This document shows positions 1-64,000 of a stretch of 64,000 nucleotides of DNA, piece after piece. Positions within the stretch are counted from its first letter, which is position 1. Each line of letters starts with the position of its first letter. The stretch is taken from positions 243,416 to 307,415 of the forward strand of contig CAVPWU010000011.1 in assembly GCA_963709665.1 (NCBI GenBank), written 5' to 3'. Both the position numbers and the translations under genes were made by a program. Source of the stretch: an uncultured Actinomycetota bacterium (GTDB lineage Bacteria > Actinomycetota > Acidimicrobiia > Acidimicrobiales > RAAP-2). The notes beneath the pieces are model-generated. The model ran no database searches. It was given only the letters and a program-made list of their open reading frames with translations, and had not been told where the DNA came from.

Positions 1-320
1 CCGGCGCCGGATACTGGTTCGTGGCCGCCGATGGTGGGGTATTCGCCTACGGGGACGCGCCCTTCGAGGGCTCCCTCGGCAGCCTTCACCTCAATCGACC
101 GGTGACCTCGGTGGTCACCAGTGCTTCCGGGCACGGCTACCAACTCGTGGCCTCGGACGGGGGGATCTTCTCCTTTGGAGACTCCGCATTCCATGGTTCG
201 ATGGGTGAAGTGCAAATAAGCAGCCCGGTCATTGGGATCGCCCCCGTTCGAACGACCGGTGGGTACCGAATCGTGACGTCCGACGGAGGCACCTTCGACT
301 TCGACGCCGCTCCGCTCTGA
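1..320 (+). CDS. C-terminal fragment of a repeat protein with three ~40-aa units of the type GY-x-[LIV]V-x-x-DGG-x-F-x-[FY]GDA-x-F. The 5' end lies outside the window.
   Basis: The frame is open from nt 3 (GAGYWFVAADGGVFAYGDAPFEGS...). The repeats DGGVFAYGDAPFEGS / DGGIFSFGDSAFHGS / DGGTFDFDAAP are visible in ORF 21..320. Confidence 0.6.
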   Translation, partial: GAGYWFVAADGGVFAYGDAPFEGSLGSLHLNRPVTSVVTSASGHGYQLVASDGGIFSFGDSAFHGSMGEVQISSPVIGIAPVRTTGGYRIVTSDGGTFDFDAAPL

Positions 321-1214
321 ACCTCGCGCCCTTCTTCCGGCGATAGGAGTCACTCGTCAGTCCCAAGAAAGTGCCTTCCAGAGAGACTTTCGGTAGATGT
401 GAGGGATCATCTCGGATGCGTGCGGTCCGTCATGGCCATGCGGCCGGATGCACGAAGTGGGGTTTTTCAGCATGAGGGAACCGGCGGATGGCATGGATCG
501 CTGGACGTATTCAATCGCCTTCGCCCCGCAGGCTGGCTGGCCCCCCTGGGCAGTCGAAAGTCGCTCTCCCGTCTCTCGCCAATGAGCGCTTGGTAGCTCT
601 GCCTGAGGCGCCTTGGGGGCAGTCCGGTCGAGATAGCGCTGTGCCTTGGCCCTGGACACCTCAATGGCACGGAGCTGTTCACTGAAGCGCTGTGCGTCGC
701 CATCGTCGTTCACAGCATGAGCCTAGGTGTACCGCTACCGATTTCTCGATTGTGTAGGTAAAGGACAGCGCAGACCCGGCGGTCCGGGACACTTGTTCCG
801 TCGGGTCCGTCCGGTGGACGTGACGAATCAGGGGCTAGGAGGACGTGCCTTCAGAACTTGCATGGCAATCACCGTCCCGACCGCGACAACGCCTACGAGA
901 CAGAGCGCGACCACCCACGGCCACTCGAAGAAGAACGAGGTGGTGATCATGGTCAACACGATAGCCAAGAGAACATTTTTCCGAAGGGACGTGGACCAAA
1001 ATGGAATGGGCTTGGACTCTGGATCTTGGGTCGGCCATTTTCGGCTTCTCGAAGTACTTCATCAGCTATCCGTGACAGCAGTGGGTGCCTCTTCACGTGG
1101 CGCGGCTATCCACACGCCCCGAGGTGTCGCAGCGGGGCAGCTCGCGAGCGGCAAGCACCCCGTCTTCGGATAACGCGCCCACAGTCGGCGTTGTGGGACG
1201 CTCTCCGAACTGCC

Positions 1215-1391
1215 TTAGTCCCCCGCCGAGCTGTCGGGGTCTCCGGGCCACTTCAGCCCAGCGGCGGTGCAATCGTGGCACACGTAGACCCTGAACGAGC
1301 GCCCAGTGTCGACCCTGCGAATCTGCTTCGTCCTCTTGCCACAGAAGGAACACTGGTACAGGCCGGGTGCAAGATCCGACCACTTGACCAT
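1215..1391 (-). CDS. 58-aa ClpX-type zinc-finger mini-protein, shorter than the ORF-track cut-off.
   Basis: Hand translation gives MVKWSDLAPGLYQCSFCGKRTKQIRRVDTGRSFRVYVCHDCTAAGLKWPGDPDSSAGD. The two CxxC pairs follow the CSFCGK...V.VC..C pattern of the ClpX N-terminal zinc-binding domain. No strong SD was seen. Confidence 0.45.
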   Translation of the reverse strand: MVKWSDLAPGLYQCSFCGKRTKQIRRVDTGRSFRVYVCHDCTAAGLKWPGDPDSSAGD

Positions 1392-1457
1392 GAGTGGAAA
1401 CTACATGGCACCACCGTGAAGGTGTCCCACCCACCGGGCATTGCTCAGGGATACTCC

Positions 1458-1919
1458 TCAATCCGTCCTGGTCGACGAAAGGACGGTCACCTCAGCCACC
1501 AACTGCTCGGCGAGCTCCGAACTTCGACTCGCCCCGAGTGCCGTAGACGAGAACCTCGGCTGCCCAGCACAACCAAAGACGATGGAGCCGTCGGGCTGGT
1601 CCGTCCGGGACACAGAGACTAGGTACTCCGCCCACCTCGGGATGTTCGTCAGCGATGAGCCAATCCACCCGATGACAGTTCCGTCGGCGAAGACAGCCAC
1701 GTCGTGGCCGCCTACGTGAAAGATCGCCGATCTGGCGACCTGATCGGCTCGCTCGGGCGCTACAAACGTCGCTACTGGGATGCCAAATGGAATGATCTTC
1801 GATGGGGACTCTCCCGGGCGAAGCCTTCGCAAAGACCGCTTTCGATCAGTGAACACGATTAGCAGAACCCCACCTGCGCACAAGAGCAGAAATGCCAGGA
1901 TGAAAGCCGCCGCCACCAT
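1458..1919 (-). CDS. Hypothetical membrane-anchored protein.
   Basis: ORF track 153 aa. The N-terminal hydrophobic helix is MVAAAFILAFLLLCAGGVLLIVF. No family was recognised. Confidence 0.5.
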   Translation of the reverse strand: MVAAAFILAFLLLCAGGVLLIVFTDRKRSLRRLRPGESPSKIIPFGIPVATFVAPERADQVARSAIFHVGGHDVAVFADGTVIGWIGSSLTNIPRWAEYLVSVSRTDQPDGSIVFGCAGQPRFSSTALGASRSSELAEQLVAEVTVLSSTRTD

Positions 1920-2004
1920 GGTTGGAGCCTACGACCGGCAGGTCCATGCGGCCATGGGAAATCCGTAGCAGCGGGTCACCCTTCTGGCGATCTGGGACAC
2001 CCTG

Positions 2005-2442
2005 CTACTGAGTGACCACCGCTTCCACGCAGATCCCTTCCACGTCGTTAGGCTCCAGAAGTTGGAAGGTGCCCGGCGCCGCTTGTACCAGAGGGCCGAG
2101 GAGAAGAACTCGTTCCTCCCACTGGGCCCGGTCACCGTCGAATACGAATGCTGGCGGATGACCAGCGTGTTGACATAGCCCCTTCGGGTCACCGAGCCGA
2201 AATTCGACACTCCCAACGCTCCTGGAGAGAGCTACTCCTTCGAGGTCGGAGAATTGAACACCTTCTTCGCCATCGGCAAGGCGCTTGCAGGCCTTCCGAA
2301 GAATCGTCATCCCATCCGAGCTGCCTGCTATCCGCAGGGTCGGTCCATCGGTGCTGCTGACATAGAAGTCCACATCAAGAGCGGCTGCGGCCATGGCAAG
2401 CATTCTGGCGCAGCGTCTCACCTTCCCGGCGTTTAGAGACAC
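2005..2442 (-). CDS. Hypothetical protein.
   Basis: ORF track 145 aa, same strand as its neighbours. No recognisable motif. Confidence 0.4.
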   Translation of the reverse strand: MSLNAGKVRRCARMLAMAAAALDVDFYVSSTDGPTLRIAGSSDGMTILRKACKRLADGEEGVQFSDLEGVALSRSVGSVEFRLGDPKGLCQHAGHPPAFVFDGDRAQWEERVLLLGPLVQAAPGTFQLLEPNDVEGICVEAVVTQ

Positions 2443-2453
2443 CCCCAGAGGGC

Positions 2454-3041
2454 TCAGGCCGGGAATCCATACGGGGGCAGTTTGTCGACCACGGTCTGCT
2501 CACCCAATGGACTGAAGCCGACCATCGTCAGACTGACATTCCCGGCCCCCGTGCTCTGAGGGCTCTGCGCGTACGGATTCCAGTACGACATCATTCCCAC
2601 TGACCTGTAGAGCGATCCCGCTTCGAAGTTCTTCGCCTCTAGAAGCCTTCCGGTCTGGGCGTCGAGAACAACCGCCGGGCTCCCGGAACCCCTCCCGACG
2701 GCGAAACCGACCCCCACATCTCCCAGGGCAGTGCGCTGCCTGCCCAGGCTCACGACCCCGTGGAGCAACGGGATGGCTCGAAGGAGAGCCTTTTGAAACG
2801 CGACGGTCTCGCCCAACTTCGGTGACCGTAGGAGGATGAGCGCCCGCTCAAAGCCTGGGTTCTTCACGGAACCTTGTACGACGCCAAAGTCTGTGGCGCC
2901 GGTCCGACTGTCTTCGAGAACATGGGCAAGGGTGGAGGGATCGGAGGGCAGCGCTCCCACGTCAGCGACTCCCAATCCGATTGGCAGCACCGTTGAGGAA
3001 TTTGTCGACGAGCCGGTGGGCATACTGAGCCGCGCCGCCAC
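2454..3041 (-). CDS. C-terminal part of an actinobacterial membrane-anchored protein. It resembles, from memory, the family PGAP names CU044_5270. It is probably one gene with 2962..3549, split by a frameshift.
   Basis: The segment LPSDPSTLAHVLEDS...ERALILLRSPKLGETVAFQKALLRAIPLLHGVVSLG matches the pattern I recall for that family. It overlaps the upstream ORF by 62-80 nt in another frame. Confidence 0.45.
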   Translation of the reverse strand: MAARLSMPTGSSTNSSTVLPIGLGVADVGALPSDPSTLAHVLEDSRTGATDFGVVQGSVKNPGFERALILLRSPKLGETVAFQKALLRAIPLLHGVVSLGRQRTALGDVGVGFAVGRGSGSPAVVLDAQTGRLLEAKNFEAGSLYRSVGMMSYWNPYAQSPQSTGAGNVSLTMVGFSPLGEQTVVDKLPPYGFPA

Positions 3042-3549
3042 CGATGATGTTGTCGCTGCAGAATCCTTGTGGCTCCTCCTCGATCGGAGACGCTGAGAGG
3101 CCGGCGGCTAACCATGCGGAGCGCTGGGCGGCTGAAGCAAACTCGGGTGTTCCAAACGCGACCTGGAGACAGGTGACGCCTTGGCTCGTCCACTGTTGGG
3201 CAACTGCTGGAATCGTCACCGCACCAACTACGCCCTTAACCGCAATCTGCACGCTCGACTTGGTGAGGAGGTATTGGTCGGAGGCGAGCGATGCGGGAGA
3301 GCCAGGGATAAGCGGGTTCGTCCGTGATGACCCCGGTCGCAGCTCGCCTCTCCCGGCAGGGCTGCCGTGCTGACCGCCTCCGCTGTCGGCGACGACATAG
3401 ATCAACGCCATGCACGCCAAGGCGACCATGACCACGATTCCAGCGATTCGTCGCTGCCGTCGTCTTTGCCTATGCGCTGCCTCACGAAGGACGGCCTGTG
3501 CATCCGAGGCGTTGATTCTCGGCTTAGTCGCCTCATCCAACGTGAGCAT
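2962..3549 (-). CDS. N-terminal part (Arg-rich segment plus one TM helix) of the same membrane-anchored protein.
   Basis: The internal Met at 3549 gives MLTLDEATKPRINASDAQAVLREAAHRQRRRQRRIAGIVVMVALACMALIYVV. The gene is divergent from the GntR gene. The track ORF runs 2962..3618. Confidence 0.45.
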   Translation of the reverse strand: MLTLDEATKPRINASDAQAVLREAAHRQRRRQRRIAGIVVMVALACMALIYVVADSGGGQHGSPAGRGELRPGSSRTNPLIPGSPASLASDQYLLTKSSVQIAVKGVVGAVTIPAVAQQWTSQGVTCLQVAFGTPEFASAAQRSAWLAAGLSASPIEEEPQGFCSDNIIGGGAAQYAHRLVDKFLNGAANRIGSR

Positions 3550-3573
3550 GATGGTGATACTCTGCTTGTCACC

Positions 3574-3921
3574 ATGACCGATGTCAAGGGCCGGCGTGAT
3601 CCGAGCCTGCACCTCCACGAGTGGGTCGCAGCGGAAATTCGTCGGGACATCGCGAACGGGGACGTCGGCCCGGGACAGCGCCTCCCTCCATCAAAGGACA
3701 TGGCCGCCGTACTGGAGGTGCATCCAAATACGGTTCTCCGTGCACTCCGGCTACTCCGCGACGAAGGCATTCTCGAATTCCGCAGAGGGCGCGGTGTGAC
3801 CGTCGTCGGTCAGCCAGAACGCGGGGTCCTAGCTGCCAATGCCCAGGCGCTACTCTCCCAGGCCCGTCGGTTCGGCTTGGCCCGAGAAGACTTGATCGAA
3901 CTCATTCAGGGCCTTCCCTAA
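3574..3921 (+). CDS. Short GntR-family (YtrA-like size) transcriptional regulator.
   Basis: The winged-HTH signature is ...GQRLPPSKDMAAVLEVHPNTVLRALRLLRDEGILEFRRGRGVTVV. ATG 3574 (MTDVKG...) gives about 115 aa. Confidence 0.8.
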   Translation: MTDVKGRRDPSLHLHEWVAAEIRRDIANGDVGPGQRLPPSKDMAAVLEVHPNTVLRALRLLRDEGILEFRRGRGVTVVGQPERGVLAANAQALLSQARRFGLAREDLIELIQGLP

Positions 3922-3976
3922 TTTCTGCCCGGTGTTCCGCTCTGATCCGCTGCGTTCGGGGACGGTCACCCAGTTG

Positions 3977-4473
3977 TCAAAGTGCTGAGCGCAGGCGGGC
4001 GATGTCGAGAAGGTGATGTGTCGCATCGTGCACGGCGTGCCGGGCGATCCAGTGCGGATCGACGGAGGCTCCGTCGAACGTCACGCCGAGGAACCAGTCG
4101 TCGGAAGAAGGTTCGGCGAGCTGGTGACTCAACGAGCGGGCCTCATGGTCAATTCCGTCAAGAGCCGCTTCGACATCAATCTGCCGAGGTTGGAATTGAA
4201 CTGCGCCGGCGGCGACTCTCCAAGGTTGGTCCCCGGGTGCGAGATGGCGCTGTCGAGAAGGAGCCTCATTCCGAAGAGCACTTCTCGGACATGATCTGCG
4301 TACTCCCCGATGGACCGCATCTCGTGAATGGGTCTTCGAAGCTGATCAACAGGAGTCAGCCCAGCGACAGCCTCATTCCATTGCAACGGAAGTTCCTGGA
4401 TTGCTGCGATCGCACTGGCATCGCTCCAATCCTCGGAGTCGAAGCCGCACTCTCCGCAGCGCTCGACATTCAC
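3977..4473 (-). pseudogene. DinB-family (DinB_2-like) protein interrupted by a frameshift near nt 4200.
   Basis: Track ORF 4129..4473 starts MNVERCGECGFDSEDW...EYADHVREVLFG and stops at 4129. Another frame stays open from 4198 to the stop at 3977-3979 and encodes ...IDVEAALDGIDHEARSLSHQLAEPSSDDWFLGVTFDGASVDPHWIARHAVHDATHHLLDIARLRSAL. That is a typical DinB C-terminus. Confidence 0.6.
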
Positions 4474-4557
4474 ATCTCTGATTCTGCCCTACTGGCTCGT
4501 CCTGTCCCACCTATTCGGCGGCGGGGTCCAGCGGCGAGGTGCACCCGGAGCCGGCGA

Positions 4558-5526
4558 TCAGGGACGAAATTGCTCAGGTGCAGGGATCACAATCTTCGGG
4601 TAAGGCAGTGCCATGATCTGAGCCACGACCTTCTCCCCTGTCCGCGTGTTGACGCCCCTGGACCATCTTCTTCGGAAGCGATCCCACTGTTTCGGTGTCC
4701 GGGGAACACGTCGTGGCAGTGCTTCCATCGCCGTCCTGAAGTCATCTTGGGGTGGGAGCTCTGCTGTGGCCTGCCTCTGGATGTCCTCCATCAAGCGGAA
4801 CGCTAGGTCCCACTCGCGAGTCTTGGCCAAGTCTTGGACGATGAGACGCTTCGCATCAACGATTGAGCGAGGATCTAACTCGAGCCTGACCGCCAGGCGC
4901 AGCATTGACTGATGAACTGATTTGGACTCCTCGAAGTGGCCCGCTTCGACCTGCACCTCGGCTAACCGAGACAGCGCAGACAGTGCCCTCAGGTCATCGC
5001 CGTAGGTCTTCGCGCAGAAGTCGGCCACAAAGGACCACAGAGTGATCACCCCCGGCTGATCACCGAGTCGACGCAGAGTCACCTCGCAATTGTTGATCGC
5101 CGCAACTCCTGCCTCCGAGTCATATCCGTAGCGGAGGAGCCACGCTGACGCCAGTCTCAGGTGAATGGGCCGAGCCTCCTCGGACCTGCCCAGGTTGGAG
5201 TAGGTATTGGCGATCGACATTTCGATGCCCTCGAATTCGTAATCGCCCTCACCGAACACCTCGGCGGCCAGAGTCAGTGCCTCCTCCGACAATCTGAGGG
5301 CCGCGTCCAGGTCTCCTTCATCAACGTACGAGCGATAGAGATCGTTTTCAGCCGACCGGGTGTTCGGGTCGGAAAAGCCGAGAGTGCTCAACTTCGTCTC
5401 GTAGTCCCTTTGCAGGAAGGCATCGTCGACGCTGCCAGGCTCAGCCACCCCGCGAGCGTATTCCGAACATCTCGACCGCTCGACGATCAAGCAGCCCGTC
5501 GCCCACGACGCCGGAGCGGGAAACAC
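4558..5526 (-). CDS. Tetratricopeptide-repeat protein.
   Basis: The 322-aa ORF has TPR-like helical repeats (..ALRLSEEALTLAAEVFGEGDYEF..IANTYSNLGRSEEARPIHLRLA..). Confidence 0.65.
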   Translation of the reverse strand: MFPAPASWATGCLIVERSRCSEYARGVAEPGSVDDAFLQRDYETKLSTLGFSDPNTRSAENDLYRSYVDEGDLDAALRLSEEALTLAAEVFGEGDYEFEGIEMSIANTYSNLGRSEEARPIHLRLASAWLLRYGYDSEAGVAAINNCEVTLRRLGDQPGVITLWSFVADFCAKTYGDDLRALSALSRLAEVQVEAGHFEESKSVHQSMLRLAVRLELDPRSIVDAKRLIVQDLAKTREWDLAFRLMEDIQRQATAELPPQDDFRTAMEALPRRVPRTPKQWDRFRRRWSRGVNTRTGEKVVAQIMALPYPKIVIPAPEQFRP

Positions 5527-5597
5527 TCCCGGCGTTTAGGGGCACGTTCTAGTACGGTGACGTTTTCCCGACCTCTTCGGATGGGTGGTGTTTCCGC

Positions 5598-6191
5598 ATG
5601 ATAGAGATCCGCCTCCGTGCATCTCCTTTCGGTCGGTCCCGGCACTCTGCCTTGATCATTGAGGACGATGTGGTCCGCGTCGTGATGCCCAATGTCCTGG
5701 CCGAGGACTGGGTCATACCCCGTGAACAAATGAGCTGGCTGAGCGATACGAAAGGTGGACCGGCCGATTCCCCTGAGCATGGGCCCGCTGTTATTCCCCG
5801 CATGCTCGTTCTCATCACCAACCGGAGCTTCGGTCCAAACATGACACTGGTCTTCGCCGAACCGCAGAGGGTGCCACCTCGCCAGCCCGGTCCCGGTGTT
5901 GGGCCGATGCCGTTCTCGGTCGACGAATCGCGTGAGGGGGTCTGGGCTGAAGGCGCCCTTGTCACCGTCGACCATAAGCGCAAGGCAAGGGACGGTCTGA
6001 TCCGAAGCGAGATCCCGACCCATCCATCCCTTCCTCATGCCATCGCAGCCATCTATGGAACGGTGGAACACCCGAGACTTAATGGAACGGAGATGCAGGA
6101 GTCGTTTGATTCCCAGGAGGGCGAAGCACTGGTCGGACCAGGACCCTTCTGGGGCCGTTTCGAACCGGTCGCCAGTCCGCACCAGTCCTGA
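5598..6191 (+). CDS. Hypothetical protein.
   Basis: 197-aa ORF. By eye its third-codon positions are G/C-enriched relative to the overlapping minus-strand ORFs. No family was recognised. Confidence 0.4.
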   Translation: MIEIRLRASPFGRSRHSALIIEDDVVRVVMPNVLAEDWVIPREQMSWLSDTKGGPADSPEHGPAVIPRMLVLITNRSFGPNMTLVFAEPQRVPPRQPGPGVGPMPFSVDESREGVWAEGALVTVDHKRKARDGLIRSEIPTHPSLPHAIAAIYGTVEHPRLNGTEMQESFDSQEGEALVGPGPFWGRFEPVASPHQS

Positions 6192-6255
6192 TCGCCAGTC
6201 GGAAGTTCCTAGTCTCCGAACCGGCGGTCTGGGGCACTCTGTCCTGCCTCGCACC

Positions 6256-6984
6256 TCAGTGCGAATGGCCCACCAGAAGTGCGAACCCTCGCCAACGCCA
6301 CATGCAATCAACCTGCGACAGTCCGCCCTCTCGCATCCATAGGAGCTGGGATTCAACAGGGGCAAGTCGATCCTCAGGGTCATCATCAGCACGGCCTATG
6401 AGGTCCAGGAACTGGCGATGAAGCTCGGGTGTGGCTGAGGCGACTACTTCCAGATTGGCAAAGACACCTTCGTCGGTGAGTTGTCCAGCGACCTCACTGA
6501 AAAGCTCCCGCTTTCGCTCGTCCTCAACGTGGTGGATTGAGAATCCAGCGACAACAACATCGAACGAACCAAGTGGCGTGAGGGACTCCTCCAAACTCCA
6601 CTCTCGGAGCTGAACTCGATGATCGCCGTCGAATCGATCTCGAGCATGGCTGAGCATGGCGGGCGAGGAGTCGACGGCCAGAACCCTCTCGACGCTGCTT
6701 CGGTGTTCGAGCACCAGTGCAGCCAGCCTGCCGTCCCCACAACCCAGGTCGAGAACGGTGCGAGGTGAGGCAGGCAGCACCGACACCAGTACCTCCTCAC
6801 CTGCAGCCCGTGGGGCCAATCCACCAATCCGGGTCAGGTAGCGATCCACTCGATCAGGATCACTCCACGTTGCCGCCTGGGGGTTCTCGGGACCTGGTGG
6901 GATGGCCACCTCCAGATACTTACCGAAGGAGCGACCTGGCGCCCGTCCGCACCTGCCCCACTCGTGCCGTCTAGCCACGGTCAA
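6256..6984 (-). CDS. Class I SAM-dependent methyltransferase.
   Basis: Motif I is VLDLGCGDGRLA, followed by FDVVVAGFSIHHV. The start is taken at TTG 6984, preceded by GGAGAGGG, because the longer track ORF would overlap the upstream LLM gene. Confidence 0.75.
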   Translation of the reverse strand: MTVARRHEWGRCGRAPGRSFGKYLEVAIPPGPENPQAATWSDPDRVDRYLTRIGGLAPRAAGEEVLVSVLPASPRTVLDLGCGDGRLAALVLEHRSSVERVLAVDSSPAMLSHARDRFDGDHRVQLREWSLEESLTPLGSFDVVVAGFSIHHVEDERKRELFSEVAGQLTDEGVFANLEVVASATPELHRQFLDLIGRADDDPEDRLAPVESQLLWMREGGLSQVDCMWRWRGFALLVGHSH

Positions 6985-7024
6985 TAACTGACCCTCTCCC
7001 GGCGATCTGGGGCACCCCCCAATG

Positions 7025-8020
7025 TCAGGTCTGGCTCGCTGGAGAGCGAGGAACGGATGCCATCGTTCGAAGCTCTCGCTCGACATCGGGACCGGTCGGC
7101 GTGTAGATGATCTCCGTATAGCCTGCATCACCCAGACGGTCCAGCTGCCGCGTTATTCGGTCGGGCTCCCCGACCATCGACTTGATGTCGATGTGTGGGA
7201 GGAGTTGGCGGTCCCGATCGGGGAGATGGGTTGCGTGACCGTCGAACGTCAGCAGGTGTCGCTGGTTCGGGGGTGCCAGGGCCTCAAGGGCCTCACGCCA
7301 TGCCCGTCCACCGGGCAGATCGTCCACCGCCTCGGCACCTCCGTTGGCGTAGGCATTGTGCCAGTCGACAACCCGCCATGCCCCAATGGAATTCCGGACC
7401 CGGTCTGACCCTGGATCCTCGCCTGGCTCAAGCACAGTGCCGGACACGATCATGGCTGCCGGCAGGGTTGGGTGGGGCAAACCGATGATTCCATCGGCCG
7501 CTTCACCGGCCAGCGCACGTCCCCGTGGCCCGAAAACGCTCAGCCAGAGTGGGACAGCGACAGGCCGGGCCTCGGTCAGTCCGGGTGCGTGGAGCATCCG
7601 GGCGGGCGCTCCGTCAACCAATACGATCTCCCCGGCCAGAAGCTGCCGCAGGGCGGTCACGTATTCGACGAGGGCAGTGAGGGTCATCGCCCGCTGACCT
7701 ATGGCCAGGCGGGCAGTGAAGCCGGTGCCGAAGCACGCCCGGAGGCGGCCCCCCGAAATCCGGGCCACCGTGACTAGCGCCGAGGCCATGGCCATCACGG
7801 ATCGCTGAGTCGGGATCAACACGGCAGTGGCGAGGCCGATGCGCTCAGTCCTCTCGGCGGCGAGGGCAAGATGGACGAAGGGGTCCTCCCACAGCGGAGC
7901 GGAGTCGTAGATCCACACTCGGGCATAGCCGAGTTTCTCGGCGAGCACCGCCAGGTCGGCAAAGTTCGGTCCCGGAGGAAGCCCGCACGACAGCTCGAAC
8001 TTACCCATGACGCGATTCAC
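7025..8020 (-). CDS. LLM-class (luciferase-like) flavin/F420-dependent oxidoreductase.
   Basis: 331 aa with ...LAEKLGYARVWIYDSAPLWEDPFVHLALAAERTERIGLATAVLIP... typical of the luciferase-like monooxygenase fold. Confidence 0.8.
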   Translation of the reverse strand: MNRVMGKFELSCGLPPGPNFADLAVLAEKLGYARVWIYDSAPLWEDPFVHLALAAERTERIGLATAVLIPTQRSVMAMASALVTVARISGGRLRACFGTGFTARLAIGQRAMTLTALVEYVTALRQLLAGEIVLVDGAPARMLHAPGLTEARPVAVPLWLSVFGPRGRALAGEAADGIIGLPHPTLPAAMIVSGTVLEPGEDPGSDRVRNSIGAWRVVDWHNAYANGGAEAVDDLPGGRAWREALEALAPPNQRHLLTFDGHATHLPDRDRQLLPHIDIKSMVGEPDRITRQLDRLGDAGYTEIIYTPTGPDVERELRTMASVPRSPASQT

Positions 8021-8155
8021 GTTTCGGGGTTAGTGCCTCGGCATGGATGGCGTCGATCTCTATGTCCTCAAGGCCGCTCCACCACTGGTTGAAGATCAAC
8101 ATCGACGCAGTATCCCAGCATGGGGACGTGGTCTCACTCCCGGCGATCGGGGGAG

Positions 8156-8794
8156 CTACCCAGCATCCCCACACGCTCGGAAGGCATAGTCCGAGAGTTC
8201 ACGAACGTCGGCTCTGGTGGCCTCGTTTGATCGGACTGCCGCTGTCGCAGTGGATGATCCGGCTATGGCAACGAGCCTCCTGACTGTCGGCTGCAACGAA
8301 GCCGGAAGCGAGGAGACCAACCGACCAGCGCTGGCTTCGCTCATATCAACCGCCCTGACGATTGCCAGGCGGTCTGCGGGCGCCGGATCGGTCACTCCGT
8401 CCGTCAAGATGTTGATCCACTCGGGGCCGTCATCCGATGAACCGTCAGTGGCATCGAAGGACTGGAGTTCTCCGACGTTCACGCTATTCAACTGGTAACA
8501 GGGGTCGGGGCCGAGATTCGCGAGCGACTGCTTCGTAGCGAAGCTTGTTGCTCCGACTACCAGCACCACCAAGGGAACGGCGATGAGCCAACGGCGAGCT
8601 GGTGCCCAAACCAGGAGACACAGACCGATCAGACCGACACCGATGATGGCTGCGATGACCGACCAGGTAGGGAGTCCAAAGACTCCGGACGGAGGGGGCG
8701 GTTCGGTACGCATGTAGAGAACCGAGTCAAGAACTCCAACGACGATCACGGCCATGGCGGCGAGACAAAGAGCAACAAGGGTTTGCTCTTTCAT
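8156..8794 (-). CDS. Hypothetical integral membrane protein.
   Basis: 212 aa with three N-terminal hydrophobic segments followed by a soluble domain. Confidence 0.6.
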   Translation of the reverse strand: MKEQTLVALCLAAMAVIVVGVLDSVLYMRTEPPPPSGVFGLPTWSVIAAIIGVGLIGLCLLVWAPARRWLIAVPLVVLVVGATSFATKQSLANLGPDPCYQLNSVNVGELQSFDATDGSSDDGPEWINILTDGVTDPAPADRLAIVRAVDMSEASAGRLVSSLPASLQPTVRRLVAIAGSSTATAAVRSNEATRADVRELSDYAFRACGDAG

Positions 8795-8857
8795 TGGTCG
8801 TTGGCGAGAGATGGAGTCATCATTCCATCGGATTCCCTCCCTGTCCCGAATGTGTTG

Positions 8858-8890
8858 TTACACGGGTGATCCACGGGCCCTGGACCGAGG
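8858..8890. repeat. Left inverted repeat of E2.
   Basis: The sequence is TTACACGGGTGATCC-ACGG-GCCCTGGACCGAGG. It matches the reverse complement of 11291-11321 with a 15-nt exact core plus about 11/14 further matches and a 2-nt indel. Confidence 0.6.
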
Positions 8891-8905
8891 CCCATCGAAG
8901 CACAG

Positions 8906-10204
8906 TCAGCCGACGCCGTCGACGTCGTGGATGAGCTTCTCGAAGAGGACGATCCGGTCGCCCTGGTCGTGTTCGGCGGCGTGGTCTCGTTGGCGCTTCA
9001 GGATCGGGATGAACTGGGGACCGGTCTCGAAGAAGGTGCAACGCTCGCAGGCGGACTCGAAGGAGCAGCCCAAGGCGGCTGGGCGGGTGCACATCCCGTT
9101 GCCCAGCATCCTCCGATGGTCGGCCGCCAGTCGGCGCATGTTCGACCCGGCCGCATCGTCCGGAAGGGCTTCCGTTCTTCCGTAGTTGGCTTCGACGGCC
9201 TCGGTCACCCGGAAGTACTCGTCAGCCACCGTGCGGTCCGAGATCCGGGCATAGGTCATGGTCATCCGCATCGACCGGTGGCCGAGAAGGGCGGCGATCG
9301 CCTCCAGGCTCATGCCCCGGTTGATGGCTTGGGTGGCCAGGGTGTGGCGGAGCTGGTGGGGATGGACGTGTCCGACGCCGGCCCGCTTGGCGACCGCTTC
9401 GACATAGCGGTGGATGGTCCGGCGGTCGAAGGGTTGCCCGTCGTTGCGGACGACCAGATGGCCGGAATGGCTCGGCCCTCTGGTTCTCCGGTAGTCGGTG
9501 ATGAGGTCGACCAGGATGGGGTGGAGCGGCACGTAGCGGTCGTTGTGCAGCTTCCCCACTGGGATGCGCAGCCAGAAGGTCTCGCTGATCTGCACCATGG
9601 CGTCGTCCTCGAGAGCAGCCAGTTCCCCGACCCGCATGCCGGTTCTGGCCAGCAGTTCGACCATCAGTCGCCGACGAGGGTTGGGGTCGACACCCAGGGC
9701 GGCCATGAACCTGGCCATGGTGGGGTCGTCCAAGAACTTGGGCAACGGCTCGTCGGCCTTCGGGAAGTCCCCGGGAAAGATCGGCACCCGGGCCGGGGCG
9801 TCGTCATAGCCCCACTCGATGATCCGCTCGAAGAAGGTCCGGAGCAGCCCGAGGCGGTGCCGAATGGTGGTGGTCGAGAGCAGCTTCCCGCGTTTGCCGG
9901 GCCGGGCGGCCTGCCAGATCTTGAAGTCCTCGATGTGGCGCCGCTCGACATCGGCGACGGCCACGCACCACCGGTCGGCCTCGGTCACCCGGCCGGCGAA
10001 GAACCGCAGGGCGATGTCGAAGGCGGAGACGGTTCCGGGTCGGGCCGACACCGACAGCTGGTCCAGGTAGGTGGCCATGGTGGAGGCCATCAGGGGCGCA
10101 CGCTGGGCAATCTCTCCCCAGGTGATCTCCGGCCCAGCACCTCCGAAGCGTCGATTGACCGGCTCATCTGGCCCGTTGAGGGATGGGATCGCAAGCGCGG
10201 TCAT
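8906..10204 (-). CDS. Tyrosine recombinase/integrase with a C-terminal Cys-rich tail.
   Basis: The catalytic set is visible: ARTGMRVGE (R), VGKLHNDR (K), HQLRHT, LGHRS, TYARI (Y). The tail is CTRPAALGCSFESACERCTFFE. The ATG overlaps the upstream stop (ATGA at 10201-10204). Confidence 0.9.
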   Translation of the reverse strand: MTALAIPSLNGPDEPVNRRFGGAGPEITWGEIAQRAPLMASTMATYLDQLSVSARPGTVSAFDIALRFFAGRVTEADRWCVAVADVERRHIEDFKIWQAARPGKRGKLLSTTTIRHRLGLLRTFFERIIEWGYDDAPARVPIFPGDFPKADEPLPKFLDDPTMARFMAALGVDPNPRRRLMVELLARTGMRVGELAALEDDAMVQISETFWLRIPVGKLHNDRYVPLHPILVDLITDYRRTRGPSHSGHLVVRNDGQPFDRRTIHRYVEAVAKRAGVGHVHPHQLRHTLATQAINRGMSLEAIAALLGHRSMRMTMTYARISDRTVADEYFRVTEAVEANYGRTEALPDDAAGSNMRRLAADHRRMLGNGMCTRPAALGCSFESACERCTFFETGPQFIPILKRQRDHAAEHDQGDRIVLFEKLIHDVDGVG

Positions 10205-11244
10205 CGGGCCATCCCCACGTTCGCCTGGGCGTCGATGGCCTCGGCGGCCCGCCGATACTCGTTGGCCAGCCAGTCACCTCCGAGGTGGAGGTAGATCCGG
10301 GTGGAGGCGATCGACCGGTGTCCGGCCAGCGCCTGGATGGCCTCGATGGCCATGCCCGCCTCCTTCAGACGGGTGAAGCAGGTGTGGCGGAGCTCGTGGC
10401 AGGTCCCGTGGGTCAGGCCGACCCGGGCCCGGGCCGCCCCGAAGACCTCGTCGAGCCCGTCCGCCGACAGGGGAGCGCCCCGTCGGGGCTCCCGCAGCAC
10501 CACGAACAGCCGGTCGGTCGGGGCATCGGGCGGTCGTTCCCGGTTCAGGTAGTCAGCCACCGTGGCGAAGAAGGTCGAAGAGATGGGGACCAGGCGCTGG
10601 TGACCTCCCTTGCCCTCGGCGATGAACAGCTGCTTCTCGCCGACCCGCAGGTCCTCCAGGCGCAGACCCAGCACCTCGCAACGGCGGAGCCCGCCGAGCA
10701 ACATGGCCTGGGCCATGGCCCGGTCCCGATCGGTCCGGAACGACGACATCAGCAGCTCGACGTCGCCGGCGTCGAGGATCCGGGGCAGCCGTCGCACCCC
10801 TCGCACCAACGGCACACCCCGTTGGTCCCGATGACGGCTCCGTCGGGTGGGCATCCCCCGGGGGACCGGGTTGGCAGCCAGGGTGGTGTCTCCCCGGAGG
10901 ACCACGTAACCGAAGAAGGCCGACACCGCCGCCAGCCGTCGTTTGATGGTGGCCGGCGACAAACCGGACAGGCCGTCGCTGATCCGGACCACGTTGTCGA
11001 CTCCGGACCTCGAACGCTGCTGGGCGGCGATGAAGCCGAGGACGTCCTTCGGCGTCACCTCGGTGGGATCCTTGGTCACCACTCCGAAGAAGATCTTCAG
11101 GTCGTGGGCATAGGCCCGCACCGTGCTCGGTCGGCACCGCACCGACGCGAACTCGAGGAACTCATCGACCAGCTCGTGGCCGACTCGATAGGTCTTGTGA
11201 CCATCGGACCCGACAACACACTCGAATACCGGACTCCACTGCAC
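10201..11244 (-). CDS. Tyrosine recombinase/integrase (XerC/D-like size).
   Basis: The catalytic motifs are GGLRRCEV, EGKGGHQR, HELRHT, AGHRS and IYLHL. An N-terminal SAM-like core-binding domain is present. Confidence 0.9.
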   Translation of the reverse strand: MQWSPVFECVVGSDGHKTYRVGHELVDEFLEFASVRCRPSTVRAYAHDLKIFFGVVTKDPTEVTPKDVLGFIAAQQRSRSGVDNVVRISDGLSGLSPATIKRRLAAVSAFFGYVVLRGDTTLAANPVPRGMPTRRSRHRDQRGVPLVRGVRRLPRILDAGDVELLMSSFRTDRDRAMAQAMLLGGLRRCEVLGLRLEDLRVGEKQLFIAEGKGGHQRLVPISSTFFATVADYLNRERPPDAPTDRLFVVLREPRRGAPLSADGLDEVFGAARARVGLTHGTCHELRHTCFTRLKEAGMAIEAIQALAGHRSIASTRIYLHLGGDWLANEYRRAAEAIDAQANVGMAR

Positions 11245-11290
11245 GCCGCACCTCCTGGTTGGACTTCCACCCGAGGAAGGTTCCTCGTGT

Positions 11291-11351
11291 GGTCAGTCCA
11301 GAGGGCGGATCACCCGTGTAAGTGCCGTTCAGGGACGTTTCACCCGTGTAA
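11291..11351. repeat. Right inverted repeat of E2, plus a second direct copy of the 12-mer TCACCCGTGTAA.
   Basis: TCACCCGTGTAA occurs at 11310-11321 and again at 11340-11351, with 30-bp spacing. Confidence 0.6.
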
Positions 11352-11639
11352 TCGCGATATTGGGACGGACTGGGAGAATCGGTCAGTCGATAGTCCGCCG
11401 GCAAAGGGGATCTCCCACCGTCCCAACGTCACCCTCAATGTCATCCTCCGTGGTCAGGCGACGATTTCGACCCAGTGGTGGAAGGCTGGAAGCCCTCTGC
11501 CAAACGCCGCCAGCGCCAGTCCGGGTCCGATGGACAGTCCTGCCGTCCCCGCATCGCCCCCCGGCCACCTTGAACACGATTGCGAAGGGGGTCCCTTGGG
11601 GCTGAGGGCAGCTCTGGCCGGACTCGGGACACAGACACC

Positions 11640-12100
11640 ACTTGCGCCATGTCTTCTCCTCCGCAGCGGCTCCGGCTGGCGGGACGGTAACGCCGCACAA
11701 TGGAGTGCACTGATCGGATCCTGGCCGCCTCGCTCGACCTCCCGAACCGCACCGACCCCACAGCCATGGTGATGAGCCGAGCTCGGTTCTGACGACCGCA
11801 ACGGGCGTCCGGGGCGGGCATCGAGCCCGCCCCGACCGCGAGGTGGCGATGACAGACGCGTGGGGCCGGACCTGGACAACAAGTCCACACAGTTGCACCA
11901 GAGGATGCGGTCCCGATACGTCCTGTTTCGTCCCAGAATGCCGGGGTCCGCGAGCGGCAACGGCGAGCCCCGTGAGGCGCCTCCGGGTGTGGACTTCGTC
12001 GGTGCCACCTCGCATTCACCACCCCGTGTCGGTCGGGCCCCGGACCAGCGAGGGTGACGTTGTAGTGGGGGAGACGCATATTCGATTGGCTTGTATTCGA
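11640..12100. repeat. Left inverted arm of E1.
   Basis: Blocks shared in inverted orientation with the right arm are 12075-12100, 11883-11896, 11813-11831, 11761-11769 and 11645-11653. This arm has an extra ~165-nt segment (about 11897-12074) with no counterpart on the right. Confidence 0.55.
11813..11831. repeat. GC-rich hairpin repeat, copy in reverse orientation.
   Basis: The sequence is GGCGGGC-ATCGA-GCCCGCC. Its reverse complement matches 15443-15461, and the similar flank extends to about 30 nt. Confidence 0.5.
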
Positions 12101-12131
12101 GAGCCTGACCACTGGCGGTGGGGTTCGGCCA

Positions 12132-13574
12132 TCAGAAGTTGGTTGTCTGGCGAGCCTTGGCGGCGGCATAGGCGGCCCAGTCGGTGCCGAGGGCGGCGGC
12201 CCGGTTGGCGACGGTGTTGCGGTGGTAGCCGAGTGAGCCGGAGATCAAAGGGGCGGGGAGCGTGCCGATGAGTCGGGCCAGAGCCGCCTGGCGACCCGCT
12301 CGGGTGACGCCCAGCCCGGACAGCTGATGGGACAAGGCCCGACCCGACAGATGGCTGTCCGGGAAGTTGCCCGGGAACAGCCAATCGGCTGTTCCGGTCG
12401 GTGTTCGGGAGTCGAGCAGCTCGGTCAGCAACGCCGCCATCGGGGCCGGGAGCGGCACCGGATTGGCACCGAGGGTCAGGAAGATCTCCCCGTGGCGGTC
12501 CTCGATGTCGGCGAGGGTGAGATCGCAGATCCGGTTGACCGACTGGGCGAGTCCCAGCACCAGGCACCCGGCCAGTCGCCCGCGGAGGTTGATGCTGTCG
12601 TCGCCCAGGAGCTCGTCGAGCAGCCGCCGCCGGTCGGACTCCGGGCCCGGCGTGAAGGACCGGACCGGGGGCTTCGGGAAGCTGAGCGTCGGGCGCCGGT
12701 TGAGCCGCCCCACCCAGCGGATGAAGTCCTCGGCGGACCGGGGGTTGGAGGCGGTGGCGAACCAGGCATCAAGGTCGGATTGGGCGACGGTGGCAACCGT
12801 CCGGCCGCGGGTGGCCAACCAGCTCAGCCAACGGAGTCCGGCATTGGCCCGGTTCCGACAACCGGCGACCCAGCTGTAGGCCAGGGGGCCGTCTTGGGCC
12901 CGGTCGACCAGGTCCCGGTGGTGCCGCCAGACCAGGTAGGTGCGCAGCAGGCGCCGGTGCTCGGGGTCGCCGATCACCTCCAGGAAGCGCACGCTCCACC
13001 GCTCGAAGTTCCCGAGCTGGGTGTCCCGACGGTCGATGACGCCCGCCCCCATCAGCAGCTGGCGGAGGTAGTCGACCTCCCGGCCCGGCGGCAGCGAGTC
13101 CACGCCGGCATAGTCGAGGGTGACCGTGCCGTTGGCCAAGGTCCGGAGCCGGTCGGCGGTTCCTCCCCGGCTCAGCCAGATCAGCCGTGCCCAGGGTCGG
13201 CCGGTGGAGGTGATCAGCTCCACCAACGGCACCAACGCCGGGGTGACCTGGCCGGTCCCGTCGTCGAGGAGGGCGGCCAGCCGGCGCTGCAGCGAGCAGG
13301 CCAGGCAGGTGGCGGAGAACCACTGCTGGCCTTCGGCCCCACAGGTGGCGCAGAGGAACGAGCGGGGAATCGCCGCGGAGTCGACGCAGAGACCTGCTCC
13401 CTTCCCATCGCGCCCGGGCAGGAGCCGGTCGACCCCACAGCCCGCACACGGTCCTCGCCGCTGGACAGCGTGGCGCAGACAGGTCCGACACACCGGCCCC
13501 TCCGGCCAGGTCTGACACGCCCGCTGCGCCCGGTGGCAGCGGGCGCACTCCACCCGCTTGGCCGGGGCGGTCAC
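12132..13574 (-). CDS. Zn-ribbon-rich protein with a divergent tyrosine-recombinase-like C-terminal domain.
   Basis: GTG 13574 overlaps the upstream stop (GTGA). The N-terminus has five CxxC motifs (CARC, CRTC, CAGC, CATC, CLAC). The C-terminus reads ...NRICDLTLADI...LGYHRNTVANRAAALGTDWAAYA. It is integrase-like, but I cannot see the canonical HxxR box. Confidence 0.7.
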   Translation of the reverse strand: MTAPAKRVECARCHRAQRACQTWPEGPVCRTCLRHAVQRRGPCAGCGVDRLLPGRDGKGAGLCVDSAAIPRSFLCATCGAEGQQWFSATCLACSLQRRLAALLDDGTGQVTPALVPLVELITSTGRPWARLIWLSRGGTADRLRTLANGTVTLDYAGVDSLPPGREVDYLRQLLMGAGVIDRRDTQLGNFERWSVRFLEVIGDPEHRRLLRTYLVWRHHRDLVDRAQDGPLAYSWVAGCRNRANAGLRWLSWLATRGRTVATVAQSDLDAWFATASNPRSAEDFIRWVGRLNRRPTLSFPKPPVRSFTPGPESDRRRLLDELLGDDSINLRGRLAGCLVLGLAQSVNRICDLTLADIEDRHGEIFLTLGANPVPLPAPMAALLTELLDSRTPTGTADWLFPGNFPDSHLSGRALSHQLSGLGVTRAGRQAALARLIGTLPAPLISGSLGYHRNTVANRAAALGTDWAAYAAAKARQTTNF

Positions 13575-13900
13575 CGGTTCGGGTCGACCCGGGCCCGCCG
13601 GGGCCGCCGCCGGGCGGCCAGATCGATGGGGGGCGGATCGCCCTCGCCGGGCCGGGGCGGCAACCCGGCCGCCACCCCGATGAGGTCGGCGGGCGTGCAC
13701 GAGAAGATGTCACAGAGAGCAGCCAGGGTGGGGAGCGAGATGCGCTCGGGCACCCGGGCGGCCATCCGGTAGACCTGGGCGGTGGAGAGGTGGACGCCCC
13801 GGTCGGCCAGCAGCGGGAGCAGATCGGTGGTCTTCCAGACGCCGTGGGCGGCCATCACCTCCCGCAGCCGCCAGCTGTAGGTCACCGACCGGGTGGTCAC
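13571..13900 (-). CDS. XRE/Cro-type helix-turn-helix protein.
   Basis: GTG 13900 overlaps the recombinase stop (GTGA at 13897-13900). The HTH is HLSTAQVYRMAARVPERISLPTLAALCDIFSCTPADLI. Confidence 0.75.
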   Translation of the reverse strand: MTTRSVTYSWRLREVMAAHGVWKTTDLLPLLADRGVHLSTAQVYRMAARVPERISLPTLAALCDIFSCTPADLIGVAAGLPPRPGEGDPPPIDLAARRRPRRARVDPNR

Positions 13901-15009
13901 GATCCGGCCACCTTCCGGGATGGCCCCATCACCACGGCGTCCAGGGCGCTCCGCAGCATCCGGGTGCGGTAGTCGGAGGAGACCGAGGTGTAGATGGCGG
14001 TGGTGGAGGCGTGGCGGTGTCCCACCTGCTGCTGGACGAAGAGCACGTCGAAGCCGTCCTCGATCAGGTGGGTGACGTAGGAGTGGCGGAGGGAGTGCGG
14101 GCTGAGGGCGGTGTCCAGCCCGGCCTCTTTCGCCGCCGAAGCGAACGCCGAGTTGAGCCGGTCCTCGCTCACCCGGTCGTCCCGCTCCGAGGGCCACAGG
14201 CCCGCCGCCCCCTCCCGGCGGACCGAGGGCCAGATGTCCGTCGTCCACTCGTCCATCACCTCGGCCGTCCAGCCCATCACCGTGAGCACCCCCCGACGCC
14301 GGGGGCCCGACCCGTTGGCCGCCTTGCCGAAGCGGACCTGGCAGACCCCGAAGTCACCGAACTCGGGGGCCTGGGGGTTGGCCCCGAAGTCGTGGCGCTC
14401 GAGCATCACCACCTCCCGGCGGCGCAGGCCCCAGCCGTAGGCGACCTTCAGCATGGTGGCGTCCCGGAACGCCGGCACCCACCCCTTGCGGCCTCCCATC
14501 CGGATCCGGTCGGCCCGGGCGTCGGCGGCGTCGAACAGGTCCTGGCACTCGGCCCGGGTCATCGACCGTCGCCCGGGCCGGGCCTCGGCGTCGACCACGT
14601 GGGACATCGAATTGGCCCCCGAACAGATCTGGACGGGGTGGGTCCCGAAGCGGGTGAGGCACTCCCCGTCCCAGCCGTAGACGGGGTCGCAGACGTAGGC
14701 CAGAAAGCCCCGGAGGCTGAGCTGGTAGCTCCGGAGGGTGGACGGTGCCCGGTGCTCCATCCGCAGCTCTGCCGACCACGTCTCGAACCCGGCGGGTGTC
14801 CACGCCCAGGGGAACGACGACGCCGACTCCTGGAAGCGACGGACCACCCGGGCGCCGGCGTCGATGGTGGCGAACGACAGGCTCCGAGCCAGTTGCTGGG
14901 CCCGCCAACCGTCGAGCATCGCCTCGAACACCGCCGACTCGGGATCCAGCTCCACGACACCGTCGACCAGGCTCAGATGAGCCGCCCCGACCACGTTCCT
15001 GCCTTGCAC
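13897..15009 (-). CDS. Tyrosine recombinase/integrase.
   Basis: 370 aa with GWGLRRREV (R), FGKAANGSGPRRR (K), HSLRHS, VGHRH and IYTSV (Y). Confidence 0.9.
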   Translation of the reverse strand: MQGRNVVGAAHLSLVDGVVELDPESAVFEAMLDGWRAQQLARSLSFATIDAGARVVRRFQESASSFPWAWTPAGFETWSAELRMEHRAPSTLRSYQLSLRGFLAYVCDPVYGWDGECLTRFGTHPVQICSGANSMSHVVDAEARPGRRSMTRAECQDLFDAADARADRIRMGGRKGWVPAFRDATMLKVAYGWGLRRREVVMLERHDFGANPQAPEFGDFGVCQVRFGKAANGSGPRRRGVLTVMGWTAEVMDEWTTDIWPSVRREGAAGLWPSERDDRVSEDRLNSAFASAAKEAGLDTALSPHSLRHSYVTHLIEDGFDVLFVQQQVGHRHASTTAIYTSVSSDYRTRMLRSALDAVVMGPSRKVAGS

Positions 15010-15025
15010 AAGGCCACCCTTCGTG

Positions 15026-15063
15026 GTCGCAACTGACGCGCTGATTCGATCATCAGTTGCGAC
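15026..15063. promoter_or_regulatory. Perfect 11-bp inverted repeat just upstream of the E1 recombinase start. It could be an operator or a 5' hairpin.
   Basis: The repeat is GTCGCAACTGA (15026-15036), a 16-nt spacer, then TCAGTTGCGAC (15053-15063). It lies 17-54 nt upstream of start codon 15009. Confidence 0.4.
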
Positions 15064-15285
15064 TGAGACAAGGGATGCCTGGTCAGCGAGGTGAGGACCG
15101 GTGAACCCAACGTCACCCTCGACGTCACCTCACCGACGAACTGCCTGGTCACACGACAGAACGGGACCCGCCAACGAATACGCATCCATTCGAATATGCG
15201 GCAGTGGCATTGCCCAATGCAACTGTGTGGACATGACCCTCCAGCTTCAGTCGCACAACCAGGAAGTCACTACCCAAGGCGCCAC

Positions 15286-15304
15286 GGCGGGCTCAATGCC
15301 CGCC
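15286..15304. repeat. GC-rich hairpin repeat.
   Basis: GGCGGGC-TCAAT-GCCCGCC. Confidence 0.5.
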
Positions 15305-15442
15305 TGGGCGCCTCCTCGTGCCATGGGTGCGGGGAGGCTCCGTGAGGATCGCCAGGAGGTCGACCATCCCATGATGCACAGGTGTGGGAGTTCTCGTACG
15401 GCTCCGGCGACGCCGACCCTCTGCTTCCTCCTCGGCGGACAT

Positions 15443-15461
15443 GGCGGGCTCGATGCCCGCC
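15443..15461. repeat. GC-rich hairpin repeat.
   Basis: GGCGGGC-TCGAT-GCCCGCC followed by CGGGCCGCCC. The reverse complement of the 11.8-kb copy is followed by CCGGACGCCC. Confidence 0.5.
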
Positions 15462-15517
15462 CGGGCCGCCCTGGGGTGACCGGCGCCACGGCACTCCCCA
15501 ACGTTGGCCCCAGGGGC

Positions 15518-15940
15518 TTAGGCGGCAACGTGGAGGGCAATACCGAGCTCCTCGGTGGCACCAGCGAGAAGCCCTCCGACGTTCCGCTCCGAGCCGAACC
15601 ACAGGGCGCTCCCGTTGTGGAGTCCGGCGGCGAGCGTCTCGTCGATGAGCCACCCCCCGCCAAACCGGGCCCCAATCCGAGCTGCCTCATCGAGAAGGGG
15701 GCGGGGGTCGAGGATCTGCAGAACCTCCGGATGTGGGAACCGGAGCGTGTCACGATCAGTTGGCGTCAACGCAGCCAGTCTCCGGGAGAGCTGCCCACCA
15801 CCTGGTCCGTGGATGCGCTGCAGGAGCCGCCAGTGCCGGCTCGAGGAAGGACCGGGTCTTCGGTGTCGGGGAGGTCCGCTGGCCATCCGTCGCTGGCGAA
15901 ACACCACGCGGATGGCCAGGTACTCGTCGATCACGATCAT
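15518..15940 (-). CDS. Putative PIN-like toxin of a type II toxin-antitoxin pair.
   Basis: 140 aa starting MIVIDEYLAIRVV. It lies 21 nt downstream of a 62-aa ORF on the same strand. The assignment rests on size, organisation and the N-terminal motif only. Confidence 0.45.
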   Translation of the reverse strand: MIVIDEYLAIRVVFRQRRMASGPPRHRRPGPSSSRHWRLLQRIHGPGGGQLSRRLAALTPTDRDTLRFPHPEVLQILDPRPLLDEAARIGARFGGGWLIDETLAAGLHNGSALWFGSERNVGGLLAGATEELGIALHVAA

Positions 15941-15961
15941 CGCGACAGGTGGATGATCGAT

Positions 15962-16150
15962 TCAGTCGGCGTCTGCCTGGCCACCGAGAAGGGGATCCGC
16001 AGTCAGATCGGCGTCAAGTGCAGCCTGGAACTCCTCGGCCAGATCGCCCGTGGTGATCTGGGAGATGATCTTGCGACCTTCCTCGGTGACGCGGGGGTCT
16101 CCGGCCCGCCGGCGCAGGCGCTTCTGCTCGGTCAGGTCTGCAACGGCCAT
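15962..16150 (-). CDS. Putative antitoxin: a small acidic protein upstream of the PIN-like ORF.
   Basis: 62 aa with a basic N-terminus and an acidic C-terminus (..DADLTADPLLGGQADAD), in a typical TA gene arrangement. Confidence 0.4.
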   Translation of the reverse strand: MAVADLTEQKRLRRRAGDPRVTEEGRKIISQITTGDLAEEFQAALDADLTADPLLGGQADAD

Positions 16151-16285
16151 GGCCCAATTATGCCTGTCGGCCCCTCATTGCGCCACGGGTTCAGGGGCGG
16201 CAGTACTCCGCAATGTGCCTCGTCGAAGGATTTTGGGCGTGCTGGATCGGTACACTGAAGCAGACGATCTTCGCTGGCCCGACCG

Positions 16286-16315
16286 GTGTGTTGGGTCAGG
16301 TCCGACCCAACACAC
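16286..16315. other. Perfect 12-bp stem / 6-nt loop hairpin in otherwise non-coding DNA.
   Basis: GTGTGTTGGGTC-AGGTCC-GACCCAACACAC. Confidence 0.5.
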
Positions 16316-16517
16316 GCCCATCCTCGAGCTGACGGATTGGGATCGTCTGATCGCTGAGAATCCTGTTCTCAACCCAACTTTCAACCCAACAATTGCGTCT
16401 CAGCGTGTCACATCGCTCACCGCCCAGTTTCGAGGTCCGGTGGACCGAGGCGGTCGGACCTGGGAAAATGAGCCGGGCCGGGACGAGGTGTGACCTTGCG
16501 CGATTCTCGAGAGTCCT

Positions 16518-16559
16518 CTTGTAATCGTCAGGTCGTGGGTTCGATTCCCACCGCCGGCT
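16518..16559 (+). tRNA. Orphan 3' half of a tRNA-Thr(UGU)-like gene. It is not an intact tRNA and is probably an att-site remnant.
   Basis: The parts in order are CTTGTAA (anticodon loop, TGT), TCGTC, AGGTC (variable loop), GTGGG-TTCGATT-CCCAC (T arm), CGCCGGC (acceptor 3' strand) and T (discriminator). No GCCGGCG 5' acceptor strand, D arm or pairing 5' anticodon stem lies upstream. Confidence 0.6.
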
Positions 16560-16650
16560 CGCTGTCATCTCTCAAGAGATAGGCAACATCCGAACCCACG
16601 GCCTCACGAATTCCGGGGGCCGGCCGGGACCCCGGGGCCCCGGCGGCGGG

Positions 16651-17004
16651 TCACGGTGTGTCGATGGCCTCCCGGAGTGCGGCCAGGCGGTCACGGTTCA
16701 GCGAGTACCAGACCCAACGACCCCGCTTCTCGCCCTGGATGAGGCCGGCCTGGCTCAGGATCTTCAGGTGGTGGGAGATGGTGGGCTGCGACTTGCCGAG
16801 CGGGTCGACGAAATCGCACACGCACACCTCACCGCCGGAGGCGTCCGCCAACATGCTCAGGACCCGGAGCCGGACCGGGTCGGACAGCGCGCTGAACCCG
16901 GCAGCCAGCTCGGCGGCATCGGCCGCGCCCAGAGGGGCGGAGAGGACCGACGGGCAGCACCGGTCGACTGACCGGACCTCCGGTGCGGAGGTCGTCTCGG
17001 GCAT
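16651..17004 (-). CDS. ArsR/SmtB-family metalloregulator.
   Basis: The signature is LSDPVRLRVLSMLADASGGEVCVCDFVDPLGKSQPTISHHLKILSQAGLI. The start is taken at MPETT (17004). Confidence 0.85.
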   Translation of the reverse strand: MPETTSAPEVRSVDRCCPSVLSAPLGAADAAELAAGFSALSDPVRLRVLSMLADASGGEVCVCDFVDPLGKSQPTISHHLKILSQAGLIQGEKRGRWVWYSLNRDRLAALREAIDTP

Positions 17005-17016
17005 CTGATCAACCTT

Positions 17017-17038
17017 CCCATTGACGAACGTGAATGGG
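17017..17038. promoter_or_regulatory. Near-perfect 22-bp palindrome in the divergent arsR / cadI-like intergenic region, a candidate ArsR operator.
   Basis: In CCCATTGACGAACGTGAATGGG, 9 of 11 positions pair. Confidence 0.5.
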
Positions 17039-17086
17039 TCGATCATACTCGACGCATCGACGTCTGTGAATGTAATGGAGGTTCCC

Positions 17087-17575
17087 GTGTCCCGAGTCCA
17101 GCTGGCCCTCAACGTGGCAGACCTCGACGTGGCCGTCGACTTCTACTCCAAGCTGTTCGGCACCGGACCGGCCAAGCGCCGGCCCGGATACGCGAACTTC
17201 GCCATCGCCGACCCTCCCTTGAAGCTGGTGCTGATGGAGAGCACCGCCGGCCGGGGGCACGGCGTGGAAGGAGCCCTCAATCACCTCGGCGTCGAGGTGG
17301 CGACGGCGGGGGAGGTCGCCGAGGCGTCGGGTCGGCTGAGTGGCGGGGGCCTGACGACGGAGGTCCAGGACGCGACGACCTGCTGCTTCGCCGTCCAGGA
17401 CAAGGTGTGGGTCGAGGACCCGAACGGCGTTCCCTGGGAGATCTACACCGTGTTGGCCGATGCCCCCGCCGAGACCGGGATCGCCGGCGACGGATCGTGC
17501 TGTGTCCCCGAGACAGGCCGGCCGGACGACGTGACGGTGGGAACGACCCCGTCGCCGTCCACCGGCTGCTGCTGA
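17087..17575 (+). CDS. ArsI/CadI-family VOC (glyoxalase-fold) metalloenzyme.
   Basis: VSRVQLALNVADLDVAVDFYSKLFGTGPAKRRPGYANFAIADPPLKLVL...TTCCFAVQDKVWV closely follows the M. tuberculosis CadI sequence as I recall it. GGAGG lies 5 nt upstream of GTG 17087. Confidence 0.85.
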   Translation: MSRVQLALNVADLDVAVDFYSKLFGTGPAKRRPGYANFAIADPPLKLVLMESTAGRGHGVEGALNHLGVEVATAGEVAEASGRLSGGGLTTEVQDATTCCFAVQDKVWVEDPNGVPWEIYTVLADAPAETGIAGDGSCCVPETGRPDDVTVGTTPSPSTGCC

Positions 17576-17582
17576 GCCGCCG

Positions 17583-18320
17583 ATGAAGCGCACCGCCCTG
17601 GGGAGGTGCCTGGTTGCCGAGTTCCTGGGAAGTGCCCTCCTGGCGGCCGTGGTGGTCGGATCCGGCATCGCCGCCCAGAACCTGTCGCCCGGCGAGGCCG
17701 GCCTCCAGCTCCTCGAGAACGCCGCAGCCACCGCTGCCGGGCTCTACGCCATCATCCTGATGTTCGGCCCGGTGTCCGGTGGTCACTTCAACCCGGTGGT
17801 GTCGTTCGTCGACGCCGCCTTCGGTGGGGTGAGTTGGCGGACCGCCGGTGCCTACCTGCCGGCCCAGGTGGCCGGGTGCATCGCCGGGGCGGTGCTGGCC
17901 AACCTGATGTTCTCCAAGGCGGCGGTCACGTTCTCGACGCATCACCGGGCCACCCCCGCGCACTTCCTGTCGGAGGTGGTGGCCACGCTCGGCCTGATCG
18001 TGGTCATCTTCGCCCTGGCGCGGAGCGGTCGCTCCCGGAGTGCCCCGGCCGCCATCGCCGCCTACATCGGCGCTGCCTACTTCTTCACCAGCTCCACCAG
18101 CTTCGCCAACCCGGCCATCACCGTGGGTCGGACGTTCTCCGACACCTTCGCCGGGATCGCTCCGGCCTCGGTCCCCAGCTTCATCGCCGCCCAGGTCGTC
18201 GGCGGTGCGTTGGCACTGGTACTCATCAAGGTGCTCTACCCGGACATCACCGAGGCGGAGGCCGCCGACATCATCGTCCCCCACCGGACCGCCACCCCGA
18301 CCCTTGGAGGGCCGACGTGA
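17583..18320 (+). CDS. MIP-family (aquaglyceroporin-like) channel inside the ars cluster.
   Basis: Six hydrophobic segments. The two NPA-type boxes are HFNPVVS and ANPAITV. Confidence 0.9.
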   Translation: MKRTALGRCLVAEFLGSALLAAVVVGSGIAAQNLSPGEAGLQLLENAAATAAGLYAIILMFGPVSGGHFNPVVSFVDAAFGGVSWRTAGAYLPAQVAGCIAGAVLANLMFSKAAVTFSTHHRATPAHFLSEVVATLGLIVVIFALARSGRSRSAPAAIAAYIGAAYFFTSSTSFANPAITVGRTFSDTFAGIAPASVPSFIAAQVVGGALALVLIKVLYPDITEAEAADIIVPHRTATPTLGGPT

Positions 18321-18727
18321 CCGACACGCCCACCGTGCTGTTCCTGTGCGTCCACAACGCCGGCCGGAGCCTGGCCGCGCGCGTGCTGCTCGACCACTAC
18401 GCCGGGGGCCGGCTACGGGTCGAGTCGGCCGGATCGGAGCCGGGCGACCAGCTCGATCCCTCGGTCGTCGCCATCCTCCGGGAGCGCGGCCTCGACCCGT
18501 CCCGCGAGTTCCCGAAGCCACTCACCGACGAGACGGCGCGCCTGGCCGATGTCGTCGTGACGATGGGCTGCGGCGACGCCTGCGCGGTGTACCCCGGCAA
18601 GCGGTATCTGGACTGGGAGTTGGAGGACCCGGCGGGCAGGCCGGTCGCGGAGGTCCGACCCATCGTGGACGAGATCGACCGCAGGGTCCGAGGGTTGCTC
18701 GCCAGCCTCGTTTCGACCCCCACCTAG
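18317..18727 (+). CDS. arsC: Arsenate reductase of the low-molecular-weight phosphatase type.
   Basis: The P-loop is LFLCVHNAGRS, with MGCGDAC downstream. The GTG start overlaps the channel stop (GTGA at 18317-18320). Confidence 0.9.
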   Translation: MTDTPTVLFLCVHNAGRSLAARVLLDHYAGGRLRVESAGSEPGDQLDPSVVAILRERGLDPSREFPKPLTDETARLADVVVTMGCGDACAVYPGKRYLDWELEDPAGRPVAEVRPIVDEIDRRVRGLLASLVSTPT

Positions 18728-18871
18728 GTCGAGGGCCCAGGAGGGTCCTCCCCCGGGCGTCGGGCACGGGATCCGGTGCGTCCGCCGCCCGGGAGCGGCC
18801 CACCGACCCGCCGGTGGGCCCCCGGCCGGAACCCCCCTGGTCGGCGGTGGCTTCCGATCCGCACCGGCGGA

Positions 18872-18885
18872 GTGACCTTTGGCCC
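18872..18885 (+). promoter_or_regulatory. DosR-box-like 14-mer.
   Basis: GTGACCTTTGGCCC lies upstream of ATG 18913, which is 28 nt past the motif's last base (27 nt intervening). Confidence 0.5.
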
Positions 18886-18912
18886 TAGTGGTCGACCCGC
18901 CGACTCACGATC

Positions 18913-19515
18913 ATGAGGAGAGGAGAGTCCCACGACGAGGAGCGCTTCATGCAGGCTGACGGAACAGGTTCCACGGTCCAAGGGGCCGGACAGCGGAGGG
19001 CCGCCGACGAGGTGGCCGGCGACGAAGGGTTCGAGCGGGCACGTGACGGCCTCCGGGCCACCGGTGCCAGCGCGGAGACCCGTGAGCTGGTCGAACTCAT
19101 CGCCAACCACGGTGCCGAGGAGGGTGCGCTGCTGGCCACCTACGAGGAGCTGGCCTCGGAGTCGCCCGACGACGGTGTCCGGTACCTCGTCAACCTGATC
19201 CTCGAGGACGAACGGCGTCACCACCGACTCCTCACCGACCTCAGCAACGCCGTGGCCTGGAGCATGTTGGCCGAGCCGCCGGTCGCCACCGTGCCCCGGC
19301 TCCCCCGCTCCATCGACGGGCCACTGCTGGAGCAGACCCGCCGGCTGCTGACCTCGGAACGGGAGGACTTTCGGGCCCTCACCAAGCTCCGGCGGCGCCT
19401 GCGCCCCTACGCCGGCACCACCATGTGGGCGTTGGTGGTCGACCTCATGCTGCTCGACACCCAGAAGCACGCCCTCATCCTCGAGGCGATCGAGCAGTGC
19501 GGGAACGGTCGTTGA
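18913..19515 (+). CDS. Hypothetical protein with a ferritin-like / four-helix-bundle signature.
   Basis: 200 aa with LILEDERRHHRLL (ExxH). It is directly coupled to cydD (TTGA overlap). Confidence 0.55.
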   Translation: MRRGESHDEERFMQADGTGSTVQGAGQRRAADEVAGDEGFERARDGLRATGASAETRELVELIANHGAEEGALLATYEELASESPDDGVRYLVNLILEDERRHHRLLTDLSNAVAWSMLAEPPVATVPRLPRSIDGPLLEQTRRLLTSEREDFRALTKLRRRLRPYAGTTMWALVVDLMLLDTQKHALILEAIEQCGNGR

Positions 19516-21233
19516 GCCCACCGGCCACCGCCCTTCCGACCGCACCCGCCACCCCTGACTCCCCGTCCAGACGGGCGGGGCCGCTGGATCCCCGGCTCCT
19601 CCACTACGCCCGGGCCACCCGCCGCTTTCTGGCGGCGTCGGTGGTGTTCGGGACGGTGACGGCCCTCCTGCTCATCGCCCAGGCGTGGCTGCTGGCCACC
19701 GTGATCTCCGGGGCGTTCCTCCGGCACCGGGGACTGGGCGCCCTGGAGCGACCGCTGGTGCTCCTGCTGGCGGTGATCGTCGCCCGGGCGGGTCTGGGCT
19801 GGCTGACCGAGCGCACCGCCGCCCGGTCCTCGGCCTCGGCCAAGTCGGAGCTGCGCACCGCGCTGGTCGAACGGGTGGCCCTCCTGGGTCCGGCCGGCCT
19901 CGATGCCGAGGAGCCCGGAACGCTGGCCGTGCTGGCCACCAGTGGTGTCGATGCCCTCGACGACTTCTTCGCCCGCTACCTCCCCCAGCTGTTCCTGGCG
20001 GTCATCGTGCCGGTGGCCGTCCTCCTCGTGGTGGTGGGAATCGACTGGATCTCGGCGGTGATCATCGCCATGACCGTGCCCCTCATCCCGGTGTTCATGG
20101 CCCTGGTCGGCGCCTCCACCCAGGAGCGGATGGCCCGGCAGGCCGCGGTGCTCCAGCGCCTGGCCGGTCACTTCCTCGACGTGGTGGCGGGACTCCCCAC
20201 GCTGAAGGTGTTCGGGAGGGCCAAGGCCCAGGCCGCCACCATCCGCGACATCACCGGCCGCTACCGGAAGGCCACCATGGACACGCTGCGGGTGGCGTTC
20301 CTCTCCTCGTTGATCCTGGAGCTGCTGGCCACCATCTCGGTCGCCCTGGTGGCGGTGGCGGTCGGCCTGCGCCTGCTCGGCGGCCACCTGACCCTCGACA
20401 CCGCGCTCTTCGTGCTCATCCTCGCCCCCGAGGCCTACCTCCCGCTGCGCCAGCTCGGCACCAGCTACCACGCCAGCGCCGAGGGCATGCAGGCGGCCCA
20501 GGGTGTCTTCGAGGTGCTGGAGCGGCCACTCCCCCCGCGGGGCACCTGCACCGACGTGCCGGATCCCTCCTCGGCACGGATCTCCATCACCGACCTCGAC
20601 GTCACCTACCCGGGGCGGCTCCTCCCCGCCCTCCACGGCCTGTCGACCACCATCGAGCCCGGCGAGGTGGTGGCGGTGGCCGGTCCCAGTGGTAGCGGGA
20701 AGTCCACCCTGCTCGGCGCCCTGCTGGGCTTCGTCCCCGTGGGCGGGGGCCAGATCGACGTCGCCGGCGTCCCGCTGGCCACCCTGGACCCGGACGCCTG
20801 GCGGACGTCGATCGCCTGGGTGCCGCAGCGGACCCATCTCTTCGCCCGGACCATCGCCGACAACATCCGGCTCGGACGGCCCGACGCCACCGACCGGGAG
20901 GTGGCGTCGGCGGTGGCCGACGCCGGCCTGGCTCCGGTGCTGGCCCGCCTCCCGCAGGGACTGGACACCCGGCTGGGCGAGGGCGGGGCGGGCCTGTCCA
21001 CCGGCGAGCGCCAACGGGTGGCGCTGGCACGGGCCTTCCTCCGGGACGCACCGCTGCTGCTGCTCGACGAGCCCACCGCCAACCTCGACGGCGAGACGGA
21101 GCAGGCGGTGCTGGTCGCCGTGCGCAGGCTGATGGAGGGCCGGACGGTGATCATGGCGGCGCATCGACCCTCGTTGGTCTCCCTGGCCGACCGGGTCATC
21201 CACCTCGCCCCCGCGGTGGGGGTGGCCTCGTGA
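19512..21233 (+). CDS. cydD: Thiol-reductant ABC exporter subunit CydD.
   Basis: An N-terminal 6-TM domain is followed by an ABC ATPase (GPSGSGKST, LSTGERQRVALAR). The start is taken at TTG 19512. Confidence 0.85.
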   Translation: MSPPATALPTAPATPDSPSRRAGPLDPRLLHYARATRRFLAASVVFGTVTALLLIAQAWLLATVISGAFLRHRGLGALERPLVLLLAVIVARAGLGWLTERTAARSSASAKSELRTALVERVALLGPAGLDAEEPGTLAVLATSGVDALDDFFARYLPQLFLAVIVPVAVLLVVVGIDWISAVIIAMTVPLIPVFMALVGASTQERMARQAAVLQRLAGHFLDVVAGLPTLKVFGRAKAQAATIRDITGRYRKATMDTLRVAFLSSLILELLATISVALVAVAVGLRLLGGHLTLDTALFVLILAPEAYLPLRQLGTSYHASAEGMQAAQGVFEVLERPLPPRGTCTDVPDPSSARISITDLDVTYPGRLLPALHGLSTTIEPGEVVAVAGPSGSGKSTLLGALLGFVPVGGGQIDVAGVPLATLDPDAWRTSIAWVPQRTHLFARTIADNIRLGRPDATDREVASAVADAGLAPVLARLPQGLDTRLGEGGAGLSTGERQRVALARAFLRDAPLLLLDEPTANLDGETEQAVLVAVRRLMEGRTVIMAAHRPSLVSLADRVIHLAPAVGVAS

Positions 21234-23095
21234 GCACCCCGACCGGCCGGCCCCCCACCGGCGCCGGCGGGACGCCACCGGCCCCGGTGGGGCGGACCCT
21301 GGCGGTCACCCGCCCGGCGGTCCGGGGCATCGTGCTGACCTCGCTCCTGGGTGCCGCGGCGGTCGGTGCCGGCATCGGGCTGATGGGCACCGCGGCGTGG
21401 CTGATCTCCCGGGCGTCGCAGCACCCCAGCGAGGCAGCCCTCGGCGTCGCCATCGTGGGCGTCCAGTTCTTCGGGCTCTCCCGGGGCTTCTTCCGCTACG
21501 GCGAGCGCCTGACCGGTCACGACGCCGCCTTCCGACTCATCGCCGATCTCCGGGTGACCGTCTACCGGCACCTCGAGCGGCTGGCACCGTCGGGCCTGTC
21601 CGACTTCCGGAGCGGCGACCTGTTGGCCCGGATCGTCCAGGACGTCGACTCCCTCCAGGACCTGATCATCCGGGTGATCCCACCCTTCGCCATCGCCCTC
21701 GTCGCCGGTGCGGCCACCGTGGCGGTGATGTGGTGGATGCTGCCGGCCGCCGGTCTCATCCTGGCCGTGGCCCTCGTCCTGTCGGCCACCGTCGTCCCCT
21801 GGCTCACCGGGGCCCTGGGTCGCCGCCGCGAGGGCCGGTTCGCCGACCGCCGGGGTGATCTGGCGGTGTCGGTGGTGGACCTGATCGAGGGCGCCCCGGA
21901 ACTGGTGGCCTTCGGAGCCGCCCCCGCCCAGGTGGACGCCGTGCGCTCGGACGATGCCCAGCTCACCGCCATCGCCGCCCGGTCGGCGGGAACCGCCGGC
22001 GTGGGCCTGGCCCTCAACACCCTGCTGGCCGGGTTGGCCTGCTGGGGGTGCCTGGCGACGGGGGTGGCGGCCGTGTCCTCCGGTCGCCTCGACGGCGTCG
22101 ATCTGGCGGTCATCACCCTGATCCCGCTGGCCGCCTTCGAGCTGGTGGTCGGGCTGCCCGTCGCCACCCAGTCCCTCCAGAGGGCGCGGCAGGCGGCCGG
22201 CCGGGTGTTCGCGGTGCTGGACACCCCGGCCCCGGTCGGCGATCCGGAGCACCCCGACCCGCTGCCGGCCGCCCCCTACGACCTGCAGGCCCGATCGGTC
22301 TGGGCCGGGTACCCGGACACCGAGCTCTGCGCCCTCACGGGGGTCGACCTCTCGTTGCCGCCCGGGCGCCGGGTGGCCATCGTCGGGCCCAGCGGCGCCG
22401 GAAAGTCCACCCTGGCCGCGGTGCTCCTCCGGTTCCTCCCCACCCGGGCCGGGTCCGTCCGCCTCAACGGTCGCCCGCTGGACAGCTACCGGGCCGACGA
22501 CCTCCGGACCATCGTCGGCCTGGTGGGCCAGGAGGCGTACCTCTTCGACACCACCATCGCCGAGAACCTCCGGATCGGCCGGCGGCCGGCCACCGACGAC
22601 GAGCTGCGGGCCGTGCTCGACCGGGTGGGCCTGTCCGAGTGGCTCGGGGACCTTCCGGCCGGCCTGGCCACCGAGGTGGGCCGCCACGGCGCCCGTCTCT
22701 CCGGCGGCCAGCGCCAGAGGATCGGTCTCGCCCGGGCACTGCTGGCCGACTTCCCCATCCTGGTGCTGGACGAACCCACCGAGCACCTCGACCCGGTGGC
22801 CGCCGACAGCCTCCTCGTCGACCTCCTCGACGCCACCCTCGACCGCTCGCTGCTCCTCATCACCCACCGGTTGACCGGGCTGGAGTCGGTCGACCAGATC
22901 CTGGTCCTCGACCACGGCGAGGTCGTCGAGCAGGGCGCCCATGACGACCTGCTGGCGGCGGGCGGGCGGTACTCCGACCTCTGGTGGGAGGAGATGCGGA
23001 CCGAGCGGTACGCCGACGTCGAGGAGATCGAGCGGCGACTCCCCCGGCCGCCACACCCCGAGCTCATCAACCACGACAGGAGCACGACGCCATGA
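21230..23095 (+). CDS. cydC: Thiol-reductant ABC exporter subunit CydC.
   Basis: TMD plus ATPase (GPSGAGKST, LSGGQRQRIGLAR). GTGA overlap with cydD. Confidence 0.85.
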   Translation: MSTPTGRPPTGAGGTPPAPVGRTLAVTRPAVRGIVLTSLLGAAAVGAGIGLMGTAAWLISRASQHPSEAALGVAIVGVQFFGLSRGFFRYGERLTGHDAAFRLIADLRVTVYRHLERLAPSGLSDFRSGDLLARIVQDVDSLQDLIIRVIPPFAIALVAGAATVAVMWWMLPAAGLILAVALVLSATVVPWLTGALGRRREGRFADRRGDLAVSVVDLIEGAPELVAFGAAPAQVDAVRSDDAQLTAIAARSAGTAGVGLALNTLLAGLACWGCLATGVAAVSSGRLDGVDLAVITLIPLAAFELVVGLPVATQSLQRARQAAGRVFAVLDTPAPVGDPEHPDPLPAAPYDLQARSVWAGYPDTELCALTGVDLSLPPGRRVAIVGPSGAGKSTLAAVLLRFLPTRAGSVRLNGRPLDSYRADDLRTIVGLVGQEAYLFDTTIAENLRIGRRPATDDELRAVLDRVGLSEWLGDLPAGLATEVGRHGARLSGGQRQRIGLARALLADFPILVLDEPTEHLDPVAADSLLVDLLDATLDRSLLLITHRLTGLESVDQILVLDHGEVVEQGAHDDLLAAGGRYSDLWWEEMRTERYADVEEIERRLPRPPHPELINHDRSTTP

Positions 23096-24558
23096 CCACC
23101 GATCTGGCCCGTTGGCAGTTCGCCACCACCAGCATCTACCACTTCCTCTTCGTCCCGCTCACCATCGGGCTGGCCTTTCTGGTGGCGTTGCTCCAGACCA
23201 GCTGGTACCGGAACGAGAAGCCGGTCTACCGACGACTCACCCGGTTCTTCGGGACCCTGCTGCTGATCAACGTGGCGGTCGGGGTGGTCACCGGGCTGGT
23301 CCAGGAGTTCGAGTTCGGGATGAACTGGTCGGTCTACTCACGGGTGGTGGGGAACATCTTCGGCGGCCCGCTGGCCATGGAGGGCCTGTTGGCCTTCTTC
23401 CTCGAGTCCACCTTCCTCGGGCTGTGGATCTTCGGCTGGGACCGGCTCCCCAAAAAGGTCCACCTGGCCTGCATCTGGCTGGTGGCCGGTGCCACCATGC
23501 TGTCGGCCGCCTTCATCATGGCGGCCAACTCGTGGATGCAGCACCCGGTCGGCTACGTGATGAACGCCCAGCATCAGCCGGTGCTGACCGACATCTGGGC
23601 GCTCTTCACCAACCCGGTGTTCCTGTGGAGCTACGTACACGTCCTGCTGGCGTCGCTGGTCACCGGTGCGCTGGTCATGCTGGGCGTGTCGGCCTGGCAG
23701 ATCCGGCGCCAGCGCGAGGTCGAGGCCTTCCGTCGCACGGCGGTCATCTCGCTGATCGTCCTGCTGCCCACCATCGTGCTGGCCCTCTTCGTCGGGAGCG
23801 AGCTCGGGGTGATCGAGGGTACCTACCAGCCGATGAAGATCGCCGCCGCCGAAGCCCAGTGGAACACCTGCGACAGCCACTGCTCGTTCTCCGTCTTCCA
23901 GGTCGGCGGCGGCAACAACGACCAGACCCCCACCCAGATCTTCTCGATCCCCGGGTTGCTGTCGGTCCTGGCCACCAATCACCTGAACGGTGAGGTCCAG
24001 GGCCTCAACCAGCTCCAGGCCCAGGACGTCAAGAAGTACGGGCCCGGTGACTACATCCCCAACGTCTTCATCCAGTACTGGTCGATGCGGGTGATGGCCT
24101 ACCTGGCCGCCCTGGTCACGGCCTTCTCCCTGTGGGGTGTCTGGCTGCTGCGTCGGCACAAGCTGGAGCGGGCCCGGTGGTTCCTCCGCATCGCCCCCTG
24201 GGTGGTGGTGGTTCCCTTCCTCATGAACACCGCCGGCTGGATGCTGACCGAGAGCGGGCGCCAACCGTGGATCGTCCAGGGGCTGATGAAGACGGCCAAT
24301 GCCGCCTCCCCGTCGGTGACCTCCACCGACATCTGGATCAGCCTGATCGTCTTCGTGCTCCTGTACATCGCCCTGGGGGCGGCGGACGGCTACCTCATGA
24401 TCCACTACGGCAGAAAGCACCTGGCACCCGACCCCGATGACGGTGACGGTGACCGTGACCAAACCGACGGCGACCAATCCGACGGCGACGTTCCGACGTC
24501 AGGCGAACTCCCTTCCGATCCGGGCGAGGACGACCGCCTGCCCGCCCTCGTCTACTAG
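23092..24558 (+). CDS. cydA: Cytochrome bd ubiquinol/menaquinol oxidase subunit I.
   Basis: The N-terminus MTTDLARWQFATTSIYHFLFVPLTIGLAF... is canonical for CydA. ATGA overlap with the cydC stop. Confidence 0.95.
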   Translation: MTTDLARWQFATTSIYHFLFVPLTIGLAFLVALLQTSWYRNEKPVYRRLTRFFGTLLLINVAVGVVTGLVQEFEFGMNWSVYSRVVGNIFGGPLAMEGLLAFFLESTFLGLWIFGWDRLPKKVHLACIWLVAGATMLSAAFIMAANSWMQHPVGYVMNAQHQPVLTDIWALFTNPVFLWSYVHVLLASLVTGALVMLGVSAWQIRRQREVEAFRRTAVISLIVLLPTIVLALFVGSELGVIEGTYQPMKIAAAEAQWNTCDSHCSFSVFQVGGGNNDQTPTQIFSIPGLLSVLATNHLNGEVQGLNQLQAQDVKKYGPGDYIPNVFIQYWSMRVMAYLAALVTAFSLWGVWLLRRHKLERARWFLRIAPWVVVVPFLMNTAGWMLTESGRQPWIVQGLMKTANAASPSVTSTDIWISLIVFVLLYIALGAADGYLMIHYGRKHLAPDPDDGDGDRDQTDGDQSDGDVPTSGELPSDPGEDDRLPALVY

Positions 24559-24568
24559 GAGCGACACC

Positions 24569-25720
24569 ATGCACCTCAGCAACCTCTGGTACCTGATCGT
24601 GGCTCTCTTCTGGGTCGGGTTCTTCATCCTCGAGGGCTTCGACTTCGGGGTGGGCATGCTCCACTCCTTCGTGGGCAGGACCGACCTCGAGCGTCGCATC
24701 GCCGTCAACTCCATCGGACCGTTCTGGGACGGGAACGAGGTGTGGCTCATCGTGGGCGGCGCCGCCATCTTCGCCGCCTTCCCGGGCTGGTACGCCACCA
24801 TGTTCTCCACCTTCTACCTGGCCCTGGTGGTGGTCCTGCTCGCCCTGATCGTCCGCGGGGTCTCCTTCGAGTTCCAGCGCAAGATCGAGGATCCCCGCTG
24901 GCGGGCGACGTGGCGATGGTCCCTGACCATCGGCAGTGCGCTGATCCCGCTGCTGCTGGGGACCGCACTGGGCGACCTGCTCCACGGCCTCCCCATCGAC
25001 AAGGCCCACAACTACACGGGCAGCTTCTTCGGACTGCTGGTCCCCTTCGGGCTGTTCACCGGGGTCACCCTCACCGTGGTCTGCCTGTTCCTCGGCTCCA
25101 CCTACCTGGCCCTCAAGACCACCGGCGAGTTCCACGACCGCATCAGCACGCTGTCGGGACGGATCGGGTGGGTGGCCGCCGTGCTGGTGTGGATCTTCGT
25201 GACCTGGAGCCACCTCGGACTGGGCAAGGGGTTCGTCCCCAACCCCCTGGACGCCGTGGCGGTGATGGCGGCGGTGGCGGCGGCGTGGCTGGCCGTGGTC
25301 AAGCAGGAGGGCTGGGCGTTCACCGCCGCCTGCCTGGCCATCGGCTCGACGGTGGGTTCCATCTTCTTCGACCTGTACCCGCACGTCATGGTGTCCACCA
25401 CCAGCTCGGCCTACAGCCTCACCGTGGCCAACACGGCCAGCCCCCCGTACACCCTCGGGGTGATGACCGTGGTGGCCGTCATCTTCTTCCCCGTCGTCCT
25501 CGCCTATCAGGCCTGGAACTTCTGGGTGTTCCGGAACCGCATCCGGTCGCCGCGCCTCGAGTCCACCGACACCTCCGGCGATGCCGGGCTGGTGATGGCC
25601 GCCGCACCGGCGCAGGCAGGCGCCCCGGCCACCGACGCCGGTGCCCGCCCGACCGGCACGGAGGGCCACGGACCGGCCGATGGTCCCCACAACGAACAGG
25701 AGAAGCGAGAGCATGGCTGA
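24569..25720 (+). CDS. cydB: Cytochrome bd oxidase subunit II.
   Basis: MHLSNLWYLIVALFWVGFFILEGFDFGVGML is a canonical CydB start. The C-terminal tail is long and Ala/Gly-rich. Confidence 0.9.
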   Translation: MHLSNLWYLIVALFWVGFFILEGFDFGVGMLHSFVGRTDLERRIAVNSIGPFWDGNEVWLIVGGAAIFAAFPGWYATMFSTFYLALVVVLLALIVRGVSFEFQRKIEDPRWRATWRWSLTIGSALIPLLLGTALGDLLHGLPIDKAHNYTGSFFGLLVPFGLFTGVTLTVVCLFLGSTYLALKTTGEFHDRISTLSGRIGWVAAVLVWIFVTWSHLGLGKGFVPNPLDAVAVMAAVAAAWLAVVKQEGWAFTAACLAIGSTVGSIFFDLYPHVMVSTTSSAYSLTVANTASPPYTLGVMTVVAVIFFPVVLAYQAWNFWVFRNRIRSPRLESTDTSGDAGLVMAAAPAQAGAPATDAGARPTGTEGHGPADGPHNEQEKREHG

Positions 25721-26288
25721 GGAGTACCGAACCGACGAGAAGCTGACGATCGCCGCCGACGTGCCCGGTCTCCGGGCCGACCAGGACATCGAGATCTCGG
25801 TCACCTCCGGCATCCTCCGGATCCGGGCCGGGCGGGTCGATCGGCCGGTCCCGGAGACCGACCTGCGGGAGGGAGTGTTCTCCCGAGACATCCGACTCCC
25901 CTCGGGCACCGACAGCGCTGGGGTGCGGGCGAGGTACGACGACGGGATCCTCCAGGTCGAGGTGCCCATGCGGTCCACCGGCGGGCCCACCCGGAGGGTG
26001 CCGGTGGCCACGGGTGGCCGGTCCGGGCAGGAGGAGGGTTGGTACGCCGACCCCTACGGGCGCCACGAGCGACGCTGGTTCTCCGAGGGCGCTCCCACCC
26101 AGGTGGTCAGCGACGGTGGGGTCACCTCCAACGATCCTCCACCCTTCCTCCCGTGCCCCACGCCGATCGTGACGGTTCCCGACTCGGGAGGAGCCCTGCC
26201 GGATCGGCCGGACCTGCCGGGGCTGGCGGCCGACGATCCCGGGGTGACCGCGGGTTGGGAGGCCTTCGTGGAGGCCGGCGGCGACTAG
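25714..26288 (+). CDS. Hsp20/alpha-crystallin-like domain protein with a C-terminal DUF2510-like WYADPYG...RWFSEG motif.
   Basis: The alpha-crystallin pattern is TIAADVPGLRADQDIEISV..GILRIRAGR..REGVFSRDIRLP..VRARYDDGILQVEVP. The ATG overlaps the end of cydB (ATGGCTGA). Confidence 0.7.
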
Positions 26289-26436
26289 ACGCTCGGGCAC
26301 CCGGCGGGTGCCCCGACCCGATCCCATCCGGGTCCCGCCTCCGCAGGGGCCACTGATCTGACGGCCAGGCGACCCCTGACGGCCGGGCGACCCGGCCCCC
26401 TCGACGACGGAGGCCGCTGCCCCACCCCACCCGGCG

Positions 26437-28122
26437 TCAGGGCGGTGCCAACGGGGCCACGGAGTCACCGGTGCCGGGGTCAGGGCGGTCCGAGCGGCTC
26501 GGTCGCTCCCGCCGTCGACCGGGCTGTCGATCGGTCCGATGGCCGCGGTCCGGCCCGTCCCGCCGGTCCGGCCCGCCGGGCGCCTCCCGGGTCACCGGGG
26601 CAACGGTGGCCCCCTTCCCGCGATTGGGCAGGAAGCCGGCCACCACCCCGGCGGCGAGCGCCACCACCACGGTGGCGATGACCAGGGCCAGATCCATGCC
26701 CGACACGAAGGACCGGCGTGCCACCAGGGCGAGGGCCGCCCCCTCCCCGGCCGGGGCGCGCTGCGCCACCGCCAGCGCCCCCCCGATCGAGCTCTGGATG
26801 AGGCGCTGCACCTCCTGGGGGATGGCGGCCCGGGAGATCACCGGCGTGAGCAGGTGCTGGTACCGCAGGTCGAGGGCGGTCCCCAGCACCCCCACGCCGA
26901 GGGCGGCGCCGATCTGCATGGCCGTGTCGTTGGTGGCGGAGCCCACCCCCGCCTCCGACCGGGGGAGCGACCCCATCACCGCCTCGGTGCACGGCGCCAG
27001 GGAGAGGGCGACTCCGACACCGACCAGGAGGAGCGGGAGGATGCACCGGCCATAGCTGTCGCCCACCGCCGTGCGCGACAGGATCCCGAGTCCCAGGGCG
27101 ATCAGCAGCATGCCGGGGACCACGACGGCCTTGGTCCCCACGCGTCGGGCGGCGACGACGGAGGTCGGGGCCAGCACCAACAGCGCCAGCGCCACCGGGG
27201 CGATGCGGACGCCGGCCTGCAGGGCACTGAACCCGAGCACGAACTGCAGGTACTGGGTCATCAGGAAGAACATCCCCATCAGCGCGAAGAGGACCAGGGC
27301 CAGCGCCCCGATGGCCGCGCTGTACCGGCGGTCGGCGAAGAACCGCACCGGCAGCATGGGATGGTCGGATCGGTGCTCCCAGAGGACGAAGGCGATGATG
27401 ATCCCACCGGCTCCCACCAGTGCCCCGATGATCTCCGGCGAGCTCCACCCTCGGGAGGGAGCCTCGATGATCCCCCACAGCAACAGGCCGAGCCCGATGA
27501 TGGACAGTCCGGACCCGATCGGATCGGGACGGGAGGCCGACGGGTTGCGGGAGTTCGGCACCAGCCAGATCGCCGCCGCCACCCCCACCACCACGATCGG
27601 CACGTTGACCAGGAACACCGACCCCCACCAGAAGTGGGCCAGCAGGAACCCCCCGAGGATCGGGCCGATGGCCACGCCGATCCCGGTGGATCCGGACCAG
27701 ATGCCGATGGCCTTGGCCCGATCGGCCTCCCCGGTGAACACGTTGGTGAGGATGGACAGCGTCGACGGCATGAGGGCGGCCGCCCCCACGCCCATGACGG
27801 CCCGGGCCAGCGTCAACCGGTCCGGGCTCCCGGACAGGGCGGCTGCCGCCGACCCGCCGCCGAACACCAGGAGCCCGCCCAGAAAGACCCACTTGCGCCC
27901 GAGCCGGTCCCCCAGGGCCCCCATCGACAGCAGGAGACCGGCGAACACCACGGCGTAGGCGTCGACCACCCACTGGAGCTGGCTGGAGCTGGCGTCGAGC
28001 GTCCTCACGATGGTGGGCAGTGCCACGTTCAACACCGTGCTGTCCATGCTGATCAGGAGGAGCGTCACGCACAGGACGGCGAGCGTCCCCCACCGGTGAC
28101 GGGCCGGCGGATCCGGGCTCAC
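26437..28122 (-). CDS. MFS transporter (14-TMS DHA2 / EmrB-QacA type).
   Basis: The N-terminal region is LLISMDSTVLNVALPTIV..., followed by multiple TM segments. The start is taken at GTG 28122, downstream of the adh stop. Confidence 0.85.
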   Translation of the reverse strand: MSPDPPARHRWGTLAVLCVTLLLISMDSTVLNVALPTIVRTLDASSSQLQWVVDAYAVVFAGLLLSMGALGDRLGRKWVFLGGLLVFGGGSAAAALSGSPDRLTLARAVMGVGAAALMPSTLSILTNVFTGEADRAKAIGIWSGSTGIGVAIGPILGGFLLAHFWWGSVFLVNVPIVVVGVAAAIWLVPNSRNPSASRPDPIGSGLSIIGLGLLLWGIIEAPSRGWSSPEIIGALVGAGGIIIAFVLWEHRSDHPMLPVRFFADRRYSAAIGALALVLFALMGMFFLMTQYLQFVLGFSALQAGVRIAPVALALLVLAPTSVVAARRVGTKAVVVPGMLLIALGLGILSRTAVGDSYGRCILPLLLVGVGVALSLAPCTEAVMGSLPRSEAGVGSATNDTAMQIGAALGVGVLGTALDLRYQHLLTPVISRAAIPQEVQRLIQSSIGGALAVAQRAPAGEGAALALVARRSFVSGMDLALVIATVVVALAAGVVAGFLPNRGKGATVAPVTREAPGGPDRRDGPDRGHRTDRQPGRRRERPSRSDRPDPGTGDSVAPLAPP

Positions 28123-28156
28123 CGGGCGAGGCGAGCGGGATCCGTCAGGTGGTGGG

Positions 28157-29170
28157 TCAACGGAAATCGAACACGAGGCGGGCGTCCACGCCGCCCTTCT
28201 CGATCTGCTCGAAGGACTCATTGACCTCACCGAGGGTCCGGGACTCCCGGACCACCCGGGTCCGCCCCTGGGCGTGCAGCTCGAAGGTCTCGGCCAGGTC
28301 CACCCTCGTCCCGACGATGGATCCCGTGACGGTGATCCCCTGCAGCACGGTCTCGAAGATCGGGAGGTGCACGATGTTGTCGGCGGGGAGCCCGACGAGC
28401 ACCAGCGTGCCCCCCCGCCTCAGGCTCCGGTAGGCCTGTTCGACGGCCATGGGCGAGACGGCCAGGACCACGGCCTGGTCGGCGCCGCCCAGGGCCTGGA
28501 TGGCTTCGGCCGGGTCCTCGGCGGCGGCGTTCACCACGTACTCGGCCCCGAGCTCCCGGGCCAGATCCAGCTTGGAATCGATGAGGTCGACGGCGGCCAC
28601 GGAGGCGCCGGCGATCCGGGCGTACTGGACGGCGAGATGGCCGAGGCCACCGATCCCGAACACCGCCACCAGGTCGGAGGAGCGGGCGCCGGACACCTTG
28701 ACCGCCTTGTAGGTGGTGACGCCCGCACAGGTCAGGGGGGCGGCGTCGAGTGGATCGACCCCGGCCGGGACGTGCCCGACGAACGCCGCATCGGCCAGGG
28801 CGAACTCGGCGTAGGCACCGTTCACCGAGTACCCGGAGTTGAGCTGGTTGGGACAGAGGGTCTCCCGGCCGGAGGCGCAGTACTCGCAGGCCCCGCAGGC
28901 GGAGGCGAGCCACGGGATCGCCACCCGGTCGCCGGCCGACACCCGCTGGACCCCGGGCCCGACGTCCTCGACAATTCCGACTCCCTCGTGGCCGGGGATG
29001 AAGGGCGGGGACGGCTTCACCGGCCAGTCCCCGTGGGCGGCGTGGATGTCGGTGTGACAGATGCCGCAGGTCTCCATCCTCACCACGACCTGGCCGTGGC
29101 CGGGAGTCGGCCGGGGGACCTCCTCGATCGTCAACGGTCGGTCGAATGCGTGCACCACGGCTGCCTTCAT
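28157..29170 (-). CDS. Zinc-dependent alcohol dehydrogenase.
   Basis: The sequence is MKAAVVHAF...CGICHTDIHAAHGDWPVKP..PGHEGVG. GFGGLGH-type NAD site is GIGGLGH. Confidence 0.9.
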   Translation of the reverse strand: MKAAVVHAFDRPLTIEEVPRPTPGHGQVVVRMETCGICHTDIHAAHGDWPVKPSPPFIPGHEGVGIVEDVGPGVQRVSAGDRVAIPWLASACGACEYCASGRETLCPNQLNSGYSVNGAYAEFALADAAFVGHVPAGVDPLDAAPLTCAGVTTYKAVKVSGARSSDLVAVFGIGGLGHLAVQYARIAGASVAAVDLIDSKLDLARELGAEYVVNAAAEDPAEAIQALGGADQAVVLAVSPMAVEQAYRSLRRGGTLVLVGLPADNIVHLPIFETVLQGITVTGSIVGTRVDLAETFELHAQGRTRVVRESRTLGEVNESFEQIEKGGVDARLVFDFR

Positions 29171-29266
29171 CACGTCCTCCTCGGTGATCATCGCCTGCCG
29201 ACGGGGGCGGCTGGTCGGGGAACCGCCCGTTGCAGCCAGCGTAAAGAGCCGGTGGTCGATCCCCTA

Positions 29267-29280
29267 GGGCCAAAGGTCCC
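29267..29280 (-). promoter_or_regulatory. DosR-box-like 14-mer.
   Basis: It reads GGGACCTTTGGCCC on the minus strand, a 13/14 match to the 18872 copy. It lies about 75-100 nt upstream of the adh start. Confidence 0.5.
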
Positions 29281-29373
29281 GTAGGCGCACCGGGCAGCCG
29301 ACCCGTCCCGAAGGGGCGGCCGGCCGCCCGGCCCCGTGCGTGGGGGTGGCCACGGCCGGCCCGCCCCACCAGC

Positions 29374-30912
29374 TCAGCGGCGGGCCGTCTCCCAGGCGTG
29401 GTCCACCTGGCGCCACATGGCGTTCCACCGGCGCCGCACCCGCCGTCGGAGGCGGCACTGCTCGGCTGCCATCCTGCCGGCCGAGTAGCCGGCGGCGGCG
29501 GAGCCCTCCTCGGCCTCGTGCCGGAGCCAGGCCTCCGCGGTGACCGTGTCGTGGTAGTCACCCAGGACGACCTGGATGGCCTCCACCTGCCCGGCCGTCC
29601 TCCGGGCGGGCGCACCCAGCACCGGCGTGGCCATCTCCGCCGCGTACCGGAGCTCCTTGGCCCGGATCCGGAGACCGTGCATCTGGAGATCGCTCGGACG
29701 GCGACCGGCCCGCCGGACGCTCCGCTGGAGGGCCCGCTGGCGCTTGCGGATCCCACGCTCCAGGAGCGGGGCGGCCGGCCCGGCGGCCGGGCCGGACGGC
29801 TCGGCCGCACCCTCGGGACCGGTCGGTCCCCGCTCGGCCGCCCGTTCCAGGGCCTCCAGGAGACCGAGATAGCGGGCGTCGGTCAGCACCGACCCCAACG
29901 AACGGCACGCCTCTCGTCGTTCACGGGCCAGGCGCCGGCGCAGCTCGTCCCGCCCTCCGGCGTCGAAGGCCGACCCGTCGGCCTCCGCCTCGAAGACCTT
30001 CCCCAGCACGTCGTCGTCCCGGACGCGCCCGAGCACCGAGCCCAACCACTTGAGCTCGGCCCGGAGGGGACGGACCCACTCCTCCTCCAACCCCGGCGAC
30101 AGCACCTTGAGATCGGAGCGGAGACGCCGGGTGGCCACCCGCGCCCGGTGCACAGCCTCCATCGGTGGATCCTCCCCGTCCAGCCGTATCAGGAGATCCG
30201 CACCGGTCAGACGGTCCAGCGCCTGTCCACACGCCCGCTGCACCACCTGACCGATGGTGGCGGTGCCGGCCAGCTCCACGGTCGTTCGCCAGGGGGGCGT
30301 CGACAGCGCCACCGCCTTGGCCAGCTTCTGGCCGCCGCTGCTCCGTCCCCCCGCCCGCTCGAGCAGCTCGTGCATCTGTCCGACCGCCGCGGTGTACTCC
30401 GCACCCACCTCGAACTCGATCTGGCGGAACCTGGCCCCGTCCCGGTCCCCTCCGGTGACGGTCACCGAGTCGTCGTCGAGCTCTCCCAGGCGGCGGCCGG
30501 CCGGGTCCCGGAGGACGGAGCGGGACCGTACGGCGTGCAGTTCGACGAGTCGACCCACCGGAGACGACCGGGTGATGCCGAGCACCACCCGGGTGACCTC
30601 GGCCGGGACATGGGCCCGGGTCCCGTCCCAGGTGAGCTCGGTACGGTCGAGCGTCGGTCCGTCCCCCGGGACCGGCAGCTTCAGCGTCCACCGGCCGCCT
30701 CCCTCCTCCTCACCGGACCGGTGGCGGAGGGTCAGCCCTGCCGCCCACAGGCGGTGGTCGGCGGTGTCGAAGTACGAGGTGACCAGCCGTTGTTCGGGCA
30801 GGCGCTCCCACCGACCCAGCTGCCCGGGCAGCGGGGGCGGCACGAACCCGAGGTCGACATCGAACTTCAACTCCTGCTCGAGCGACTCCCGGGGGGCACG
30901 GCGAGTGGCCAC
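29374..30912 (-). CDS. CYTH and CHAD domain-containing protein.
   Basis: The N-terminus has EQELKFDV (CYTH ExExK). The central and C-terminal regions have helical CHAD repeats (HRARVATRRLRSDLKVL...). Confidence 0.85.
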   Translation of the reverse strand: MATRRAPRESLEQELKFDVDLGFVPPPLPGQLGRWERLPEQRLVTSYFDTADHRLWAAGLTLRHRSGEEEGGGRWTLKLPVPGDGPTLDRTELTWDGTRAHVPAEVTRVVLGITRSSPVGRLVELHAVRSRSVLRDPAGRRLGELDDDSVTVTGGDRDGARFRQIEFEVGAEYTAAVGQMHELLERAGGRSSGGQKLAKAVALSTPPWRTTVELAGTATIGQVVQRACGQALDRLTGADLLIRLDGEDPPMEAVHRARVATRRLRSDLKVLSPGLEEEWVRPLRAELKWLGSVLGRVRDDDVLGKVFEAEADGSAFDAGGRDELRRRLARERREACRSLGSVLTDARYLGLLEALERAAERGPTGPEGAAEPSGPAAGPAAPLLERGIRKRQRALQRSVRRAGRRPSDLQMHGLRIRAKELRYAAEMATPVLGAPARRTAGQVEAIQVVLGDYHDTVTAEAWLRHEAEEGSAAAGYSAGRMAAEQCRLRRRVRRRWNAMWRQVDHAWETARR

Positions 30913-30918
30913 CGCTGC

Positions 30919-31101
30919 TCAGACGGTGGAGGCGGTGACGAGCCGGGAACGGATCGCCTCGAGGCGCTCCCGGCGAGCCTTCAGGTCCCTCCGGAATCCC
31001 GGGTTGTCGGTATCGGCGATCTCCACGCTCAGGTCGCCGATCACCTCGTCGAGGGTGGTCAGCAACTCGTCACCCAGTGCCACCGGCAGTTCCAGCATCA
31101 T
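30919..31101 (-). CDS. Small acidic hypothetical protein upstream of the CYTH-CHAD gene.
   Basis: MMLELPVALGDELLTTLDEVIGDLSVEIADTDNPGFRRDLKARRERLEAIRSRL. It stops 7 nt before the CYTH-CHAD start. Confidence 0.4.
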   Translation of the reverse strand: MMLELPVALGDELLTTLDEVIGDLSVEIADTDNPGFRRDLKARRERLEAIRSRLVTASTV

Positions 31102-31178
31102 GGACGTACCTCCCTGGTCATCCCGCCCGTCAGTTTCCATCGCCTTTCGATCCTGGCAGGAGCCCACCGGTCCGAACA

Positions 31179-31192
31179 GGGCCGAAGGACCC
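31179..31192 (-). promoter_or_regulatory. DosR-box-like 14-mer.
   Basis: It reads GGGTCCTTCGGCCC on the minus strand (compare GGGTCTTTCGGCCC at 41709). It lies in the divergent intergenic region. Confidence 0.45.
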
Positions 31193-31264
31193 GGGACGGG
31201 TCCGGGCTCCCGATGGTGACCAAGGACCCTGGGCGGGACGGAAGGACGGCGCGATAACGGGAGG

Positions 31265-32104
31265 GTGGAGCCAGGCGGTACCCGTACGGAGCGAGATCCC
31301 CGCTACATCGAGCGGCACCTGGCGGCGATCCGCGCCTACACCTCCTTCTTCTCCCCCGAGGTCCGGGGTACGGAGCACATTCCGGCCGAGGGCCCGGCCC
31401 TGCTGGTGGGGAACCACAACGGCCTCTTCTACATGCCCGACGCCTGGGCCACCGCCCTGGCCATCTACGACCGCCGAGGACCCGACCACCCGGCCTACAC
31501 CCTCACCTACGACCTCCTGTTGACCATGCCGGTGGTCGGGTCCTTCCTCCGACGTATCGGCGCCATCCGGGCCGGATCCGACGAGGCCGAGCAGGCCCTG
31601 GCCTCGGGGGGGCTGGTCCTCGACTACCCGGGCGGCGACTGGGAGGCGAGCCGGCCCTGGGTCGACCGCAACACCATCGATTTCGGGGCACGCACCGGAT
31701 TCGTCCGCCTCGCCCTCCGCACCGGCGTGCCGGTCATCCCCGTGGTGTCGCAGGGCGCCCACGACTCGGTGGTCATCGTCTCCCGCGGGAACCGGATCGC
31801 CAAGCTCGTGGGGCTCGGCGGCCTCCGCATCAACGTCTTCCCCATCCTGTGGGGGCCCTTCGGGCTCACCACCGCCCTGGTGCCGCCGCCCCCGCTCCCG
31901 TCGTCGGTCACCGTGGAGGTGCTGCCGCCGATGGACTGGAGCGGGCTGGGACCCGGGGCGGCGGACGATCCCGAGACCGTGGACCGTTGTGCGACCGAGA
32001 TCCGAGAGGTCATGCAGACCGCACTCGACCGGCTGCACCAGGAGCGTCCGCACCCGGTCCGACGGGGCCTGGTCAACCAGGTGGCCCGGCTCCGGGTCTT
32101 CTGA
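31265..32104 (+). CDS. Lysophospholipid / 1-acyl-glycerol-3-phosphate acyltransferase family protein.
   Basis: The acyltransferase HX4D-type box is GNHNGLFYMPD, with PGGDWE downstream. Confidence 0.8.
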   Translation: MEPGGTRTERDPRYIERHLAAIRAYTSFFSPEVRGTEHIPAEGPALLVGNHNGLFYMPDAWATALAIYDRRGPDHPAYTLTYDLLLTMPVVGSFLRRIGAIRAGSDEAEQALASGGLVLDYPGGDWEASRPWVDRNTIDFGARTGFVRLALRTGVPVIPVVSQGAHDSVVIVSRGNRIAKLVGLGGLRINVFPILWGPFGLTTALVPPPPLPSSVTVEVLPPMDWSGLGPGAADDPETVDRCATEIREVMQTALDRLHQERPHPVRRGLVNQVARLRVF

Positions 32105-32189
32105 GCGGTCGGGAAGGTCGGGACGGCCGGGGCGGTCGGGACGGTCGGGACGGTCGGCGGGGCACCCGGCGCCGCCGGTCCGTGCGGGA

Positions 32190-33887
32190 TCAGGCCCCTT
32201 GGACGTCCCGGCGTCGGAAGGCCGCCACGCCCAGGAGGGCGGCCACCGAGCCGGCCAGCACCATGACGGCGTTGGCGGTCCAGTGGGGAGCGACGGCGGG
32301 AGCCGAGGCCATCTGGTGGAGGACCGACGTGTCCAGCACCCAGTGGTCGGTGGTGCCGATGCCGCCGATGAGCACGACCAGCAGGGACCACCCCAGGTAG
32401 CCGTAGACGACCGCCGAGGTGGCCCTCGGCACCAGGCCGAACGCCAACGTCCCGATGCCCAGGACGACCACGGCCGGCGGGACCACGTTGATGCCGGCGG
32501 CGAGCAGGGTCCCGAGGCCCACCCCCGAGTGCTGGCTGGCAGCCCCGATCCAGGCGAAGAGTCCGGCGACCGCACCGCTCACCACCAGGATGACGACCGC
32601 CAGGAGCAGCCGGCCCCCCATCCACTGCCACCGGGAGACCGGTCGGACGAGCAGGAGATCGACGCGTCCGCTCGACTCCTCGGCCCGGGCGGCGACGAGC
32701 TGGCCGGCCCCGACGAAACCGACCAGGGCGGCCAGGACCACGAAGCAGACGCCGAGGACCGCCTGGGCGCCGGAGCCGGCAGCACCCAGCCGGCTGAACA
32801 CGGTATGGACCGACGACCCGGCGATGGTCGACCCGGCCGACTTGGCGATGAGCCCGTAGAGGAGCCCGGCGGTGGCGAGGGCGACCCACCAGCCGATCAC
32901 CGTGGCCCGGGTCAGCCGGAGGGCCAGACCGGTCGGGCCGACGAGCAGTCGGGAGGGGTGGCGCGGGCGTACCCTGTCGCCCAACATGCCGGTCCCCACA
33001 TCCCGGCGACCGGCCAGGTCGCAGGCGACCAGCGCCAGGACGCCGGTGAGCCCGGCGATGGGCAGCAGCACGGCGGGGTGGGGGTCGGTGAGCGGCCGGA
33101 GCTCCTCGACCCAGCCCAGGGGTGAGGCCCAGATCAGCCCGTGGAGCCCGACGCCGGCATCGGCGATCATCCGGAGCGCGTAGCTGACCCCCAGGACCAC
33201 CGCCGCCAGGGCGGCGGCCTGCCGACGGGTGCCGGCCAGCTGACTGGTCACGGATCCGATGGCCAGGAACATGACGGCGGTCGCCACCAGGGTCACTGCG
33301 AAGAAGGCGGCGGGCCGCACGGCGATGGAGACCGCCGCCTCCCGGCCGATGAGCATGGTGATGCCGGCGGTGAGCGCCCACAGGATGACGGCGCCGGCGC
33401 CCAGTCCCACCAGCGCCTGCCCGGTGGCTCCCCGCCGGGTGGTCTGCCCGGTGAGCAACAGCTCCCACCGCCCCTCGTCCTCCTCCCCCCGGAGGAGCCG
33501 GGTGCTGGTCAACAGGCCCCAGACCGCACCGAGCACCATGAGGGTCATCCCGGACTTGAACACGGTGAACCCGGCGACGGTCTGGAGCTGCGGTCCGGGT
33601 CCGAACAGGGCGGCGGTGGCGTGGTTGGATCCGTAGGTGGCGGCCAGGGCGTGCCGTTGGGCCGGCGTCTTGTAGAGCTTGGTGTAGCTGAGGGCGGACG
33701 ACGCCACCGAGATTCCGAAGATGCATCCCCAGACGACCCCGGAGCGTCCAGCCCGGCGGGCGGTCAGGGAGGTGATCGCCGACCGGGAGGACCGGGAGGA
33801 CCGGGAGGACCCGGTCGACGGGGTCGACGGGGCCGACGGGGCCGTCGGGGTGGCCAGGGCGGCGGGAGCCACCCGGTCAGTGGCCAT
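32190..33887 (-). CDS. ABC transporter permease, multi-TM ABC-2 type.
   Basis: About 565 aa and highly hydrophobic. The start at MATDRV (33887) overlaps the ATPase stop by 11 nt. Confidence 0.75.
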   Translation of the reverse strand: MATDRVAPAALATPTAPSAPSTPSTGSSRSSRSSRSAITSLTARRAGRSGVVWGCIFGISVASSALSYTKLYKTPAQRHALAATYGSNHATAALFGPGPQLQTVAGFTVFKSGMTLMVLGAVWGLLTSTRLLRGEEDEGRWELLLTGQTTRRGATGQALVGLGAGAVILWALTAGITMLIGREAAVSIAVRPAAFFAVTLVATAVMFLAIGSVTSQLAGTRRQAAALAAVVLGVSYALRMIADAGVGLHGLIWASPLGWVEELRPLTDPHPAVLLPIAGLTGVLALVACDLAGRRDVGTGMLGDRVRPRHPSRLLVGPTGLALRLTRATVIGWWVALATAGLLYGLIAKSAGSTIAGSSVHTVFSRLGAAGSGAQAVLGVCFVVLAALVGFVGAGQLVAARAEESSGRVDLLLVRPVSRWQWMGGRLLLAVVILVVSGAVAGLFAWIGAASQHSGVGLGTLLAAGINVVPPAVVVLGIGTLAFGLVPRATSAVVYGYLGWSLLVVLIGGIGTTDHWVLDTSVLHQMASAPAVAPHWTANAVMVLAGSVAALLGVAAFRRRDVQGA

Positions 33888-34794
33888 GGTGGGGATCCGG
33901 GGGTGCCGCGCCCTGTTCGCCGTACTGCGCCAGGAACAGCTCCTCGAGGGACGGCTCCCGGCTGAGGACCTGGGTGACCCCGGTGTCCACCAGGGCCCGG
34001 AGCAGCGGTTCGATCGGGCCACGGACCTGGCAGCGCACCGCCTGGCCCACCCTCACCGCCGTGGTCACCCCCGGGACAGCCGACAGGTCGGGGACCTCGC
34101 CCTCGAAGGTCGCCTCGACGGTGAGGGCACTCAGATGGCGCAGCTCGGCCATCGTCCCGATCTCGACCAGGGTCCCGGCCCGCAGAATGGCCACCCGGTC
34201 GCAGAGGGCCTCGACCTCGCTCATGATGTGCGACGACAGGAACACGGTCTGGCCCCGGTCACGGGCCTCGTGGATGCTCGATCGGAAGGCCTGCTCCATC
34301 AGAGGGTCGAGTCCGCTGGTCGGCTCGTCCAGCACCAGCAGGTCGGGGCGGGCCATCAGGGCGGCGATCAGGATCAGCTTCTGGCGGTTCCCCTTGGAGT
34401 ACGCCCGGACCTTCTTGGCGGGATCGAACTCGAAGCGCCCGGTCAGGACGTCCCGGTAGGCCTCGTCGGTCGTACCCTGCACACGTCCGAGCAGCCTCAG
34501 GGTCTCGGCCCCGGTGAGCGAGGGCCACAGATTGGCCTCGCCGGCCACGTAGGCCAGCCGCCGGTGGGTCTCCCGGGGCCGGCGGCCGCAGTCGAGGCCG
34601 AAGATCTCCGCCCGGCCGGCGCTGGCCCGGGCCAGGCCCAGAAGCAGGCGGATGGTGGTGGTCTTCCCGGCCCCGTTGGGCCCGAGGTAGCCCACCACCT
34701 CCCCGCGCGCCACCTCGAGGTCCAGGTGGTCCAGGGCGACGACGTCCCCGTAGGCCTTGGTGAGCCCCTCGGTACGGATGGCGACGTCGGTCAC
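33877..34794 (-). CDS. ABC transporter ATP-binding protein.
   Basis: Walker A is GPNGAGKTT, the signature is SKGNRQK, and Walker B is LLVLDEPTSGLD. GTG 34794 overlaps the GNAT stop (GTGA). Confidence 0.9.
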   Translation of the reverse strand: MTDVAIRTEGLTKAYGDVVALDHLDLEVARGEVVGYLGPNGAGKTTTIRLLLGLARASAGRAEIFGLDCGRRPRETHRRLAYVAGEANLWPSLTGAETLRLLGRVQGTTDEAYRDVLTGRFEFDPAKKVRAYSKGNRQKLILIAALMARPDLLVLDEPTSGLDPLMEQAFRSSIHEARDRGQTVFLSSHIMSEVEALCDRVAILRAGTLVEIGTMAELRHLSALTVEATFEGEVPDLSAVPGVTTAVRVGQAVRCQVRGPIEPLLRALVDTGVTQVLSREPSLEELFLAQYGEQGAAPPDPHHGH

Positions 34795-35504
34795 CACAGG
34801 CAGGGGGAGGCGGGTACCGGGGCGTGATGGGTCACCCGGTGACGGGAGGGGACGTCGCCCCGCCGGGGCGGGCACCCGCCGGGCTGGCCGGTCCCCGCCC
34901 GGCCGGCCGGTTCGGTCGGTTCAGCTCCTTCGGCGCTCCCGGAAGCGTCAGAGTGGATGGTCAACCTGACCTGCACCGTCCCTCCCTCGCGACTGGTGGT
35001 CACCGGGAACCCCGCCCGGGTGAAGACGTCGATCATGCCGCGGTTCTCGGCCAGCGTCTCGGCGACCAGGACGGTGATGCCGTGGCTGGCGGCCGCCGCC
35101 GCCAGCATGGCCAGGAGCCGGGATCCGATGCCGTGGTCCTGGAACTCGTCGGCCACCACGAACGCCACCTCGGCCTCCGCGGTTCCGGGGAACCGCTCAT
35201 ACCTTCCGACGGCGACGATGCGATCGCCGTCGATGGCGACGAGGGCCAGGCGGTCCACGTAGTCGACGTGGGTGAGACGGTGAACCTCCTGGTCCGAGAG
35301 CTTGGGGTGCAGGTAGAAGTATCGGAGGTAGACGGACCGGGGGGAGAGATGCTCATGGAACCGACGGAGGCGCTCCTCGTCGTCGGGGAGGATCGGTCGC
35401 ACCTGCACGGTGGTGACGCCGGTGGAGAACTCGCAGGTCAGTGTGGGGGGATCACCGTCCCGACCCGGCCCGGGGCCGGCCAGCTCGGCCCTACCGGTCG
35501 CCAT
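34791..35504 (-). CDS. GNAT-family N-acetyltransferase.
   Basis: The acetyl-CoA-binding region is ..AFVVADEFQDHGIGSRLLAMLAAAAASHG... The exact start is uncertain. Confidence 0.8.
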   Translation of the reverse strand: MATGRAELAGPGPGRDGDPPTLTCEFSTGVTTVQVRPILPDDEERLRRFHEHLSPRSVYLRYFYLHPKLSDQEVHRLTHVDYVDRLALVAIDGDRIVAVGRYERFPGTAEAEVAFVVADEFQDHGIGSRLLAMLAAAAASHGITVLVAETLAENRGMIDVFTRAGFPVTTSREGGTVQVRLTIHSDASGSAEGAEPTEPAGRAGTGQPGGCPPRRGDVPSRHRVTHHAPVPASPCLW

Positions 35505-36183
35505 GGGTCCGTCGACCGGTCACGGTGTGGGGGGTCAGGCGCACCAGGACCTCCAGTGCCCCACCCGGCCAGGGCTCGACGGCGAGGGACTCCACCTGGA
35601 CCCGCTCGATCGGATCGGCGACCAGGCGGCCGTGCCCGGTGATCAGCACGCTCCATCCCTCCGTCAGGGCGTCATCCAACCGGTCGACCTCGAACGACAG
35701 GTCCTCGGGCGCGGCGTCGGCGCCGACCAGGTGATCGAGTACCGACGCCCCGGTGGCGGTCCGGAAGATGATGTCCCCCTCGAAGACCCGGAAGTTGACC
35801 GGCCAGGCGACCGGTCCCCGCTCATCGGTGAAGACGATCCGCCCGACCCCGCCGGGGGCCACCAGGGCGGTGCACTCATCGACGGTCAGCTCACGGATCG
35901 ACGGCCGTCCCGGAGGTCGGTGACGACCCGGGGGGTACCCCGCCTCCCCGCCGGTCGGATCGCCGACCCCGCCGGTCAGATCATCGATCGGAACGTCCAG
36001 GGCGTCGGAGAGTCGCCACAGGCCGGCCCTCGAGGGCTGCAGGCATCGACTGGACTCCAGCGCCCGGAGGTGGTTGGGGCTCATGCCCGCACGGGCGGCC
36101 AGGCCCTCGACGGTGAGCCCCCGTGCCCGCCGGCGCTCCCCCACCCTGCGACCGAGGTCGCCGCCACCGGTCACGACCCCCAT
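35491..36183 (-). CDS. XRE-type HTH fused to a pyridoxamine 5'-phosphate oxidase-family (PPOX / F420-binding fold) domain.
   Basis: The N-terminus is RRARGLTVEGLAARAGMSPNHLRALESS. The C-terminus is LTVDECTALVAPGGVGRIVFTDERGPVAWPVNFRVFEGDIIFRT. Confidence 0.8.
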   Translation of the reverse strand: MGVVTGGGDLGRRVGERRRARGLTVEGLAARAGMSPNHLRALESSRCLQPSRAGLWRLSDALDVPIDDLTGGVGDPTGGEAGYPPGRHRPPGRPSIRELTVDECTALVAPGGVGRIVFTDERGPVAWPVNFRVFEGDIIFRTATGASVLDHLVGADAAPEDLSFEVDRLDDALTEGWSVLITGHGRLVADPIERVQVESLAVEPWPGGALEVLVRLTPHTVTGRRTHGDR

Positions 36184-36185
36184 GC

Positions 36186-37163
36186 TCACGACGACCCTCC
36201 GTGCAGGCGGAGGACCGACGTCGGAGCCTCCCCGGACGGCTCCCGATCGCCGCTGACGGCGTCGGCCAGCGATCGCTCCACCGACGCCACCGGCGGTCGG
36301 ATGATGACCACCGCGCCACTGGCGTGACGGGCGCACTGGTGGGCCACCGAACCGAGGAGGGCTTCGCGGAAGGTCCCGTGGCCACCCGATCCGAGGACCA
36401 GGAGGTCGGCGCCGCCAGATGCGTCGAGGAGGGAGGGGACGACGGGGCCGAAGTGGGCCACGGCGTGGAACGGGACGTCCGGGGCCCACCGGTCCCGGGA
36501 TGCGTTGGCACCGTCGACCAGCTCCTGACCGGCGGCCTCGAAACCCTCGGTCGGACCCAGCACGAAGGCGCCGATCGGAGGGTACTGCCAGGCGTAGATG
36601 GCCTCCACCGACGCGGAACGGATCCTCGCCTCGTCGAGCGCCCAGTGGAGGGCGAGGGAGGAGTCGAACGACCCGTCGATCCCGACCACCAGGTGGGGGG
36701 GGCGCTGCCCGGGGAGCTGGTCCGGACCCTCGGAGACCACCACCACCGGGCAGTACGAGTACTGGATGCACTGATCGCTGACCGAGCCCAGGAGCAGGCC
36801 CTGGAAGCCACCGACGCCACGGGCTCCCACCACCAGAAGGTCGGCGGACCGGCTCGCCTCGGTGAGGACGGCGGCCGGGGCCCGCTCCACCACCTCGGCC
36901 CGGGCCAGCACCTCGGGGTTACGGGTGGCGACCAGCGCGGCAGCGTCGTCCACCACCGCCTGGCCGGCGGTCACCCCGGTGGCGTCGGCCTCGTACCAGG
37001 GAGGGAGGTGCCGGGGGGGCCGGCTCTCGGCGAACAGGATCCGGAGCAGCGAGCCGCGCCGGGCCGCCTCGTCACAGGCCCAGTTCACCGCCAGGCGCGA
37101 CTGGTCGGATCCGTCGACCCCCACCACGATGGTGCTCGTCCTGCTGTTGGCATCCTCCGGCAT
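36186..37163 (-). CDS. Universal stress protein with tandem USP domains.
   Basis: There are two repeats of the pattern IVVGVDGS..S..A..WA..EA......L.....LLVVGARG.GG..G.LLGSVS..C.....CPVVVV. Confidence 0.9.
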   Translation of the reverse strand: MPEDANSRTSTIVVGVDGSDQSRLAVNWACDEAARRGSLLRILFAESRPPRHLPPWYEADATGVTAGQAVVDDAAALVATRNPEVLARAEVVERAPAAVLTEASRSADLLVVGARGVGGFQGLLLGSVSDQCIQYSYCPVVVVSEGPDQLPGQRPPHLVVGIDGSFDSSLALHWALDEARIRSASVEAIYAWQYPPIGAFVLGPTEGFEAAGQELVDGANASRDRWAPDVPFHAVAHFGPVVPSLLDASGGADLLVLGSGGHGTFREALLGSVAHQCARHASGAVVIIRPPVASVERSLADAVSGDREPSGEAPTSVLRLHGGSS

Positions 37164-37192
37164 GCTGCTCCCTCCGCTCCCCGGGCCGCTGG

Positions 37193-37396
37193 CTAGCGGG
37201 GAACGATCACCTGGACATCGGACCCACGTGCCGACTCGAACTCCCGGCGGGTCATGGCGATGTCGTCGAGGACGTACGGGCTGAGGGTGGCACGGGCCGA
37301 CGTCCTGGTGACTCCGGTCTGCTGCGGGTGGTGGCGGGTGGAGCGCTGCACGGCATCCTCCTGGTTCCGGCGCCCGGTGCGCCTCTCGCCACCCAT
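37193..37396 (-). CDS. Small hypothetical protein (67 aa), first ORF of the USP operon.
   Basis: MGGERRTGRRNQEDAVQRST...LSPYVLDDIAMTRREFESARGSDVQVIVPR. Third-position G/C is high. Its ATG lies 28 nt past the last base of a DosR-like box. Confidence 0.45.
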   Translation of the reverse strand: MGGERRTGRRNQEDAVQRSTRHHPQQTGVTRTSARATLSPYVLDDIAMTRREFESARGSDVQVIVPR

Positions 37397-37423
37397 TCCA
37401 ATCCCGGAGGGCCGATGAGGGTA

Positions 37424-37437
37424 GGGCCGAAAGTCAC
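37424..37437 (-). promoter_or_regulatory. DosR-box-like 14-mer.
   Basis: It reads GTGACTTTCGGCCC on the minus strand. Confidence 0.5.
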
Positions 37438-37537
37438 GTGCGTGCGACCGCCACCACGGTGGTGCCGAGGTCCCCTCTCCCGGCCCGGCTCCGAAGGTGC
37501 CGCCCGCCGCCGGCCGCCCGGCAGGCAACCGCCGGCT

Positions 37538-38212
37538 TCAGGTGCCGGTGGCGTCGCCCCGCTGCTCGTGGGCGGCCCGCTCGGCCACCCGGGTGGCGTA
37601 GCTGGCCGCCTGGGTCCGCCGCTCCATCCCCAGTTTGGCCAGGAGGTTCGACACGTAGTTCTTCACGGTCTTCTCGGCCAGGAACATGGTGTTGGCGATC
37701 TGGCGGTTGGTCTGACCCTCGGCCACCAGGTCGAGGATCCGGCGCTCCTGGGGGGTGAGTGCGGCCAGGAGCGGGTCCTTCTCGGCCCCGGTGCGCGCCT
37801 GCTCGACGACGCGCTCGACCATGGCGGGGTCGAGCAGCGACTCCCCCCCGGCCACCCGGCGCACGTCGTCGACCAGGCTGCTTCCCCCCACCTGCTTCAG
37901 GATGTAGCCGGAGGCACCGGCCATGACGGCGGCGAACAGCGCCTCGTCATCGGCGTAGGAGGTGAGCATGAGACAGGCGATCTCCGGCTGATCCGATCGG
38001 ATCTCACGGCACACGTCGATCCCGCTACCGTCAGGGAGGCGGACGTCCAGAATGGCCACGTGGGGACGGGTCGGGGGGATCCGGTCCAGGGCCTCGGCGA
38101 CGGTCGAGGCCTCGCCCACCACCTCCAGGTCGTCCTGGGACTCGAGGAGGGAGCGGAGGCCGGTGCGGACGATCTCGTGGTCATCGAGAAGGAAGATCCG
38201 GATGATTTCCAC
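37538..38212 (-). CDS. devR: NarL/LuxR-family response regulator closely resembling DevR/DosR.
   Basis: IFLLDDHEIVRTGL...VAILDVRLPDGSGIDVCREI...CLMLTSY.DDEAL..A..AGASGY...LTPQERRILDLVAEGQTNRQIANTMFLAEKTVKNYVSNLLAKLGMERRTQAA is nearly collinear with M. tuberculosis DosR as I remember it. Confidence 0.85.
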   Translation of the reverse strand: MEIIRIFLLDDHEIVRTGLRSLLESQDDLEVVGEASTVAEALDRIPPTRPHVAILDVRLPDGSGIDVCREIRSDQPEIACLMLTSYADDEALFAAVMAGASGYILKQVGGSSLVDDVRRVAGGESLLDPAMVERVVEQARTGAEKDPLLAALTPQERRILDLVAEGQTNRQIANTMFLAEKTVKNYVSNLLAKLGMERRTQAASYATRVAERAAHEQRGDATGT

Positions 38213-38301
38213 GCCACTCCTCGGTCACCGGCCGACTTCTACTATTTCCCTCGTTGGGACCCCGGAAAGAGGAGTAGCGTACAGGGGACCGGCTGTCCAG
38301 A

Positions 38302-39465
38302 ATGCTAGTCGTTCCGGTCGCTGGAGGTGTTGTGCCCTATCACTCCCTCGAAGACCCCGCCAAGCTGCGCCGAGTGCTCGAGGCGACCCTGCTGCTCGAG
38401 GCCGACCTCGACCTCCCCACCCTGCTCCGGCACATCGTCGAGGAGGCCCGGTCGATGACCAACGCCCGCTACGGGGCGCTGGGGGTCCTCGACGAGGACG
38501 GCACGGCGCTGGCGGAGTTCGTGACGGTGGGGATGGGGCCCGAGGAGGAGACCCGGATCGGGGACCGGCCGACCGGGCGGGGCGTGCTGGGCGAACTCAT
38601 CACCGACCCCCGCCCGATGCGGGCGGCCCGGTTGGAGGCCCACCCGTCGAGCTTCGGATTCCCTCCCCACCACCCGCCGATGACCTCGTTCCTCGGGGTG
38701 CCCATCAAGGTGCGGGACGAGGTCTACGGCAACCTCTACCTCACCGACAAGATCGGCTGGTCGGAGTTCACCAGCGACGACGAGGCGCTGATCGGGGCCC
38801 TGGCCGTGGCGGCCGGCATCGCCATCGACAACGCCCGGCTGCACGCCCGGGTGCAGGTGGCGGCCGTCTACGAGGAGCGGGACCGCCTGGCCCGTGACCT
38901 CCACGACACGGTGATCCAGCGACTGTTCGCCATCGGGCTGTCCCTCCAGGGGCTGGTGGCCTCTCCCACCGCCGAGCGCAGCTCCGAACGCCTGACCAAG
39001 GCCATCTCGGACGTGGACGACACCATCCGACAGGTCCGGACCAGCATCTTCGAACTCGGATCGGACGGATCGAGGCTGGGAACCCGGGACCAGGTCCTCT
39101 CGCTCCTGCAGGAGCTCCGGCCGGTGGTGGGATTCGACATCCGGGCATCCTTCGACGGCCCGATCGACACCGCCGTCACCGACGCCGTCCGCGATCACCT
39201 GCTGGCCGTCATCCGGGAGGCGGTGACCAACATCGGTCGTCACGCCGAGGCCACCGCCGCCACCGTGACCCTCTCCGCCTCGGCCGGACGCTGCCGGTTG
39301 CAGGTCCGGGACGACGGCTGCGGCCTCCCGGCCGCCGAACGGGGGACCGGACTCGGACTGGGCAACCTCCGTCGCCGGGCGGAGAAGCTCGGCGGTGAGC
39401 TGACCATCGGGCACCCCGACGCCGGGGGGACGGAGCTGATCTGGGACGTGCCCCTCACCCGGTAG
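38302..39465 (+). CDS. GAF-domain sensor histidine kinase (HisKA_3 / HATPase_c), a DevS/DosT-like partner.
   Basis: The GAF region is ARYGALGVLDEDG...GVPIKVRDEVYGNLYLTDK. The H-box is RDRLARDLHDTVIQRLFAIGLSLQ. The ATPase motifs are VTNIGRHA..., DDGCG and GLGLGNLRRRAEKLGG. Confidence 0.9.
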   Translation: MLVVPVAGGVVPYHSLEDPAKLRRVLEATLLLEADLDLPTLLRHIVEEARSMTNARYGALGVLDEDGTALAEFVTVGMGPEEETRIGDRPTGRGVLGELITDPRPMRAARLEAHPSSFGFPPHHPPMTSFLGVPIKVRDEVYGNLYLTDKIGWSEFTSDDEALIGALAVAAGIAIDNARLHARVQVAAVYEERDRLARDLHDTVIQRLFAIGLSLQGLVASPTAERSSERLTKAISDVDDTIRQVRTSIFELGSDGSRLGTRDQVLSLLQELRPVVGFDIRASFDGPIDTAVTDAVRDHLLAVIREAVTNIGRHAEATAATVTLSASAGRCRLQVRDDGCGLPAAERGTGLGLGNLRRRAEKLGGELTIGHPDAGGTELIWDVPLTR

Positions 39466-39526
39466 GTGGCCCGGAGCCGGGGCGCCGCCCGGACCGCGGG
39501 CGCCGGGGCTTCGGGCCCTCGTCGAA

Positions 39527-39540
39527 GGGACTTTCGCCCC
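39527..39540 (+). promoter_or_regulatory. DosR-box-like 14-mer.
   Basis: GGGACTTTCGCCCC lies 196 nt upstream of USP start 39736. Confidence 0.45.
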
Positions 39541-39735
39541 TGGTGACGGCGGTGGGGCTTCCTTACCGTGCACAGAGGACACGCTCCTGGGGGCCGCCCG
39601 GGGCAGGGAGCCTCGATGTCACTCACCACGGATGGTCCGGCGCCCGAGAAGGCACCGGTCCCGCTGACGTAACGCCACCTGCCGACGGGCTTCACCACGC
39701 CACACCCAACGCCAGCCGAACGAGAGGACAGCACC

Positions 39736-40686
39736 ATGGCCACACCGACACCTGCAGATGCCGCCGCCGCCACCGGCGGCCGGATCGTGGTGGGCTTCGA
39801 CGACTCCGACGGATCCAACCACGCCCTGCGCTGGGCGGCCGTCGAGGCCGGCCGGCGGGGCCTGGCCCTGCGAACCGTCACCGCCCTGGGCCCCGACTAC
39901 GCCTTCCTCGACAAGGGGGAGTTCGAGACCTACGCCGCCGAGGCCGAGAAGCAGGTGGTCGACGCGGTGCACGCGGTCGCCCCGGACCTTCTCGTCGAGC
40001 ACCGGGTCGTGCAGGACATGCCGGCGGCGGCGCTCCGGGCGGAGAGCGAGACGGCCGATCTCCTGGTGGTGGGATCGCGGGGTCGCGGGGGGTTCGTCGG
40101 GCTGTTGCTGGGTTCGGTCAGTCGGCAGTGCGTCCATCGCTCCCGATGTCCGGTCGTGGTGGTGCGCCCGGCGGTGCCCCACCCGCAACCGACCGCCACC
40201 GGCTCCGCCGGTCGATTGGCCGAACTCGAGGTTCCGGGGACAGGCTCCCGCCGGATCGTGGTGGGAGTCGACGGATCACCCTCCTCCGATGCCGCGCTGC
40301 GCTGGGCGGCGGACGAGGCCGAGCTCACCGGTGCCACCCTTGAGCCACTCCACAGCTGGGAGTGGTTGACGAGCGCCGGCTGGGCCATCCTCCCCGCCGA
40401 CTTCGATCCGCGACATGACGCCCAGACGGTGCTCGACGATGCCATCCGGCCGGTCCGGGCCCTCCACCCCGACCTCGAGATGACCGCCCTGGTGGCCGAA
40501 GGGCAGGCCGCCGAGCTGCTGACCCGGACGTCCGAGGGTGCCGACCTGCTGGTGCTCGGCTCCCGGGGGCACGGCGAGGTGTCCGGCATGGTGCTGGGCT
40601 CGGTCTCCGACTACTGCGCCACCCATGCGCACTCGGCGGTGCTCATCATGCGCGGCAAGGGGTCCGGCGACACGGAGGGGACCTAG
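39736..40686 (+). CDS. Universal stress protein with tandem USP domains.
   Basis: There are two USP repeats (IVVGFDDSDGSNHALRWA..., LLVVGSRGRGGFVGLLLGSVSRQCVHRSRCPVVVV). Confidence 0.9.
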   Translation: MATPTPADAAAATGGRIVVGFDDSDGSNHALRWAAVEAGRRGLALRTVTALGPDYAFLDKGEFETYAAEAEKQVVDAVHAVAPDLLVEHRVVQDMPAAALRAESETADLLVVGSRGRGGFVGLLLGSVSRQCVHRSRCPVVVVRPAVPHPQPTATGSAGRLAELEVPGTGSRRIVVGVDGSPSSDAALRWAADEAELTGATLEPLHSWEWLTSAGWAILPADFDPRHDAQTVLDDAIRPVRALHPDLEMTALVAEGQAAELLTRTSEGADLLVLGSRGHGEVSGMVLGSVSDYCATHAHSAVLIMRGKGSGDTEGT

Positions 40687-41709
40687 ATGCCTCCGGGATC
40701 GATGCGGGCCTGGGTGGTGGATACTCCCGGGCCTGTCGATTCGAGGCCCCTCCGGAGGGTCGAACGGCCCCTACCGGTGCCGGGACCGGGGCAGGTCCGG
40801 GTCCGGGTCCGGGCCTGCGGCGTGTGCCGCACCGACCTCCACCTGGCCGAGGGCGACCTGGCCCCCAGGCACCCCTCGGTGGTGCCCGGGCACGAGGTGG
40901 TCGGGGTGGTCGACGAGCTCGGGCCCGACAGCGCCCGCTTCCGTGCGGGCGACCGGGTGGGTGTCCCCTGGCTCGGACAGACCTGCGGGGTCTGCCGGTT
41001 CTGTGCGGACGGCCGGGAGAACCTGTGCCTCGAGCCGCGCTTCACCGGTTGGGACGTCGACGGCGGCTACGCCGACTTCGTGGTGGTGGAGGAGGGCTTC
41101 GCCTACGTCATCCCCGACGTCTTCAGCGATCTCGATGCGGCCCCCCTGCTGTGTGCCGGGATCATCGGCTACCGGGCCCTCCGGCGCTCCCAGCTCCCGG
41201 CCGGGGGGCGACTGGGCATCTACGGATTCGGCGGATCGGCACACCTGACCGCCCAGATCGCCATGGCGGAAGGGGCCCGGGTGCACGTGATGACCCGTGC
41301 CCCCGAAGCCCGAGAGCTGGCGCTGGAGCTCGGGGCCGCCAGCGCCGGGGACGCCGACCAGCCACCCCCGGAGCCACTCGACGCCGCCATCCTCTTCGCC
41401 CCGGTGGGCACGCTGGTGCCGCCCGCCCTGGCGGCACTGGATCGCGGCGGGGTGCTGGCCATCGCCGGGATCCACCTGAGCGACATCCCCACCCTGGACT
41501 ACCAGCGGCACCTCTTCGAGGAGCGCTCGCTCTGCAGCGTGACCGCCAACACCCGGGTGGACGGCGAGGAGTTCCTGCGGGCCGCCGCCCGGGTCCCGGT
41601 GCGGGTGTCGGCGGTGCCGTACGAGTTCGAGGAGGCCGACCGGGCGCTGTCCGACCTGGCCCATGACCGGGTGAACGGAGCCGCCGTGCTGGTCAGCCCG
41701 ACGAACTAG
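40687..41709 (+). CDS. Zinc-binding alcohol dehydrogenase family protein.
   Basis: The sequence has [23 protein letters not shown] and [15 protein letters not shown]. The ATG immediately follows the USP stop. Confidence 0.9.
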
Positions 41710-41722
41710 GGTCTTTCGGCCC
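41709..41722 (+). promoter_or_regulatory. DosR-box-like 14-mer.
   Basis: GGGTCTTTCGGCCC lies upstream of ATG 41750, which is 28 nt past the motif's last base (27 nt intervening). Confidence 0.5.
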
Positions 41723-41749
41723 TGCTGGCCGGCCGGGGCGGCGGTCAGG

Positions 41750-42205
41750 ATGGGTCGGGTGGCACATCCAGGTGATCCGAACAAGACGTCCCTGTCCCGG
41801 GACGAGTGTCTCTCCCGACTGACGTCCGTCCCGGTGGGTCGGATCAGCGTGAGCATCGACGCCCTGCCGGTGATCCTCCCGATCCACTTCGCCGTGGGCG
41901 ACGACTCGGTGCTCATCCAGACCGTCCGCGACACCAAGCTCGACCTGGCGGCGGCCCACTCGGTGGTGGCCTTCCAGGCCGACGCGCCGGAGCCGGAAGG
42001 GGGCTGGTGGAGCGTGCTGCTGCAGGGCATCGCCAACCCGGTGGGGGATGACGAGCTCCGAAAGTGGGCGGGGTCCCTGACACCCTGGCCGGGGTCCGAT
42101 GCCCGATCCCCGACCCGGATGCTGCGCATCGGTACGGGCGCCATGCGGGGATGGTCCTTCGGAGCCATCGACATGAGGCTCCAGTCAGGACAGGGCTCCA
42201 CCTGA
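41750..42205 (+). CDS. Pyridoxamine 5'-phosphate oxidase-family protein.
   Basis: LSRDECLSRLTSVPVGRISVSIDALPVILPIHFAV.DDSVLIQT is the same fold signature as the C-terminal domain of 35491..36183. Confidence 0.8.
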   Translation: MGRVAHPGDPNKTSLSRDECLSRLTSVPVGRISVSIDALPVILPIHFAVGDDSVLIQTVRDTKLDLAAAHSVVAFQADAPEPEGGWWSVLLQGIANPVGDDELRKWAGSLTPWPGSDARSPTRMLRIGTGAMRGWSFGAIDMRLQSGQGST

Positions 42206-42446
42206 GTGGACCCTGGGGCCTCCGGTGATCGGTCGCCCTGCGGCAGGCTCCGGAAGGCCCCGCCATCCTCACCCGGGTCACGACACCGGCGCGCCCATCG
42301 GGCCCCCCCCCGGCAACGCGCGCGCCCTCCTACGCGCCTCCCTGTCGGCGCCTCTCCCCTACGCGCGCCTTCCCACGCGCCCCTGCATCCTCGCCGTCGG
42401 GTCGGCGATCGGGTGCGGTGACGTCCTTCGGACGGCCCGGAAGGTT

Positions 42447-42460
42447 GGGACCTTAGGCCC
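42447..42460 (+). promoter_or_regulatory. DosR-box-like 14-mer.
   Basis: GGGACCTTAGGCCC lies 80 nt upstream of ATG 42540. Confidence 0.45.
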
Positions 42461-42539
42461 TGCCCGTCCGGAATCGTGAAGCGCAGGATGAAGGAAAGCG
42501 TCTGCCACGGTGGCAGCGCCCTACCAAAGGGAGTCGGGC

Positions 42540-43160
42540 ATGAACCGCAAACTTTTCGACGTGCTGGCCAGCCTCATCGGCGTGGCCATGGTGGTCGTCC
42601 TGCTCGTCGCAGGCGGACTGCTCATGTGGGGCTACAGCTTCGCCAACTCGAGCGTGCACAGCCAGCTGGCCCAACAGCAGATCACCTTTCCCACCAAGGC
42701 GGAGTTCGCACAGGCCAAGGTGGGTGGCGAGATCGAGCCGGTGATGATCCCCTACCTCGAGAAGTACGCCGGTCAGCAGCTGACCACCGGCCAGCAGGCT
42801 GAGGCGTACGCCGACCACTTCATCGCCTACCACCTCCAGGAGATCGGTGGCGGCCAGACCTACGCCCAGCTCTCCTCCGCCGCCCTGGCCCTGCCCAAGG
42901 GCTCCCCCGCCTACACGGCGGCCGAGGCCAAGGCACAGACGGTGTTCCAGGGGACCACCCTGCGGGGCCTGCTCCTGGAGGCCTATGCCTTCTGGATGAT
43001 CGGGCAGATCGCCCTGATCGCCGGGATCGCCGCCTTCGTCCTCGCCGGGCTGATGGCCCTGCTGGTCGGCATCGGGTTCTGGCACGCCCGGAAGACCGAG
43101 GAGACCGACGAGCTGCTGGTGCACGGCACCACCGTCGACAAGGTGCTGGTGGACGCCTGA
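42540..43160 (+). CDS. Conserved hypothetical membrane protein with N- and C-terminal TM helices.
   Basis: MNRKLFDVLASLIGVAMVVVLLVAGGLLMW... plus C-terminal FWMIGQIALIAGIAAFVLAGLMALLVGIGFW. AAGGGAG lies 7 nt upstream of the ATG. Confidence 0.7.
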   Translation: MNRKLFDVLASLIGVAMVVVLLVAGGLLMWGYSFANSSVHSQLAQQQITFPTKAEFAQAKVGGEIEPVMIPYLEKYAGQQLTTGQQAEAYADHFIAYHLQEIGGGQTYAQLSSAALALPKGSPAYTAAEAKAQTVFQGTTLRGLLLEAYAFWMIGQIALIAGIAAFVLAGLMALLVGIGFWHARKTEETDELLVHGTTVDKVLVDA

Positions 43161-43187
43161 GCCCACCGACTCCGGACCACGGAGCAA

Positions 43188-43227
43188 CGACGGATGCCCG
43201 GCCCCACCGTGGGTCGGGCATCCGTCG
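43188..43227. terminator. Strong GC hairpin between convergent genes, a candidate bidirectional terminator without a U-tract.
   Basis: CGACGGATGCCCG (43188-43200) pairs perfectly with CGGGCATCCGTCG (43215-43227). Four further pairs are possible inside the loop. Confidence 0.5.
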
Positions 43228-43326
43228 CGCCCGACCGGCCGGCCCGAGCCACCGGCTTGAGCGATCGGCTCGAGCGACGGCCCGGGACGGTGACGCCGGT
43301 GGGCCGTCAGGGTCGGATCGGAACCG

Positions 43327-44034
43327 TCACGACCGCCCCGGCTCGTCATCGCCCATGTTCAGCGCATTCATGAAGATGGCGGTGAGGTGCTCCACGCCCT
43401 GCTCGAACGTGCAGTCCAACTGTCCCTCGGTCAACCACATCTCCGGGAAGCGACTGGTCATGGACCCCAGCACGGCGGCGGTGATCGTCGGGTCGAGTCG
43501 GCGGTCGACGAGGCCGCGCTGCTGGAGCCGGCCGATGGAGTCGGCCACCCGCTGGCGCTCCCGGGCCCCCCGCTCCGCCCGTGCCTGGCCCAGCATCGGA
43601 TCGTGCCGTGAGACCTGTTCGATCACGCCCATGATCCGGGCCTCCTGGCGGTAGCGCTCGAGGTAGAGGCGGATGGCCTCGCGGATCCGGTCCCGGGGAG
43701 CTGCCGTCGACGACCGGTCGAGGATCACCGCCCCGAGCGGCGCACCCAGCTCCTCGTCGACCCGGAGGGCCACCTCCCGGAAGATCTCCTGCTTGGAGGT
43801 GAAGTACCCGTAGAAGGTCCCCTGGGCCACCTGCGCCCGGGCGGTGATGTCCGAGATCCGGGCGTCGAGCAGCCCGTCCTCCTCGAACACCTCCTTGGCC
43901 GCCGCCAGGATGCGGGCGCGGGTGAGCGCCCCCTTTCTGGTCAGCGGGCGCGGGGCGCTGAACGCCCCGTCTCCGTCCGGGGCCGCCGTGAGCCCGCCTC
44001 CGGCCGCCTCGAGTGGGGGCGTGCCGGCGGTCAT
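43327..44034 (-). CDS. TetR/AcrR-family transcriptional regulator.
   Basis: The HTH is RARILAAAKEVFEEDGLLDARISDITARAQVAQGTFYGYFTSKQEIF. The start is taken at MTAGTPP (44034). Confidence 0.85.
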   Translation of the reverse strand: MTAGTPPLEAAGGGLTAAPDGDGAFSAPRPLTRKGALTRARILAAAKEVFEEDGLLDARISDITARAQVAQGTFYGYFTSKQEIFREVALRVDEELGAPLGAVILDRSSTAAPRDRIREAIRLYLERYRQEARIMGVIEQVSRHDPMLGQARAERGARERQRVADSIGRLQQRGLVDRRLDPTITAAVLGSMTSRFPEMWLTEGQLDCTFEQGVEHLTAIFMNALNMGDDEPGRS

Positions 44035-44110
44035 GGTTCGGTGAGGATGGCCGTCGGGGACGTCTCCGGCCCGGCCCACCGGTGGGTGGGCCGGGGAGAT
44101 CGGAGTCCGC

Positions 44111-45301
44111 TCAGGCCGGCACCTTGAGGGCGGTGGCCAGGTTGCCACCCATGATCCGCTTGACGTCGTCCCCGGGCAGGCTCTCGAGCTCCCGGACGTA
44201 GGAGACGGGGTCGGCCAGGCCCTCGGGGTGCGGGAAGTCCGACCCGAACACCACCTTGTCGGCCCCGATGGCCCGGATCAGGCCGACCGGGTCCTCCTCG
44301 AAGAACGGGTGGATCCAGACGTTCCGCCGCAGGACGGCCACCGGGTCCTCCTCGTAGAGGCGGGGCTGCTTGGAGTAGGAGTGCCCGAGGGCGTCGATGA
44401 GCGGGAGCACCCAACTCGATCCGTTCTCGACGGGGAGGATGCGGAGGTCGGGGAAGCGCGAGAGCATGCCGTGGGCCACCGCCGAGCACATGGCGTCGAA
44501 GATCCCCCGGGACATGTAGTGCTGCACATCCTGGAACGCCGTGGCGTTGGCGAACGGGAGGTGCTCGCTGAAGTGCCCCTCCCACTGGTTGAAGTACCGG
44601 GTCAGGCCATCGTCGGAGGCGTGCATGCCGACGGTGATGTCGTACTCCTGGACCTTGGCCCAGAACGGGTCGAACTCCGGCAGCGCGAAGGAGCGGAACC
44701 CCCTCAGGCTCGGGACCGGTGCCGGCCGGATCAGGATGATCTTGGCACCCCGCTCGACGATCCAGTCGAGCTCACGGATGGCTTCGTCCACGATCGGCAG
44801 CGTGATGACCGGGGCGGCGAAGATGCGGTTCTCGTAGTTGAAGGTCCACTCCTCGAACATCCACTCGTTGAAGGCGTGCACCACGGCGTGGGTGGCCTCG
44901 GGGTCCCTGACCAGCCGCTCCTCGAGCACGCTGGCCAGGGTGGGCCACATGATGGCCCGGTCGACGCCCTGCTCGTCCATGAGCTTGAGGCGGGGCTCGG
45001 GCCGGAAGAACGCCTCCGGCGAGCGGATCGGCTTGCCCAGGATCTCCCGTCGGGACTTCCCCTCGGGGTTGCCGTTCTTGAAGTAGTCCTCCTGGGCCCC
45101 GGGTGCGGCCACCACGTTGAACGTGGGGTTGGGGATGTACTCGGAGATGGTGCCGTTGAGCACCAACTTCTGCCGGCCGTCGATGGTCATCAACTTCACC
45201 ACCTGCTGGTACTCCGCCGGCAGGTAGCGGGTGAAGGCATCCGCCTGCTCGTACATGTGGTTGTCGGCGTCGAACACCGGGTAGTCGAGCCTGCTGGTCA
45301 T
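44111..45301 (-). CDS. Amidohydrolase-2 family metal-dependent hydrolase.
   Basis: MTSRLDYPVFDADNHMYE...IMWPT...VFGSDFPHPEG is the amidohydrolase_2 / ACMSD-like pattern. GGAGGAAG is the RBS. Confidence 0.9.
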   Translation of the reverse strand: MTSRLDYPVFDADNHMYEQADAFTRYLPAEYQQVVKLMTIDGRQKLVLNGTISEYIPNPTFNVVAAPGAQEDYFKNGNPEGKSRREILGKPIRSPEAFFRPEPRLKLMDEQGVDRAIMWPTLASVLEERLVRDPEATHAVVHAFNEWMFEEWTFNYENRIFAAPVITLPIVDEAIRELDWIVERGAKIILIRPAPVPSLRGFRSFALPEFDPFWAKVQEYDITVGMHASDDGLTRYFNQWEGHFSEHLPFANATAFQDVQHYMSRGIFDAMCSAVAHGMLSRFPDLRILPVENGSSWVLPLIDALGHSYSKQPRLYEEDPVAVLRRNVWIHPFFEEDPVGLIRAIGADKVVFGSDFPHPEGLADPVSYVRELESLPGDDVKRIMGGNLATALKVPA

Positions 45302-45311
45302 GGCTTCCTCC

Positions 45312-45350
45312 GTGGTGGTGGTGGTGGTGGTCGTGGTGGTCGTGGTGGTC
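45312..45350. repeat. Trinucleotide microsatellite immediately upstream of the amidohydrolase RBS.
   Basis: The tract is (GTG)6 GTC (GTG)2 GTC (GTG)2 GTC on the plus strand, which reads as a CAC/GAC tract on the gene strand. Confidence 0.8.
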
Positions 45351-45624
45351 GGCGAGCGACGGACGCCGCACCGTGGGTCGGGGTCAGATTATACGAAACC
45401 GACGTCGGAATCAATTTTTTGCCCGCCACCACCCGGATCCCCTCCCACCTGGGAAGTCACCGTCCGGATCCGCCCCGTCTTCAGCCCCCGTCACCTTCTA
45501 TGCTCCCCGGAGGTAGACAACGGGGGGTCCGGGCGTCGGCCGTCAGCTCCGCAGCCGCCCCCGTCGGAGGGTGGCGGCCTGTCGTTGCGGTTCCAGGTCA
45601 ATCAACGAGCGGCAAGGGGGAACG

Positions 45625-46947
45625 ATGCAGCTGAAGCGAACGACGCACACCGGGGTGGTGGCCACGGCGCTGATCCTGGCCCTCGGCCTCACGGCGGCCG
45701 CCTGCAGCTCGAATTCGGCGTCACCGACGACGACGACGACGGCGCCGCCGTCGAAGCCGTCGTCCTCACCGACCGGTTCTCCCCTCACCATCGCCTACAT
45801 CACCTCGGTCACCGGTGAGGGCGGTGCCGAGGACGGCACGTCGCCGGCCGGATTCGAGGCCCGCATCGACCAGCAGAACGCCGAGGGCGGGGTCAACGGC
45901 CACAAGCTGGTGCCGCTGGTCATCGACGACCAGACCAGCCCCACCGAGATCAACACCGCCGTCCAGAGCGCCATCTCCCAGGGCTCCATCGGCATCGTCT
46001 CGCAGAGCCCGCTGTTCTTCCTGGCCGCCAAGTACCCCCAGCAGGCCGGCGTGCCGGTCACCGGCTCCTACAGCGACGGGCCCGAGTGGGGCACCCAGCC
46101 CTACACCAACATGTTCGCCTCCGACAACGGCAGCGTGGACCCGAAGTACCCGGTGAACACCCAGATCGGCGACTTCCTGAAGGCCCACGGCGGCACCATC
46201 CTCGGCTCCTACGGCTACAGCATCTCGCCCTCGTCCAGCCGGGCCGCCCTCGGCACCGCGGAGTCCTTCAAGCACGCCGGGGGCACCGTCGGGGTGCTCG
46301 ACACCACCCTCCCGTTCGGCAGCGTGGACTTCACCAATCCGGCCCTCATCGCCAAGCAGAAGAACATCGACGCCATGGTCCCCGCCCTCGACAACAACTC
46401 GAACTACGCGCTGGCCACCGCCCTCAAGCAGGCGGGGATCAAGCTGAAGGCCGTGCTGTTCCCCACCGGCTACGAGCCGGGCGTGATCCACTCGCCGGCC
46501 TGGGCCACCCTCCAGGGTGACTACTTCATGTCCCTCTTCCGCCCCTGGTCGCTCCCGAACGCCGGGACCGAGCAGATGCAGGCGGCCATGGAGAAGTACG
46601 CCCACTTCACCAGTACCCAGTTCCCCTCCTTCAGCCAGTACGAGGCGTGGGCGGGCGCCGACCTGATGATCCAGGGCCTCGAGAAGGCGGGCGCCTCACC
46701 GACCCGGGCGTCGACGATCACCGCCCTCCGGGGGATCACGTCGTACAACGCCGACGGCCTGCTGCCCAACACGTTCGACTACAGCCACCAACTTCGGCCA
46801 CAACCCGGCCAAGACGTGCGCCTGGGTGGTGAAGGCCGGGACCGACGGGTTCACGCCGATCTCCTCCCAGCCGGTCTGCGGCACCGACCTGCCGGGCACC
46901 ACCACCGTCAGCTCGTCCTCCTAGACCGCCGGGGAGGCCGGGCCTAG
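45625..46947 (+). CDS. ABC-transporter periplasmic solute-binding lipoprotein (branched-chain amino acid / LivK-like type). The C-terminus is probably frameshifted, with the true end likely at 46924.
   Basis: The lipobox signal is MQLKRTTHTGVVATALILALGLTAAAC. From about 46793 the +1 frame encodes FGHNPAKTCAWVVKAGTDGFTPISSQPVCGTDLPGTTTVSSSS*, with essentially all third positions G/C. The annotated frame there is Arg/Gly/Pro-rich junk. Confidence 0.8.
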   Translation: MQLKRTTHTGVVATALILALGLTAAACSSNSASPTTTTTAPPSKPSSSPTGSPLTIAYITSVTGEGGAEDGTSPAGFEARIDQQNAEGGVNGHKLVPLVIDDQTSPTEINTAVQSAISQGSIGIVSQSPLFFLAAKYPQQAGVPVTGSYSDGPEWGTQPYTNMFASDNGSVDPKYPVNTQIGDFLKAHGGTILGSYGYSISPSSSRAALGTAESFKHAGGTVGVLDTTLPFGSVDFTNPALIAKQKNIDAMVPALDNNSNYALATALKQAGIKLKAVLFPTGYEPGVIHSPAWATLQGDYFMSLFRPWSLPNAGTEQMQAAMEKYAHFTSTQFPSFSQYEAWAGADLMIQGLEKAGASPTRASTITALRGITSYNADGLLPNTFDYSHQLRPQPGQDVRLGGEGRDRRVHADLLPAGLRHRPAGHHHRQLVLLDRRGGRA

Positions 46948-49301
46948 GACGACGTCGCCGGCCGGGTGAGGTCGTAGATGGTCACACCGTCGACGGTGGT
47001 GGCCGTGAAGTGCGTCCGCACCCAGGCGCTGATCAGCTGGGCGTCGTCGGCGCTCGAGCCGGAGCCGCCGCCCCCGAGCCCGAACAGGGACGCGAAGGCG
47101 CTGCCCCCGATGTAGTAGTGGATCTCGCCCTTTCGGACGAACTCCTGGAACTCGGCCAGCGTCGGGGCCGGGTCGGTGCCGTTGAACCCACCGATGGCCA
47201 TCACCGGGTCACCGGTGGCCAGCTGGTAGCCGGACGCCGAGTCGGAGCCGCTGGTGGCGGCCACCCACCGGTACCGTCCGGCATCGGCACGCAACGCCCC
47301 GGTCAGGGCGGCGCCCGGGGTGCTGCCGTTGAGCAGGCCGCCGGCGCCGCCGGCCCCTCCCCGGCCGCCGAAGGCCCCCACCCCGCCACCCCCACCGCCG
47401 GTCCCACCGAAGCCACCGGGCCGGCCACCGGGGGCCGCACCCGGTGCACCTCCGGGGACGACTCCGGGTGCACCGCCGAATCCGCCACCCGCTCCCGGCC
47501 GGAACCGGCCGAATCCCCCGCCCCGGGCCGCCCCGGCCCCGGCGCCACCGGGGGCGCCGAAGCCCCCGAACCGGCGCCCCGGGCCGCCGAAGCCGAACGC
47601 CCCTCCGGCCACCGCCGGACCGGCGCTGGGGATCGCCCCGGACTCCGGGGTGGAGGCGGTCTCGACGGCGTAGGCGGCCGGTCCGGCCAGGGTGGCCACC
47701 AGCCCCACCACCACGGCGATGGCCACCCAGCGACGGAGCCACCTCGGCGGCAGCAGCAGGGCCACCCCTCCGACGACGCCGGCCACCACGATGAGCGTCC
47801 GGAGCCAGGGGTGCCACTCCGGGCTGCGGTCCAGCAGGAACCATCCCCACACCACGGTGGCGGCCAGGGCGGCCACCAGCACCAGGCGGGCGACGAGCGA
47901 GGCGCGCCGCGACCACATCATCACCGAGCCCATCCCGATGAGGGCGCCGATGGCCGGGGCCAGGGCCACCGTGTAGTACGGGTGGATGATCCCCTGGGCG
48001 AAGCTGAACACCACGGCGGTGGTCAGCAGGGATCCGCCCCACAGCAGGAAGGCGGCCCGGGTCCGGTCGGTCCGCGGGGTCCGGGCCGTGTAGACGAGGG
48101 CCGCCACCAGGAAGATGAGCGCCGCCGGCAGCAGCCAGGAGATCTGGCCCCCCATCGACGACTGGAAGAGACGGTTCCAGCCGGTCGGGCCCCACAGGGA
48201 GCCGCCACCCGCCCCCACCCCACCGACGCCGAACCGCCCGCCGGCCACCACGCTGCCCGTCTCGTTCCCGGACAGGCGGCCGAACCCGTTGTAGCCGAAC
48301 ACCAGGTTGAGGATGGAGTTGTCCTGCGAGCCACCGACGTAGGGACGGTCGGCGGCGGGGGTCAGCTGGACCACCGCCACCCACCAGCCCGAGGCCACCA
48401 CCAGGGCCACGGCGGCCAGGGTGAGCTGCCAGACCCGGCGCCAGAAGCGGGGCGGGGCGGCCAGGAGGTACACCAGGCCGAAGGCGGGGACCACCAGGTA
48501 GGCCTGCAGCATCTTGGTCAGGAACCCGGTGCCCACGAAGACGGCCATCAGGACGATCCACCGGGTCCGTCCCGACTCCAGCCCTCGCACGGTGCAGTAG
48601 GCGGCCAGGGTGAGGAGCAGCACCAGCAGGGCGTCGGGGTTGTTGAAGCGGAACATCAGCACGGCCACCGGGGTCAGGGCCAGCACCCCGCCGGCCAGCA
48701 GGCCTGCCGCCGGCGAGAACCACCGCCGGACCGTCAGGTAGAGGACCCCCACCGAGGCCACCCCCTCGAGGGCCTGGGGGACCAGGATGCTCCAGGCGTT
48801 GACCCCGAAGATCCGGGCGGACACCTCCATCACCCACAACGACACCGGCGGCTTGTCCACGGTGATGAAGTTGGAGGCGTCGGACGAGCCGAAGAAGGCG
48901 GCCCGGAGGCTCTTGGTGCCCGCCTGGACCGCCGCCGAGTAGAAGGAGTTGGCCCAGCCGGAGGCGCCGAGCCCCCAGAGGTAGAGGACGGCGGTGCCGG
49001 CCAGGAGGGCGAGCAGGGACGGCCGGACCCAGGCGGGATCCGTCGGTCTGCCCCGGACCAGCCGGTGGGCGCGGCCGGTCCACCCGGACCGGGCGGGCGG
49101 CTCGTCGATCGGGGGCGTGCCGTCACCGTCGTGCCCGGTGGCCCCGGCTCCGTCCGCCCAGCCGTCGGGCCCTCCCGGCCCGGACGGGTGGTCGTCCGGC
49201 GGGCCGGCGGGCGGCCCCGGCTCCGGACCCGGGTGGGGCGGTGGCGGCGCCGGTGCCACGACGTCGCCGGGGGTCGACGGGGCGGTCAGCTCCGAGGTCA
49301 C
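46944..49301 (-). CDS. Glycosyltransferase family 39 (ArnT/PMT-like) membrane protein with a Gly-rich linker and a C-terminal domain.
   Basis: The sequence has ...GWANSFYSAAVQAGTKS...FFGSSDASNFITVDKPPVSLWVM... and many TM segments. GTG 49301 overlaps the GT2 stop (GTGA). Confidence 0.85.
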   Translation of the reverse strand: MTSELTAPSTPGDVVAPAPPPPHPGPEPGPPAGPPDDHPSGPGGPDGWADGAGATGHDGDGTPPIDEPPARSGWTGRAHRLVRGRPTDPAWVRPSLLALLAGTAVLYLWGLGASGWANSFYSAAVQAGTKSLRAAFFGSSDASNFITVDKPPVSLWVMEVSARIFGVNAWSILVPQALEGVASVGVLYLTVRRWFSPAAGLLAGGVLALTPVAVLMFRFNNPDALLVLLLTLAAYCTVRGLESGRTRWIVLMAVFVGTGFLTKMLQAYLVVPAFGLVYLLAAPPRFWRRVWQLTLAAVALVVASGWWVAVVQLTPAADRPYVGGSQDNSILNLVFGYNGFGRLSGNETGSVVAGGRFGVGGVGAGGGSLWGPTGWNRLFQSSMGGQISWLLPAALIFLVAALVYTARTPRTDRTRAAFLLWGGSLLTTAVVFSFAQGIIHPYYTVALAPAIGALIGMGSVMMWSRRASLVARLVLVAALAATVVWGWFLLDRSPEWHPWLRTLIVVAGVVGGVALLLPPRWLRRWVAIAVVVGLVATLAGPAAYAVETASTPESGAIPSAGPAVAGGAFGFGGPGRRFGGFGAPGGAGAGAARGGGFGRFRPGAGGGFGGAPGVVPGGAPGAAPGGRPGGFGGTGGGGGGVGAFGGRGGAGGAGGLLNGSTPGAALTGALRADAGRYRWVAATSGSDSASGYQLATGDPVMAIGGFNGTDPAPTLAEFQEFVRKGEIHYYIGGSAFASLFGLGGGGSGSSADDAQLISAWVRTHFTATTVDGVTIYDLTRPATSS

Positions 49302-50242
49302 TCCGGCACCCCGACGGCGGTCGGCGGCGACGCCGACCCGGAGGGGTCCCGCCCCGGCACCGGCGCACCCGGGGTCGGGGCGGGCTCCGGGGCGGTGGGC
49401 GTGGCGGCGACATCCCAGCGGGGCACCGGATGGCGGGCCAGCCTGGCGATCCCCTCGAGGTCCCGCACGGTCGTCCTCCACAGGTGCACCCGGGAGTCGG
49501 TGTTCTCGACCCACGTCACCGGCACCTCCCCGATCCGGAACCCACGGCGCCGGGCGGCCACCAGCAGCTCGGTGTCGAAGAACCACCCGTCGTCGGCGAC
49601 GAGGGGCAGCAGGTGCTCGACGGCCTCGCGGCGGGCCGCCTTGAACCCGCACTGGGCGTCGGACACCGTCAGGCCGAGCGTCAGGTGGACGAGCCGGTTG
49701 TAGCCGCGCGAGAGCGCCTCGCGGCGCAGGCTCCGCACCACGGTCGACCCCCGGGCCAGCCGGGTGCCGACCATCAGGTCGCGGCTGCCGTCGAGGAGCG
49801 GGGTGACCAGCGGGCCGAAGGCGTCGAGTCCGGTGGACAGGTCGATGTCCATGTAGGCGACCACCGGCGAGCGGCTGGCCGACCAGGCGGTCCGGAGGGC
49901 GCGGCCCCGGCCCTTCTCCTCGATCCGCACCATGTCGACACCGTCGATCTCGTCGACCAGGCGGCGGCCGATGACGGGGGTGGCGTCGGTGCTGCCGTTG
50001 TCGACGATGGTCACCAGGGCCCGACGGCCGAACGCCCCGTCGAGGTACGACCGGAGTCCCCGCACCCCGGACTCGAGACGGCGCTCCTCGTCGAAGACCG
50101 GCAGCACCACCTCGAGGGCGGGCGGCGTCGGACCCGGTGAGGCCCCCGAGGGGCCCGCCGCCGACCCGTCGGGGGCGGGGCGTGACGGGGCTCCGTCGGC
50201 GGCCCGCACCCCGGAGGCGTCGCCGTGGTCACGCGAGGACAT
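49298..50242 (-). CDS. GT2-family polyprenyl-phosphate glycosyltransferase.
   Basis: The sequence has VVLPVFDEE..., IVDNGSTDAT and YMDIDLST (DxD). It is paired with GT39. The start is taken at MSSRDHG (50242). Confidence 0.85.
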   Translation of the reverse strand: MSSRDHGDASGVRAADGAPSRPAPDGSAAGPSGASPGPTPPALEVVLPVFDEERRLESGVRGLRSYLDGAFGRRALVTIVDNGSTDATPVIGRRLVDEIDGVDMVRIEEKGRGRALRTAWSASRSPVVAYMDIDLSTGLDAFGPLVTPLLDGSRDLMVGTRLARGSTVVRSLRREALSRGYNRLVHLTLGLTVSDAQCGFKAARREAVEHLLPLVADDGWFFDTELLVAARRRGFRIGEVPVTWVENTDSRVHLWRTTVRDLEGIARLARHPVPRWDVAATPTAPEPAPTPGAPVPGRDPSGSASPPTAVGVPE

Positions 50243-50454
50243 GCACGAACCATGGCACGACTCGCTGTGAATGGGCCCGCAGGTACCTAAGAATCCGCTG
50301 TGAACCGCCGGTGCCCCCGAGGCCGTGGGACCGACCGGCGGCGGCTCGCGCGACTGAAACCGGCCCCGCCGGGTAAGTTCTTTCCCGCGGACGGGGCGGT
50401 TCCGCCCGGGTCGGCCTGTTCCGGGGCCCGGAGGCGGAGGAGGAGAGTGAGCAG

Positions 50455-51729
50455 ATGGCCGGGTTGCTTGAACAGACAGGTGCACTCGGTACCGCCGCCT
50501 CCTACGCCGGGGTGCGCTCCCTGACCGAACGCCTGGCGGCCCCGCTGTCGGCCGAGGACCAGACGGTCCAGTCGATGCCGGACGCCAGCCCCACCAAGTG
50601 GCACCGTGCCCACACGTCGTGGTTTTTCGAGACGTTCGTGCTGCGCGCCCTCGACGACGGCTACGAGCCGTTCCACCCCGCCTACGAGTACCTGTTCAAC
50701 TCGTACTACGAGGGCGTGGGCGCCTTCCACCCCCGCGAGGCCCGGGGCCTGCTGTCCCGACCGGGCATCGACGAGATCGCCGCCTACCGGGCCCACGTCG
50801 ACCGGGAGATGGGCCGGGTGCTCGACCGCCCCCGGCCGCCCGAGGTGGCCGCCCTCGTCGAGCTGGGCCTCCACCACGAGCAGCAGCACCAGGAGCTGCT
50901 GCTGATGGACATCAAGCACACCCTGTCCCGCAACCCGCTCCACCGCTCCTATCTCGACCTCGAGGGCCCGACCGGTGACGGGGGCCACCTGCCGTCGCTG
51001 CAGTGGACCGAGCACGCCGGGGGGCCCATCGAGATCGGGGCCGGCGGGGACGGCTTCGCCTACGACAACGAGCGGCCCCGCCACGTCGAGTACCTCCGTC
51101 CCTTCGCCGTGGCCGACCGCCCGGTGACCAGCGCCGAGTGGATCGCCTTCATCGACGACGGCGGCTACCGCCGCCCCGAGCTCTGGCTGTCCGACGGGTG
51201 GTCGACCATCCGGAAGGACGGGTGGGACGCCCCCCTCTACTGGACCCGCCTCGACGACCGTTGGCACCTCTTCACCCTGGGGGGGTTCCGCCCCGTCCAC
51301 CCGGACGAGCCGGTTTGCCACATCAGCTACTACGAGGCCGACGCCTACGCCCGGTGGGCGGGCGCCCGCCTCCCCTCGGAGGCCGAGTGGGAGGTGGTGG
51401 CCGACCCGGCCGGCGACGGTGGCAACTTCCTCGACCTCGACCGCCTCCACCCCGCCCCGGTCCCCGCCACCGGAGCCGGTGCGGGGCGCACCGCCCCCTG
51501 CGGCGACGTCTGGCAGTGGACCTCCTCGGCCTACAGCGCCTACCCCGGCTTCGAGCCGGCCGCCGGGGCGGTCGGCGAGTACAACGGCAAGTTCATGGTC
51601 AGCCAGTACGTCCTGCGGGGCGGCTCCTGCGTCACCCCCACCGGCCATGTCCGCACCACCTACCGCAACTTCTTCCCGCCCTCGGCGCGTTGGGCGTTCA
51701 GCGGACTGCGCCTGGCCCGGGACTGCTGA
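50455..51729 (+). CDS. egtB: Ergothioneine biosynthesis sulfoxide synthase EgtB (DinB_2 plus FGE-sulfatase domains).
   Basis: The sequence has SPTKWHRAHTSWFFETF..., ELGLHHEQQHQELLLMDIKH and a C-terminal ...VLRGGSCVTP...YRNFF. Confidence 0.9.
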   Translation: MAGLLEQTGALGTAASYAGVRSLTERLAAPLSAEDQTVQSMPDASPTKWHRAHTSWFFETFVLRALDDGYEPFHPAYEYLFNSYYEGVGAFHPREARGLLSRPGIDEIAAYRAHVDREMGRVLDRPRPPEVAALVELGLHHEQQHQELLLMDIKHTLSRNPLHRSYLDLEGPTGDGGHLPSLQWTEHAGGPIEIGAGGDGFAYDNERPRHVEYLRPFAVADRPVTSAEWIAFIDDGGYRRPELWLSDGWSTIRKDGWDAPLYWTRLDDRWHLFTLGGFRPVHPDEPVCHISYYEADAYARWAGARLPSEAEWEVVADPAGDGGNFLDLDRLHPAPVPATGAGAGRTAPCGDVWQWTSSAYSAYPGFEPAAGAVGEYNGKFMVSQYVLRGGSCVTPTGHVRTTYRNFFPPSARWAFSGLRLARDC

Positions 51730-51753
51730 GTCCCCCGAACCCCGGAGAGAGCC

Positions 51754-52749
51754 GTGCCCTCACCATCCGACCGTGCCGTGCCGCCCACCCTCGCCGTCCA
51801 CCTGACACCCGACGACCTCCGGGGAGCCATGGAACGCGACGTCCGGGCCGGGCTCACCGCCGTCCCGAAGCAGATCCCCCCGGTCTACTTCTACGACGAC
51901 CGCGGGTCCCGTCTGTTCGACGAGATCACCCGCCTGCCGGAGTACTACCCGACCCGCTGCGAGCGCTGGATCCTCGAGACGTTCGCCAAGGAGATGGCGC
52001 TGACCTCCGGGGCCGACGTGCTGGTGGAGCTGGGCGCCGGCACCTGCGACAAGTCGCGGGTCCTGCTCGACGCCATGCGGTCCACCGGGCTCCTGTCCCG
52101 GTACGTGCCGCTGGACGTCAGCAGCACCACCATCTGGGAGGCGGCCACCGCCCTGTCCGAGGAGTACCCCGGGGTGGCCGTCGACGCCGTGGTGGCCGAC
52201 TTCCACCGGCACCTGGGCCTGCTGCCCACCGACGGGCGCCGGCTGATCGCCTTCCTGGGCGGCACCATCGGCAACCTCGACCCGGCCCAGCGCCGGCGGT
52301 TCCTGGTCGACCTGGACTGCGTGATGGACGCCGAGGACCGCCTGCTGATCGGCACCGACCTGGTCAAGGACCGGGAGCGCCTGGTCCGCGCCTACGACGA
52401 CGCCGCCGGGGTGACGGCGGCGTTCAACCGAAACGTGCTCGCCGTCCTCAACCGCGACCTCGGCGCCGACTTCGACCTCGACCGGTTCGACCACGTGGCC
52501 AGGTGGAACGAGGACGACCACCGGATCGAGATGTGGCTGCGGTCCACCGCCGACCAGGCCATCCGGATCGGCGACCTCGACCTCGACCTCACCTTCGCCG
52601 ACGGCGAGGAGATGCTGACCGAGATCAGCACCAAGTTCACCCCCGAGGCGCTGGAGGCGGAGCTGGTGGAGTGCGGCTTCGTGGTGGACGCCGCCTGGCG
52701 GTCGGAGGGCGACGAGTTCCAGCTGACCCTCTGCCACCCGTACTGCTGA
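51754..52749 (+). CDS. egtD: L-histidine N(alpha)-methyltransferase EgtD.
   Basis: The sequence has PKQIPPVYFYDDRGSRLFDEITRLPEYYPTRCE...LVELGAGTCDKSRVLL.... Confidence 0.9.
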   Translation: MPSPSDRAVPPTLAVHLTPDDLRGAMERDVRAGLTAVPKQIPPVYFYDDRGSRLFDEITRLPEYYPTRCERWILETFAKEMALTSGADVLVELGAGTCDKSRVLLDAMRSTGLLSRYVPLDVSSTTIWEAATALSEEYPGVAVDAVVADFHRHLGLLPTDGRRLIAFLGGTIGNLDPAQRRRFLVDLDCVMDAEDRLLIGTDLVKDRERLVRAYDDAAGVTAAFNRNVLAVLNRDLGADFDLDRFDHVARWNEDDHRIEMWLRSTADQAIRIGDLDLDLTFADGEEMLTEISTKFTPEALEAELVECGFVVDAAWRSEGDEFQLTLCHPYC

Positions 52750-52847
52750 AGCGGGCGGGGGACGGCCCCGCCGGGGGACGGGTCAGCCGTTCCGGCCGGG
52801 GGGACGGGTCGCACGGCCCGCGGGCGGGGTCGGTCGTCCCGGCCGGC

Positions 52848-54212
52848 CTAGCTCGAGGCCAGGTCCTTCAGGGCCGGCTCGATGGCCCGGTGGAAGGTGG
52901 GATAGGCGTAGATCATGTGCCGGAGGGTCTCGGTCGGCACCTCGGCGTGCACGGCCAGGGTGAGCAGGCCCAGCACCTCACCGCCCATCGGACCGGCCGA
53001 CGAGGCCCCCACCAGCACGCCCCGGTCGGCGTCCTCCACCAGCTTGATGTAGCCGCGGTTGCCGGCCTTGTGGATCCAGCCCCGGGCCGAGGTCTCGAGC
53101 TCCGTGAACCCCACGTTCACCCGCAGGCCCTTCTCCCGGGCCGCCCGCTCGTTGAGGCCCACCGAGCCGATCTCCGGGTCGGTGAAGGTGACCCGGGGCA
53201 CGGCCCGGTAGTCGGCCGGGGTCACCGGCTCGCCCAGGATGTCGTGGACCACGATGTCGGCCTGGTACATCGACACGTGGGTGAACGCCCCCTTGGCGGT
53301 CACGTCGCCGACCGCCCACACCCCCTCCACCACCCGGAGATGGTCGTCCACGGGGACGGCGCGGGCATCGGCGGCGATCCCCAGCGACTCGAGCCCCAGG
53401 CCGGCCAGGGACGGGCGCCGGCCGGTGGCCACCAGCAGGCGCTCCACCACCACCGGGGACACGCCCCCGACGTGGAGGGTGAACTGCCCGTCCTGGTGGG
53501 CCACCGATTCGATGGTCACCCCGGTGAGCACGCCGATCCCCTCGTCGGCGAAGACCTCGGCCAGTAGCTCCCCGGCCTCGGGCTCCTCGGGCCCCATCAG
53601 CCGGGGACCCAGCTCCAGCACCGTCACCCGGGACCCGAACCGCGAGAAGACCTGGGCCAGCTCCACCCCGATCGGGCCGCCGCCGATGATGGCCAGCGAG
53701 GCGGGGACCTCCTCGGTCTCGATGGCGTCGCGGTTGTTCCAGGCCGGCACGTCGGCCAGCCCGGGGATGGGCGGGCTCCACGAGGTCGCCCCCACCCCCA
53801 GCACCACCGCCCGGGAGGCCTCGAAGGTCCGGTCCCCCACCACCACCGTCGAGGGCCCCTCGAGGTGCGCCCACCCCCGGACGAACCGGCCGCCCTTCCG
53901 CTCGAACCGCTCGACGGCCACCGTGTCGTCCCAGTCGTCGGTGGCCTCCTTCCGGATGCGCTCGGCGACCGGGGCCCAGGCGGGCGTCACCGACGACTCC
54001 CCGGCGATGCCCGGGATGCGACGTCCCTCGGCCAGGAGGTCGGAGCCCCGGATCATCATCTTGGAGGGGATGCACCCCCAGTAGGGGCACTCGCCGCCCA
54101 CCAGGCGCCCGTCGATCCCGACCACGTCGAGGCCGGCCTCGGCCAGCCGCTCGGCGACGTCCTCACTCCCCGGTCCCATCCCCACCACGATCACTTCAGC
54201 GTGCTCGGTCAC
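52848..54212 (-). CDS. Class I pyridine-nucleotide disulfide oxidoreductase (dihydrolipoyl dehydrogenase family).
   Basis: The sequence has VIVVGMGPGSEDVA and the redox-active GGECPYWGCIPSK. The start is taken at GTG 54212. Confidence 0.85.
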   Translation of the reverse strand: MTEHAEVIVVGMGPGSEDVAERLAEAGLDVVGIDGRLVGGECPYWGCIPSKMMIRGSDLLAEGRRIPGIAGESSVTPAWAPVAERIRKEATDDWDDTVAVERFERKGGRFVRGWAHLEGPSTVVVGDRTFEASRAVVLGVGATSWSPPIPGLADVPAWNNRDAIETEEVPASLAIIGGGPIGVELAQVFSRFGSRVTVLELGPRLMGPEEPEAGELLAEVFADEGIGVLTGVTIESVAHQDGQFTLHVGGVSPVVVERLLVATGRRPSLAGLGLESLGIAADARAVPVDDHLRVVEGVWAVGDVTAKGAFTHVSMYQADIVVHDILGEPVTPADYRAVPRVTFTDPEIGSVGLNERAAREKGLRVNVGFTELETSARGWIHKAGNRGYIKLVEDADRGVLVGASSAGPMGGEVLGLLTLAVHAEVPTETLRHMIYAYPTFHRAIEPALKDLASS

Positions 54213-54239
54213 GGCGCTCCTCGCTCTGTTCCGTCGTTC

Positions 54240-54470
54240 CACGGCTCCGGTCGTCCACCGTCCCACCGTCCCACCGCCCCACCGCCGATGGCCAACCCGC
54301 CCCTCGGCCCCGGCCGGCCCGCCCCCGGGTCTACCGCACGGGCTGGTCGGCCGTTCGGCGACCGCCCGACCCGCCCCGCCCCGACCCCTCCCGCCCCCGG
54401 GCCCCCCCGCCCCCCGGGCCCCCGGTCGGCCCCTCCCGCCTCCTCCATCGGACCCGGTCGGCACCGGAGG
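54240..54470. other. Strongly strand-asymmetric tract: C-rich on the plus strand and G-run-rich on the minus strand, with tandem CCACCGYC octamers.
   Basis: CCACCGTC CCACCGTC CCACCGCC CCACCGCC occurs at about 54256-54287. Further on, CCCGCCCCGCCCCGACCCCTCCCGCCCCCGGGCCCCCCCGCCCCCCGGGCCCCC. Confidence 0.5.
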
Positions 54471-54504
54471 GAACATGCCCGGGCGCCCGGGCGTTGAACC
54501 TCAC

Positions 54505-54798
54505 ATGACCGTACGAGCGACATGGAACGGCGCCGTTCTCGCCGAAAGTGACCGGACCGTGGTGGTGGAGGGCAACCACTACTTCCCCGACGACCAGGTG
54601 CACTCGGAGTACTTCGAGGCCAGCGACACCCGGTCGGTCTGCCCGTGGAAGGGCACCGCCAGCTACCGGACGGTGACCGTCGACGGGGCCCGCAACGAGG
54701 ACGCCGCCTGGTACTACCCGGAGCCGAAGGACGCCGCCAAGGAGATCCTCGGCCACACCGCCTTCTGGAAGGGCGTGGAGGTCTCCGAGGTCGCCTGA
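54505..54798 (+). CDS. DUF427 domain-containing protein.
   Basis: The sequence is MTVRATWNGAVLAESDRTVVVEGNHYFP...VCPWKGTASYRTV...AAWYYPEP... Confidence 0.8.
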   Translation: MTVRATWNGAVLAESDRTVVVEGNHYFPDDQVHSEYFEASDTRSVCPWKGTASYRTVTVDGARNEDAAWYYPEPKDAAKEILGHTAFWKGVEVSEVA

Positions 54799-54882
54799 GT
54801 CTCCGCGATCGCCGGAGGCTCCGAGGTCGCCGGAGTCGCCGGACGCCGGCCCCGGGTCGACCGGGGGACCTCGGTCCCCGTC

Positions 54883-55923
54883 TCAGCCCCGACGACGGGC
54901 GATGTCGAAGCAGGCGATCGATCCCGCCGTGGCCACGTTGAGCGACGACAGGGTGCCGTGCTGGGGGATGGCGGCCAGGGCGTCGCACCGCTTCCGGGTG
55001 AGCGGAGCCAGCCCGTCGCCCTCGGAGCCGACCACCAGCGCCACCGGCTGATCGCCCAGCGGAAGGTCGTAGAGGGAGCGGGGGGCGTCGCCGTCGAGGC
55101 CCACCGTCCAGAGGCCCAGGCTCGACATCCGCTGGAGGGCGCTGGGCACCCCGGGCACCAGCGTCATCCGGAGGTACTCGATGGCGCCGGCCGCCACCTT
55201 GGCCACCGTGGGGGAGAGATGGGCGGAGCGGTGCTTGGGGAGCACGATGCCGGTCACCCCGGCGCACTCCGCGCTCCGCAGCAGGTTCCCCAGGTTGTGG
55301 GGGTCGGTGACCCCGTCGAACACCAGCAGGAACGGCGGACGACCCTTACCGGTCGGCTGGCACAGTTCCTCGAGGTCGGTGCCCTCCACCGCCGAGGCCA
55401 GGGCCACCACCCCCTGGGGTCCCTCGGTGCGGGCCACCTGGTCGATCCGGCGGCGCGAGACCCGCTCCACCTTCACCCGCCGCTTGACCGCCAACGCCTC
55501 GATCTCGTCGAGGATGGCCGCCGGGTCCATGCCCTCGGCCACCAGCAGCTGCCGGACCCGCCGCCGGTTGGCGTGCAGCAGCTCCCGGACCGCCTGGCGG
55601 CCCTCCACCTGCTCGCCCCCCAGGCCGACCGACTCGCTCCGTCGACGATCACCCGGTCGGTCCCGGTCGTCGTCAGCCCGGCGGACGGGACCTGCCCCGC
55701 CCCCGGCGCGGGCGCCGCGGCCGGAGCCTCCACCCGCACCACGCCCGCCCGACCCGGCGGAGCCGCCCCGGCCACCGGCACTCCCGCCCCGGCCGCCGGC
55801 ACCCCCCCGACCGGCCGCGCTCCCGCCCCGGGCCCCCGCCCCGCCCTTGCCCGCCGAGCTCCCGCCCCAGGCCCCGGGTCCGGTGCGCTTGGGCGGGCGT
55901 CCCCGCCCGGATCCCGGGCTCAC
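54883..55923 (-). CDS. rlmB: 23S rRNA (guanosine-2'-O)-methyltransferase RlmB (SpoU/TrmH family) with an N-terminal Gly/Arg-rich extension.
   Basis: The SpoU motifs are VFDGVTDPHNLGNLLRSAECAG, LVVGSEGDGL and IPQHGTLSSLNVATAGSIACF. GTG 55923 overlaps the ispF stop (GTGA). Confidence 0.85.
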   Translation of the reverse strand: MSPGSGRGRPPKRTGPGAWGGSSAGKGGAGARGGSAAGRGGAGGRGGSAGGRGGSAGSGGRGAGGGSGRGARAGGGAGPVRRADDDRDRPGDRRRSESVGLGGEQVEGRQAVRELLHANRRRVRQLLVAEGMDPAAILDEIEALAVKRRVKVERVSRRRIDQVARTEGPQGVVALASAVEGTDLEELCQPTGKGRPPFLLVFDGVTDPHNLGNLLRSAECAGVTGIVLPKHRSAHLSPTVAKVAAGAIEYLRMTLVPGVPSALQRMSSLGLWTVGLDGDAPRSLYDLPLGDQPVALVVGSEGDGLAPLTRKRCDALAAIPQHGTLSSLNVATAGSIACFDIARRRG

Positions 55924-56468
55924 GACCGGCCCCCCGGGATCGCCCCGGCTCCGTCGCCCAGCGGCGCCAGCAGGACCACCGCCGTGCAGGCGATCCCCTC
56001 GGCGCGGCCCAGGGCGCCCAGGCCCTCGGCCCGGGTGGCCTTGACGTTCACCGGGGCGCCGAGGGCGGTCGACAGCCGCTCGGACATGGCCTCGACCCTG
56101 GACGCCAGCCTGGGTCGCTCCGCCACCACCGTGCAGTCGCCGTTCACCGGCGTCCAGCCCGCCTCGGCGGCCAACGCCACCACCTGGGCGAGCAGGGCGA
56201 TGCTGTCGGCCCCCGCCCACGCCGGATCGGTGTCGGGAGCGTGGCGGCCCAGGTCACCGAGGCCGGCCGCCCCCAGGACGGCGTCGGCGACGGCGTGGGC
56301 CACCACGTCGGCGTCGCTGTGCCCCTCCAACCCGGTCACGCCCTCCCCGGTGATCGCCACCCCACCCAGGACCAGGGGGCGGTCGGGGTCGTCGGAGAAC
56401 CGGTGGACGTCGATGCCCTGCCCCACCCGGAACCCGGCGGCCGGCCCGGGGGCCGGGCCGGCGGTCAC
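55920..56468 (-). CDS. ispF: 2-C-methyl-D-erythritol 2,4-cyclodiphosphate synthase.
   Basis: The sequence has FRVGQGIDVHRF....PLVLGGV...G..GHSDADVVAHAV.DA.LGA. Confidence 0.95.
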   Translation of the reverse strand: MTAGPAPGPAAGFRVGQGIDVHRFSDDPDRPLVLGGVAITGEGVTGLEGHSDADVVAHAVADAVLGAAGLGDLGRHAPDTDPAWAGADSIALLAQVVALAAEAGWTPVNGDCTVVAERPRLASRVEAMSERLSTALGAPVNVKATRAEGLGALGRAEGIACTAVVLLAPLGDGAGAIPGGRS

Positions 56469-57121
56469 GGCACCGCCCCGGAGGGCAGCAGCGCCTCGGC
56501 CACGGTCAGGTCCTCGGGGTAGGTCAGCTTCAGGTTGGTGGGTACGCCGGGCACGGTGCGCACCGTAGCCCCGCGGGCCTCCAGGAGCCCCGCATCGTCG
56601 GTGGCCTCCCCGCCGGCGGCGTGGGCGGCCCGGAGGGTGGAGGCCACGAACGCCTGGGGGGTCTGGACGGTCACCATCCCGGCGCGGTCGACGGTGGCGG
56701 TCACCACCCCGTCGGTCACCCGCTTCACCGTGTCGGACACCGGCACCACCGGGATGGCCCCGTCGGCCCCCCCGGACACCACGGCTGCCACCACCGCCTC
56801 GAAGAGCGAGGGCGGGGCCAGCGGGCGGGCGGCGTCGTGGATGACGATCACCGCCGCCTCCTCCGGCACCGCGGCCAGGCCCGCCCGGACCGAGGCGCTC
56901 CGGGAGTCGCCACCGGCCACCACCAGGTCGGCACCCCAGGCATCGTCGGTCGTCACGGCCCCGGAGCCGTCCGGGTCGCCACCGGCCGGCACCACCACCA
57001 CCACGCCGGAGGCCACCGACCGGGCGGCCTGCACCGACCAGGCGATGACCGGTCGACCGGCCAGCTCGAGGAACTGCTTGGGGCGGCCGAACCGGGTTCC
57101 GGTGCCCCCCGCCACCACCAC
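56465..57121 (-). CDS. ispD: 2-C-methyl-D-erythritol 4-phosphate cytidylyltransferase.
   Basis: The sequence has VVAGGTGTRFGRPKQFLEL.GRPV, IHDAARPL and VQTPQAF. Confidence 0.9.
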   Translation of the reverse strand: MVVAGGTGTRFGRPKQFLELAGRPVIAWSVQAARSVASGVVVVVPAGGDPDGSGAVTTDDAWGADLVVAGGDSRSASVRAGLAAVPEEAAVIVIHDAARPLAPPSLFEAVVAAVVSGGADGAIPVVPVSDTVKRVTDGVVTATVDRAGMVTVQTPQAFVASTLRAAHAAGGEATDDAGLLEARGATVRTVPGVPTNLKLTYPEDLTVAEALLPSGAVP

Positions 57122-57144
57122 GGCCCAGACCGGGGCCCCTGGGC

Positions 57145-57621
57145 TCAGGGAAGCGCCTCGTCGAGCCGCAGCTCGGCGGTCTCCTCGTCGACGGCCAGGG
57201 CGAAGGTCAGCTCGGACACCAGGATCTGGCGGGCCCGGCTGAGCATGCGCTTCTCGCCGGCCGACAGCCCCTTGTCCTTGTCCCGGATCGACAGGTTCCG
57301 GACCACTTCGGCCACCTGGTAGATGTCGCCGGACCGGAGCTTCTCCGAGTGGTTCTTGTACCGCCGCGACCAGTTGGTGGGCATCCGGGCCTCCTTCTTC
57401 CGGAGCACCGCGAACACCTCCTCGACCTCTTCGTCGTTGATGACCTCGCGGAGGCCGACGCCTTCCGTGTTGTCGGCCGGGACCATGAGGGTCAGATCCC
57501 CGTAGGCGAGACGGAGTACCAGGTACTCCTTCTTCTCTCCGAAGGCCTCCTTGGTCTCGCGTCGTTCAACGACAGCCGCGCCGTGGTGCGGATAGACGAC
57601 CTTGTCACCGATGTCGAACAC
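57145..57621 (-). CDS. carD: CarD-family RNA-polymerase-binding transcription regulator.
   Basis: The sequence is VFDIGDKVVYPHHGAAVVERRETKEAFGEKKEYLVLRLAYGDLTLMVP...WSRRYKNH.EKL.SGD. Confidence 0.9.
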   Translation of the reverse strand: MFDIGDKVVYPHHGAAVVERRETKEAFGEKKEYLVLRLAYGDLTLMVPADNTEGVGLREVINDEEVEEVFAVLRKKEARMPTNWSRRYKNHSEKLRSGDIYQVAEVVRNLSIRDKDKGLSAGEKRMLSRARQILVSELTFALAVDEETAELRLDEALP

Positions 57622-57756
57622 CGTTCCTCCTGGCGTTGCGTGCTGATCCCGGGCAGGTGAGCGACATCGGGACCGCGTAGACGAAGCAACCAAGGGTACA
57701 CGGTGCCGGGTCCCTCCCCGACCCGCCCCCCGACGCCACCGCCGGTGTGCCTGCGC

Positions 57757-58848
57757 CTACTGGTAGCGCTCGAAGATGCTGGTCTCGGCCAGCCGGGCCA
57801 GGCCCTCCTTGACCGAGCGGGCCTTGGCCACCCCCACGCCCTCCACCTGCTCGAGCTCGGTCAGCGAGGCCCGCATGATCTGCTGCAGGTTCACGAACCG
57901 GTCCACGATGCGCTCGATGATGGTGTCCGACAGGCGGGGCAGGCGGTGGAGGAGCCGGTAGCCACGGGGCTCCACCCCGGAGTGGATGTCGGTGAGGGAG
58001 GCGGGCAGGGAGAGCACCTCGGTCACCCGATGGACGTCCACCAGCTCGTCGGGCGTCAGGTTGGCCAGCCGGGTGGCGGCCCGCTCGACGGCGTCGGCCC
58101 GCTGGGCGGGAGCCGGGGAGGTGTGCCGGAGGTAGTCCCGGATGACCAGGCGCAGCGAGTCGGACACCCCGTCCATCAGCTCGGCCAGCTGCAGCCGGAC
58201 CAGGCGGCCGTCGTCGCCCAGCTCCACCAGGTACCCGGAGACCTCGTCGGCGATCCGCACCACCATCTCCGCCGACTGGAGGGCGGCGGCCACGTCCCCC
58301 ACCGACACGGTGTCCTCCACCTCGAGGGAGGACAGACCGGTGAGCGTGACGTCGAACCGGCTCCGGAAGCGCTCCAGGGTGGCCAGGGCCTGGTCGGCAC
58401 GGTCGCGGAGCCAGCTGATCGGCTGCAGGGTGTGCTTCTGGTCGTTCCGGTAGACGGCGATGATCGACATGGCGGCCGACACCGACAGCACCGGGACGTC
58501 GATCGACCGGGCGACCCGCTCGGCGGTGCGGTGGCGGGTCCCCGTCTCGGTGGTGGGGATGGAGGCCTTGGGCATCAGGTGGACGTTGGCCCGGGCGATA
58601 CGGGAGGCGTCCGAGGCCAGGATGATGGCGCCGTCCATTTTGGCCAGCTCCGACAGTCGCTGGGGGCTGAACTCGGCGTCGAGCAGGAAGCCCCCCGAGC
58701 AGATGGAGAGCACCGCCGGGTCGTCGCCCACCACCACCAGGGCGCCCCGCTTGGCCTGCAGTACCCGGTCGAGACCGTCGCGCAACGGCCGTCCCGGCGC
58801 GGCCATGGCCAGTGCCTCGTTGAGCGCCGTCTGCTGGCGAGTGCTCAC
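57757..58848 (-). CDS. disA: DNA integrity scanning protein DisA (diadenylate cyclase).
   Basis: The sequence has KRGALVVVGD....ICSGGF.LDAEFS..RL.ELAKMDGAIILASD..RIARANVHL.P...IPT.ETGTRHRTAERVA plus a C-terminal HhH. Confidence 0.9.
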   Translation of the reverse strand: MSTRQQTALNEALAMAAPGRPLRDGLDRVLQAKRGALVVVGDDPAVLSICSGGFLLDAEFSPQRLSELAKMDGAIILASDASRIARANVHLMPKASIPTTETGTRHRTAERVARSIDVPVLSVSAAMSIIAVYRNDQKHTLQPISWLRDRADQALATLERFRSRFDVTLTGLSSLEVEDTVSVGDVAAALQSAEMVVRIADEVSGYLVELGDDGRLVRLQLAELMDGVSDSLRLVIRDYLRHTSPAPAQRADAVERAATRLANLTPDELVDVHRVTEVLSLPASLTDIHSGVEPRGYRLLHRLPRLSDTIIERIVDRFVNLQQIMRASLTELEQVEGVGVAKARSVKEGLARLAETSIFERYQ

Positions 58849-58954
58849 CGGCGAATGGTACCCGCCGGCACCGTCGGGCGCCCTGGAAACGCGGGCCCCG
58901 ACAGTCCGCTGTCGGTCACCTGGACGGTGCCCACCACTCGGCCGACCCGGGCGG

Positions 58955-60571
58955 TCACCGACCGTCCTCGTCCGCAGCGATATCCGCGGCGATGTCCCGG
59001 AAGGGGTCCGGGTCCCCGTCCCGGCCGACGGGCGCACTCCCGTCCCCGGCGGGGGCATCCCCGTCGGCCCGGAACCTCCGGTCGATCGCCTCGAGGGCGG
59101 CCTCGAGCTCCTCGTCGTCCGACCCCCCGTCCCCGTGCACCACCGTCAGGTCCCCCATCGACCGGCGGTGACGCGGCACGTCCGGGGTCGGGGGCGGCCC
59201 CACGCCGCACAGGTCGAGCGCCCCGGCCACGGTCTCCGCCCGGATCAGCTCCATGCCGGCCGGTCCGGCCGGTGAGTTGCCGGGCACCACCGCCCGCCGG
59301 AATCCGAGGCGGGCCGCCTCCTCGAGCCGCTTGCCCACATTGTCGACCTGCCGGACCTCACCACCCAGTCCCACCTCGCCCAGCGCCACCAGGTCGGGCG
59401 GGAGCGGGCGACCGGTGGCGGCCGACGCCACCGCCAGGGCCACCGCCAGGTCGGCGGCGGGCTCGGTGACCCGCACCCCGCCGGCCACCGAGGCGAACAC
59501 GTCGAGCCGGGGAAGGTCGAGGCCGGAGTACCGCGCCAGCACGGCCAGGGTCATGACCAGACGACTGCCGTCCAGGCCGACCACCGACCGTTTGGGGGTT
59601 GCCGCCCCCATGGGCGTCACCAGGGCCTGGAGCTCCACCAGGAGGGTCCTGCGGCCCTGCATGGCCGGGAGCACGCTGCCACCCGCCACCCCGGGCCGCC
59701 GGTCCCCGAGGAGCAGGCGCCCGGGGTCGTCCACCCGGTTGAGGCCGTGGTCGGCCATTTCGAACAGTCCCAGCTCGCCGGTGGGCCCGTAACGGTGCTT
59801 GACCGCCACCAGCAGCCGGAGCGAGTGGTGACGGTCACCCTCGAAGGAGAGCACGGTGTCGACCATGTGCTCGAGCGCCCGGGGACCCGCCAACGAGCCG
59901 TCCTTGGTGACATGGCCGACCAGCACCACCGCCACCTGCCGGGCCTTGGCCAGGCCGACCAGCTGGTCGGCGCACTCCCGGACCTGGGTGACGCTCCCGG
60001 GCACCCCACCGGCCCGGCGCTGGCCGGCGGTGGCCGGACCCACCGCCACCGCCTGGATGGAGTCCACCACCACCAGGTCGCAGTCGGTCTCCACCACGGC
60101 GGCGGCCACCGCTCCCACATCGGTCACCGGCAGGATGAGGAGGCCGGGCGGCACCGCCCCCAGCCGCTCGGCCCGCAGGCGGACCTGGTGGGCCGACTCC
60201 TCGGCGGAGACCAGCAGCACCCGGTGGCCGGCGGCGGCCCGGGCCATCAGCACCTGCAGCAGCAGGGTCGACTTGCCGATGCCCGGCTCGCCCCCCAGGA
60301 GGGTGACCGAGCCCGGCACCAGCCCGCCGGCCAGCACCCGGTCGAATTCGTCCACCCCGGTGGAGATGGCCTTGGCCTCGCTCAGGTCCACCGACGACAG
60401 GGGCATGGGCATGGCCGAGAGGTCCAGCTCGTTCACCGCCTGCACCAGCGGGTCGAGGGCGGACTCCTCCACCAGGGTGTTCCACTCCCCGCAGGTCGGG
60501 CAGCGGCCCACCCACTGGGGCGTGGTGGCACCGCAGTCGATGCAACGGTGGCGTCGGATGGTCTTGGCCAT
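58955..60571 (-). CDS. radA: DNA repair protein RadA/Sms with an unusual acidic C-terminal extension.
   Basis: The sequence is MAKTIRRHRCIDCGATTPQWVGRCPTCGEWNTLVEE. Walker A is GGEPGIGKSTLLLQ, KNRYG is replaced by KHRYGPTGE, and a Lon-like domain is present. Confidence 0.9.
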   Translation of the reverse strand: MAKTIRRHRCIDCGATTPQWVGRCPTCGEWNTLVEESALDPLVQAVNELDLSAMPMPLSSVDLSEAKAISTGVDEFDRVLAGGLVPGSVTLLGGEPGIGKSTLLLQVLMARAAAGHRVLLVSAEESAHQVRLRAERLGAVPPGLLILPVTDVGAVAAAVVETDCDLVVVDSIQAVAVGPATAGQRRAGGVPGSVTQVRECADQLVGLAKARQVAVVLVGHVTKDGSLAGPRALEHMVDTVLSFEGDRHHSLRLLVAVKHRYGPTGELGLFEMADHGLNRVDDPGRLLLGDRRPGVAGGSVLPAMQGRRTLLVELQALVTPMGAATPKRSVVGLDGSRLVMTLAVLARYSGLDLPRLDVFASVAGGVRVTEPAADLAVALAVASAATGRPLPPDLVALGEVGLGGEVRQVDNVGKRLEEAARLGFRRAVVPGNSPAGPAGMELIRAETVAGALDLCGVGPPPTPDVPRHRRSMGDLTVVHGDGGSDDEELEAALEAIDRRFRADGDAPAGDGSAPVGRDGDPDPFRDIAADIAADEDGR

Positions 60572-60852
60572 GGGGCGATGGTAGGGAACGGGTGCGACAG
60601 GTGGGGCCATGGTGCGCCGATCGGGGCTGCAGCCGGCTCCGATCGTGCACCTTGGCACTCCGCCCGCCCCGCCGGACCCGCCCCGCCACCCACCACGACC
60701 CGCCACCCACCACCCGCTCCGGTCCGGTCGATCCGGGCCCCGGAACGGCCGAACCCCCCGCCACCAGGTGACAGGGGGTTCGCAGTACCGCATCGGGCCC
60801 ACCGGTCGGCCCCGCCCGGCAGCGCCGGTGGACCGCCCGGGGCGGGCCGGGG

Positions 60853-63411
60853 TCAGTCCGGCTCGGCGCCGGCGCCGGCCAGCTCGACCGGCGGCGGAGG
60901 CTCCACGCCCTCGATGGCCTTGAAGGTGAGCTGCTGCTCACCGGCCACCAGCGGCGGTGCACCCTTCACATCGAAGGCGGCGGCCTGGTCCGGCGTGATG
61001 GTCTCCACGTCGACCACGATGGTCTCGCCGGAGCGGAACTCCTTCCACAGGATGCGCTCCGACAGCGGGTCCTCGATCATCTGCTGGATGGCCCGGCGCA
61101 GCGGCCGTGCGCCCAGCTGGGGGTCGTAGCCCTTCTCGGCGAGCAGCTTCTTGGCCGCCGGGGTGAGCACCAGGCTGAGGCCCTGCAGCTCGAGCTGGTT
61201 GGTGACCCGCTGGATCATGAGGTCGACGATCTCCACGACCTCCTTCATCGACAGCTCGTGGAAGACGACCACCTCGTCGATGCGGTTGAGGAACTCGGGC
61301 CGGAAGTGCGCCTTCAGCGCCTCGTTGACCTTGGTCTTCATCCGCTCGTAGGTGACCGCCTCCGACGACTTGGCGAAGCCCACCGACGACTTGCGGAGGT
61401 CGGCGGTCCCCAGGTTGGAGGTCATGATCAGCACCGTGTTCTTGAAGTCCACCGAGCGCCCCTGGGCGTCGGTGAGCCGGCCGTCCTCCAGGATCTGGAG
61501 GAGCGTGTTGAACACGTCGGCGTGGGCCTTCTCCACCTCGTCGAAGAGCACCACCGAGAACGGCTTGCGCCGCACGGCCTCGGTCAGCTGGCCGCCCTCC
61601 TCGTACCCGACGTAGCCGGGGGGCGAGCCGACCAGGCGGCTCACCGTGTGCTTCTCCATGTACTCGGACATGTCGAGCTGGATCAGGGCGTCCTCGTCGT
61701 CGAAGAGGAACTCGGCCAGCGTCTTGGCCAGCTCGGTCTTGCCGACACCCGTGGGGCCCAGAAAGATGAACGAGCCGCTGGGACGCTTGGGGTCCTTGAG
61801 GCCGGCACGGGTCCGGCGGATCGACCGGGCCAGGGCGGCGATGGCCGGCTCCTGTCCGATGACCCGCTTGTGGAGCTCGTCCTCCATGCGTAGCAGCTTG
61901 GAGGTCTCCTCCTCGGTGAGCCGGTAGACGGGGATGCCCGTCCAGTTGGCCAGCACCTCGGCGATGACCTCCTCGTCGACCACGTCGAACAGGTCGACGC
62001 CCTCGGCCCGCCACTCCGCCTCCATGGCGTCCTTGCGGTCCAGGCGGTCCTTCTCCTGCTCGGCCAGCTTCTTGGCCTGGTCGAACGCCTGCTTCTCCAG
62101 GGCGTTCTCCTTGTCGGCCCGGAGCCGGGTGATCTCCTCCTCGAGCTTCTTGTAGGAGGGGGGGGTGGTCATCCGGCGGATGCGCAGGCGGCTGCCGGCC
62201 TCGTCGATGAGGTCGATGGCCTTGTCCGGGAGGTAGCGGTCGGCCAGGTACCGGTCGGCCAGGTTGGCCGCCGCCACCAGGGCCTGGTCGGTGATGGTCA
62301 CCGCGTGGTGCGACTCGTAGCGGTCCCGGAGGCCCTTGAGGATCTCGATGGTCAGGGCCACGTTGGGCTGGTCCACCTTGATGGGCTGGAACCGGCGCTC
62401 GAGGGCGGCGTCCTTCTCGAGGTGCTTGCGGTACTCGTCGATGGTGGTGGCGCCGATGGTCTGGAGCTCGCCCCGGGCCAGCATCGGCTTCAGGATGGAG
62501 GCGGCGTCGATGGCCCCCTCGGCCGCCCCCGCTCCCACCAGGGTGTGGAGCTCGTCGATGAACAGCACGATGTCGCCGCGGGTGCGGATCTCCTTCAGCA
62601 CCTTCTTCAGGCGCTCCTCGAAGTCGCCGCGGTAGCGGCTCCCGGCCACCAGGGCGCCCAGGTCGAGGGTGTAGAGCTGCTTGCCGCTGAGGGTCTCGGG
62701 GACGTCGTTGGCCACGATGCGCTGGGCCAGGCCCTCGACGATGGCCGTCTTGCCGACCCCGGGCTCGCCGATGAGCACCGGGTTGTTCTTGGTCCGGCGG
62801 GACAGCACCTGCATGACCCGCTCGATCTCCTTCTCGCGCCCGACCACCGGGTCGAGCTTGTGCTCGCGGGCCAGGGAGGTCAGGTTGCGACCGAACTGGT
62901 CGAGCACCGGCGAGCCGGTGGGCGAGTCGGAGGACTGGCTGCCGGGCGAGCCGGCTCCCACCGGCTCCTTGCCCTGGTAGCCGGAGAGCAGCTGGATGAC
63001 CTGCTGGCGGACGCGCGGCAGATCGGCGCCGAGGCTCTGGAGGACCTGGGCGGCCACCCCCTCGCCCTCGCGCACCAGACCCAGCAGCATGTGCTCGGTG
63101 CCGATGTAGCTGTGGCCCAGCTGGAGCGCCTCCCGGAGGGAGAGCTCGAGGACCTTTTTGGCGCGGGGCGTGAAGGGCGGGGACCCGGTGGGGGCGGACC
63201 CGGCCAGGCCGATCGTCTCCTCCACCTTCTCGCGCACGGCCTCGAGGGAGACCCCCATCGACTCGAGCGCCTTGGCCGCGACGCCTTCACCCTCGTGGAT
63301 CAAGCCCAGGAGGATGTGCTCCGTGCCAATGAAACTGTGGTTCAGGAGGCGCGCTTCCTCTTGTGCGAGCACAAGCACCCTGCGAGCCCTGTCTGTGAAT
63401 CGTTCGAACAC
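60853..63411 (-). CDS. clpC: ATP-dependent Clp protease ATP-binding subunit ClpC (ClpC1-like).
   Basis: (V)[48 protein letters not shown]... with two AAA+ modules and a UVR motif. The start is taken at GTG 63411. Confidence 0.95.
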
Positions 63412-63458
63412 TCGACACCGCCTCCATCCGCGGTTCAGCAACTAGACCGGAGTCTACA

Positions 63459-63479
63459 GGTGCGGGTGCGACCCGCACC
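63459..63479. other. Perfect 9-bp stem / 3-nt loop hairpin in the clpC - polyprenyl synthase divergent region.
   Basis: GGTGCGGGT-GCG-ACCCGCACC lies 48-68 nt upstream of the clpC start. Confidence 0.4.
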
Positions 63480-63532
63480 CTCACCGACCCGGTTCCTCAA
63501 CGACCTGCACTGTCGCCTATCGTCTGTCTGAA

Positions 63533-64000
63533 GTGAACGTCGTCGAGCTTCTGGGTCTTCCCGCCCTCGAGGAACAGCTGCAACTCCTGGAGCCCATGCT
63601 CATGGAGTGCGTCGTGACGGGCGACGACTTCCTCGACGAGGTCACCACCCACCTGATCGCCGCCGGTGGGAAGCGGCTCCGGCCGGTATTGGCCCTGTCC
63701 ACGGCCACCGGGGGCCTCGGGGCGGCCACCCGTGAGGACCTGCTGGGTTCGGCCGCCGTCGAGCTGGTCCACCTGGCCTCCCTCTACCACGACGACGTCA
63801 TGGACGAGGCGACCATCCGCCGCAACGTGGAGAGCGTGAACTCCCGGTTCGGGAACCTGGTGGCCATCGTGGCCGGCGACTTCCTGCTGGCCCGCTCCGC
63901 CGAGATCGCCGCCGGCCTGGGCACCGAGATCGCCGGGCTGCTGGCCGCCACCCTCGGCGAGCTCTGCCAGGGCCAGGTCTCCGAGGTCCACGCCGCCTTC
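63533..64000 (+). CDS. Polyprenyl diphosphate synthase family protein. It is 3'-truncated by the window edge and absent from the ORF track because it has no stop.
   Basis: Hand translation from GTG 63533 gives VNVVELLGLPALEEQLQLLEPMLME...GGKRLRPVLAL...AAVELVHLASLYHDDVMDEATIRRN...AGDFLLARS. This contains the first DDxxD box. Confidence 0.85.
   Translation, partial: MNVVELLGLPALEEQLQLLEPMLMECVVTGDDFLDEVTTHLIAAGGKRLRPVLALSTATGGLGAATREDLLGSAAVELVHLASLYHDDVMDEATIRRNVESVNSRFGNLVAIVAGDFLLARSAEIAAGLGTEIAGLLAATLGELCQGQVSEVHAAF

Follow-up and report, generated by a model that had tools for sequence, protein, structure and literature searches.

Two recombinase genes between exact inverted repeats

E2 spans positions 8852-11321 of the window (the whole 64,000-nucleotide stretch of DNA that was analyzed), which amounts to 2,470 bp, or 2,464 bp from repeat to repeat. 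It consists of a single operon of two tyrosine recombinase genes, with nothing else between its terminal repeats (Table 1). The two ORFs meet in a stop/start overlap, ATGA. Both products match the Pfam family Phage_integrase, PF00589 (E 5.5e-30 for the 347-aa protein, which also matches PF02899 at E 9e-7, and E 1.1e-29 for the 432-aa protein). When the 347-aa sequence was read against an alignment, we found the catalytic residues R187, K212, H283, R286, H309, and Y318. Across 43 homologues of the 432-aa protein, R191, K218, H283, R286, and H309 are invariant and Y318 is nearly so (at least 90%). The ORFs, Pfam matches, and catalytic residues all agree with the original prediction of two recombinases coupled by ATGA, and, judged by sequence, both are catalytically complete. 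Comparing two intact copies of the element (copies A and C) gave dN/dS values of 0.14 for the 347-aa gene and 0.07 for the 432-aa gene. Thus, both recombinases are under purifying selection.

The 432-aa protein is made up of an Xer-like core and a tail of about 100 aa that carries four conserved cysteines (C372, C380, C386, and C389), which bears out the Cys-rich C terminus noted earlier. The predicted structure is confident and Xer-like for the core and uninformative for the Cys4 tail, where pLDDT is below 50. Searched alone, the tail matched no Pfam family, and tblastn against plasmids returned actinobacterial matches only and none from Staphylococcus.

The predicted 15-nt inverted repeat is exact and, like the overlapping genes and the Cys-rich tail, lies far beyond chance. 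The 12-mer TCACCCGTGTAA within it occurs at only three sites in the window, 8858-8869(-), 11310-11321(+), and 11340-11351(+); shuffles lead us to expect 0.11, and 0 of 100 shuffles reached three. Genome-wide there are 12 sites against 0.13 expected from base composition, and all 12 are E2 ends or relics that resemble E2 ends. The concern that the 15-mer might be a common genomic repeat unrelated to these genes is not borne out. The similarity reported inward of the core was also confirmed, and it characterizes the family: a subterminal motif, CYTGGACYGA, stands inverted at both ends, and both ends change together between subfamilies. A scan of E2 for promoters and terminators found none, and Rfam had no match over 8000-17000. 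We discarded GAGGGTGACGTTG as a specific boundary motif; it is too frequent in coding repeats to be of use.

Table 1. Features of E2 and of the DNA at its edges (window positions)
Feature	Position	Strand	Basis
Half-site of the target, CTGTCCC-GAAT, flanking the distal end (next to the 432-aa gene)	8841-8851		Outside the element; the three genomic copies diverge here; fits the flank consensus of 36 junctions
Distal hexamer, element-borne, read as CAACAC along the genes and as GTGTTG on the + strand	8852-8857	-	Same in all three genomic copies and in 23/25 subfamily 1 downstream junctions
Distal terminal inverted repeat TTACACGGGTGATCC	8858-8872		Exact inverted repeat; same position in relatives, including pREL1
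Distal subterminal motif GCCCTGGACCGAGG	8877-8890		Family consensus CYTGGACYGA; inverted at both ends
Large recombinase, 432 aa, putatively TnpB-like	8906-10204	-	Pfam PF00589; homology; dN/dS
Ordinary-size recombinase, 347 aa, putatively TnpA-like, GTG start	10201-11244	-	Pfam PF00589 and PF02899; homology; dN/dS
Shine-Dalgarno sequence AGGAGG, 6 nt ahead of the GTG start	11251-11256	-	Read from the sequence
Proximal subterminal motif GGTCAGTCCAGAGGGC	11291-11306		Inverted partner of 8877-8890
Proximal terminal inverted repeat GGATCACCCGTGTAA	11307-11321		Exact reverse complement of the distal repeat
Target-derived hexamer CGGCAC and target half-site CGTCCC-TGAA (both in gene orientation)	11322-11337		Doubles as the first 16 nt of the neighboring repeat E4
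Outer TCACCCGTGTAA, then TCGCGA, TATT, and GGGACGG; in repeat E4, outside E2	11340-11368		Same segment without E2 at three genomic sites

Copies and boundaries of the element

This genome contains three copies of E2 with common boundaries and 90-93% identity. Copies A and C are intact and copy B is frameshifted; as to activity here, the copies are 7-10% apart and one has decayed. Relatives sit at many different sites in Acidimicrobiia MAGs. We collected 45 related loci, mostly from Acidimicrobiia, with others from Terrabacter, Kineococcus, and Actinoplanes. One MAG holds three copies that are 100% identical, with the identity beginning and ending at the hexamers. In another comparison, two loci (L012 and L013) are 99.96% identical, and the sole difference is the upstream hexamer. 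The tail-bearing recombinase is distributed patchily, in 12 of 301 genomes of the class, and several relatives are found alone on contigs of about 2.46-2.58 kb. The E2 family has thus inserted many times at different places, and the E2-type element is real and widespread. A pair fixed at a conserved locus without the repeats, which the original prediction had named as evidence against itself, is not what related strains show; they vary in site and in copy number. Copies at multiple sites and their junctions bear out that the two recombinases make up a mobile element and that the 15-nt repeats are its termini. We conclude that E2 is very likely a transposable element, autonomous and cargo-free, and that it falls in the Tn554-related class of Actinomycetota elements with two tyrosine recombinases. 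In this genome, it amounts to an ordinary selfish element.

These data also bear on two other accounts of the repeats. If the pair were a resident DNA inversion switch, or a domesticated Xer-like pair, the repeats would be flip sites instead of transposon ends. Inverted repeats do give inversion in simple site-specific recombination, and the best-scoring models for both proteins are Xer models. However, the scores fall far under the curated equivalog cutoffs (125-128 bits against 335 for XerC and 106-108 against 330 for XerD), only recombinase genes lie between the repeats, which leaves nothing to switch, and the complete unit is found again, with the same boundaries, at loci that are unrelated, both inside one genome and in different genomes. 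We find this account scarcely credible. The other account, raised by the original prediction, is that E2 reaches further out and that the outer TCACCCGTGTAA, 30 bp beyond the proximal repeat, is an iterated recombinase-binding site. Copies A and C do share this 12-mer at identical spacing, two elements of another MAG (L028 and L046) have the same arrangement, and in a second subfamily (subfamily 2) the proximal end does have a tandem copy of the repeat within the element. However, the outer 12-mer is missing from copy B and from most relatives. Its segment occurs three times without E2 (C3:583, C10:104807, and C1:175183; the E4 repeat itself at C3:604, C10:104807, and C1:175197), where it runs on into a longer repeat or a relaxase-bearing element, and these copies of E4 start with the same 16 nt that adjoin E2 here. 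We therefore assign the outer 12-mer to E4; from its arrangement, the segment at 11340-11368 looks like the relic of another proximal junction. Similarly, the outward similarity that had been taken as a hint of more distal termini is instead a conserved target half-site on both sides, and identical copies in other genomes part exactly at the hexamers. An extended E2 is thus very unlikely.

E2 is located inside a tRNA-Thr island crowded with nested mobile DNA. We considered whether the neighboring 3.1-kb element (12063-15207) was part of E2 or a split trio and rejected this: its recombinase genes (12132-15009) lie in a distinct repeat that has different ends (GACGCATATTCGA / TCGAATATGCGGC) and 99.5% identical copies of its own.

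Target sequence and hexamers at the junctions

We assembled about 70 independent junctions, 34 upstream and 36 downstream. Across this set, the element ends in its inverted repeats plus one element-borne hexamer, CAACAC, and the target is a degenerate palindrome, GTGMCCC-NNAM-CGGCAC-NTNN-GGGKCAC. In the downstream flank, CCC is present in 25-31 of the 36 junctions and A at -8 in 30 of them. The spacing of the element arms differs from that of the target arms by 2 bp.

The two hexamers behave differently. The proximal hexamer, beside the first gene, is CGGCAC in 30/34 upstream junctions. The distal hexamer of E2's own subfamily (subfamily 1) is CAACAC in 23/25 downstream junctions and CAGCAC in the other two. 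Within this subfamily, sorting is strict in about 25 junctions of each kind, with CGGCAC (rarely CGACAC or CGGCAG) proximally and CAACAC distally, and there is no target duplication. Subfamily 2 has CGGCAC at both junctions. In more distant relatives, the distal hexamer is again constant (CTACAA) and the proximal one is variable. These junctions show that the hexamer beside the first gene is the central hexamer of the target and that the constant CAACAC on the other side travels with the element.

We also looked for unoccupied sites. For one relative (L031), no orthologous empty site was found in 40 relatives; the search returned only a repeat of about 70 nt that ends at the target arm, with target-like sequence next to it in 3 of 6 cases. 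The unoccupied target-like sites that we know are paralogous only (C10:104819 and window 1107-1140). The pattern CCC-N4-CGGCAC-N4-GGG is not enriched in the genome, with 14 sites against 3-23 for control hexamers. Four public soil runs, searched over 8300-11900, gave sparse, low-coverage short contigs only, and among them there was no circular joint or excision joint.

Pairs of this kind are annotated only as "integrase" or "XerD," and they break assemblies. The exact ends, target consensus, and hexamer rule obtained from E2 make correct annotation possible.

Relatives of E2 and a possible route of transposition

Actinobacterial Tn554-related transposons without TnpC have been described on pREL1, pRHL2, pSCP1, pBD2, and others, each pairing a short Famint36 recombinase with a long Famint41 recombinase (Van Houdt et al. 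2012, PMC3414803); the pREL1 pair is in Table 2 of that paper. The 347-aa protein is 57% identical over 322 aa to the 341-aa pREL1 partner, and the 432-aa protein, 97% of which aligns, matches only the C-terminal 421 aa of the 611-aa pREL1 protein, at 52.7% identity. The pREL1 repeats, TATGTGGGTGATC / GATCACCCACATA, are of the same inverted-repeat type and lie at equivalent positions. Like E2, members of this class have two adjacent, co-oriented, overlapping tyrosine recombinase genes with the ordinary-size one first and no third gene, and they are found in multiple copies in Actinomycetota hosts (three in the genome of E2). The long partner of the class measures 611-828 aa and has an N-terminal extension, whereas that of E2 has no extension and owes its extra length to the C-terminal Cys4 tail. 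In sister elements with a second protein of about 588 aa, a duplicated DNA-binding domain takes the place of the long N-terminal extension. More remotely, the 347-aa protein resembles a 360-aa protein of a three-gene element on pBD2 (34% identity, E 9e-42), and the 432-aa protein resembles a 564-aa pBD2 protein (32% identity, E 5e-53, Cys motif included). The suggested kinship with Tn554-type pairs holds by way of the homologies with the pREL1 pair and the pBD2 trio, whose own link to Tn554 is taken from PMC3414803 (data not shown there). The statement that a minimal cargo-free pair is unusual does not hold: our homologue search scored more than 7,000 homologues, and the gene-pair class is described in PMC3414803. 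E2 is an intact copy of an ordinary, well-defined member of that class and not a new kind of element. The ends, target, and hexamer behavior of the class are not described in that paper.

Tn554-related elements are listed only from Staphylococcus and Enterococcus in the 2023 paper on SEs (PMC10214605), and the abundance of a two-gene relative in soil Actinomycetota broadens this host-range picture. Like E2, the Tn554 family (tnpA, tnpB, and tnpC) has an ordinary and then a large tyrosine recombinase, a sequence-specific target, and no target duplication. Unlike E2, it has tnpC; E2 has no third gene, and only 34 bp lie between its stop codon and the inverted repeat. The third gene of the pBD2 trio belongs to the DUF6262 family (PF19776), which has no match in the genome of E2. 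E2 further differs from Tn554 in having no cargo and in its perfect 15-bp inverted repeats. SEs likewise encode an ordinary and a large recombinase, with imperfect inverted repeats of 13-19 bp and a 6-bp spacer in the joint. They are further marked by a strand bias in the joining of their ends, which leaves the donor site occupied. However, they need four core genes (intA, tfp, intB, and srap), where E2 has two. They also bring cargo along (median, 15.7 kb), and reports of them come from Gammaproteobacteria alone, whereas E2 is a cargo-free element of Actinomycetota. RIT elements share with E2 a compact, cargo-free layout of overlapping tyrosine recombinase genes between inverted repeats, but they have three recombinases and longer repeats; no third gene would fit in the 34 bp of E2.

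E2 is a simple system for asking how two tyrosine recombinases transpose DNA without target duplication. From the junctions, we infer a route like that of Tn554 and SEs. The two ends would be joined into a circular joint, repeat-CAACAC-repeat, which would then recombine with the target at the hexamer. Since the two hexamers differ at two central positions and yet never mix, the exchange would be effectively at one point. One way would be a strand-biased single-strand exchange that replication completes, the mechanism put forward for SEs and Tn554; another would be cleavage outside the heterologous positions. The two proteins may have TnpA-like and TnpB-like roles, and each may read one type of arm.

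The analogy is only partial. In Tn554 and SEs, the 6-bp unit is also asymmetric at the two junctions (PMC10214605), and in SEs, as in E2, the first-gene end borders on the central 6 bp of the target and the other end on the 6 bp carried by the element. However, Tn554 takes the 6 bp next to the first gene at the donor site and copies them to the opposite end at the new site, and in SEs it is the hexamer beside the first gene that is copied into the joint. In the subfamily of E2, the distal hexamer is evidently kept instead: the 6 bp that persist are on the side away from the first gene, where CAACAC is constant and does not duplicate the proximal CGGCAC. The E2 family might be the smallest autonomous tyrosine recombinase transposon (about 2.46 kb, two genes, and no helper), moving by strand-biased single-strand exchange and replication with the opposite hexamer kept, with one recombinase reading the arms of the element and its partner those of the target, which are 2 bp shorter. 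Taken with all its parts, we consider this proposal unlikely. If true, it would provide a minimal model for a poorly understood transposition route in a phylum without a report of that route.

A classical integrative element of the lambda/ICE type, which we rate as rather unlikely, would use a double-stranded circle and two reciprocal strand exchanges over a 6- to 8-bp overlap, leaving an empty site and involving neither strand bias nor replication. The anatomy of E2 fits an attP whose two arms, inverted, flank a 6-bp spacer, together with an attB in which a weaker palindrome is centered on the same hexamer. The CGGCAC at both junctions of subfamily 2 is as expected of an identical overlap, and the unoccupied target-like sites given above speak for the same account. 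However, the subfamily 1 hexamers do not match at two central positions. Reciprocal exchange over them should produce heteroduplexes and a mixture of outcomes, and the roughly 25 junctions of each kind instead show strict sorting.

Delimitation and genes of E2

E2, the two-recombinase element, is a real, well-delimited mobile element with three copies in this genome, an assembly of 11 contigs with about 71 % GC. Alignment of the three copies with their flanks gave a common stretch bounded by GTGTTG-TTACACGGG... at its left end and ...CCCGTGTAA-GTGCCG at its right end, outside which the copies diverge. The 15-nt inverted core, the two ATGA-coupled recombinase ORFs and the Cys tail of the original prediction were all read in the sequence. 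We found the 12-mer TCACCCGTGTAA three times in the 64-kb window (0.11 expected from shuffles), confined to the E2 repeats and 11340-11351. The whole 3.86-Mb genome holds 12 occurrences (0.13 expected from base composition), and each of them is either an E2 end or what remains of one.

Features of E2 and its surroundings. Bare coordinates are window positions; C-numbers denote contigs of the same genome, C11 being that of the window, which spans C11:243416-307415.
Feature	Coordinates	Strand	Remarks
First recombinase ORF, 347 aa	10201-11244	-	GTG start
Second recombinase ORF, 432 aa	8906-10204	-	ATGA overlap with 347-aa ORF
Exact repeat TTACACGGGTGATCC	8858-8872
Its reverse complement	11307-11321
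E2 copy A	8852-11321		intact
E2 copy B	C11:233965-236454		93 % identical; frameshifts
E2 copy C	C3:23341-25932		90 % identical; intact
E4 in the window	11322-12062 and 15208-15465		starts exactly at the hexamer adjoining E2
E4 without E2	C3:1-604; C10:104807-105389; C1:174629-175197		C1 copy more diverged
3.1-kb element	12063-15207		inserted in E4
Its 99.5 % copies	C6:15288-18461; C8:1-3144
GGTGACGT-type words	11425-11437; 12050-12062; C3:31023-31111		also within right end of 3.1-kb element
Solo E2-type repeats	C3:624; C5:117667
44-nt direct repeat	16518-16561; C11:232133-232176		exact
786-bp shared stretch	6221-7006; C3:19405-20190		99.6 % identical
Unoccupied target-like sequence	1107-1140	-

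Pfam places both proteins in Phage_integrase (E about 1e-29 to 1e-30), and each has a complete R-K-H-R-H-Y set; the 347-aa protein has a SAM-like DNA-binding domain in addition, and AGGAGG lies 6 nt 5' of its GTG start. The tail of the 432-aa protein, of about 100 aa, contains four conserved cysteines (C372, C380, C386 and C389). An AlphaFold model of this protein was confident for the Xer-like core and not for the tail, which matched no family when searched alone against Pfam. A promoter and terminator scan of E2 found none, and an Rfam search of window 8000-17000 gave no match. Comparison of copies A and C gave dN/dS values of 0.14 (347-aa gene) and 0.07 (432-aa gene). Therefore, both genes have been kept by selection.

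Copies A and B both lie inside about 27.8 kb bracketed by the 44-nt direct repeat, which includes a previously noted tRNA-Thr 3' remnant. This stretch is probably a tRNA-integrated island crowded with nested mobile elements. The C3 part of the 786-bp shared stretch is a few kb from copy C; the island and the C3 region share recently exchanged DNA, though their E2 copies differ by 10 %. Dozens of loci, spread over most contigs, resemble window 1-320 at 66-82 % identity, with the matches spaced in steps of about 126 bp; a repeated unit coding for a protein domain is the probable explanation.

Target site and hexamers

We collected 34 distinct upstream junctions (on the side of the first gene) and 36 distinct downstream junctions from three sources: loci in genomes, metagenomes scanned for the 15-mer, and the local copies A, B and C. 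In gene orientation, the upstream hexamer was CGGCAC in 30 of 34 junctions, with CGACAC and CGGCAG in two each. The downstream hexamer was CAACAC in 23 junctions and CAGCAC in 2 for the subfamily of E2, and CGGCAC in the 11 junctions of a second subfamily. Outside the hexamers, the flanks of both sides fit a single palindrome, GTGMCCC-NNAM-[hexamer]-NTNN-GGGKCAC (upstream: G 31/34, each C of CCC 28-31/34, A 29/34; downstream: A 30/36).

One MAG carries three copies that are 100 % identical exactly from hexamer to hexamer. A second MAG has two copies that, across 2,476 bp, differ solely in the upstream hexamer (99.96 % identity), which is CGACAC in one and CGGCAC in the other. We therefore assign the flanks to the target, outside the element; by the same comparisons, the upstream hexamer is target derived and the downstream CAACAC is carried by the element. 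The similarity outward of the left core (TCCCTG..GAA.G), which had been taken as a possible more distal terminus, is instead a target half-site. A still more distant subfamily follows the same pattern: its upstream hexamer, NTCAYG, varies, and its downstream hexamer is always CTACAA. An orthologous empty site, sought for one locus (L031) among 40 relatives, was not found, and the simple target pattern showed no genome-wide enrichment.

The unoccupied target-like sequence of the window reads CTGCCCC-GCTG-CGACAC-CTCG-GGGCGTGTGGATAG. Its arm GGGCGTGTGGATAA also flanks copy C and relatives at three other metagenomic/MAG loci (L028, L045 and L079), and the reverse complement of this arm contains TTATCCACA, which we take to be the E. 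coli DnaA-box consensus. In L187-L192, relatives of the MAG with L031, a conserved repeat of ~70 nt (...GGATTTCAGCGGGGTCTAGCGGACTCGGGCTCC...CTTGCAAGGGTTTCCTGCCCC) ends at an E2-family target arm, with a target-like hexamer and arm next in 3 of 6 copies.

The E4 edge

The 12-mer 30 bp further out (11340-11351) had been read as an iterated site of E2. It belongs instead to E4, a distinct repeat beginning at 11322 that recurs without E2, and copy B lacks this outer 12-mer. The outer unit, CCGTCCC-AATA-TCGCGA-TTACACGGGTGA in gene orientation, comprises target arm, hexamer and repeat start. An old upstream junction has this layout, and the same arrangement is found beside relatives L028 and L046 in another MAG. 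In C1 and C3, E4-like sequence borders a segment, at least 5 kb long, that encodes a TrwC-type relaxase and an AbiEi/AbiEii pair. An E4-type edge is where two of the three E2 copies are located, and it therefore appears to be a favoured insertion site. The C10 copy of E4 contains an unoccupied, well-formed target, CGTCCC-TGAA-CGGCAC-CAGT-GGGGCAC. After each of the two solo repeats come CCGTGGCATAA-GTGCCG and a target-like arm. No recombinase genes lie close by, and these repeats likely represent the truncated ends of family members since lost.

The separate 3.1-kb element encodes a 370-aa recombinase and a 522-aa Cys-rich recombinase-like protein and has its own ends, GACGCATATTCGA / TCGAATATGCGGC. 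It is inserted directly after one of the GGTGACGT-type words (GAGGGTGACGTTG and variants), which are repeated along the borders of several mobile segments and are also common in coding repeats.

Relatives and proposed exchange

More than 7,000 homologues of the 432-aa protein were scored; many are 70-89 % identical, and several lie on contigs as long as E2 itself, about 2.46-2.5 kb. Forty-five related loci came from genomes, mainly Acidimicrobiia MAGs but also Terrabacter, Kineococcus and Actinoplanes. Within the class, the tail-bearing recombinase has a patchy distribution (12 of 301 genomes), and longer sister proteins (~588 aa) have the N-terminal DNA-binding domain duplicated. Rhodococcus pairs were the best plasmid relatives. 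The pREL1 pair, a 341-aa gene overlapping a 611-aa gene (57 % and 53 % identity to the E2 proteins), has been listed among the Tn554-related transposons of actinobacteria, as one that lacks TnpC and combines a short with a long recombinase (Van Houdt et al. 2012, PMC3414803). E2 belongs to a class that had already been recognised at the level of the gene pair. At the positions matching those in E2, the pREL1 copy carries TATGTGGGTGATC / GATCACCCACATA, an exact inverted repeat of 13 nt; therefore, the repeat is a family trait. A more distant relative on pBD2 comprises three genes, whose products are 360 aa, 564 aa and, for a DUF6262 protein, 101 aa long. It can be aligned to both E2 proteins (34 % and 32 % identity, with the Cys4 motif within the alignment). 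E2 has no space for a third gene, and a search of its genome for a DUF6262 gene found none.

The sequences show two intact, selected recombinases, inverted ends of 15 bp that are accompanied by a further, subterminal motif, and repeated insertion into a palindromic target. Insertion causes no duplication and leaves two hexamers of asymmetric fate. In the proposed mechanism, the ends would join into a circular joint, repeat-CAACAC-repeat, with the form of a tyrosine-recombinase core site, and this joint would recombine with the target. Four public soil runs gave only sparse, short contigs over window 8300-11900, too few to reveal joints, and neither a circular nor an excision joint was seen among them. 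Two reciprocal exchanges across the hexamer would be expected to give heteroduplexes and mixed products. However, the junctions are strictly sorted despite the two central bases that differ between CAACAC and CGGCAC, which points to a crossover effectively at a single point. Such a crossover could arise through strand-biased exchange completed by replication, a route that has been proposed for SEs and is suspected for Tn554, both tyrosine-recombinase mobile elements (PMC10214605), or through cleavage that avoids the heterologous bases. In contrast to SEs, E2 retains the hexamer distant from the first gene. Of all features of E2, we consider the sorting of the hexamers the only one to deserve experiment. 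The arms of the element (TCACCC-GTGT-AA) and the target (TGMCCC-NN-AM) differ in spacing by 2 bp, which suggests that the two proteins may divide the work.

Follow-up and report, generated by a model that had tools for sequence, protein, structure and literature searches.

The window, by which we mean the whole 64,000-nt stretch of DNA analysed, contains a 6.1-kb segment with three tyrosine-recombinase genes in the same orientation, and the question is whether they belong to one mobile element or to several. Phage_integrase domains are full-length in the 347-, 432- and 370-aa recombinases, and the R...HxxR...Y columns are retained, in agreement with a preliminary description that had called all three intact. 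That description placed two elements, E2 and E1, side by side and offered three explanations: shared sites with cross-talk, insertion of one element beside the other at a preferred site, or rearrangement of an ancestral RIT-like trio. Our analysis indicates, with a probability of about 75%, that the stretch contains two unrelated tyrosine-recombinase transposons, each with its own specific target in one non-coding repeat, M. With equal confidence, E2, M and E1 are regarded as a nest of three independent units within a 27.8-kb tRNA-Thr genomic island. The right border of this island is attR (16518-16561, plus strand), where 44 nt exactly repeat the 3' portion of tRNA-Thr(TGT); the tRNA itself is located at C11:232102-232175, and an integrase gene and a xis-like gene lie immediately inside attL.

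A BLAST search of the own genome identified three copies of E2 (91-92.5% identical), three copies of E1 (at least 99.5%) and copies of M without E2 or E1. Both in this genome and in its relatives E1 and E2 were found separately, with markers in different genomes or on different contigs, and they are thus not always joined in one block. In every relative and plasmid examined, E2 was a two-gene pair, while E1 consisted of a recombinase, an HTH protein and a Zn-ribbon protein. In a repeat search of the stretch, no pair of outer repeats was found around the block 8858-15465 as a whole. All this argues against an ancestral RIT unit that was split by insertions and an inversion, with the 370-, 347- and 432-aa genes as RitA/B/C descendants. 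The co-orientation of the three genes would fit such an origin, and in AU tests a deep sister relationship to RitB was not rejected for the short E2 recombinase (p = 0.29), nor was one to RitC for the E1 recombinase (p = 0.27). However, the long E2 recombinase formed a clade with Tn554-family TnpB (support 98/97), its forced grouping with RitA was rejected (AU test, p = 0.024), and the RitA, RitB and RitC clades, sampled in this comparison from pHG1, were each monophyletic without any of the window proteins. A split RIT trio is therefore considered extremely improbable. Several "simple" Xer-like tyrosine recombinases, a compact element and terminal inverted repeats are also features of RIT elements, but the window contains two independent elements and lacks three adjacent, overlapping rit genes. 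RIT identity of the window genes is not supported, as the architecture fails the RIT definition and no window recombinase falls inside the three Rit clades. E1 and E2 never formed one unit, and neither targeted the other element.

E2 (8852-11327) is a Tn554-related transposon encoding a TnpA-like and a TnpB-like tyrosine recombinase between 15-bp inverted arms. Its left end (8852-8872) comprises the 6-mer GTGTTG (8852-8857) and the arm TTACACGGGTGATCC (8858-8872), a perfect inverted repeat of the right arm GGATCACCCGTGTAA (11307-11321). GTGTTG and the arm are unchanged at the same end in the other copies of this genome (G000) and in G013 and G004. The right end (11307-11327) is completed by the 6-mer GTGCCG (11322-11327), with which M begins, and the right arm followed by GTGCCG and GTAGGGG recurs in E2 copies 2 and 3, in G013 and in L067. 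The short recombinase (10201-11244, minus strand; 347 aa) has Pfam matches to PF00589 and a SAM-like domain, groups with Tn554-family TnpA in the tree (support 70/93) and is 54% identical to the 341-aa recombinase of pREL1. The long recombinase (8906-10204, minus strand; 432 aa; PF00589, 1.1e-29) has a Cys-rich C-terminal tail and shares 52.7% identity with the C-terminal 420 aa of a Rhodococcus 611-aa partner.

Actinobacterial "Tn554-related" recombinase pairs of the Famint36/41 type have been described, for example on pREL1 (Van Houdt et al. 2012, PMC3414803). Like Tn554 and these pairs, E2 combines a larger tyrosine recombinase with an ordinary one, encoded in the same direction with a 4-nt overlap, and inserts in a site- and orientation-specific manner; it lacks TnpC, as does the Famint36/41 subgroup. 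A 6-bp footprint behaviour has been reported for Tn554-related elements (PMC10214605), with which the unequal 6-mers at the E2 ends, GTGTTG and GTGCCG, are compatible. Unlike the 611-aa pREL1 form, the long partner in E2 is shorter by about 190 N-terminal residues, and 780-aa forms of it are found in G004. E2 also differs from the known pairs in its Acidimicrobiales host, in its perfect 15-bp inverted arms, in being known from its sequence only, and in its site, which on at least three occasions coincides with the margin of the conserved block that precedes TrwC relaxase genes.

E1 was placed in the preliminary description at about 11640-15465, some 290 nt from E2. Comparison of its copies confined it to 12063-15206 (minus strand), a 3,144-bp element with boundaries ambiguous by 2 nt (TG), and increased the distance between E1 and E2 to 741 nt. 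The other copies, at C6:15292-18435 and C8:1-3144, are 99.5-99.65% identical to it and have different flanks, and imperfect subterminal inverted repeats are present around CGCATATTCGA (12075-12085) and TCGAATATGCG (15190-15200). Soil-metagenome contigs of low coverage, which may derive from the genome's own source sample, span both E1 junctions; neither empty-site nor circle joints were found in the metagenome contigs, and movement is suggested by the sequence comparison.

Gene 1 of E1 (13897-15009, minus strand) encodes the 370-aa tyrosine recombinase with the catalytic motif (PF00589, 7.5e-21), which, at a support of 100/100, forms a clade of its own together with its E1-like counterparts from G004, G046 and Streptomyces pSGE. 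Gene 2 (13571-13897, minus strand) encodes a 108-aa XRE-type HTH protein (PF13443 HTH_26, 2.9e-14), for which no paralogue was found outside the E1 copies and none in the islands, and the GC3 frame shifts between the E1 genes. The 469-aa product of gene 3 (12132-13541, minus strand), a fourth recombinase-like protein, carries multi-Cys Zn-ribbons at its N-terminus, and its C-terminal half resembles a degenerate tyrosine recombinase. This half gave a partial match to PF00589 (2.9e-4) and, against the recombinase profile in hhalign, an E-value of 8.7e-4 with a probability of 23%; the Cys columns are conserved and HxxR is not. The protein has 96 homologues, mostly unnamed, and a match in 230 plasmid records. 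In gene content E1 resembles the SE/GInt elements with their IntA-Tfp-IntB-Srap organization (PMC10214605): a catalytic recombinase is accompanied by a protein that, like Tfp, seemingly has a recombinase-like fold minus the full RHRY motif, the element is target-specific, and there is no DDE or HUH enzyme. In contrast to SE/GInt, E1 combines just one catalytic recombinase with an XRE-type HTH protein and N-terminal Zn-ribbons, lacks a counterpart of IntB or Srap, and resides in Actinomycetota.

The sequence shared by the two insertions is M (11322-12062 and 15207-15471), a non-coding repeat of about 1 kb that was present before E1 and E2 inserted. Its left part, M-left (11322-11802, plus strand), begins with GTGCCG..TTTCACCCGTGTAATCGCGATATTGGGACGG, shows no strong GC3 coding signal, and has copies of 92-95% identity at C3:108-601 and C10:104807-105294. 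M-left aligns with the regions upstream of relaxase genes at C3:26243, at C1:174809 and in G004, and the genes downstream of the aligned blocks gave TrwC and AAA_30 Pfam matches. Judged by these alignments, M-left is an orphan copy of the conserved block that precedes TrwC-type relaxase genes in the integrative mobilizable islands of Acidimicrobiales, the relaxase gene itself being absent. The block is possibly an oriT or promoter region and may lie close to oriT. Attachment of small integrative elements to a conserved, transfer-related site on another mobile element is also known from the IME_oriT elements of Firmicutes, which integrate into the oriT of ICEs (PMC7563843). Those elements, however, carry their own relaxase and their oriT is experimentally defined, whereas E1 and E2 encode no relaxase and their target is a conserved relaxase-upstream block with a putative transfer-related role only.

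The remainder of M is a 0.53-kb inverted-repeat module, M2. Its left half (11803-12062) forms the left arm, with the inverted repeats I1 and I13 and an unoccupied, inverted E1 target GTCCACACAGTTGCA at 11883-11897; the right half (15207-15471) contains GC hairpins and the occupied target TGCAACTGTGTGGAC (15218-15232), 11 nt from the E1 end. The inverted arms (11803-11897 versus 15218-15471) had been taken as arms of E1, but they belong to M, flank E1 solely in the window copy, and on contig C8 the M2 halves are contiguous (C8:3145-3603), with E1 inverted at the target in the other arm. The uninterrupted M2 site on C8 reads ...CGAGGGTGACGTTG|GCATTGCCGAATGCAACTGTGTGGAC. The C8 copy of E1 begins at the contig end, and its outer flank was deduced from the ends of contigs C3 and C10, which stop at the equivalent of 11908, the position of E1 on C8. 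In the window, at the C6 copy and in the C3-start sequence expected to adjoin the C8 copy, three sites in all, 11 nt separate the right end of E1 from TGCAACTGTGTGGAC. E1 inserts in one orientation, exactly 11 nt from TGCAACTGTGTGGAC, which both arms of the M2 module carry.

The edge of E2 meets M exactly at GTGCCG, and the same junction lies beside an intact relaxase gene on contig C3. A 69%-identical E2 relative in another Acidimicrobiales genome, L067, shares the GTGCCG|GTAGGGGACGC junction and the orientation and has a relaxase gene beside it, and GTGCCG and KTMRGGG follow the right arm at all three copies of this genome and in G013. We suggest that E2 inserts in one orientation, with the tnpA-proximal arm against GTGCCG-GTAGGGG-type sequences. 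The right flanks of E2 copy 2, G013 and G016 match only the first 15-30 nt of the M block, with no relaxase close by; therefore the post-arm sequence could be E2's own end and not the target. An extended version of this idea makes the first 50-125 nt of M (GTGCCG...second CACCCGTGTAA...box) the right end of E2, and the E2-less copies relics after E2 loss. It draws on a second, direct arm core CACCCGTGTAA in the block, 19 nt past the first, on the similarity of all E2 right flanks, including G013 and G016, to the first 15-30 nt of the block, and on a solo arm adjoining the block at C3:602-648. However, the unoccupied blocks on C10, in G004 and in L099 begin exactly at GTGCCG with unrelated left flanks, about 300-480 nt are conserved up to the relaxase start codons in E2-less blocks of several genomes, and E2 copy 2 and G013 part from the block after about 20 nt, which makes the extended end quite unlikely. 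We thus retain the reading of two specific targets in M, and E1 and E2 are adjacent because these targets lie 740 nt apart in the same repeat. Among the three earlier explanations, insertion of one element beside the other at a preferred site comes closest; the specific targets stand, but each element hit the pre-existing M and not the other element.

The motif that had linked the two elements, CCCAACGTCACCCTC, occurs exactly at 11422-11436 and 15106-15120, 178 nt and 97 nt upstream of the gene starts at 11244 and 15009, and inverted, as CAACGTCACCCTCG, at 12049-12062, all as originally reported. Three matches were observed versus 0.54 expected, a number reached in none of 100 shuffles. The shared segment, previously estimated at about 55 nt, has a gap-free similarity of only 27 nt (11422-11448 versus 15106-15131; score 37 versus 18.4 ± 2.1 in shuffles, maximum 26), past which only TGGTCA is colinear, after a gap. 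Copy 1 (11422-11448, plus strand) is a tandem pair of boxes at a 12-nt spacing and reads GGATGACAT tgag GGGTGACGT on the minus strand. It lies outside E2, which ends at 11321/11327, and belongs to M. Copy 2 (15106-15131, plus strand) lies within E1 and likewise consists of a pair of minus-strand GGTGACGT boxes with a 12-nt spacing. Beyond a 24-nt insert comes CTGGTCACAC, which the relaxase-upstream version also has. Copy 3 (12049-12062, minus strand) is an inverted box formed by the last 14 nt of M ahead of the left E1 junction.

Direct cross-talk, with the segment as a recombination or regulatory site for the proteins of both elements, would be in line with its location upstream of the first gene of E1 and of E2 in the same orientation, and with a decayed E1-type recombinase fragment between E2-like copies on contig C14 of G019. 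However, the copy at 11422 lies outside the E2 arms in the orphan relaxase-upstream block, which is also found without E2 (C10, G004, L099), the recombinases of the two elements fall into different clades, and the E1-like elements of G004, G010, G046 and pSGE have no such boxes. The preliminary description had asked whether the segment is missing from other copies, and this applies to one of the three E2 copies, copy 2, which is without the direct-orientation motif. Such cross-talk is very unlikely. The boxes could instead belong to E1 itself and be recognised by the HTH or Zn-ribbon protein of the element, so that box-bearing DNA cues E1 to locations of the relaxase-upstream type. E1 does carry a box pair near its right end, its insertion in the window adjoins the inverted box, and on C6 the element is found 100-180 nt ahead of a TrwC relaxase gene, with two boxes about 60 nt from its left junction. 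On the other hand, the C8/C3 insertion has no box at the junction, the constant feature at three of three insertions is the 15-mer TGCAACTGTGTGGAC and not the box, E1 relatives lack boxes, and boxes are widespread in Acidimicrobiales islands without E1, leaving this a doubtful reading.

In the shared segment, two GGTGACGT boxes are spaced by one helical turn, and the pair is a putative control-type cis-element of the host's mobilizable islands. The boxes would bind an island- or host-encoded DNA-binding protein; expression of the E1 recombinase may therefore be tied to the island state, and cross-talk of E1 with the host islands is possible. No sigma-70-like promoter was predicted. In the C6-type relaxase subfamily the motif lies inside the coding sequence, and therefore not every occurrence is a regulatory site. 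Single or paired boxes are found about 300 nt upstream of relaxase genes, and a homologous single box, CAACGTCACCCTCCCTGGTCA, occupies the same position in G000, in G004 and at at least eight other Acidimicrobiales loci. Clusters of 3-5 boxes lie beside xis-like and integrase genes, and near these genes in three islands 24 adjacent pairs were counted versus 5.4 ± 2.3 expected. Among 185,579 species genomes, the motif with 17 specified bases matched largely in Acidimicrobiales MAGs, and at least eight of the matches are situated 200-460 nt upstream of relaxases 77-92% identical to those of G000.

We read the window as holding nested, independently targeted tyrosine-recombinase elements within an orphan relaxase-upstream repeat. 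The preliminary description had seen two neighbouring elements sharing an upstream segment, possibly the remains of a recombinase trio; its observation holds up, but its anatomy and its trio reading do not. Co-oriented recombinase genes with long "arms" can mimic a composite element, and comparing the copies one by one gives other boundaries. When the source genome (3.86 Mb, 72% G+C, 11 contigs, C1 to C11) was searched with the region, the mobile core of the three-gene element E1 was delimited to 12063-15206, with copies at C6:15292-18435 and C8:1-3144 that are 99.5-99.65% identical and have different flanks. The long diverged inverted arms (11803-11839/15435-15471 and 11880-11897/15218-15235) had been taken for the ends of E1. 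On C8, the segments bordering E1 in the window, 11909-12062 and 15207-15461, directly adjoin each other (C8:3145-3603), and E1 is inserted there in inverted orientation at the position corresponding to 11908|11909. Because of this arrangement the arms were assigned to a separate 0.53-kb inverted-repeat module, M2, while E1 has short subterminal inverted repeats of its own, CGCATATTCGA / TCGAATATGCG. Each M2 arm contains the 15-mer TGCAACTGTGTGGAC, and the right end of E1 is exactly 11 nt from it in the window, on C6 and in the C3-start sequence expected to join C8. The constant spacing therefore indicates site- and orientation-specific insertion of E1. The predicted circle joint is ...GCGGCAGTG joined to TAGTGGGGG..., and the predicted empty M2 site is ...GACGTTG|GCATTGCC.... 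Both E1 junctions were bridged by soil-metagenome contigs; in the covered parts of low-coverage fragments from four soil metagenomes, no alternative joints, empty sites or circles were seen.

The genes of E1 encode a 370-aa recombinase (13897-15009, minus strand), a 108-aa HTH_26 protein (13571-13897) and a 469-aa Zn-ribbon protein (12132-13541) with a weak, partial integrase match; the latter two were resolved by GC3 frame analysis and translation. This three-gene order is kept in four other genomes (G004, G010, G046 and G019) and on the Streptomyces plasmid pSGE. For the Zn-ribbon protein, 96 homologues, mostly unnamed, and matches in 230 plasmid records were found. The Cys columns, a WLFPG motif, an invariant Arg and a near-invariant Tyr are conserved in its family, and HxxR is not; profile comparison with recombinases gave a weak match (E = 8.7e-4, probability 23%). 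Relatives of about 667-820 aa exist, in which N-terminal extensions come and go as they do in the family of E2-long, the larger recombinase of the second element. Many homologues come from public metagenome contigs that, at 3.0-3.4 kb, are close to E1 in length, as would be expected if E1-type elements assemble as stand-alone repeats or circles. The closest concepts for this widespread three-gene variant are Tn554, SE/GInt and IME_oriT; SE/GInt elements have four core genes (intA-tfp-intB-srap), whereas E1 has three, with only one catalytic recombinase. Full-text literature searches found no description of an E1-type element. The family occurs on 230 or more actinobacterial plasmid records, where its genes are annotated just as integrase, HTH regulator and hypothetical protein. 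Its three recent copies and precise target recommend E1 as a tractable model of what may be a sixth tyrosine-recombinase transposon type.

The second element, E2 (about 8852-11327), is bounded by perfect 15-bp arms and contains only two genes, E2-long (8906-10204, minus strand, 432 aa) and E2-short (10201-11244, minus strand, 347 aa). As first described, these two and the 370-aa recombinase of E1 are intact: all three have full Phage_integrase domains and conserved R/HxxR/Y columns. One E2 copy lies at C3:23341-25892 (90.7% identical). Another, at C11:233965-236454 (92.5% identical), has both genes frameshifted; this decayed copy is on the same island as the E2 described here, about 7 kb left of the window, and is inserted about 90 nt from a motif cluster upstream of the island xis-like gene. 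E2 resembles Tn554-related transposons in having two adjacent recombinases, an ordinary and a larger one, both with catalytic residues and here overlapping by 4 nt, and in its homology to TnpA and TnpB. In a Tn554-family reference locus on an Enterococcus plasmid, obtained through tblastn, a 630-aa TnpB is 27.6% identical to E2-long (E = 1e-29), and its gene is followed by a DUF6262 (TnpC-like) gene. No tnpC (DUF6262) was found between the E2 arms, as in the actinobacterial Famint36/41 subgroup of Tn554-related elements. Van Houdt et al. list pREL1 among the actinobacterial elements, as a variant without TnpC (PMC3414803). E2-short is 54% identical to its 341-aa recombinase, and E2-long is 52.7% identical to the C-terminal 420 aa of the neighbouring 611-aa recombinase. 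E2 is thus a new member of the Tn554-related pairs, which it extends to Acidimicrobiales. Lengths in the E2-long family range from short forms of 412-435 aa over 611 aa in pREL1 to 780 aa in G004 (L033, C27).

To the right of E2 begins M, a non-coding repeat (11322-12062 and 15207-15471). Its stretch 11322-11908 has no strong coding signal and recurs without E2 to its left at C3:1-601 (95%) and C10:104807-105389 (93%). The first 115-280 nt or so align with C3:25818, C1:175197 and the congeneric genome G004, where they lie directly upstream of genes that encode TrwC relaxase together with AAA_30 helicase domains. The block opens with GTGCCGGTAGGGGACGC, and three parts of it are conserved: GTGCCG-GTAGGGGACGCTTTCACCCGTGTAATCGCGATATTGGGACGG; about 55 nt further on, CAACGTCACCCTCCCTGGTCA; and, immediately before the relaxase start, CCTTGAACACGATTGCAAGGGG. 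The relaxase gene is missing from the window, C3-start and C10 copies of M, and we therefore regard the left part of M (M-left) as an orphan relaxase-upstream region. From the position of the block we infer that it is oriT-proximal. Other identities for M were considered. A longer shared island segment is contradicted by the end of similarity at about 15461-15471, and of M itself only the first 54 nt or so recur in relatives, in G004. M does not correspond to a known RNA, Rfam searches of 8000-17500 at E <= 1 having given two chance-level matches only; a scan of 11250-15500 found no promoter or terminator. The C3 relaxase (L003, C3:26123-29470) is split into 697 and 409 aa, and that on C1 (L007, C1:171585-174809) is a single 1075-aa gene.

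Several E2-type insertions meet this block at its edge. In the window, in both other copies of this genome and in G013, GTGCCG and then KTMRGGG come next to the tnpA-proximal arm. Right flanks of this form were found for five insertions, with no donor/target pair among them; the other arm is preceded by GTGTTG, unlike the right 6-mer, and the more distant relatives in G016 and G014 have CCGGCG on both sides. The pattern is compatible with a Tn554 trait, namely site- and orientation-specific insertion without target duplication and with a 6-bp footprint. Unoccupied blocks on C10, in G004 and at locus L099 start exactly at GTGCCG and have unrelated left flanks; the predicted empty site joins the left flank to GTGCCGTTCAGGG. 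In another Acidimicrobiales MAG (L067), an E2 relative (69% and 67% aa identity) lies in the same orientation at a GTGCCG|GTAGGGGACGC junction, followed by the shared motif and a relaxase 86-89% identical. At least three independent E2-type insertions are thus at the block edge (window, C3 and L067), a recurrent sequence-defined site on mobilizable islands. No relaxase was found near E2-like or E1-like loci in G004, G010, G013, G014, G016, G019 and G046, nor in the neighbourhoods of such loci on plasmids, and flanks of E2-like elements away from relaxases resemble just the first 15-30 nt of the block. Therefore, what E2 recognizes may be just a short sequence that is present in the block by chance. 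At C3:602-648, where it abuts an M-left copy, and at C5:117645-117691 there is a solo E2-type arm, GATCACCCGTGTAA, with CCGTGGCATAA and GTGCCG after it. The two loci have only 47 nt in common, so a third element starting at C3:602 was dismissed; the solo arm there is perhaps a relic or else a miniature element.

In the related genomes, E1 and E2 do occur separately. The E1 marker without the E2 marker was found in G010 (also in the unpublished genome G026, the claim resting on G010), the E2 marker without the E1 marker in G013, G014, G016 and G059, and both on different contigs in G004, G019 and G046. On a 7.8-kb contig of G019, a different genus (C14, L034), two E2-like pairs, one decayed and one intact, enclose a frameshifted fragment of an E1-type recombinase, a hint that such elements gather at common sites.

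The reading of the three recombinases as a rearranged RIT-like trio does not fit the gene arrangement, the clades or the outer repeats. RIT elements have three adjacent, co-oriented and overlapping genes, ritA-ritB-ritC. The window has the overlapping 347- and 432-aa genes of E2 and, separately, 2.6 kb away, the 370-aa recombinase gene of E1 with its HTH and Zn-ribbon partners. Relatives and plasmids have either the pair only or the E1 trio only, the trios of pHG1 serving as positive reference. No terminal inverted repeat was found with one arm near 8858 and the other near 15465; E2 is bounded by a pair of arms of its own, and the outer "E1 arms" are part of M2. RitA is characterized by two core-binding domains and RitC by an extra C-terminal helix (PMC8138268). 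In a maximum-likelihood tree of 37 proteins and 317 columns, with three to four each of RitA, RitB and RitC, all from plasmid pHG1, these formed monophyletic groups (100/99, 100/99 and 98/98, respectively) without window proteins. E2-long grouped with TnpB (98/97), E2-short more weakly with TnpA (a C-terminal fragment; 70/93), and the E1 recombinases formed their own clade (100/100). The AU test rejected E2-long with RitA (p = 0.024) and did not reject E2-short as sister to RitB (p = 0.29) or the E1 recombinase as sister to RitC (p = 0.27). Deep kinship of these "simple" recombinases with RitB or RitC is thus conceivable, but the gene architecture is not that of a RIT element.

The shared motif is present as reported. 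Exact copies of the 15-mer CCCAACGTCACCCTC start at 11422 and 15106; its inverted form occurs with two mismatches at 12050-12064, the 14-mer being exact at 12049-12062. Against 0.54 expected, there are thus three matches, a number reached by no shuffle. A similarity of about 55 nt, as claimed, exists solely as the colinear order motif, gap, TGGTCA; on alignment of the copies the gap-free part is 27 nt (11422-11448 against 15106-15131; local alignment score 37 versus 18.4 ± 2.1 shuffled). On the minus strand the segment consists of two GGTGACGT boxes 12 nt apart. The pair in E1 reads GGTGACGTcgagGGTGACGT; in M the second box is degenerate, and the motif at 11422 is the middle conserved block with its 12-mer tandemly duplicated. 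Ahead of HTH_17 (xis-like) genes beside integrases, in islands on C3 (cluster at C3:31026-31126), C8 and C7, three to five boxes are clustered at spacings of 12-45 nt, and degenerate clusters occur on C6 and C11; adjacent boxes no more than 60 nt apart form 24 pairs, against 5.4 ± 2.3 expected. When AACGTCACCCTCNCTGKT was scanned over one genome per species, at least 114 stretches matched, about the chance number by rough estimate, and a large share were Acidimicrobiales MAGs. At least eight matches precede, by 200-460 nt, relaxases that share 77-92% identity with those of the source genome, further ones adjoin xis-like and integrase genes, and in the C6-type relaxase subfamily the motif is within the gene itself. 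We consider the motif a conserved cis-element of an Acidimicrobiales island family, the binding factor of which is worth finding. Recognition repeats (clt) for TraB/FtsK of an actinomycete conjugative element were rejected as an identity of the boxes, the sole FtsK_SpoIIIE gene being chromosomal, on C2. Binding by island paralogues of the E1 HTH protein was rejected too, as no paralogue was found outside the E1 copies. Upstream of the recombinase, boxes are absent from the E1-like elements of other genomes; they are therefore an acquisition of this E1 lineage. In the interval from the E1 box pair to the start of the recombinase gene is a perfect 11-bp inverted repeat, GTCGCAACTGA-N16-TCAGTTGCGAC (15026-15063); it has GCAACTG in common with the 15-mer targeted by E1 and may serve as an operator or as a further recognition site.

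E1, E2 and M are all inside a 27.8-kb island that extends from tRNA-Thr(TGT) (C11:232102-232175) to a 44-nt exact repeat of the tRNA 3' part at 16518-16561 of the window. Its tRNA end carries a 398-aa integrase gene and a convergent HTH_17 xis-like gene (C11:232102-233450). A search for a relaxase in this island found none, and TrwC relaxases are carried by the related tRNA islands on C1, C3 and C6. An integrase at the tRNA, a far 3'-end repeat, a xis-like gene and relaxases in related islands are traits of tRNA-integrated islands and IMEs, and all of them were seen here. A joint reading, to which we give roughly a one-in-five chance, is that both elements hitchhike on mobilizable islands, E2-type elements as "island hunters" and E1 with captured boxes. 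E2-type elements would home, in one orientation, to the edge of the conserved, probably oriT-proximal block upstream of TrwC relaxase genes, whose hosts would be Acidimicrobiales mobilizable islands. E1 would target the neighbouring 15-mer and, having captured the islands' box pair, might have its recombinase switched with island activation.

Further features were seen in the window and elsewhere in the genome. A putative PIN-like toxin/small antitoxin pair at 15518-16150 had no Pfam match at E <= 0.001, and on C3 the relaxase and the xis-like gene are separated by an AbiEi/AbiEii toxin-antitoxin pair. A 43-nt segment, the 3' part of tRNA-Arg(ACG), occurs six times on C4 (C4:320-81940) and once on C6 (C6:7301-22820), a pattern that points to several islands accreted in tandem at a single tRNA gene.

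Follow-up and report, generated by a model that had tools for sequence, protein, structure and literature searches.

The window, the 64,000-nucleotide stretch of DNA analysed here, probably holds at about 12062–15206 an intact, compact (~3.1 kb) tyrosine-recombinase trio element, small, autonomous and either transposable or integrative, that belongs to a widespread actinobacterial family. The original prediction, a compact non-DDE element around an operon of recombinase, XRE and Zn-ribbon recombinase-like genes, is thus upheld in kind, with different ends.

Operon and proteins

Three minus-strand ORFs, encoding proteins of 370, 109 and 480 aa (13897–15009, 13571–13900 and 12132–13574), are coupled, as first described, by GTGA overlaps at 13900–13897 and 13574–13571. 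The first product is a tyrosine recombinase (Pfam PF00589, 7.5e-21) whose catalytic set, already read as complete, is R196, K229, H305, R308, H331 and Y340; all six residues are invariant when it is aligned with nine other recombinases. Against the NCBIfam Xer, integron and invertase models every score fell far under the cut-off. This protein is presumed to be the sole catalyst of the trio.

The second product, with a GTG start at 13900, is an XRE/Cro-C1 type HTH protein (PF13443 HTH_26, 2.9e-14), as had been proposed, and is presumed to be the regulator. Wherever the complete trio was detected in a fetched locus, its gene is flanked by the two that encode recombinase-fold proteins. Upstream of the recombinase start by 97–120 nt is a tandem motif, CCCAACGTCACCCTCGACGTCACC (15106–15129, minus strand), found at the equivalent place in the loci L001, L042, L057 and L058; we take it as a candidate operator for the XRE protein or a candidate accessory site. 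Three matches to the 13-mer CAACGTCACCCTC were counted in the window, where 0.14 would be expected, and an inverted copy of this motif (12050–12062, minus strand) directly abuts the downstream terminus.

The third product, starting at GTG 13574, combines Zn-ribbons with a recombinase fold. In the Pfam scan, where this ORF was taken in its 522-aa form (12132–13700), PF00589 scored 3.4e-4 (20.9 bits), under the 27.1-bit cut-off; the 480-aa protein had no above-threshold Pfam match and fell in no NCBIfam family, the gamma-mobile-trio models included. Five CxxC motifs are intact and a sixth pair is degenerate (C63...S66), the family consensus having six pairs. An AF2 model (mean pLDDT 85) used in Foldseek retrieved the two-domain tyrosine recombinases XerA, Cre and Tn1549 Int (E 1e-5 to 1e-3), and hhalign of the family with canonical recombinases gave a weak match (probability 6.6%, E 0.0055). 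Profile alignments bear out the reported absence of an HxxR box: Arg I is replaced by Ser/Pro, Lys by a gap, His II by residues other than His, and Tyr by Ala. Since Arg II (R428) is the only one of the six catalytic residues kept, the protein probably plays an architectural or targeting part without catalysis, the role suggested for it originally. The family does have an invariant Tyr (Y469) 10 residues past the canonical Tyr position, so it may retain residual or unorthodox catalysis.

Ends and size

In about 20 relatives the trio is flanked by conserved 26-bp imperfect inverted repeats, each made of two direct GCRTATTCG-like 9-mers. In the window the downstream repeat lies at 12075–12100 (minus strand; gene strand CGAATACaagccaaTCGAATATGCG; consensus of 23 loci, CCAATACGCAGCCATCGAATATGCG) and the upstream repeat at 15175–15200 (minus strand; gene strand CGCATATTcgaatggATGCGTATTCG; consensus of 21 loci, CGCATATTnCATCTGATGCaTaTTCG). 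Past the downstream repeat runs a conserved terminal extension (12062–12074, minus strand; gene strand TCTCCCCCAC then TAC), with the consensus TCTCCACCAG, then t/c and a, beyond which flanks diverge. Beyond the upstream repeat are six semi-conserved nucleotides (15201–15206, minus strand; gene strand CACTGC), with the consensus (C/A)A(A/C)(C/T)(C/T)(T/C). The long (about 805 aa) variants were not seen to have the same repeats.

By blastn, the sequence shared with L042 and L057 spans 15203 to 12062/12063, while homology begins at 15209 with L058 and at 15228 with L001. These four loci have a common flanking backbone, and the window match to all of them ends at the repeats. Because the match to the closest relatives ends at 12062 and 15203, we place the element at ~12062–15206 and not at 11640–15465. 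This conserved unit (minus strand), delimited by blastn homology and by the length between repeats, consists of downstream terminus, three genes, promoter arm and upstream terminus. The distance from repeat to repeat is 3,126 bp in the window and 3,103–3,181 bp across 17 loci, window included; by this comparison size is invariant and cargo absent. Alongside the ends of the element in the window, where GC...TA flank the termini, we found neither a target duplication nor a shared core.

Distribution and genomic contexts

The order of the trio is kept in about 45 fetched loci across Actinomycetota, with hosts among Acidimicrobiales, Streptomyces, Saccharopolyspora, Amycolatopsis, Nonomuraea, Nocardiopsis, Rhodococcus, Mycolicibacterium and Solirubrobacterales. 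Searches with the 480-aa protein matched 230 records of actinobacterial plasmids and, at E <= 1e-30, 1,886 representative protein clusters. Three copies with 97–99.7% identity occur in one MAG, and several trio loci stop at contig ends. Copies adjoin a TrwC relaxase, lie beside IS110 and McrBC-like genes or 25 nt from a tRNA-Val gene, fall between both genes of a Tn554-like pair (Rhodococcus DK17) and, by our reading of the flank sequences, apparently sit within the promoter arm of another trio-type element (L052). The trio thus occupies many unrelated contexts and not one syntenic, vertically inherited locus. The search for further copies and empty sites that had been proposed for the window element yielded relatives, but no empty site, circular junction or near-identical second copy, and a junction-pattern search gave chance matches only.

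One and the same codon of an ExeA/AAA_22 ATPase gene, part of an rve-type DDE transposon, is interrupted by the element in five loci (L006, L007, L041, L011 and L009). The target ends directly ahead of the 6 nt beyond the upstream repeat and resumes right past the 10 nt beyond the downstream repeat. Removal of the element and one CA rejoins the peptides IPQAAD, MAQAAS and IPQTQD, colinear with LAPQAAE and LIPQATD in intact Rhodococcus and Streptomyces homologues. The C-terminal halves (162–163 codons) have no stop codons and show dN/dS of 0.17–0.41 at dS 0.8–1.1, from which we conclude that the split halves are still under purifying selection. Taken with the shared codon, such selection argues for recent, site-specific insertion.

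These contexts also bear on a reading that we consider unlikely, in which the trio is not independently mobile but resides in a larger plasmid, ICE or genomic island as its site-specific recombination module, employed in multimer resolution or whole-island integration/excision, with the 26-bp repeats as res- or att-like sites. The trio of L001, L042, L057 and L058 does hold one syntenic position in a conjugative backbone, between SSB-side genes and the TrwC relaxase, and L001 has a second operator-like double motif past the downstream end of the element, ahead of the TrwC gene. The window copy shares an upstream unit with these plasmids, lies in a lower-GC3 region and has a tRNA 3′-fragment-like sequence about 1.3 kb away (by eye). 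Against this, its match to the plasmid copies stops at the downstream terminus, and a 3.1-kb unit with exactly these repeats as its limits is found inside the split ATPase gene and other mobile elements, as well as beside McrBC-like genes and a tRNA gene; it is invariant in size and has no cargo. For the autonomous element itself, the synteny of the trio in the four plasmid loci and the ~100 nt of their upstream flank that the window shares (units A, B and C, below) mean that in this subfamily its upstream boundary could be further out, or that the window copy could have come with flanking DNA.

Repeated units around the element

The original prediction had set functional ends in long, patchy inverted arms, several hundred bp each, of a ~3.8-kb element (11640–15465), from five blocks of inverted similarity. 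Block 1 (12075–12100 versus 15175–15200) is real and corresponds to the terminal inverted repeat found across the family. Blocks 2 and 3 likewise hold up, not as parts of arms but as parts of a ~100-nt unit that is present three times in the window, once inverted (A) and twice direct (B and C). Unit A (11803–11907, plus strand; hairpin 11813–11831) and unit C (15365–15471, minus strand; hairpin 15443–15461) lie outside the element, and unit B (TGCAACTGTGTGGAC ... hairpin 15286–15304; 15207–15312, minus strand, alignable copy 15218–15312) abuts its upstream end. The right flank therefore consists of two tandem units, which had been missed and which the blocks mix; the right copy of block 5 falls within unit C and not in an arm with blocks 1–3. 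There is no significant alignment over 11640–11790, so blocks 4 and 5 and the limits 11640/15465 are unsupported.

Self-alignment does give significant inverted similarity, for A versus C (71% over 108 nt, E 6e-12) and A versus B (66% over 96 nt, E 7e-6). Unit A also resembles the upstream flank of L042 (82% over 45 nt, E 4e-8). In the window there are three close copies of the 19-nt hairpin (0–1 mismatch); allowing up to three mismatches there are 4 matches versus 0.33 expected, a number reached in 0 of 100 shuffles. After unit A, at about 11908–12062, weak alignment with the upstream repeat and arm suggests that a degenerate version of both may follow. The similarity of A and B and this weak alignment would suit the long arms, but nothing is significant beyond 11803. 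Relatives carry the ~100-nt unit once, upstream only, and an inverted unit downstream is absent from all four or five close relatives compared. The ATPase-gene copies have no space for arms, because just 6 and 10 nt separate coding sequence from the repeats. With four close relatives the match ends at 12062 and 15203–15228, and about 20 relatives end in the 26-bp repeats. Long arms as functional ends are thus very improbable. The units are not element ends: A and C are extra local copies, and B corresponds to sequence found ahead of the upstream repeat in plasmid-borne relatives, resembling ~110 nt there in L042, L057 and L058 in architecture and partly in sequence. Unit B is either flank or a subfamily-specific extension.

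We give as little credence to an invertible or shuffling switch, in which the DNA between two inverted sites, either the terminal repeats or units A and B, would be flipped by the recombinase to control neighbours such as the adjacent recombinase pair, and not to move: the operon is indeed flanked by inverted sites, the neighbouring gene for a 347-aa recombinase likewise has an operator-like motif upstream and NCBIfam tyrosine invertase families match weakly, but those scores (30–34 bits) are far under the 221–222-bit cut-offs, two orientations at one locus were never seen, and the varied contexts point to movement.

Proposed mechanism

For the autonomous trio element we infer mobility along the following lines. 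The 370-aa recombinase, alone in having the full R-K-H-R-H-Y set, would bind the outer 8–10-mers (CGCATATT / AATATGCG), of which the outer 8-mers would make a classical inverted core-type site when the ends are joined, and would excise the element as a circle for integration at a weakly conserved target. The 480-aa protein combines three Cys4 units that resemble Zn-ribbons with a core-binding-like and a dead catalytic domain; as a non-catalytic subunit it may bind DNA, assist in synapsis or choose the target, perhaps through the inner 9-mers, a role analogous to that of Tfp/GinC in SE and GInt elements. The XRE protein would repress the operon by way of the tandem GGTGACGTCGA-GGGTGACGTT motif, which lies some 100 nt upstream.

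Comparison with known systems

Conceptually the trio element belongs with known multi-protein tyrosine-recombinase transposons. As the original prediction supposed, it can be classed neither as an IS nor as a classic int/xis island module or a RIT, and in the full-text literature searched we found no description of it and no name for it.

The Tn554 family (TnpA, TnpB, TnpC) likewise consists of small non-DDE transposons with a co-oriented overlapping operon, whose products are one tyrosine recombinase of ordinary size, a larger protein with a recombinase fold and a small third protein; the family too shows site preference and has hosts that include actinobacterial plasmids. Both Tn554 recombinases have RHRY (PMC10214605), whereas the larger protein of the trio lacks at least four of the six catalytic residues. 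The trio also differs in its gene order (recombinase, small protein, large protein) and in its small protein, an XRE HTH. The nearest described actinobacterial class is the Tn554-related pairs (Van Houdt et al. 2012, PMC3414803). One listed member, the Arthrobacter FB24 pair (400 + 803 aa), does not match the 480-aa protein in BLASTP and aligns with the 370-aa recombinase over just 65 aa of the catalytic core (E 3e-5); judged from this member, the pairs are a different family.

In SEs (IntA, Tfp, IntB, Srap) and GInts (GinA-D) a motif-less recombinase-fold protein, Tfp/GinC, stands beside catalytic recombinases (PMC10214605, PMC5385486). They share with the trio a coupled operon, imperfect terminal inverted repeats and target preference. 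However, they have two catalytic recombinases plus Srap/GinD where the trio has one plus the XRE protein, they carry cargo, their hosts are Gamma- and Betaproteobacteria and not Actinomycetota, and the N-terminal Zn-ribbon array of the 480-aa protein sets the trio apart. RITs resemble the trio in having three co-oriented genes, 4-nt overlaps and flanking inverted repeats, but all three of their products, RitA, RitB and RitC, are catalytic tyrosine recombinases (PMC8138268, PMC10214605). We rejected RIT identity, as catalysis in the trio falls to the product of the first gene alone, the second encoding an HTH protein and the third a pseudo-recombinase.

With lambda-type integrase systems the likeness lies in the outer 8-mers CGCATATT and AATATGCG, which resemble C' and C of attL and attR and on joining would give an inverted core site. 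Unlike those systems, the trio lacks a Xis protein and cargo, its two junctions do not share an identical core repeat, and the spacer deduced for the joined ends is about 16–18 nt, longer than the canonical 6–8-bp overlap region.

Operon and proteins

The operon of E1, the three-gene element ('trio') in the window, was found much as the original prediction described it, with three minus-strand ORFs and matching Pfam hits: a 370-aa tyrosine recombinase (13897-15009; Phage_integrase, PF00589, 7.5e-21), a 109-aa XRE protein (13571-13900; HTH_26, 2.9e-14) and a 480-aa Zn-ribbon protein (12132-13574; PF00589 at 3.4e-4 when its 522-aa form was scanned, under the gathering score). GTGA stop/start overlaps at 13900-13897 and 13574-13571 couple the three. 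Their GC3 (0.87-0.93) is typical of this genome's genes. A scan for promoter and terminator consensus sequences found nothing.

By its sequence, the 370-aa protein is a member of the tyrosine recombinase superfamily (PF00589) with the full R-K-H-R-H/W-Y set. Residues R196, K229, H305, R308, H331 and Y340 are invariant in an alignment of 10 canonical recombinases. All scores against the Xer, integron and tyrosine invertase models of NCBIfam were far under their cut-offs (best, 89.5 versus 279 bits).

The 480-aa protein is probably a pseudo-recombinase with a Zn-ribbon array, as judged from its alignments and a structure model. Its family has six CxxC pairs within the first ~95 residues (alignment of 23 homologues), the fourth of which is degenerate in the window copy (C63...S66). 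No NCBIfam model matched. An AlphaFold2 model (mean pLDDT 85) was used as a Foldseek query and retrieved two-domain tyrosine recombinases (XerA, Cre, Tn1549 Int, XerH and lambda Int) with E-values of 1e-5 to 1e-3 and TM scores of ~0.5 relative to the targets. Catalytic positions were mapped by profile-profile alignment against the 10 recombinases and by profile-sequence alignment to XerD, and both agree. In place of Arg I the window copy has Ser345 and the consensus Pro, the beta-hairpin Lys falls within a deletion, His II is absent, His III is Tyr450 and the nucleophile Tyr is Ala459; Arg II is retained as the invariant R428. Another invariant tyrosine, Y469, sits 10 residues past the nucleophile position. 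Since the hhalign match of the family to canonical recombinases is weak (probability 6.6%, E 0.0055), the mapping stands on two concordant weak alignments together with the fold match. The original reading of this protein as a degenerate, Zn-ribbon, recombinase-like one with no HxxR box is borne out.

Ends and extent of the element

The ends were defined by flank alignment across many trio loci. On the gene strand (minus in the window) the upstream end, at 15175-15200, has the consensus CGCATATTnCATCTGATGCaTaTTCG (21 loci), and the downstream end, at 12100-12065, has the consensus CCAATACGCAGCCATCGAATATGCG followed by TCTCCACCAG (23 loci). Each end is made up of two direct GCRTATTCG-like 9-mers, and the ends are mutually inverted. 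Across 17 loci the distance from repeat to repeat ranges from 3,103 to 3,181 bp, the window having 3,126 bp, so that the repeats enclose the three genes alone, in a unit of invariant size (3.1 kb) without cargo. No comparable terminal repeats were found in the long variants of Rhodococcus sp. DK17 plasmid pDK3 and the Streptomyces SNU607 plasmid.

Pairwise comparison gave the same boundaries. Homology of the window to the trio-bearing loci L042 and L057 runs from 15203 to 12062 at 78-79% identity; with L058 and L001 it begins at 15209 and 15228, respectively. These four relatives have kilobases of flanking backbone in common; the window therefore holds the same unit in a different setting. A tblastx search of the window with the relatives' flanking genes gave short high-GC noise and nothing else. 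The compact non-DDE element with a pseudo-recombinase that had been predicted is thus real, but its ends are short and it measures 3.1 kb, in place of a long-armed ~3.8 kb.

Some loci show additional structure around the downstream end. Two tandem downstream terminal repeats, 73-82 nt apart, lie at the same element end in L013 (7403-7510) and L043 (3523-3620), and could represent duplication of the end or an additional binding site. GC-rich hairpins follow directly on the conserved terminal CCACTA(G/C) in L001 (CCGCCCTTCGGGCGG) and L042 (CTCCGCCCTCCGGGCGGAG), and a shorter one (CCCGaataCCGGG) lies past the downstream terminus of L056. Such hairpins could serve as an operon terminator or belong to a hairpin-type target.

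Repeated units flanking the element

Long, patchy inverted arms had been proposed from five ordered blocks of similarity on the two sides of the operon. The repeats in this region are real but had been misassigned as arms of the element: block 1 is the terminal repeat itself, and blocks 2 and 3 belong to a ~100-nt unit that occurs three times, as unit A (11803-11907, inverted), unit B (15207/15218-15312, direct, abutting the upstream repeat) and unit C (15365-15471, direct, 157 nt further out). Alignment gave no support to blocks 4 and 5. On the gene strand the unit reads ...GCCGGACCTGgAC...TCCACACAGTTGCA..., with a hairpin, GGCGGGCTCGATGCCCGCC, at its element-distal end.

A homologous stretch is found in the plasmid-borne loci L042, L057 and L058, once, directly upstream of the upstream repeat, with a different hairpin followed by GCCGGACCTGTAC..TCCACACCCGTGCACC..; unit A and the L042 copy share 82% identity over 45 nt (E 4e-8). 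No inverted copy lies downstream of the element in any of the relatives. Given this, and the lack of support for blocks 4 and 5, the long-arm architecture is local to the window and not a property of the family. Between unit A and E1, the stretch at ~11908-12062 aligns weakly with an upstream repeat plus arm, and its last part, exactly at the downstream terminus of E1, is the CAACGTCACCCTC motif in inverted form. It may be what is left of the upstream region of another copy, although a clean history could not be reconstructed.

Other identities for the units were considered. An Rfam search of window positions 8000-18000 at the E-value threshold returned nothing relevant, so the units match no known RNA family. 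Short ORFs are present in them, and we rejected peptide genes as the copies do not share a conserved reading frame. Unit C was also rejected as an unoccupied target site, its continuation and the downstream flank being without supporting similarity. Beyond unit C lie two adjacent small minus-strand ORFs of toxin-antitoxin-style appearance (15518-15940, 140 aa; 15962-16150, 62 aa), the first of which has no Pfam match. The unit C hairpin is 57 nt downstream of the stop codon of the 140-aa ORF and is terminator-like.

Distribution of the trio

A word-indexed protein search found 60 homologues of the 480-aa protein, with the precomputed Pfam column empty except for one PF00589 entry; those with a named source were mostly proteins of Acidimicrobiales metagenome-assembled genomes (MAGs). 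A scan of one genome per species yielded 30 loci, from Acidimicrobiales, Streptosporangiaceae, Streptomyces, Saccharopolyspora, Actinocorallia, Nonomuraea, Nocardiopsis, Amycolatopsis, Pseudonocardia, Actinosynnema and Solirubrobacterales, and a metagenome scan added 18. The order recombinase-XRE-Zn-ribbon protein is kept in nearly all of these loci (tblastn), the exceptions being truncated contigs or degenerate copies. In PLSDB, 230 plasmid records match the 480-aa protein (Streptomyces, 96; Rhodococcus, 55; Arthrobacter, 19; Mycobacterium, 9; and others), and almost all of the plasmid matches listed are annotated 'hypothetical protein' in RefSeq. A plasmid record of Rhodococcus sp. USK10 has up to 6 places that match the family, and Streptomyces sp. 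NBC_01546 is a further carrier. Among 1.84 billion cluster representatives, 4,830 matched a profile at E <= 1e-10 and 1,886 at E <= 1e-30, with both ~480-aa and 650-850-aa forms present. Gene order in the long form is the same as in the short, as seen in the 13.7-kb plasmid of Streptomyces SNU607, in Rhodococcus DK17 pDK3 and in Mycolicibacterium. The first 50 kb of plasmid pRHL2 contained nothing relevant, and megablast with the DK17 trio did not reach pRHL2.

This large family appears to be unnamed as far as could be found. No description of the trio was met in searches of the full-text literature that can be read without a subscription.

Insertion contexts and probable mobility

Comparative evidence strongly suggests that the trio is mobile. 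It adjoins TrwC relaxase and T4SS coupling protein genes in one context and IS110 and McrBC-like genes in another; it also occurs in an ordinary chromosomal neighbourhood with a tRNA-Val gene 25 nt away, and on a 13.7-kb plasmid. Three copies with 97-99.7% identity occur in one MAG, and several loci end at contig breaks.

The most precise view of insertion comes from L006, L007, L041, L011 and L009, where the trio splits an ATPase gene (AAA_22/ExeA type) carried by an rve-type (Mu-like) transposon. Intact homologues, each beside a DDE transposase gene, are present in Rhodococcus RHA1 pRHL3 and a Streptomyces plasmid. Excising the segment from 6 nt before the upstream repeat to 10 nt after the downstream repeat, together with one of the two flanking CA dinucleotides, rejoins the reading frame as ...IPQAAD..., ...MAQAAS... 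or ...IPQTQD..., in exact register with LAPQAAE and LIPQATD of the intact genes. CA stands on both sides in the ATPase insertions, and GC and TA flank the window copy. We rejected a model with a 5-bp core (CCACC) shared by, and duplicated at, the two ATPase junctions, since it needs a 3-residue insertion, whereas taking out the element plus one CA leaves the genes exactly colinear with intact homologues. A 6-bp footprint in the style of SE (strand-biased circularizing integrative element) or Tn554 transposition needs a 5-residue insertion and is therefore less parsimonious.

The same codon is hit in the split ATPase genes, pointing to a site preference. Their C-terminal halves run uninterrupted for 162-163 codons, with dS of 0.8-1.1 and dN/dS of 0.17-0.41. 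Low dN/dS and the lack of disruptions make repeated, recent insertion at one site of diverged target genes the likeliest explanation. Precise, reversible excision and a split gene that still functions are less likely alternatives. After a single inactivation in a common ancestor, dN/dS near 1 and disruptions would be expected. Between L006 and L041, the N-terminal flank (26 codons) is 100% identical at the protein level and the C-terminal half 57%, a mosaic that could stem from recombination between elements at the same site in different host transposons.

In two further cases the target appears to be a mobile element as well. At 1348-4533 of L052, a trio copy appears from the flank sequences to lie, inverted, inside the promoter arm of another trio-type element, with the host's upstream repeat and first ~50 nt on one side and its tandem GGGTGACGTT motifs on the other; the host looks like a remnant because no second trio was detected in L052. 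The same tandem motif lies just outside the upstream repeat in L010, L044 and L054, which may reflect nesting or self-targeting. In L062 (DK17 pDK3, 270-8001), a long-variant trio (392-aa recombinase, HTH protein and 806-aa protein) is located between genes for 381-aa and 812-aa integrases. These two integrases are the homologues of a Tn554-like pair that Arthrobacter FB24 encodes by genes with a 4-nt overlap. The C-terminus of the DK17 381-aa protein differs from that of its FB24 counterpart, and this trio seems to have entered between a tnpA-like and a tnpB-like gene.

Neither a circle junction nor an empty site was found for the window copy. The circle pattern GAATATGCGKC-N6-26-CGCATATT had 13 matches among viral contigs, which we attribute to chance because all are in low-GC phage contigs without a trio.

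We tentatively read the trio, with slightly less than even confidence, as an undescribed class of tyrosine-recombinase transposon, phylum-wide in actinobacteria: a cargo-free 3.1-kb mover, with ~4-kb variants that encode the ~805-aa protein, in which a dead Zn-ribbon recombinase recognises ends or target, and which prefers to land inside mobile elements (the rve-transposon ATPase codon, the Tn554-like tnpA/tnpB gap and relatives' promoter arm). If this is true, the element would live as a parasite on other mobile DNA, or act as a reversible switch of it.

Comparison with known systems

The trio is within a known kind, the multi-protein tyrosine-recombinase transposons; we did not find the trio itself described. 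Recombinase-in-trio (RIT) elements consist of three consecutive catalytic tyrosine recombinase genes, RitA, RitB and RitC (PMC8138268, PMC10214605). The trio resembles them in its 4-nt GTGA overlaps (4-8 bp in RIT) and 26-bp imperfect inverted repeats, but these are common to other families and so insufficient for membership. Only gene 1 has the full catalytic set, whereas gene 2 encodes an HTH_26 protein and the product of gene 3 is without Arg I, Lys, His II and Tyr. With one of three genes encoding a catalytic recombinase, the trio is not a RIT, as originally argued.

Tn554-related actinobacterial transposons are pairs of a short and an abnormally long TBSSR (Van Houdt et al., PMC3414803). 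The member compared here is the pair on Arthrobacter FB24 plasmid 1 (Table 2 of PMC3414803). Its proteins (400 and 803 aa, 4-nt gene overlap, the long one with a canonical HDFRR...GH...Y) have 46% and 38% BLASTP identity to the DK17 flanking integrases int381 and long2. They have no BLASTP match to the 480-aa protein, and match the 370-aa recombinase over 65 aa of catalytic core alone (E 3e-5). Both Tn554-related recombinases have RHRY, whereas the 480-aa protein and its ~805-aa relatives share a non-canonical C-terminus. Tn554-related elements are site-specific, with no target duplication and a 6-bp footprint; for the trio, same-codon ATPase insertions are seen, with CA on both sides there and GC and TA beside the window copy.

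SE and GInt elements, from proteobacterial hosts, have two catalytic recombinases, an RHRY-less recombinase-fold protein (Tfp or GinC) and a small protein, Srap or GinD (PMC10214605, PMC5385486). The trio likewise has a recombinase-fold partner without catalytic residues, but three core genes instead of four, one catalytic recombinase and a different small protein; the likeness points to a similar way of working and does not by itself show homology. The gamma-mobile-trio models of NCBIfam (GmtX/Y/Z) gave no match (with the 370-aa protein GmtY scored 21.6 bits, its cut-off being 340 bits; the 480-aa protein had no hit). Classical int/xis elements (prophages, ICEs, IMEs) bear cargo between direct att repeats and have Int, alone or together with Xis, at one end. 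The trio differs, as had been anticipated: its repeats enclose only three genes in 3.1 kb, with no cargo, and no direct repeat lies at the junctions.

Proposed mechanism

The mechanism that we propose is inferred from these features. The outer 8-mers of the ends, CGCATATT and AATATGCG, resemble the C' and C core-type sites of attL/attR. As the sole complete catalyst, the 370-aa recombinase would presumably form the active tetramer, excise a circle and integrate it. The pseudo-recombinase, which is invariably co-encoded, translationally coupled and strongly conserved, is most readily accounted for as a subunit for DNA binding, synapsis or target selection, possibly acting on the inner 9-mers. 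The XRE protein is a likely repressor and may act on a tandem GGTGACGTCGA-GGGTGACGTT motif, which lies 97-120 nt upstream of the operon and is kept in the window's subfamily. The 13-mer of this motif is also found at 11424-11436, upstream of a 347-aa recombinase gene, and at 12050-12062, giving three copies versus 0.14 expected. L001 has a second, direct tandem operator-like motif, AGGGTGACGTTCAGGGTGACGTCGAT, at ~7622-7647, past the downstream end and ahead of the TrwC relaxase gene; the XRE protein of the element might also regulate the relaxase of the host plasmid.

Uses and implications

The 480-aa family, with ~1,900 clusters at 50% identity and 230 plasmid records, has no Pfam or NCBIfam model; as a signature of small transposons it could allow annotation of thousands of actinobacterial loci. 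Beside Tfp of SE and GinC of GInt elements, the trio would provide a further, apparently independent instance of a tyrosine-recombinase transposon that has recruited a dead recombinase-fold protein, which opens the general role of these subunits to experiment in tractable hosts (Streptomyces, Rhodococcus and Mycolicibacterium). Same-codon insertions in a transposon ATPase gene still subject to purifying selection hint at interactions between mobile elements. A self-contained, site-preferring integration module of 3.1 kb is also a possible genetic tool for high-GC Gram-positive bacteria.

Neighbouring features

Genes for two further complete tyrosine recombinases of 347 and 432 aa, with a 4-nt overlap, lie at 8906-11244 on the minus strand, 818 nt downstream of E1. 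The pair weakly resembles the short and long proteins of the Tn554-related FB24 pair (short, 27% identity over 342 aa, E 1e-22; long, 30% over 136 aa, including a C-terminal Cys-rich motif). An operator-like motif copy, CCCAACGTCACCCTCAATGTCA, is found at 11422-11443, ~180 nt upstream of the pair. These two genes may form a Tn554-like element of their own or have a functional link with E1.

At ~16523-16560, some 1.3 kb rightward of E1, is a sequence like the 3' part of a tRNA, gtcgtgggttcgattcccaccgccggctcg. Neither ARAGORN nor Rfam calls it as a tRNA, and ARAGORN finds zero tRNAs in the window. Positions 1-8900 have ORFs that fail the GC3 filter and a GC content of ~60%. On these grounds E1 may lie within a larger integrated island, of which ~16523-16560 would be an att remnant.
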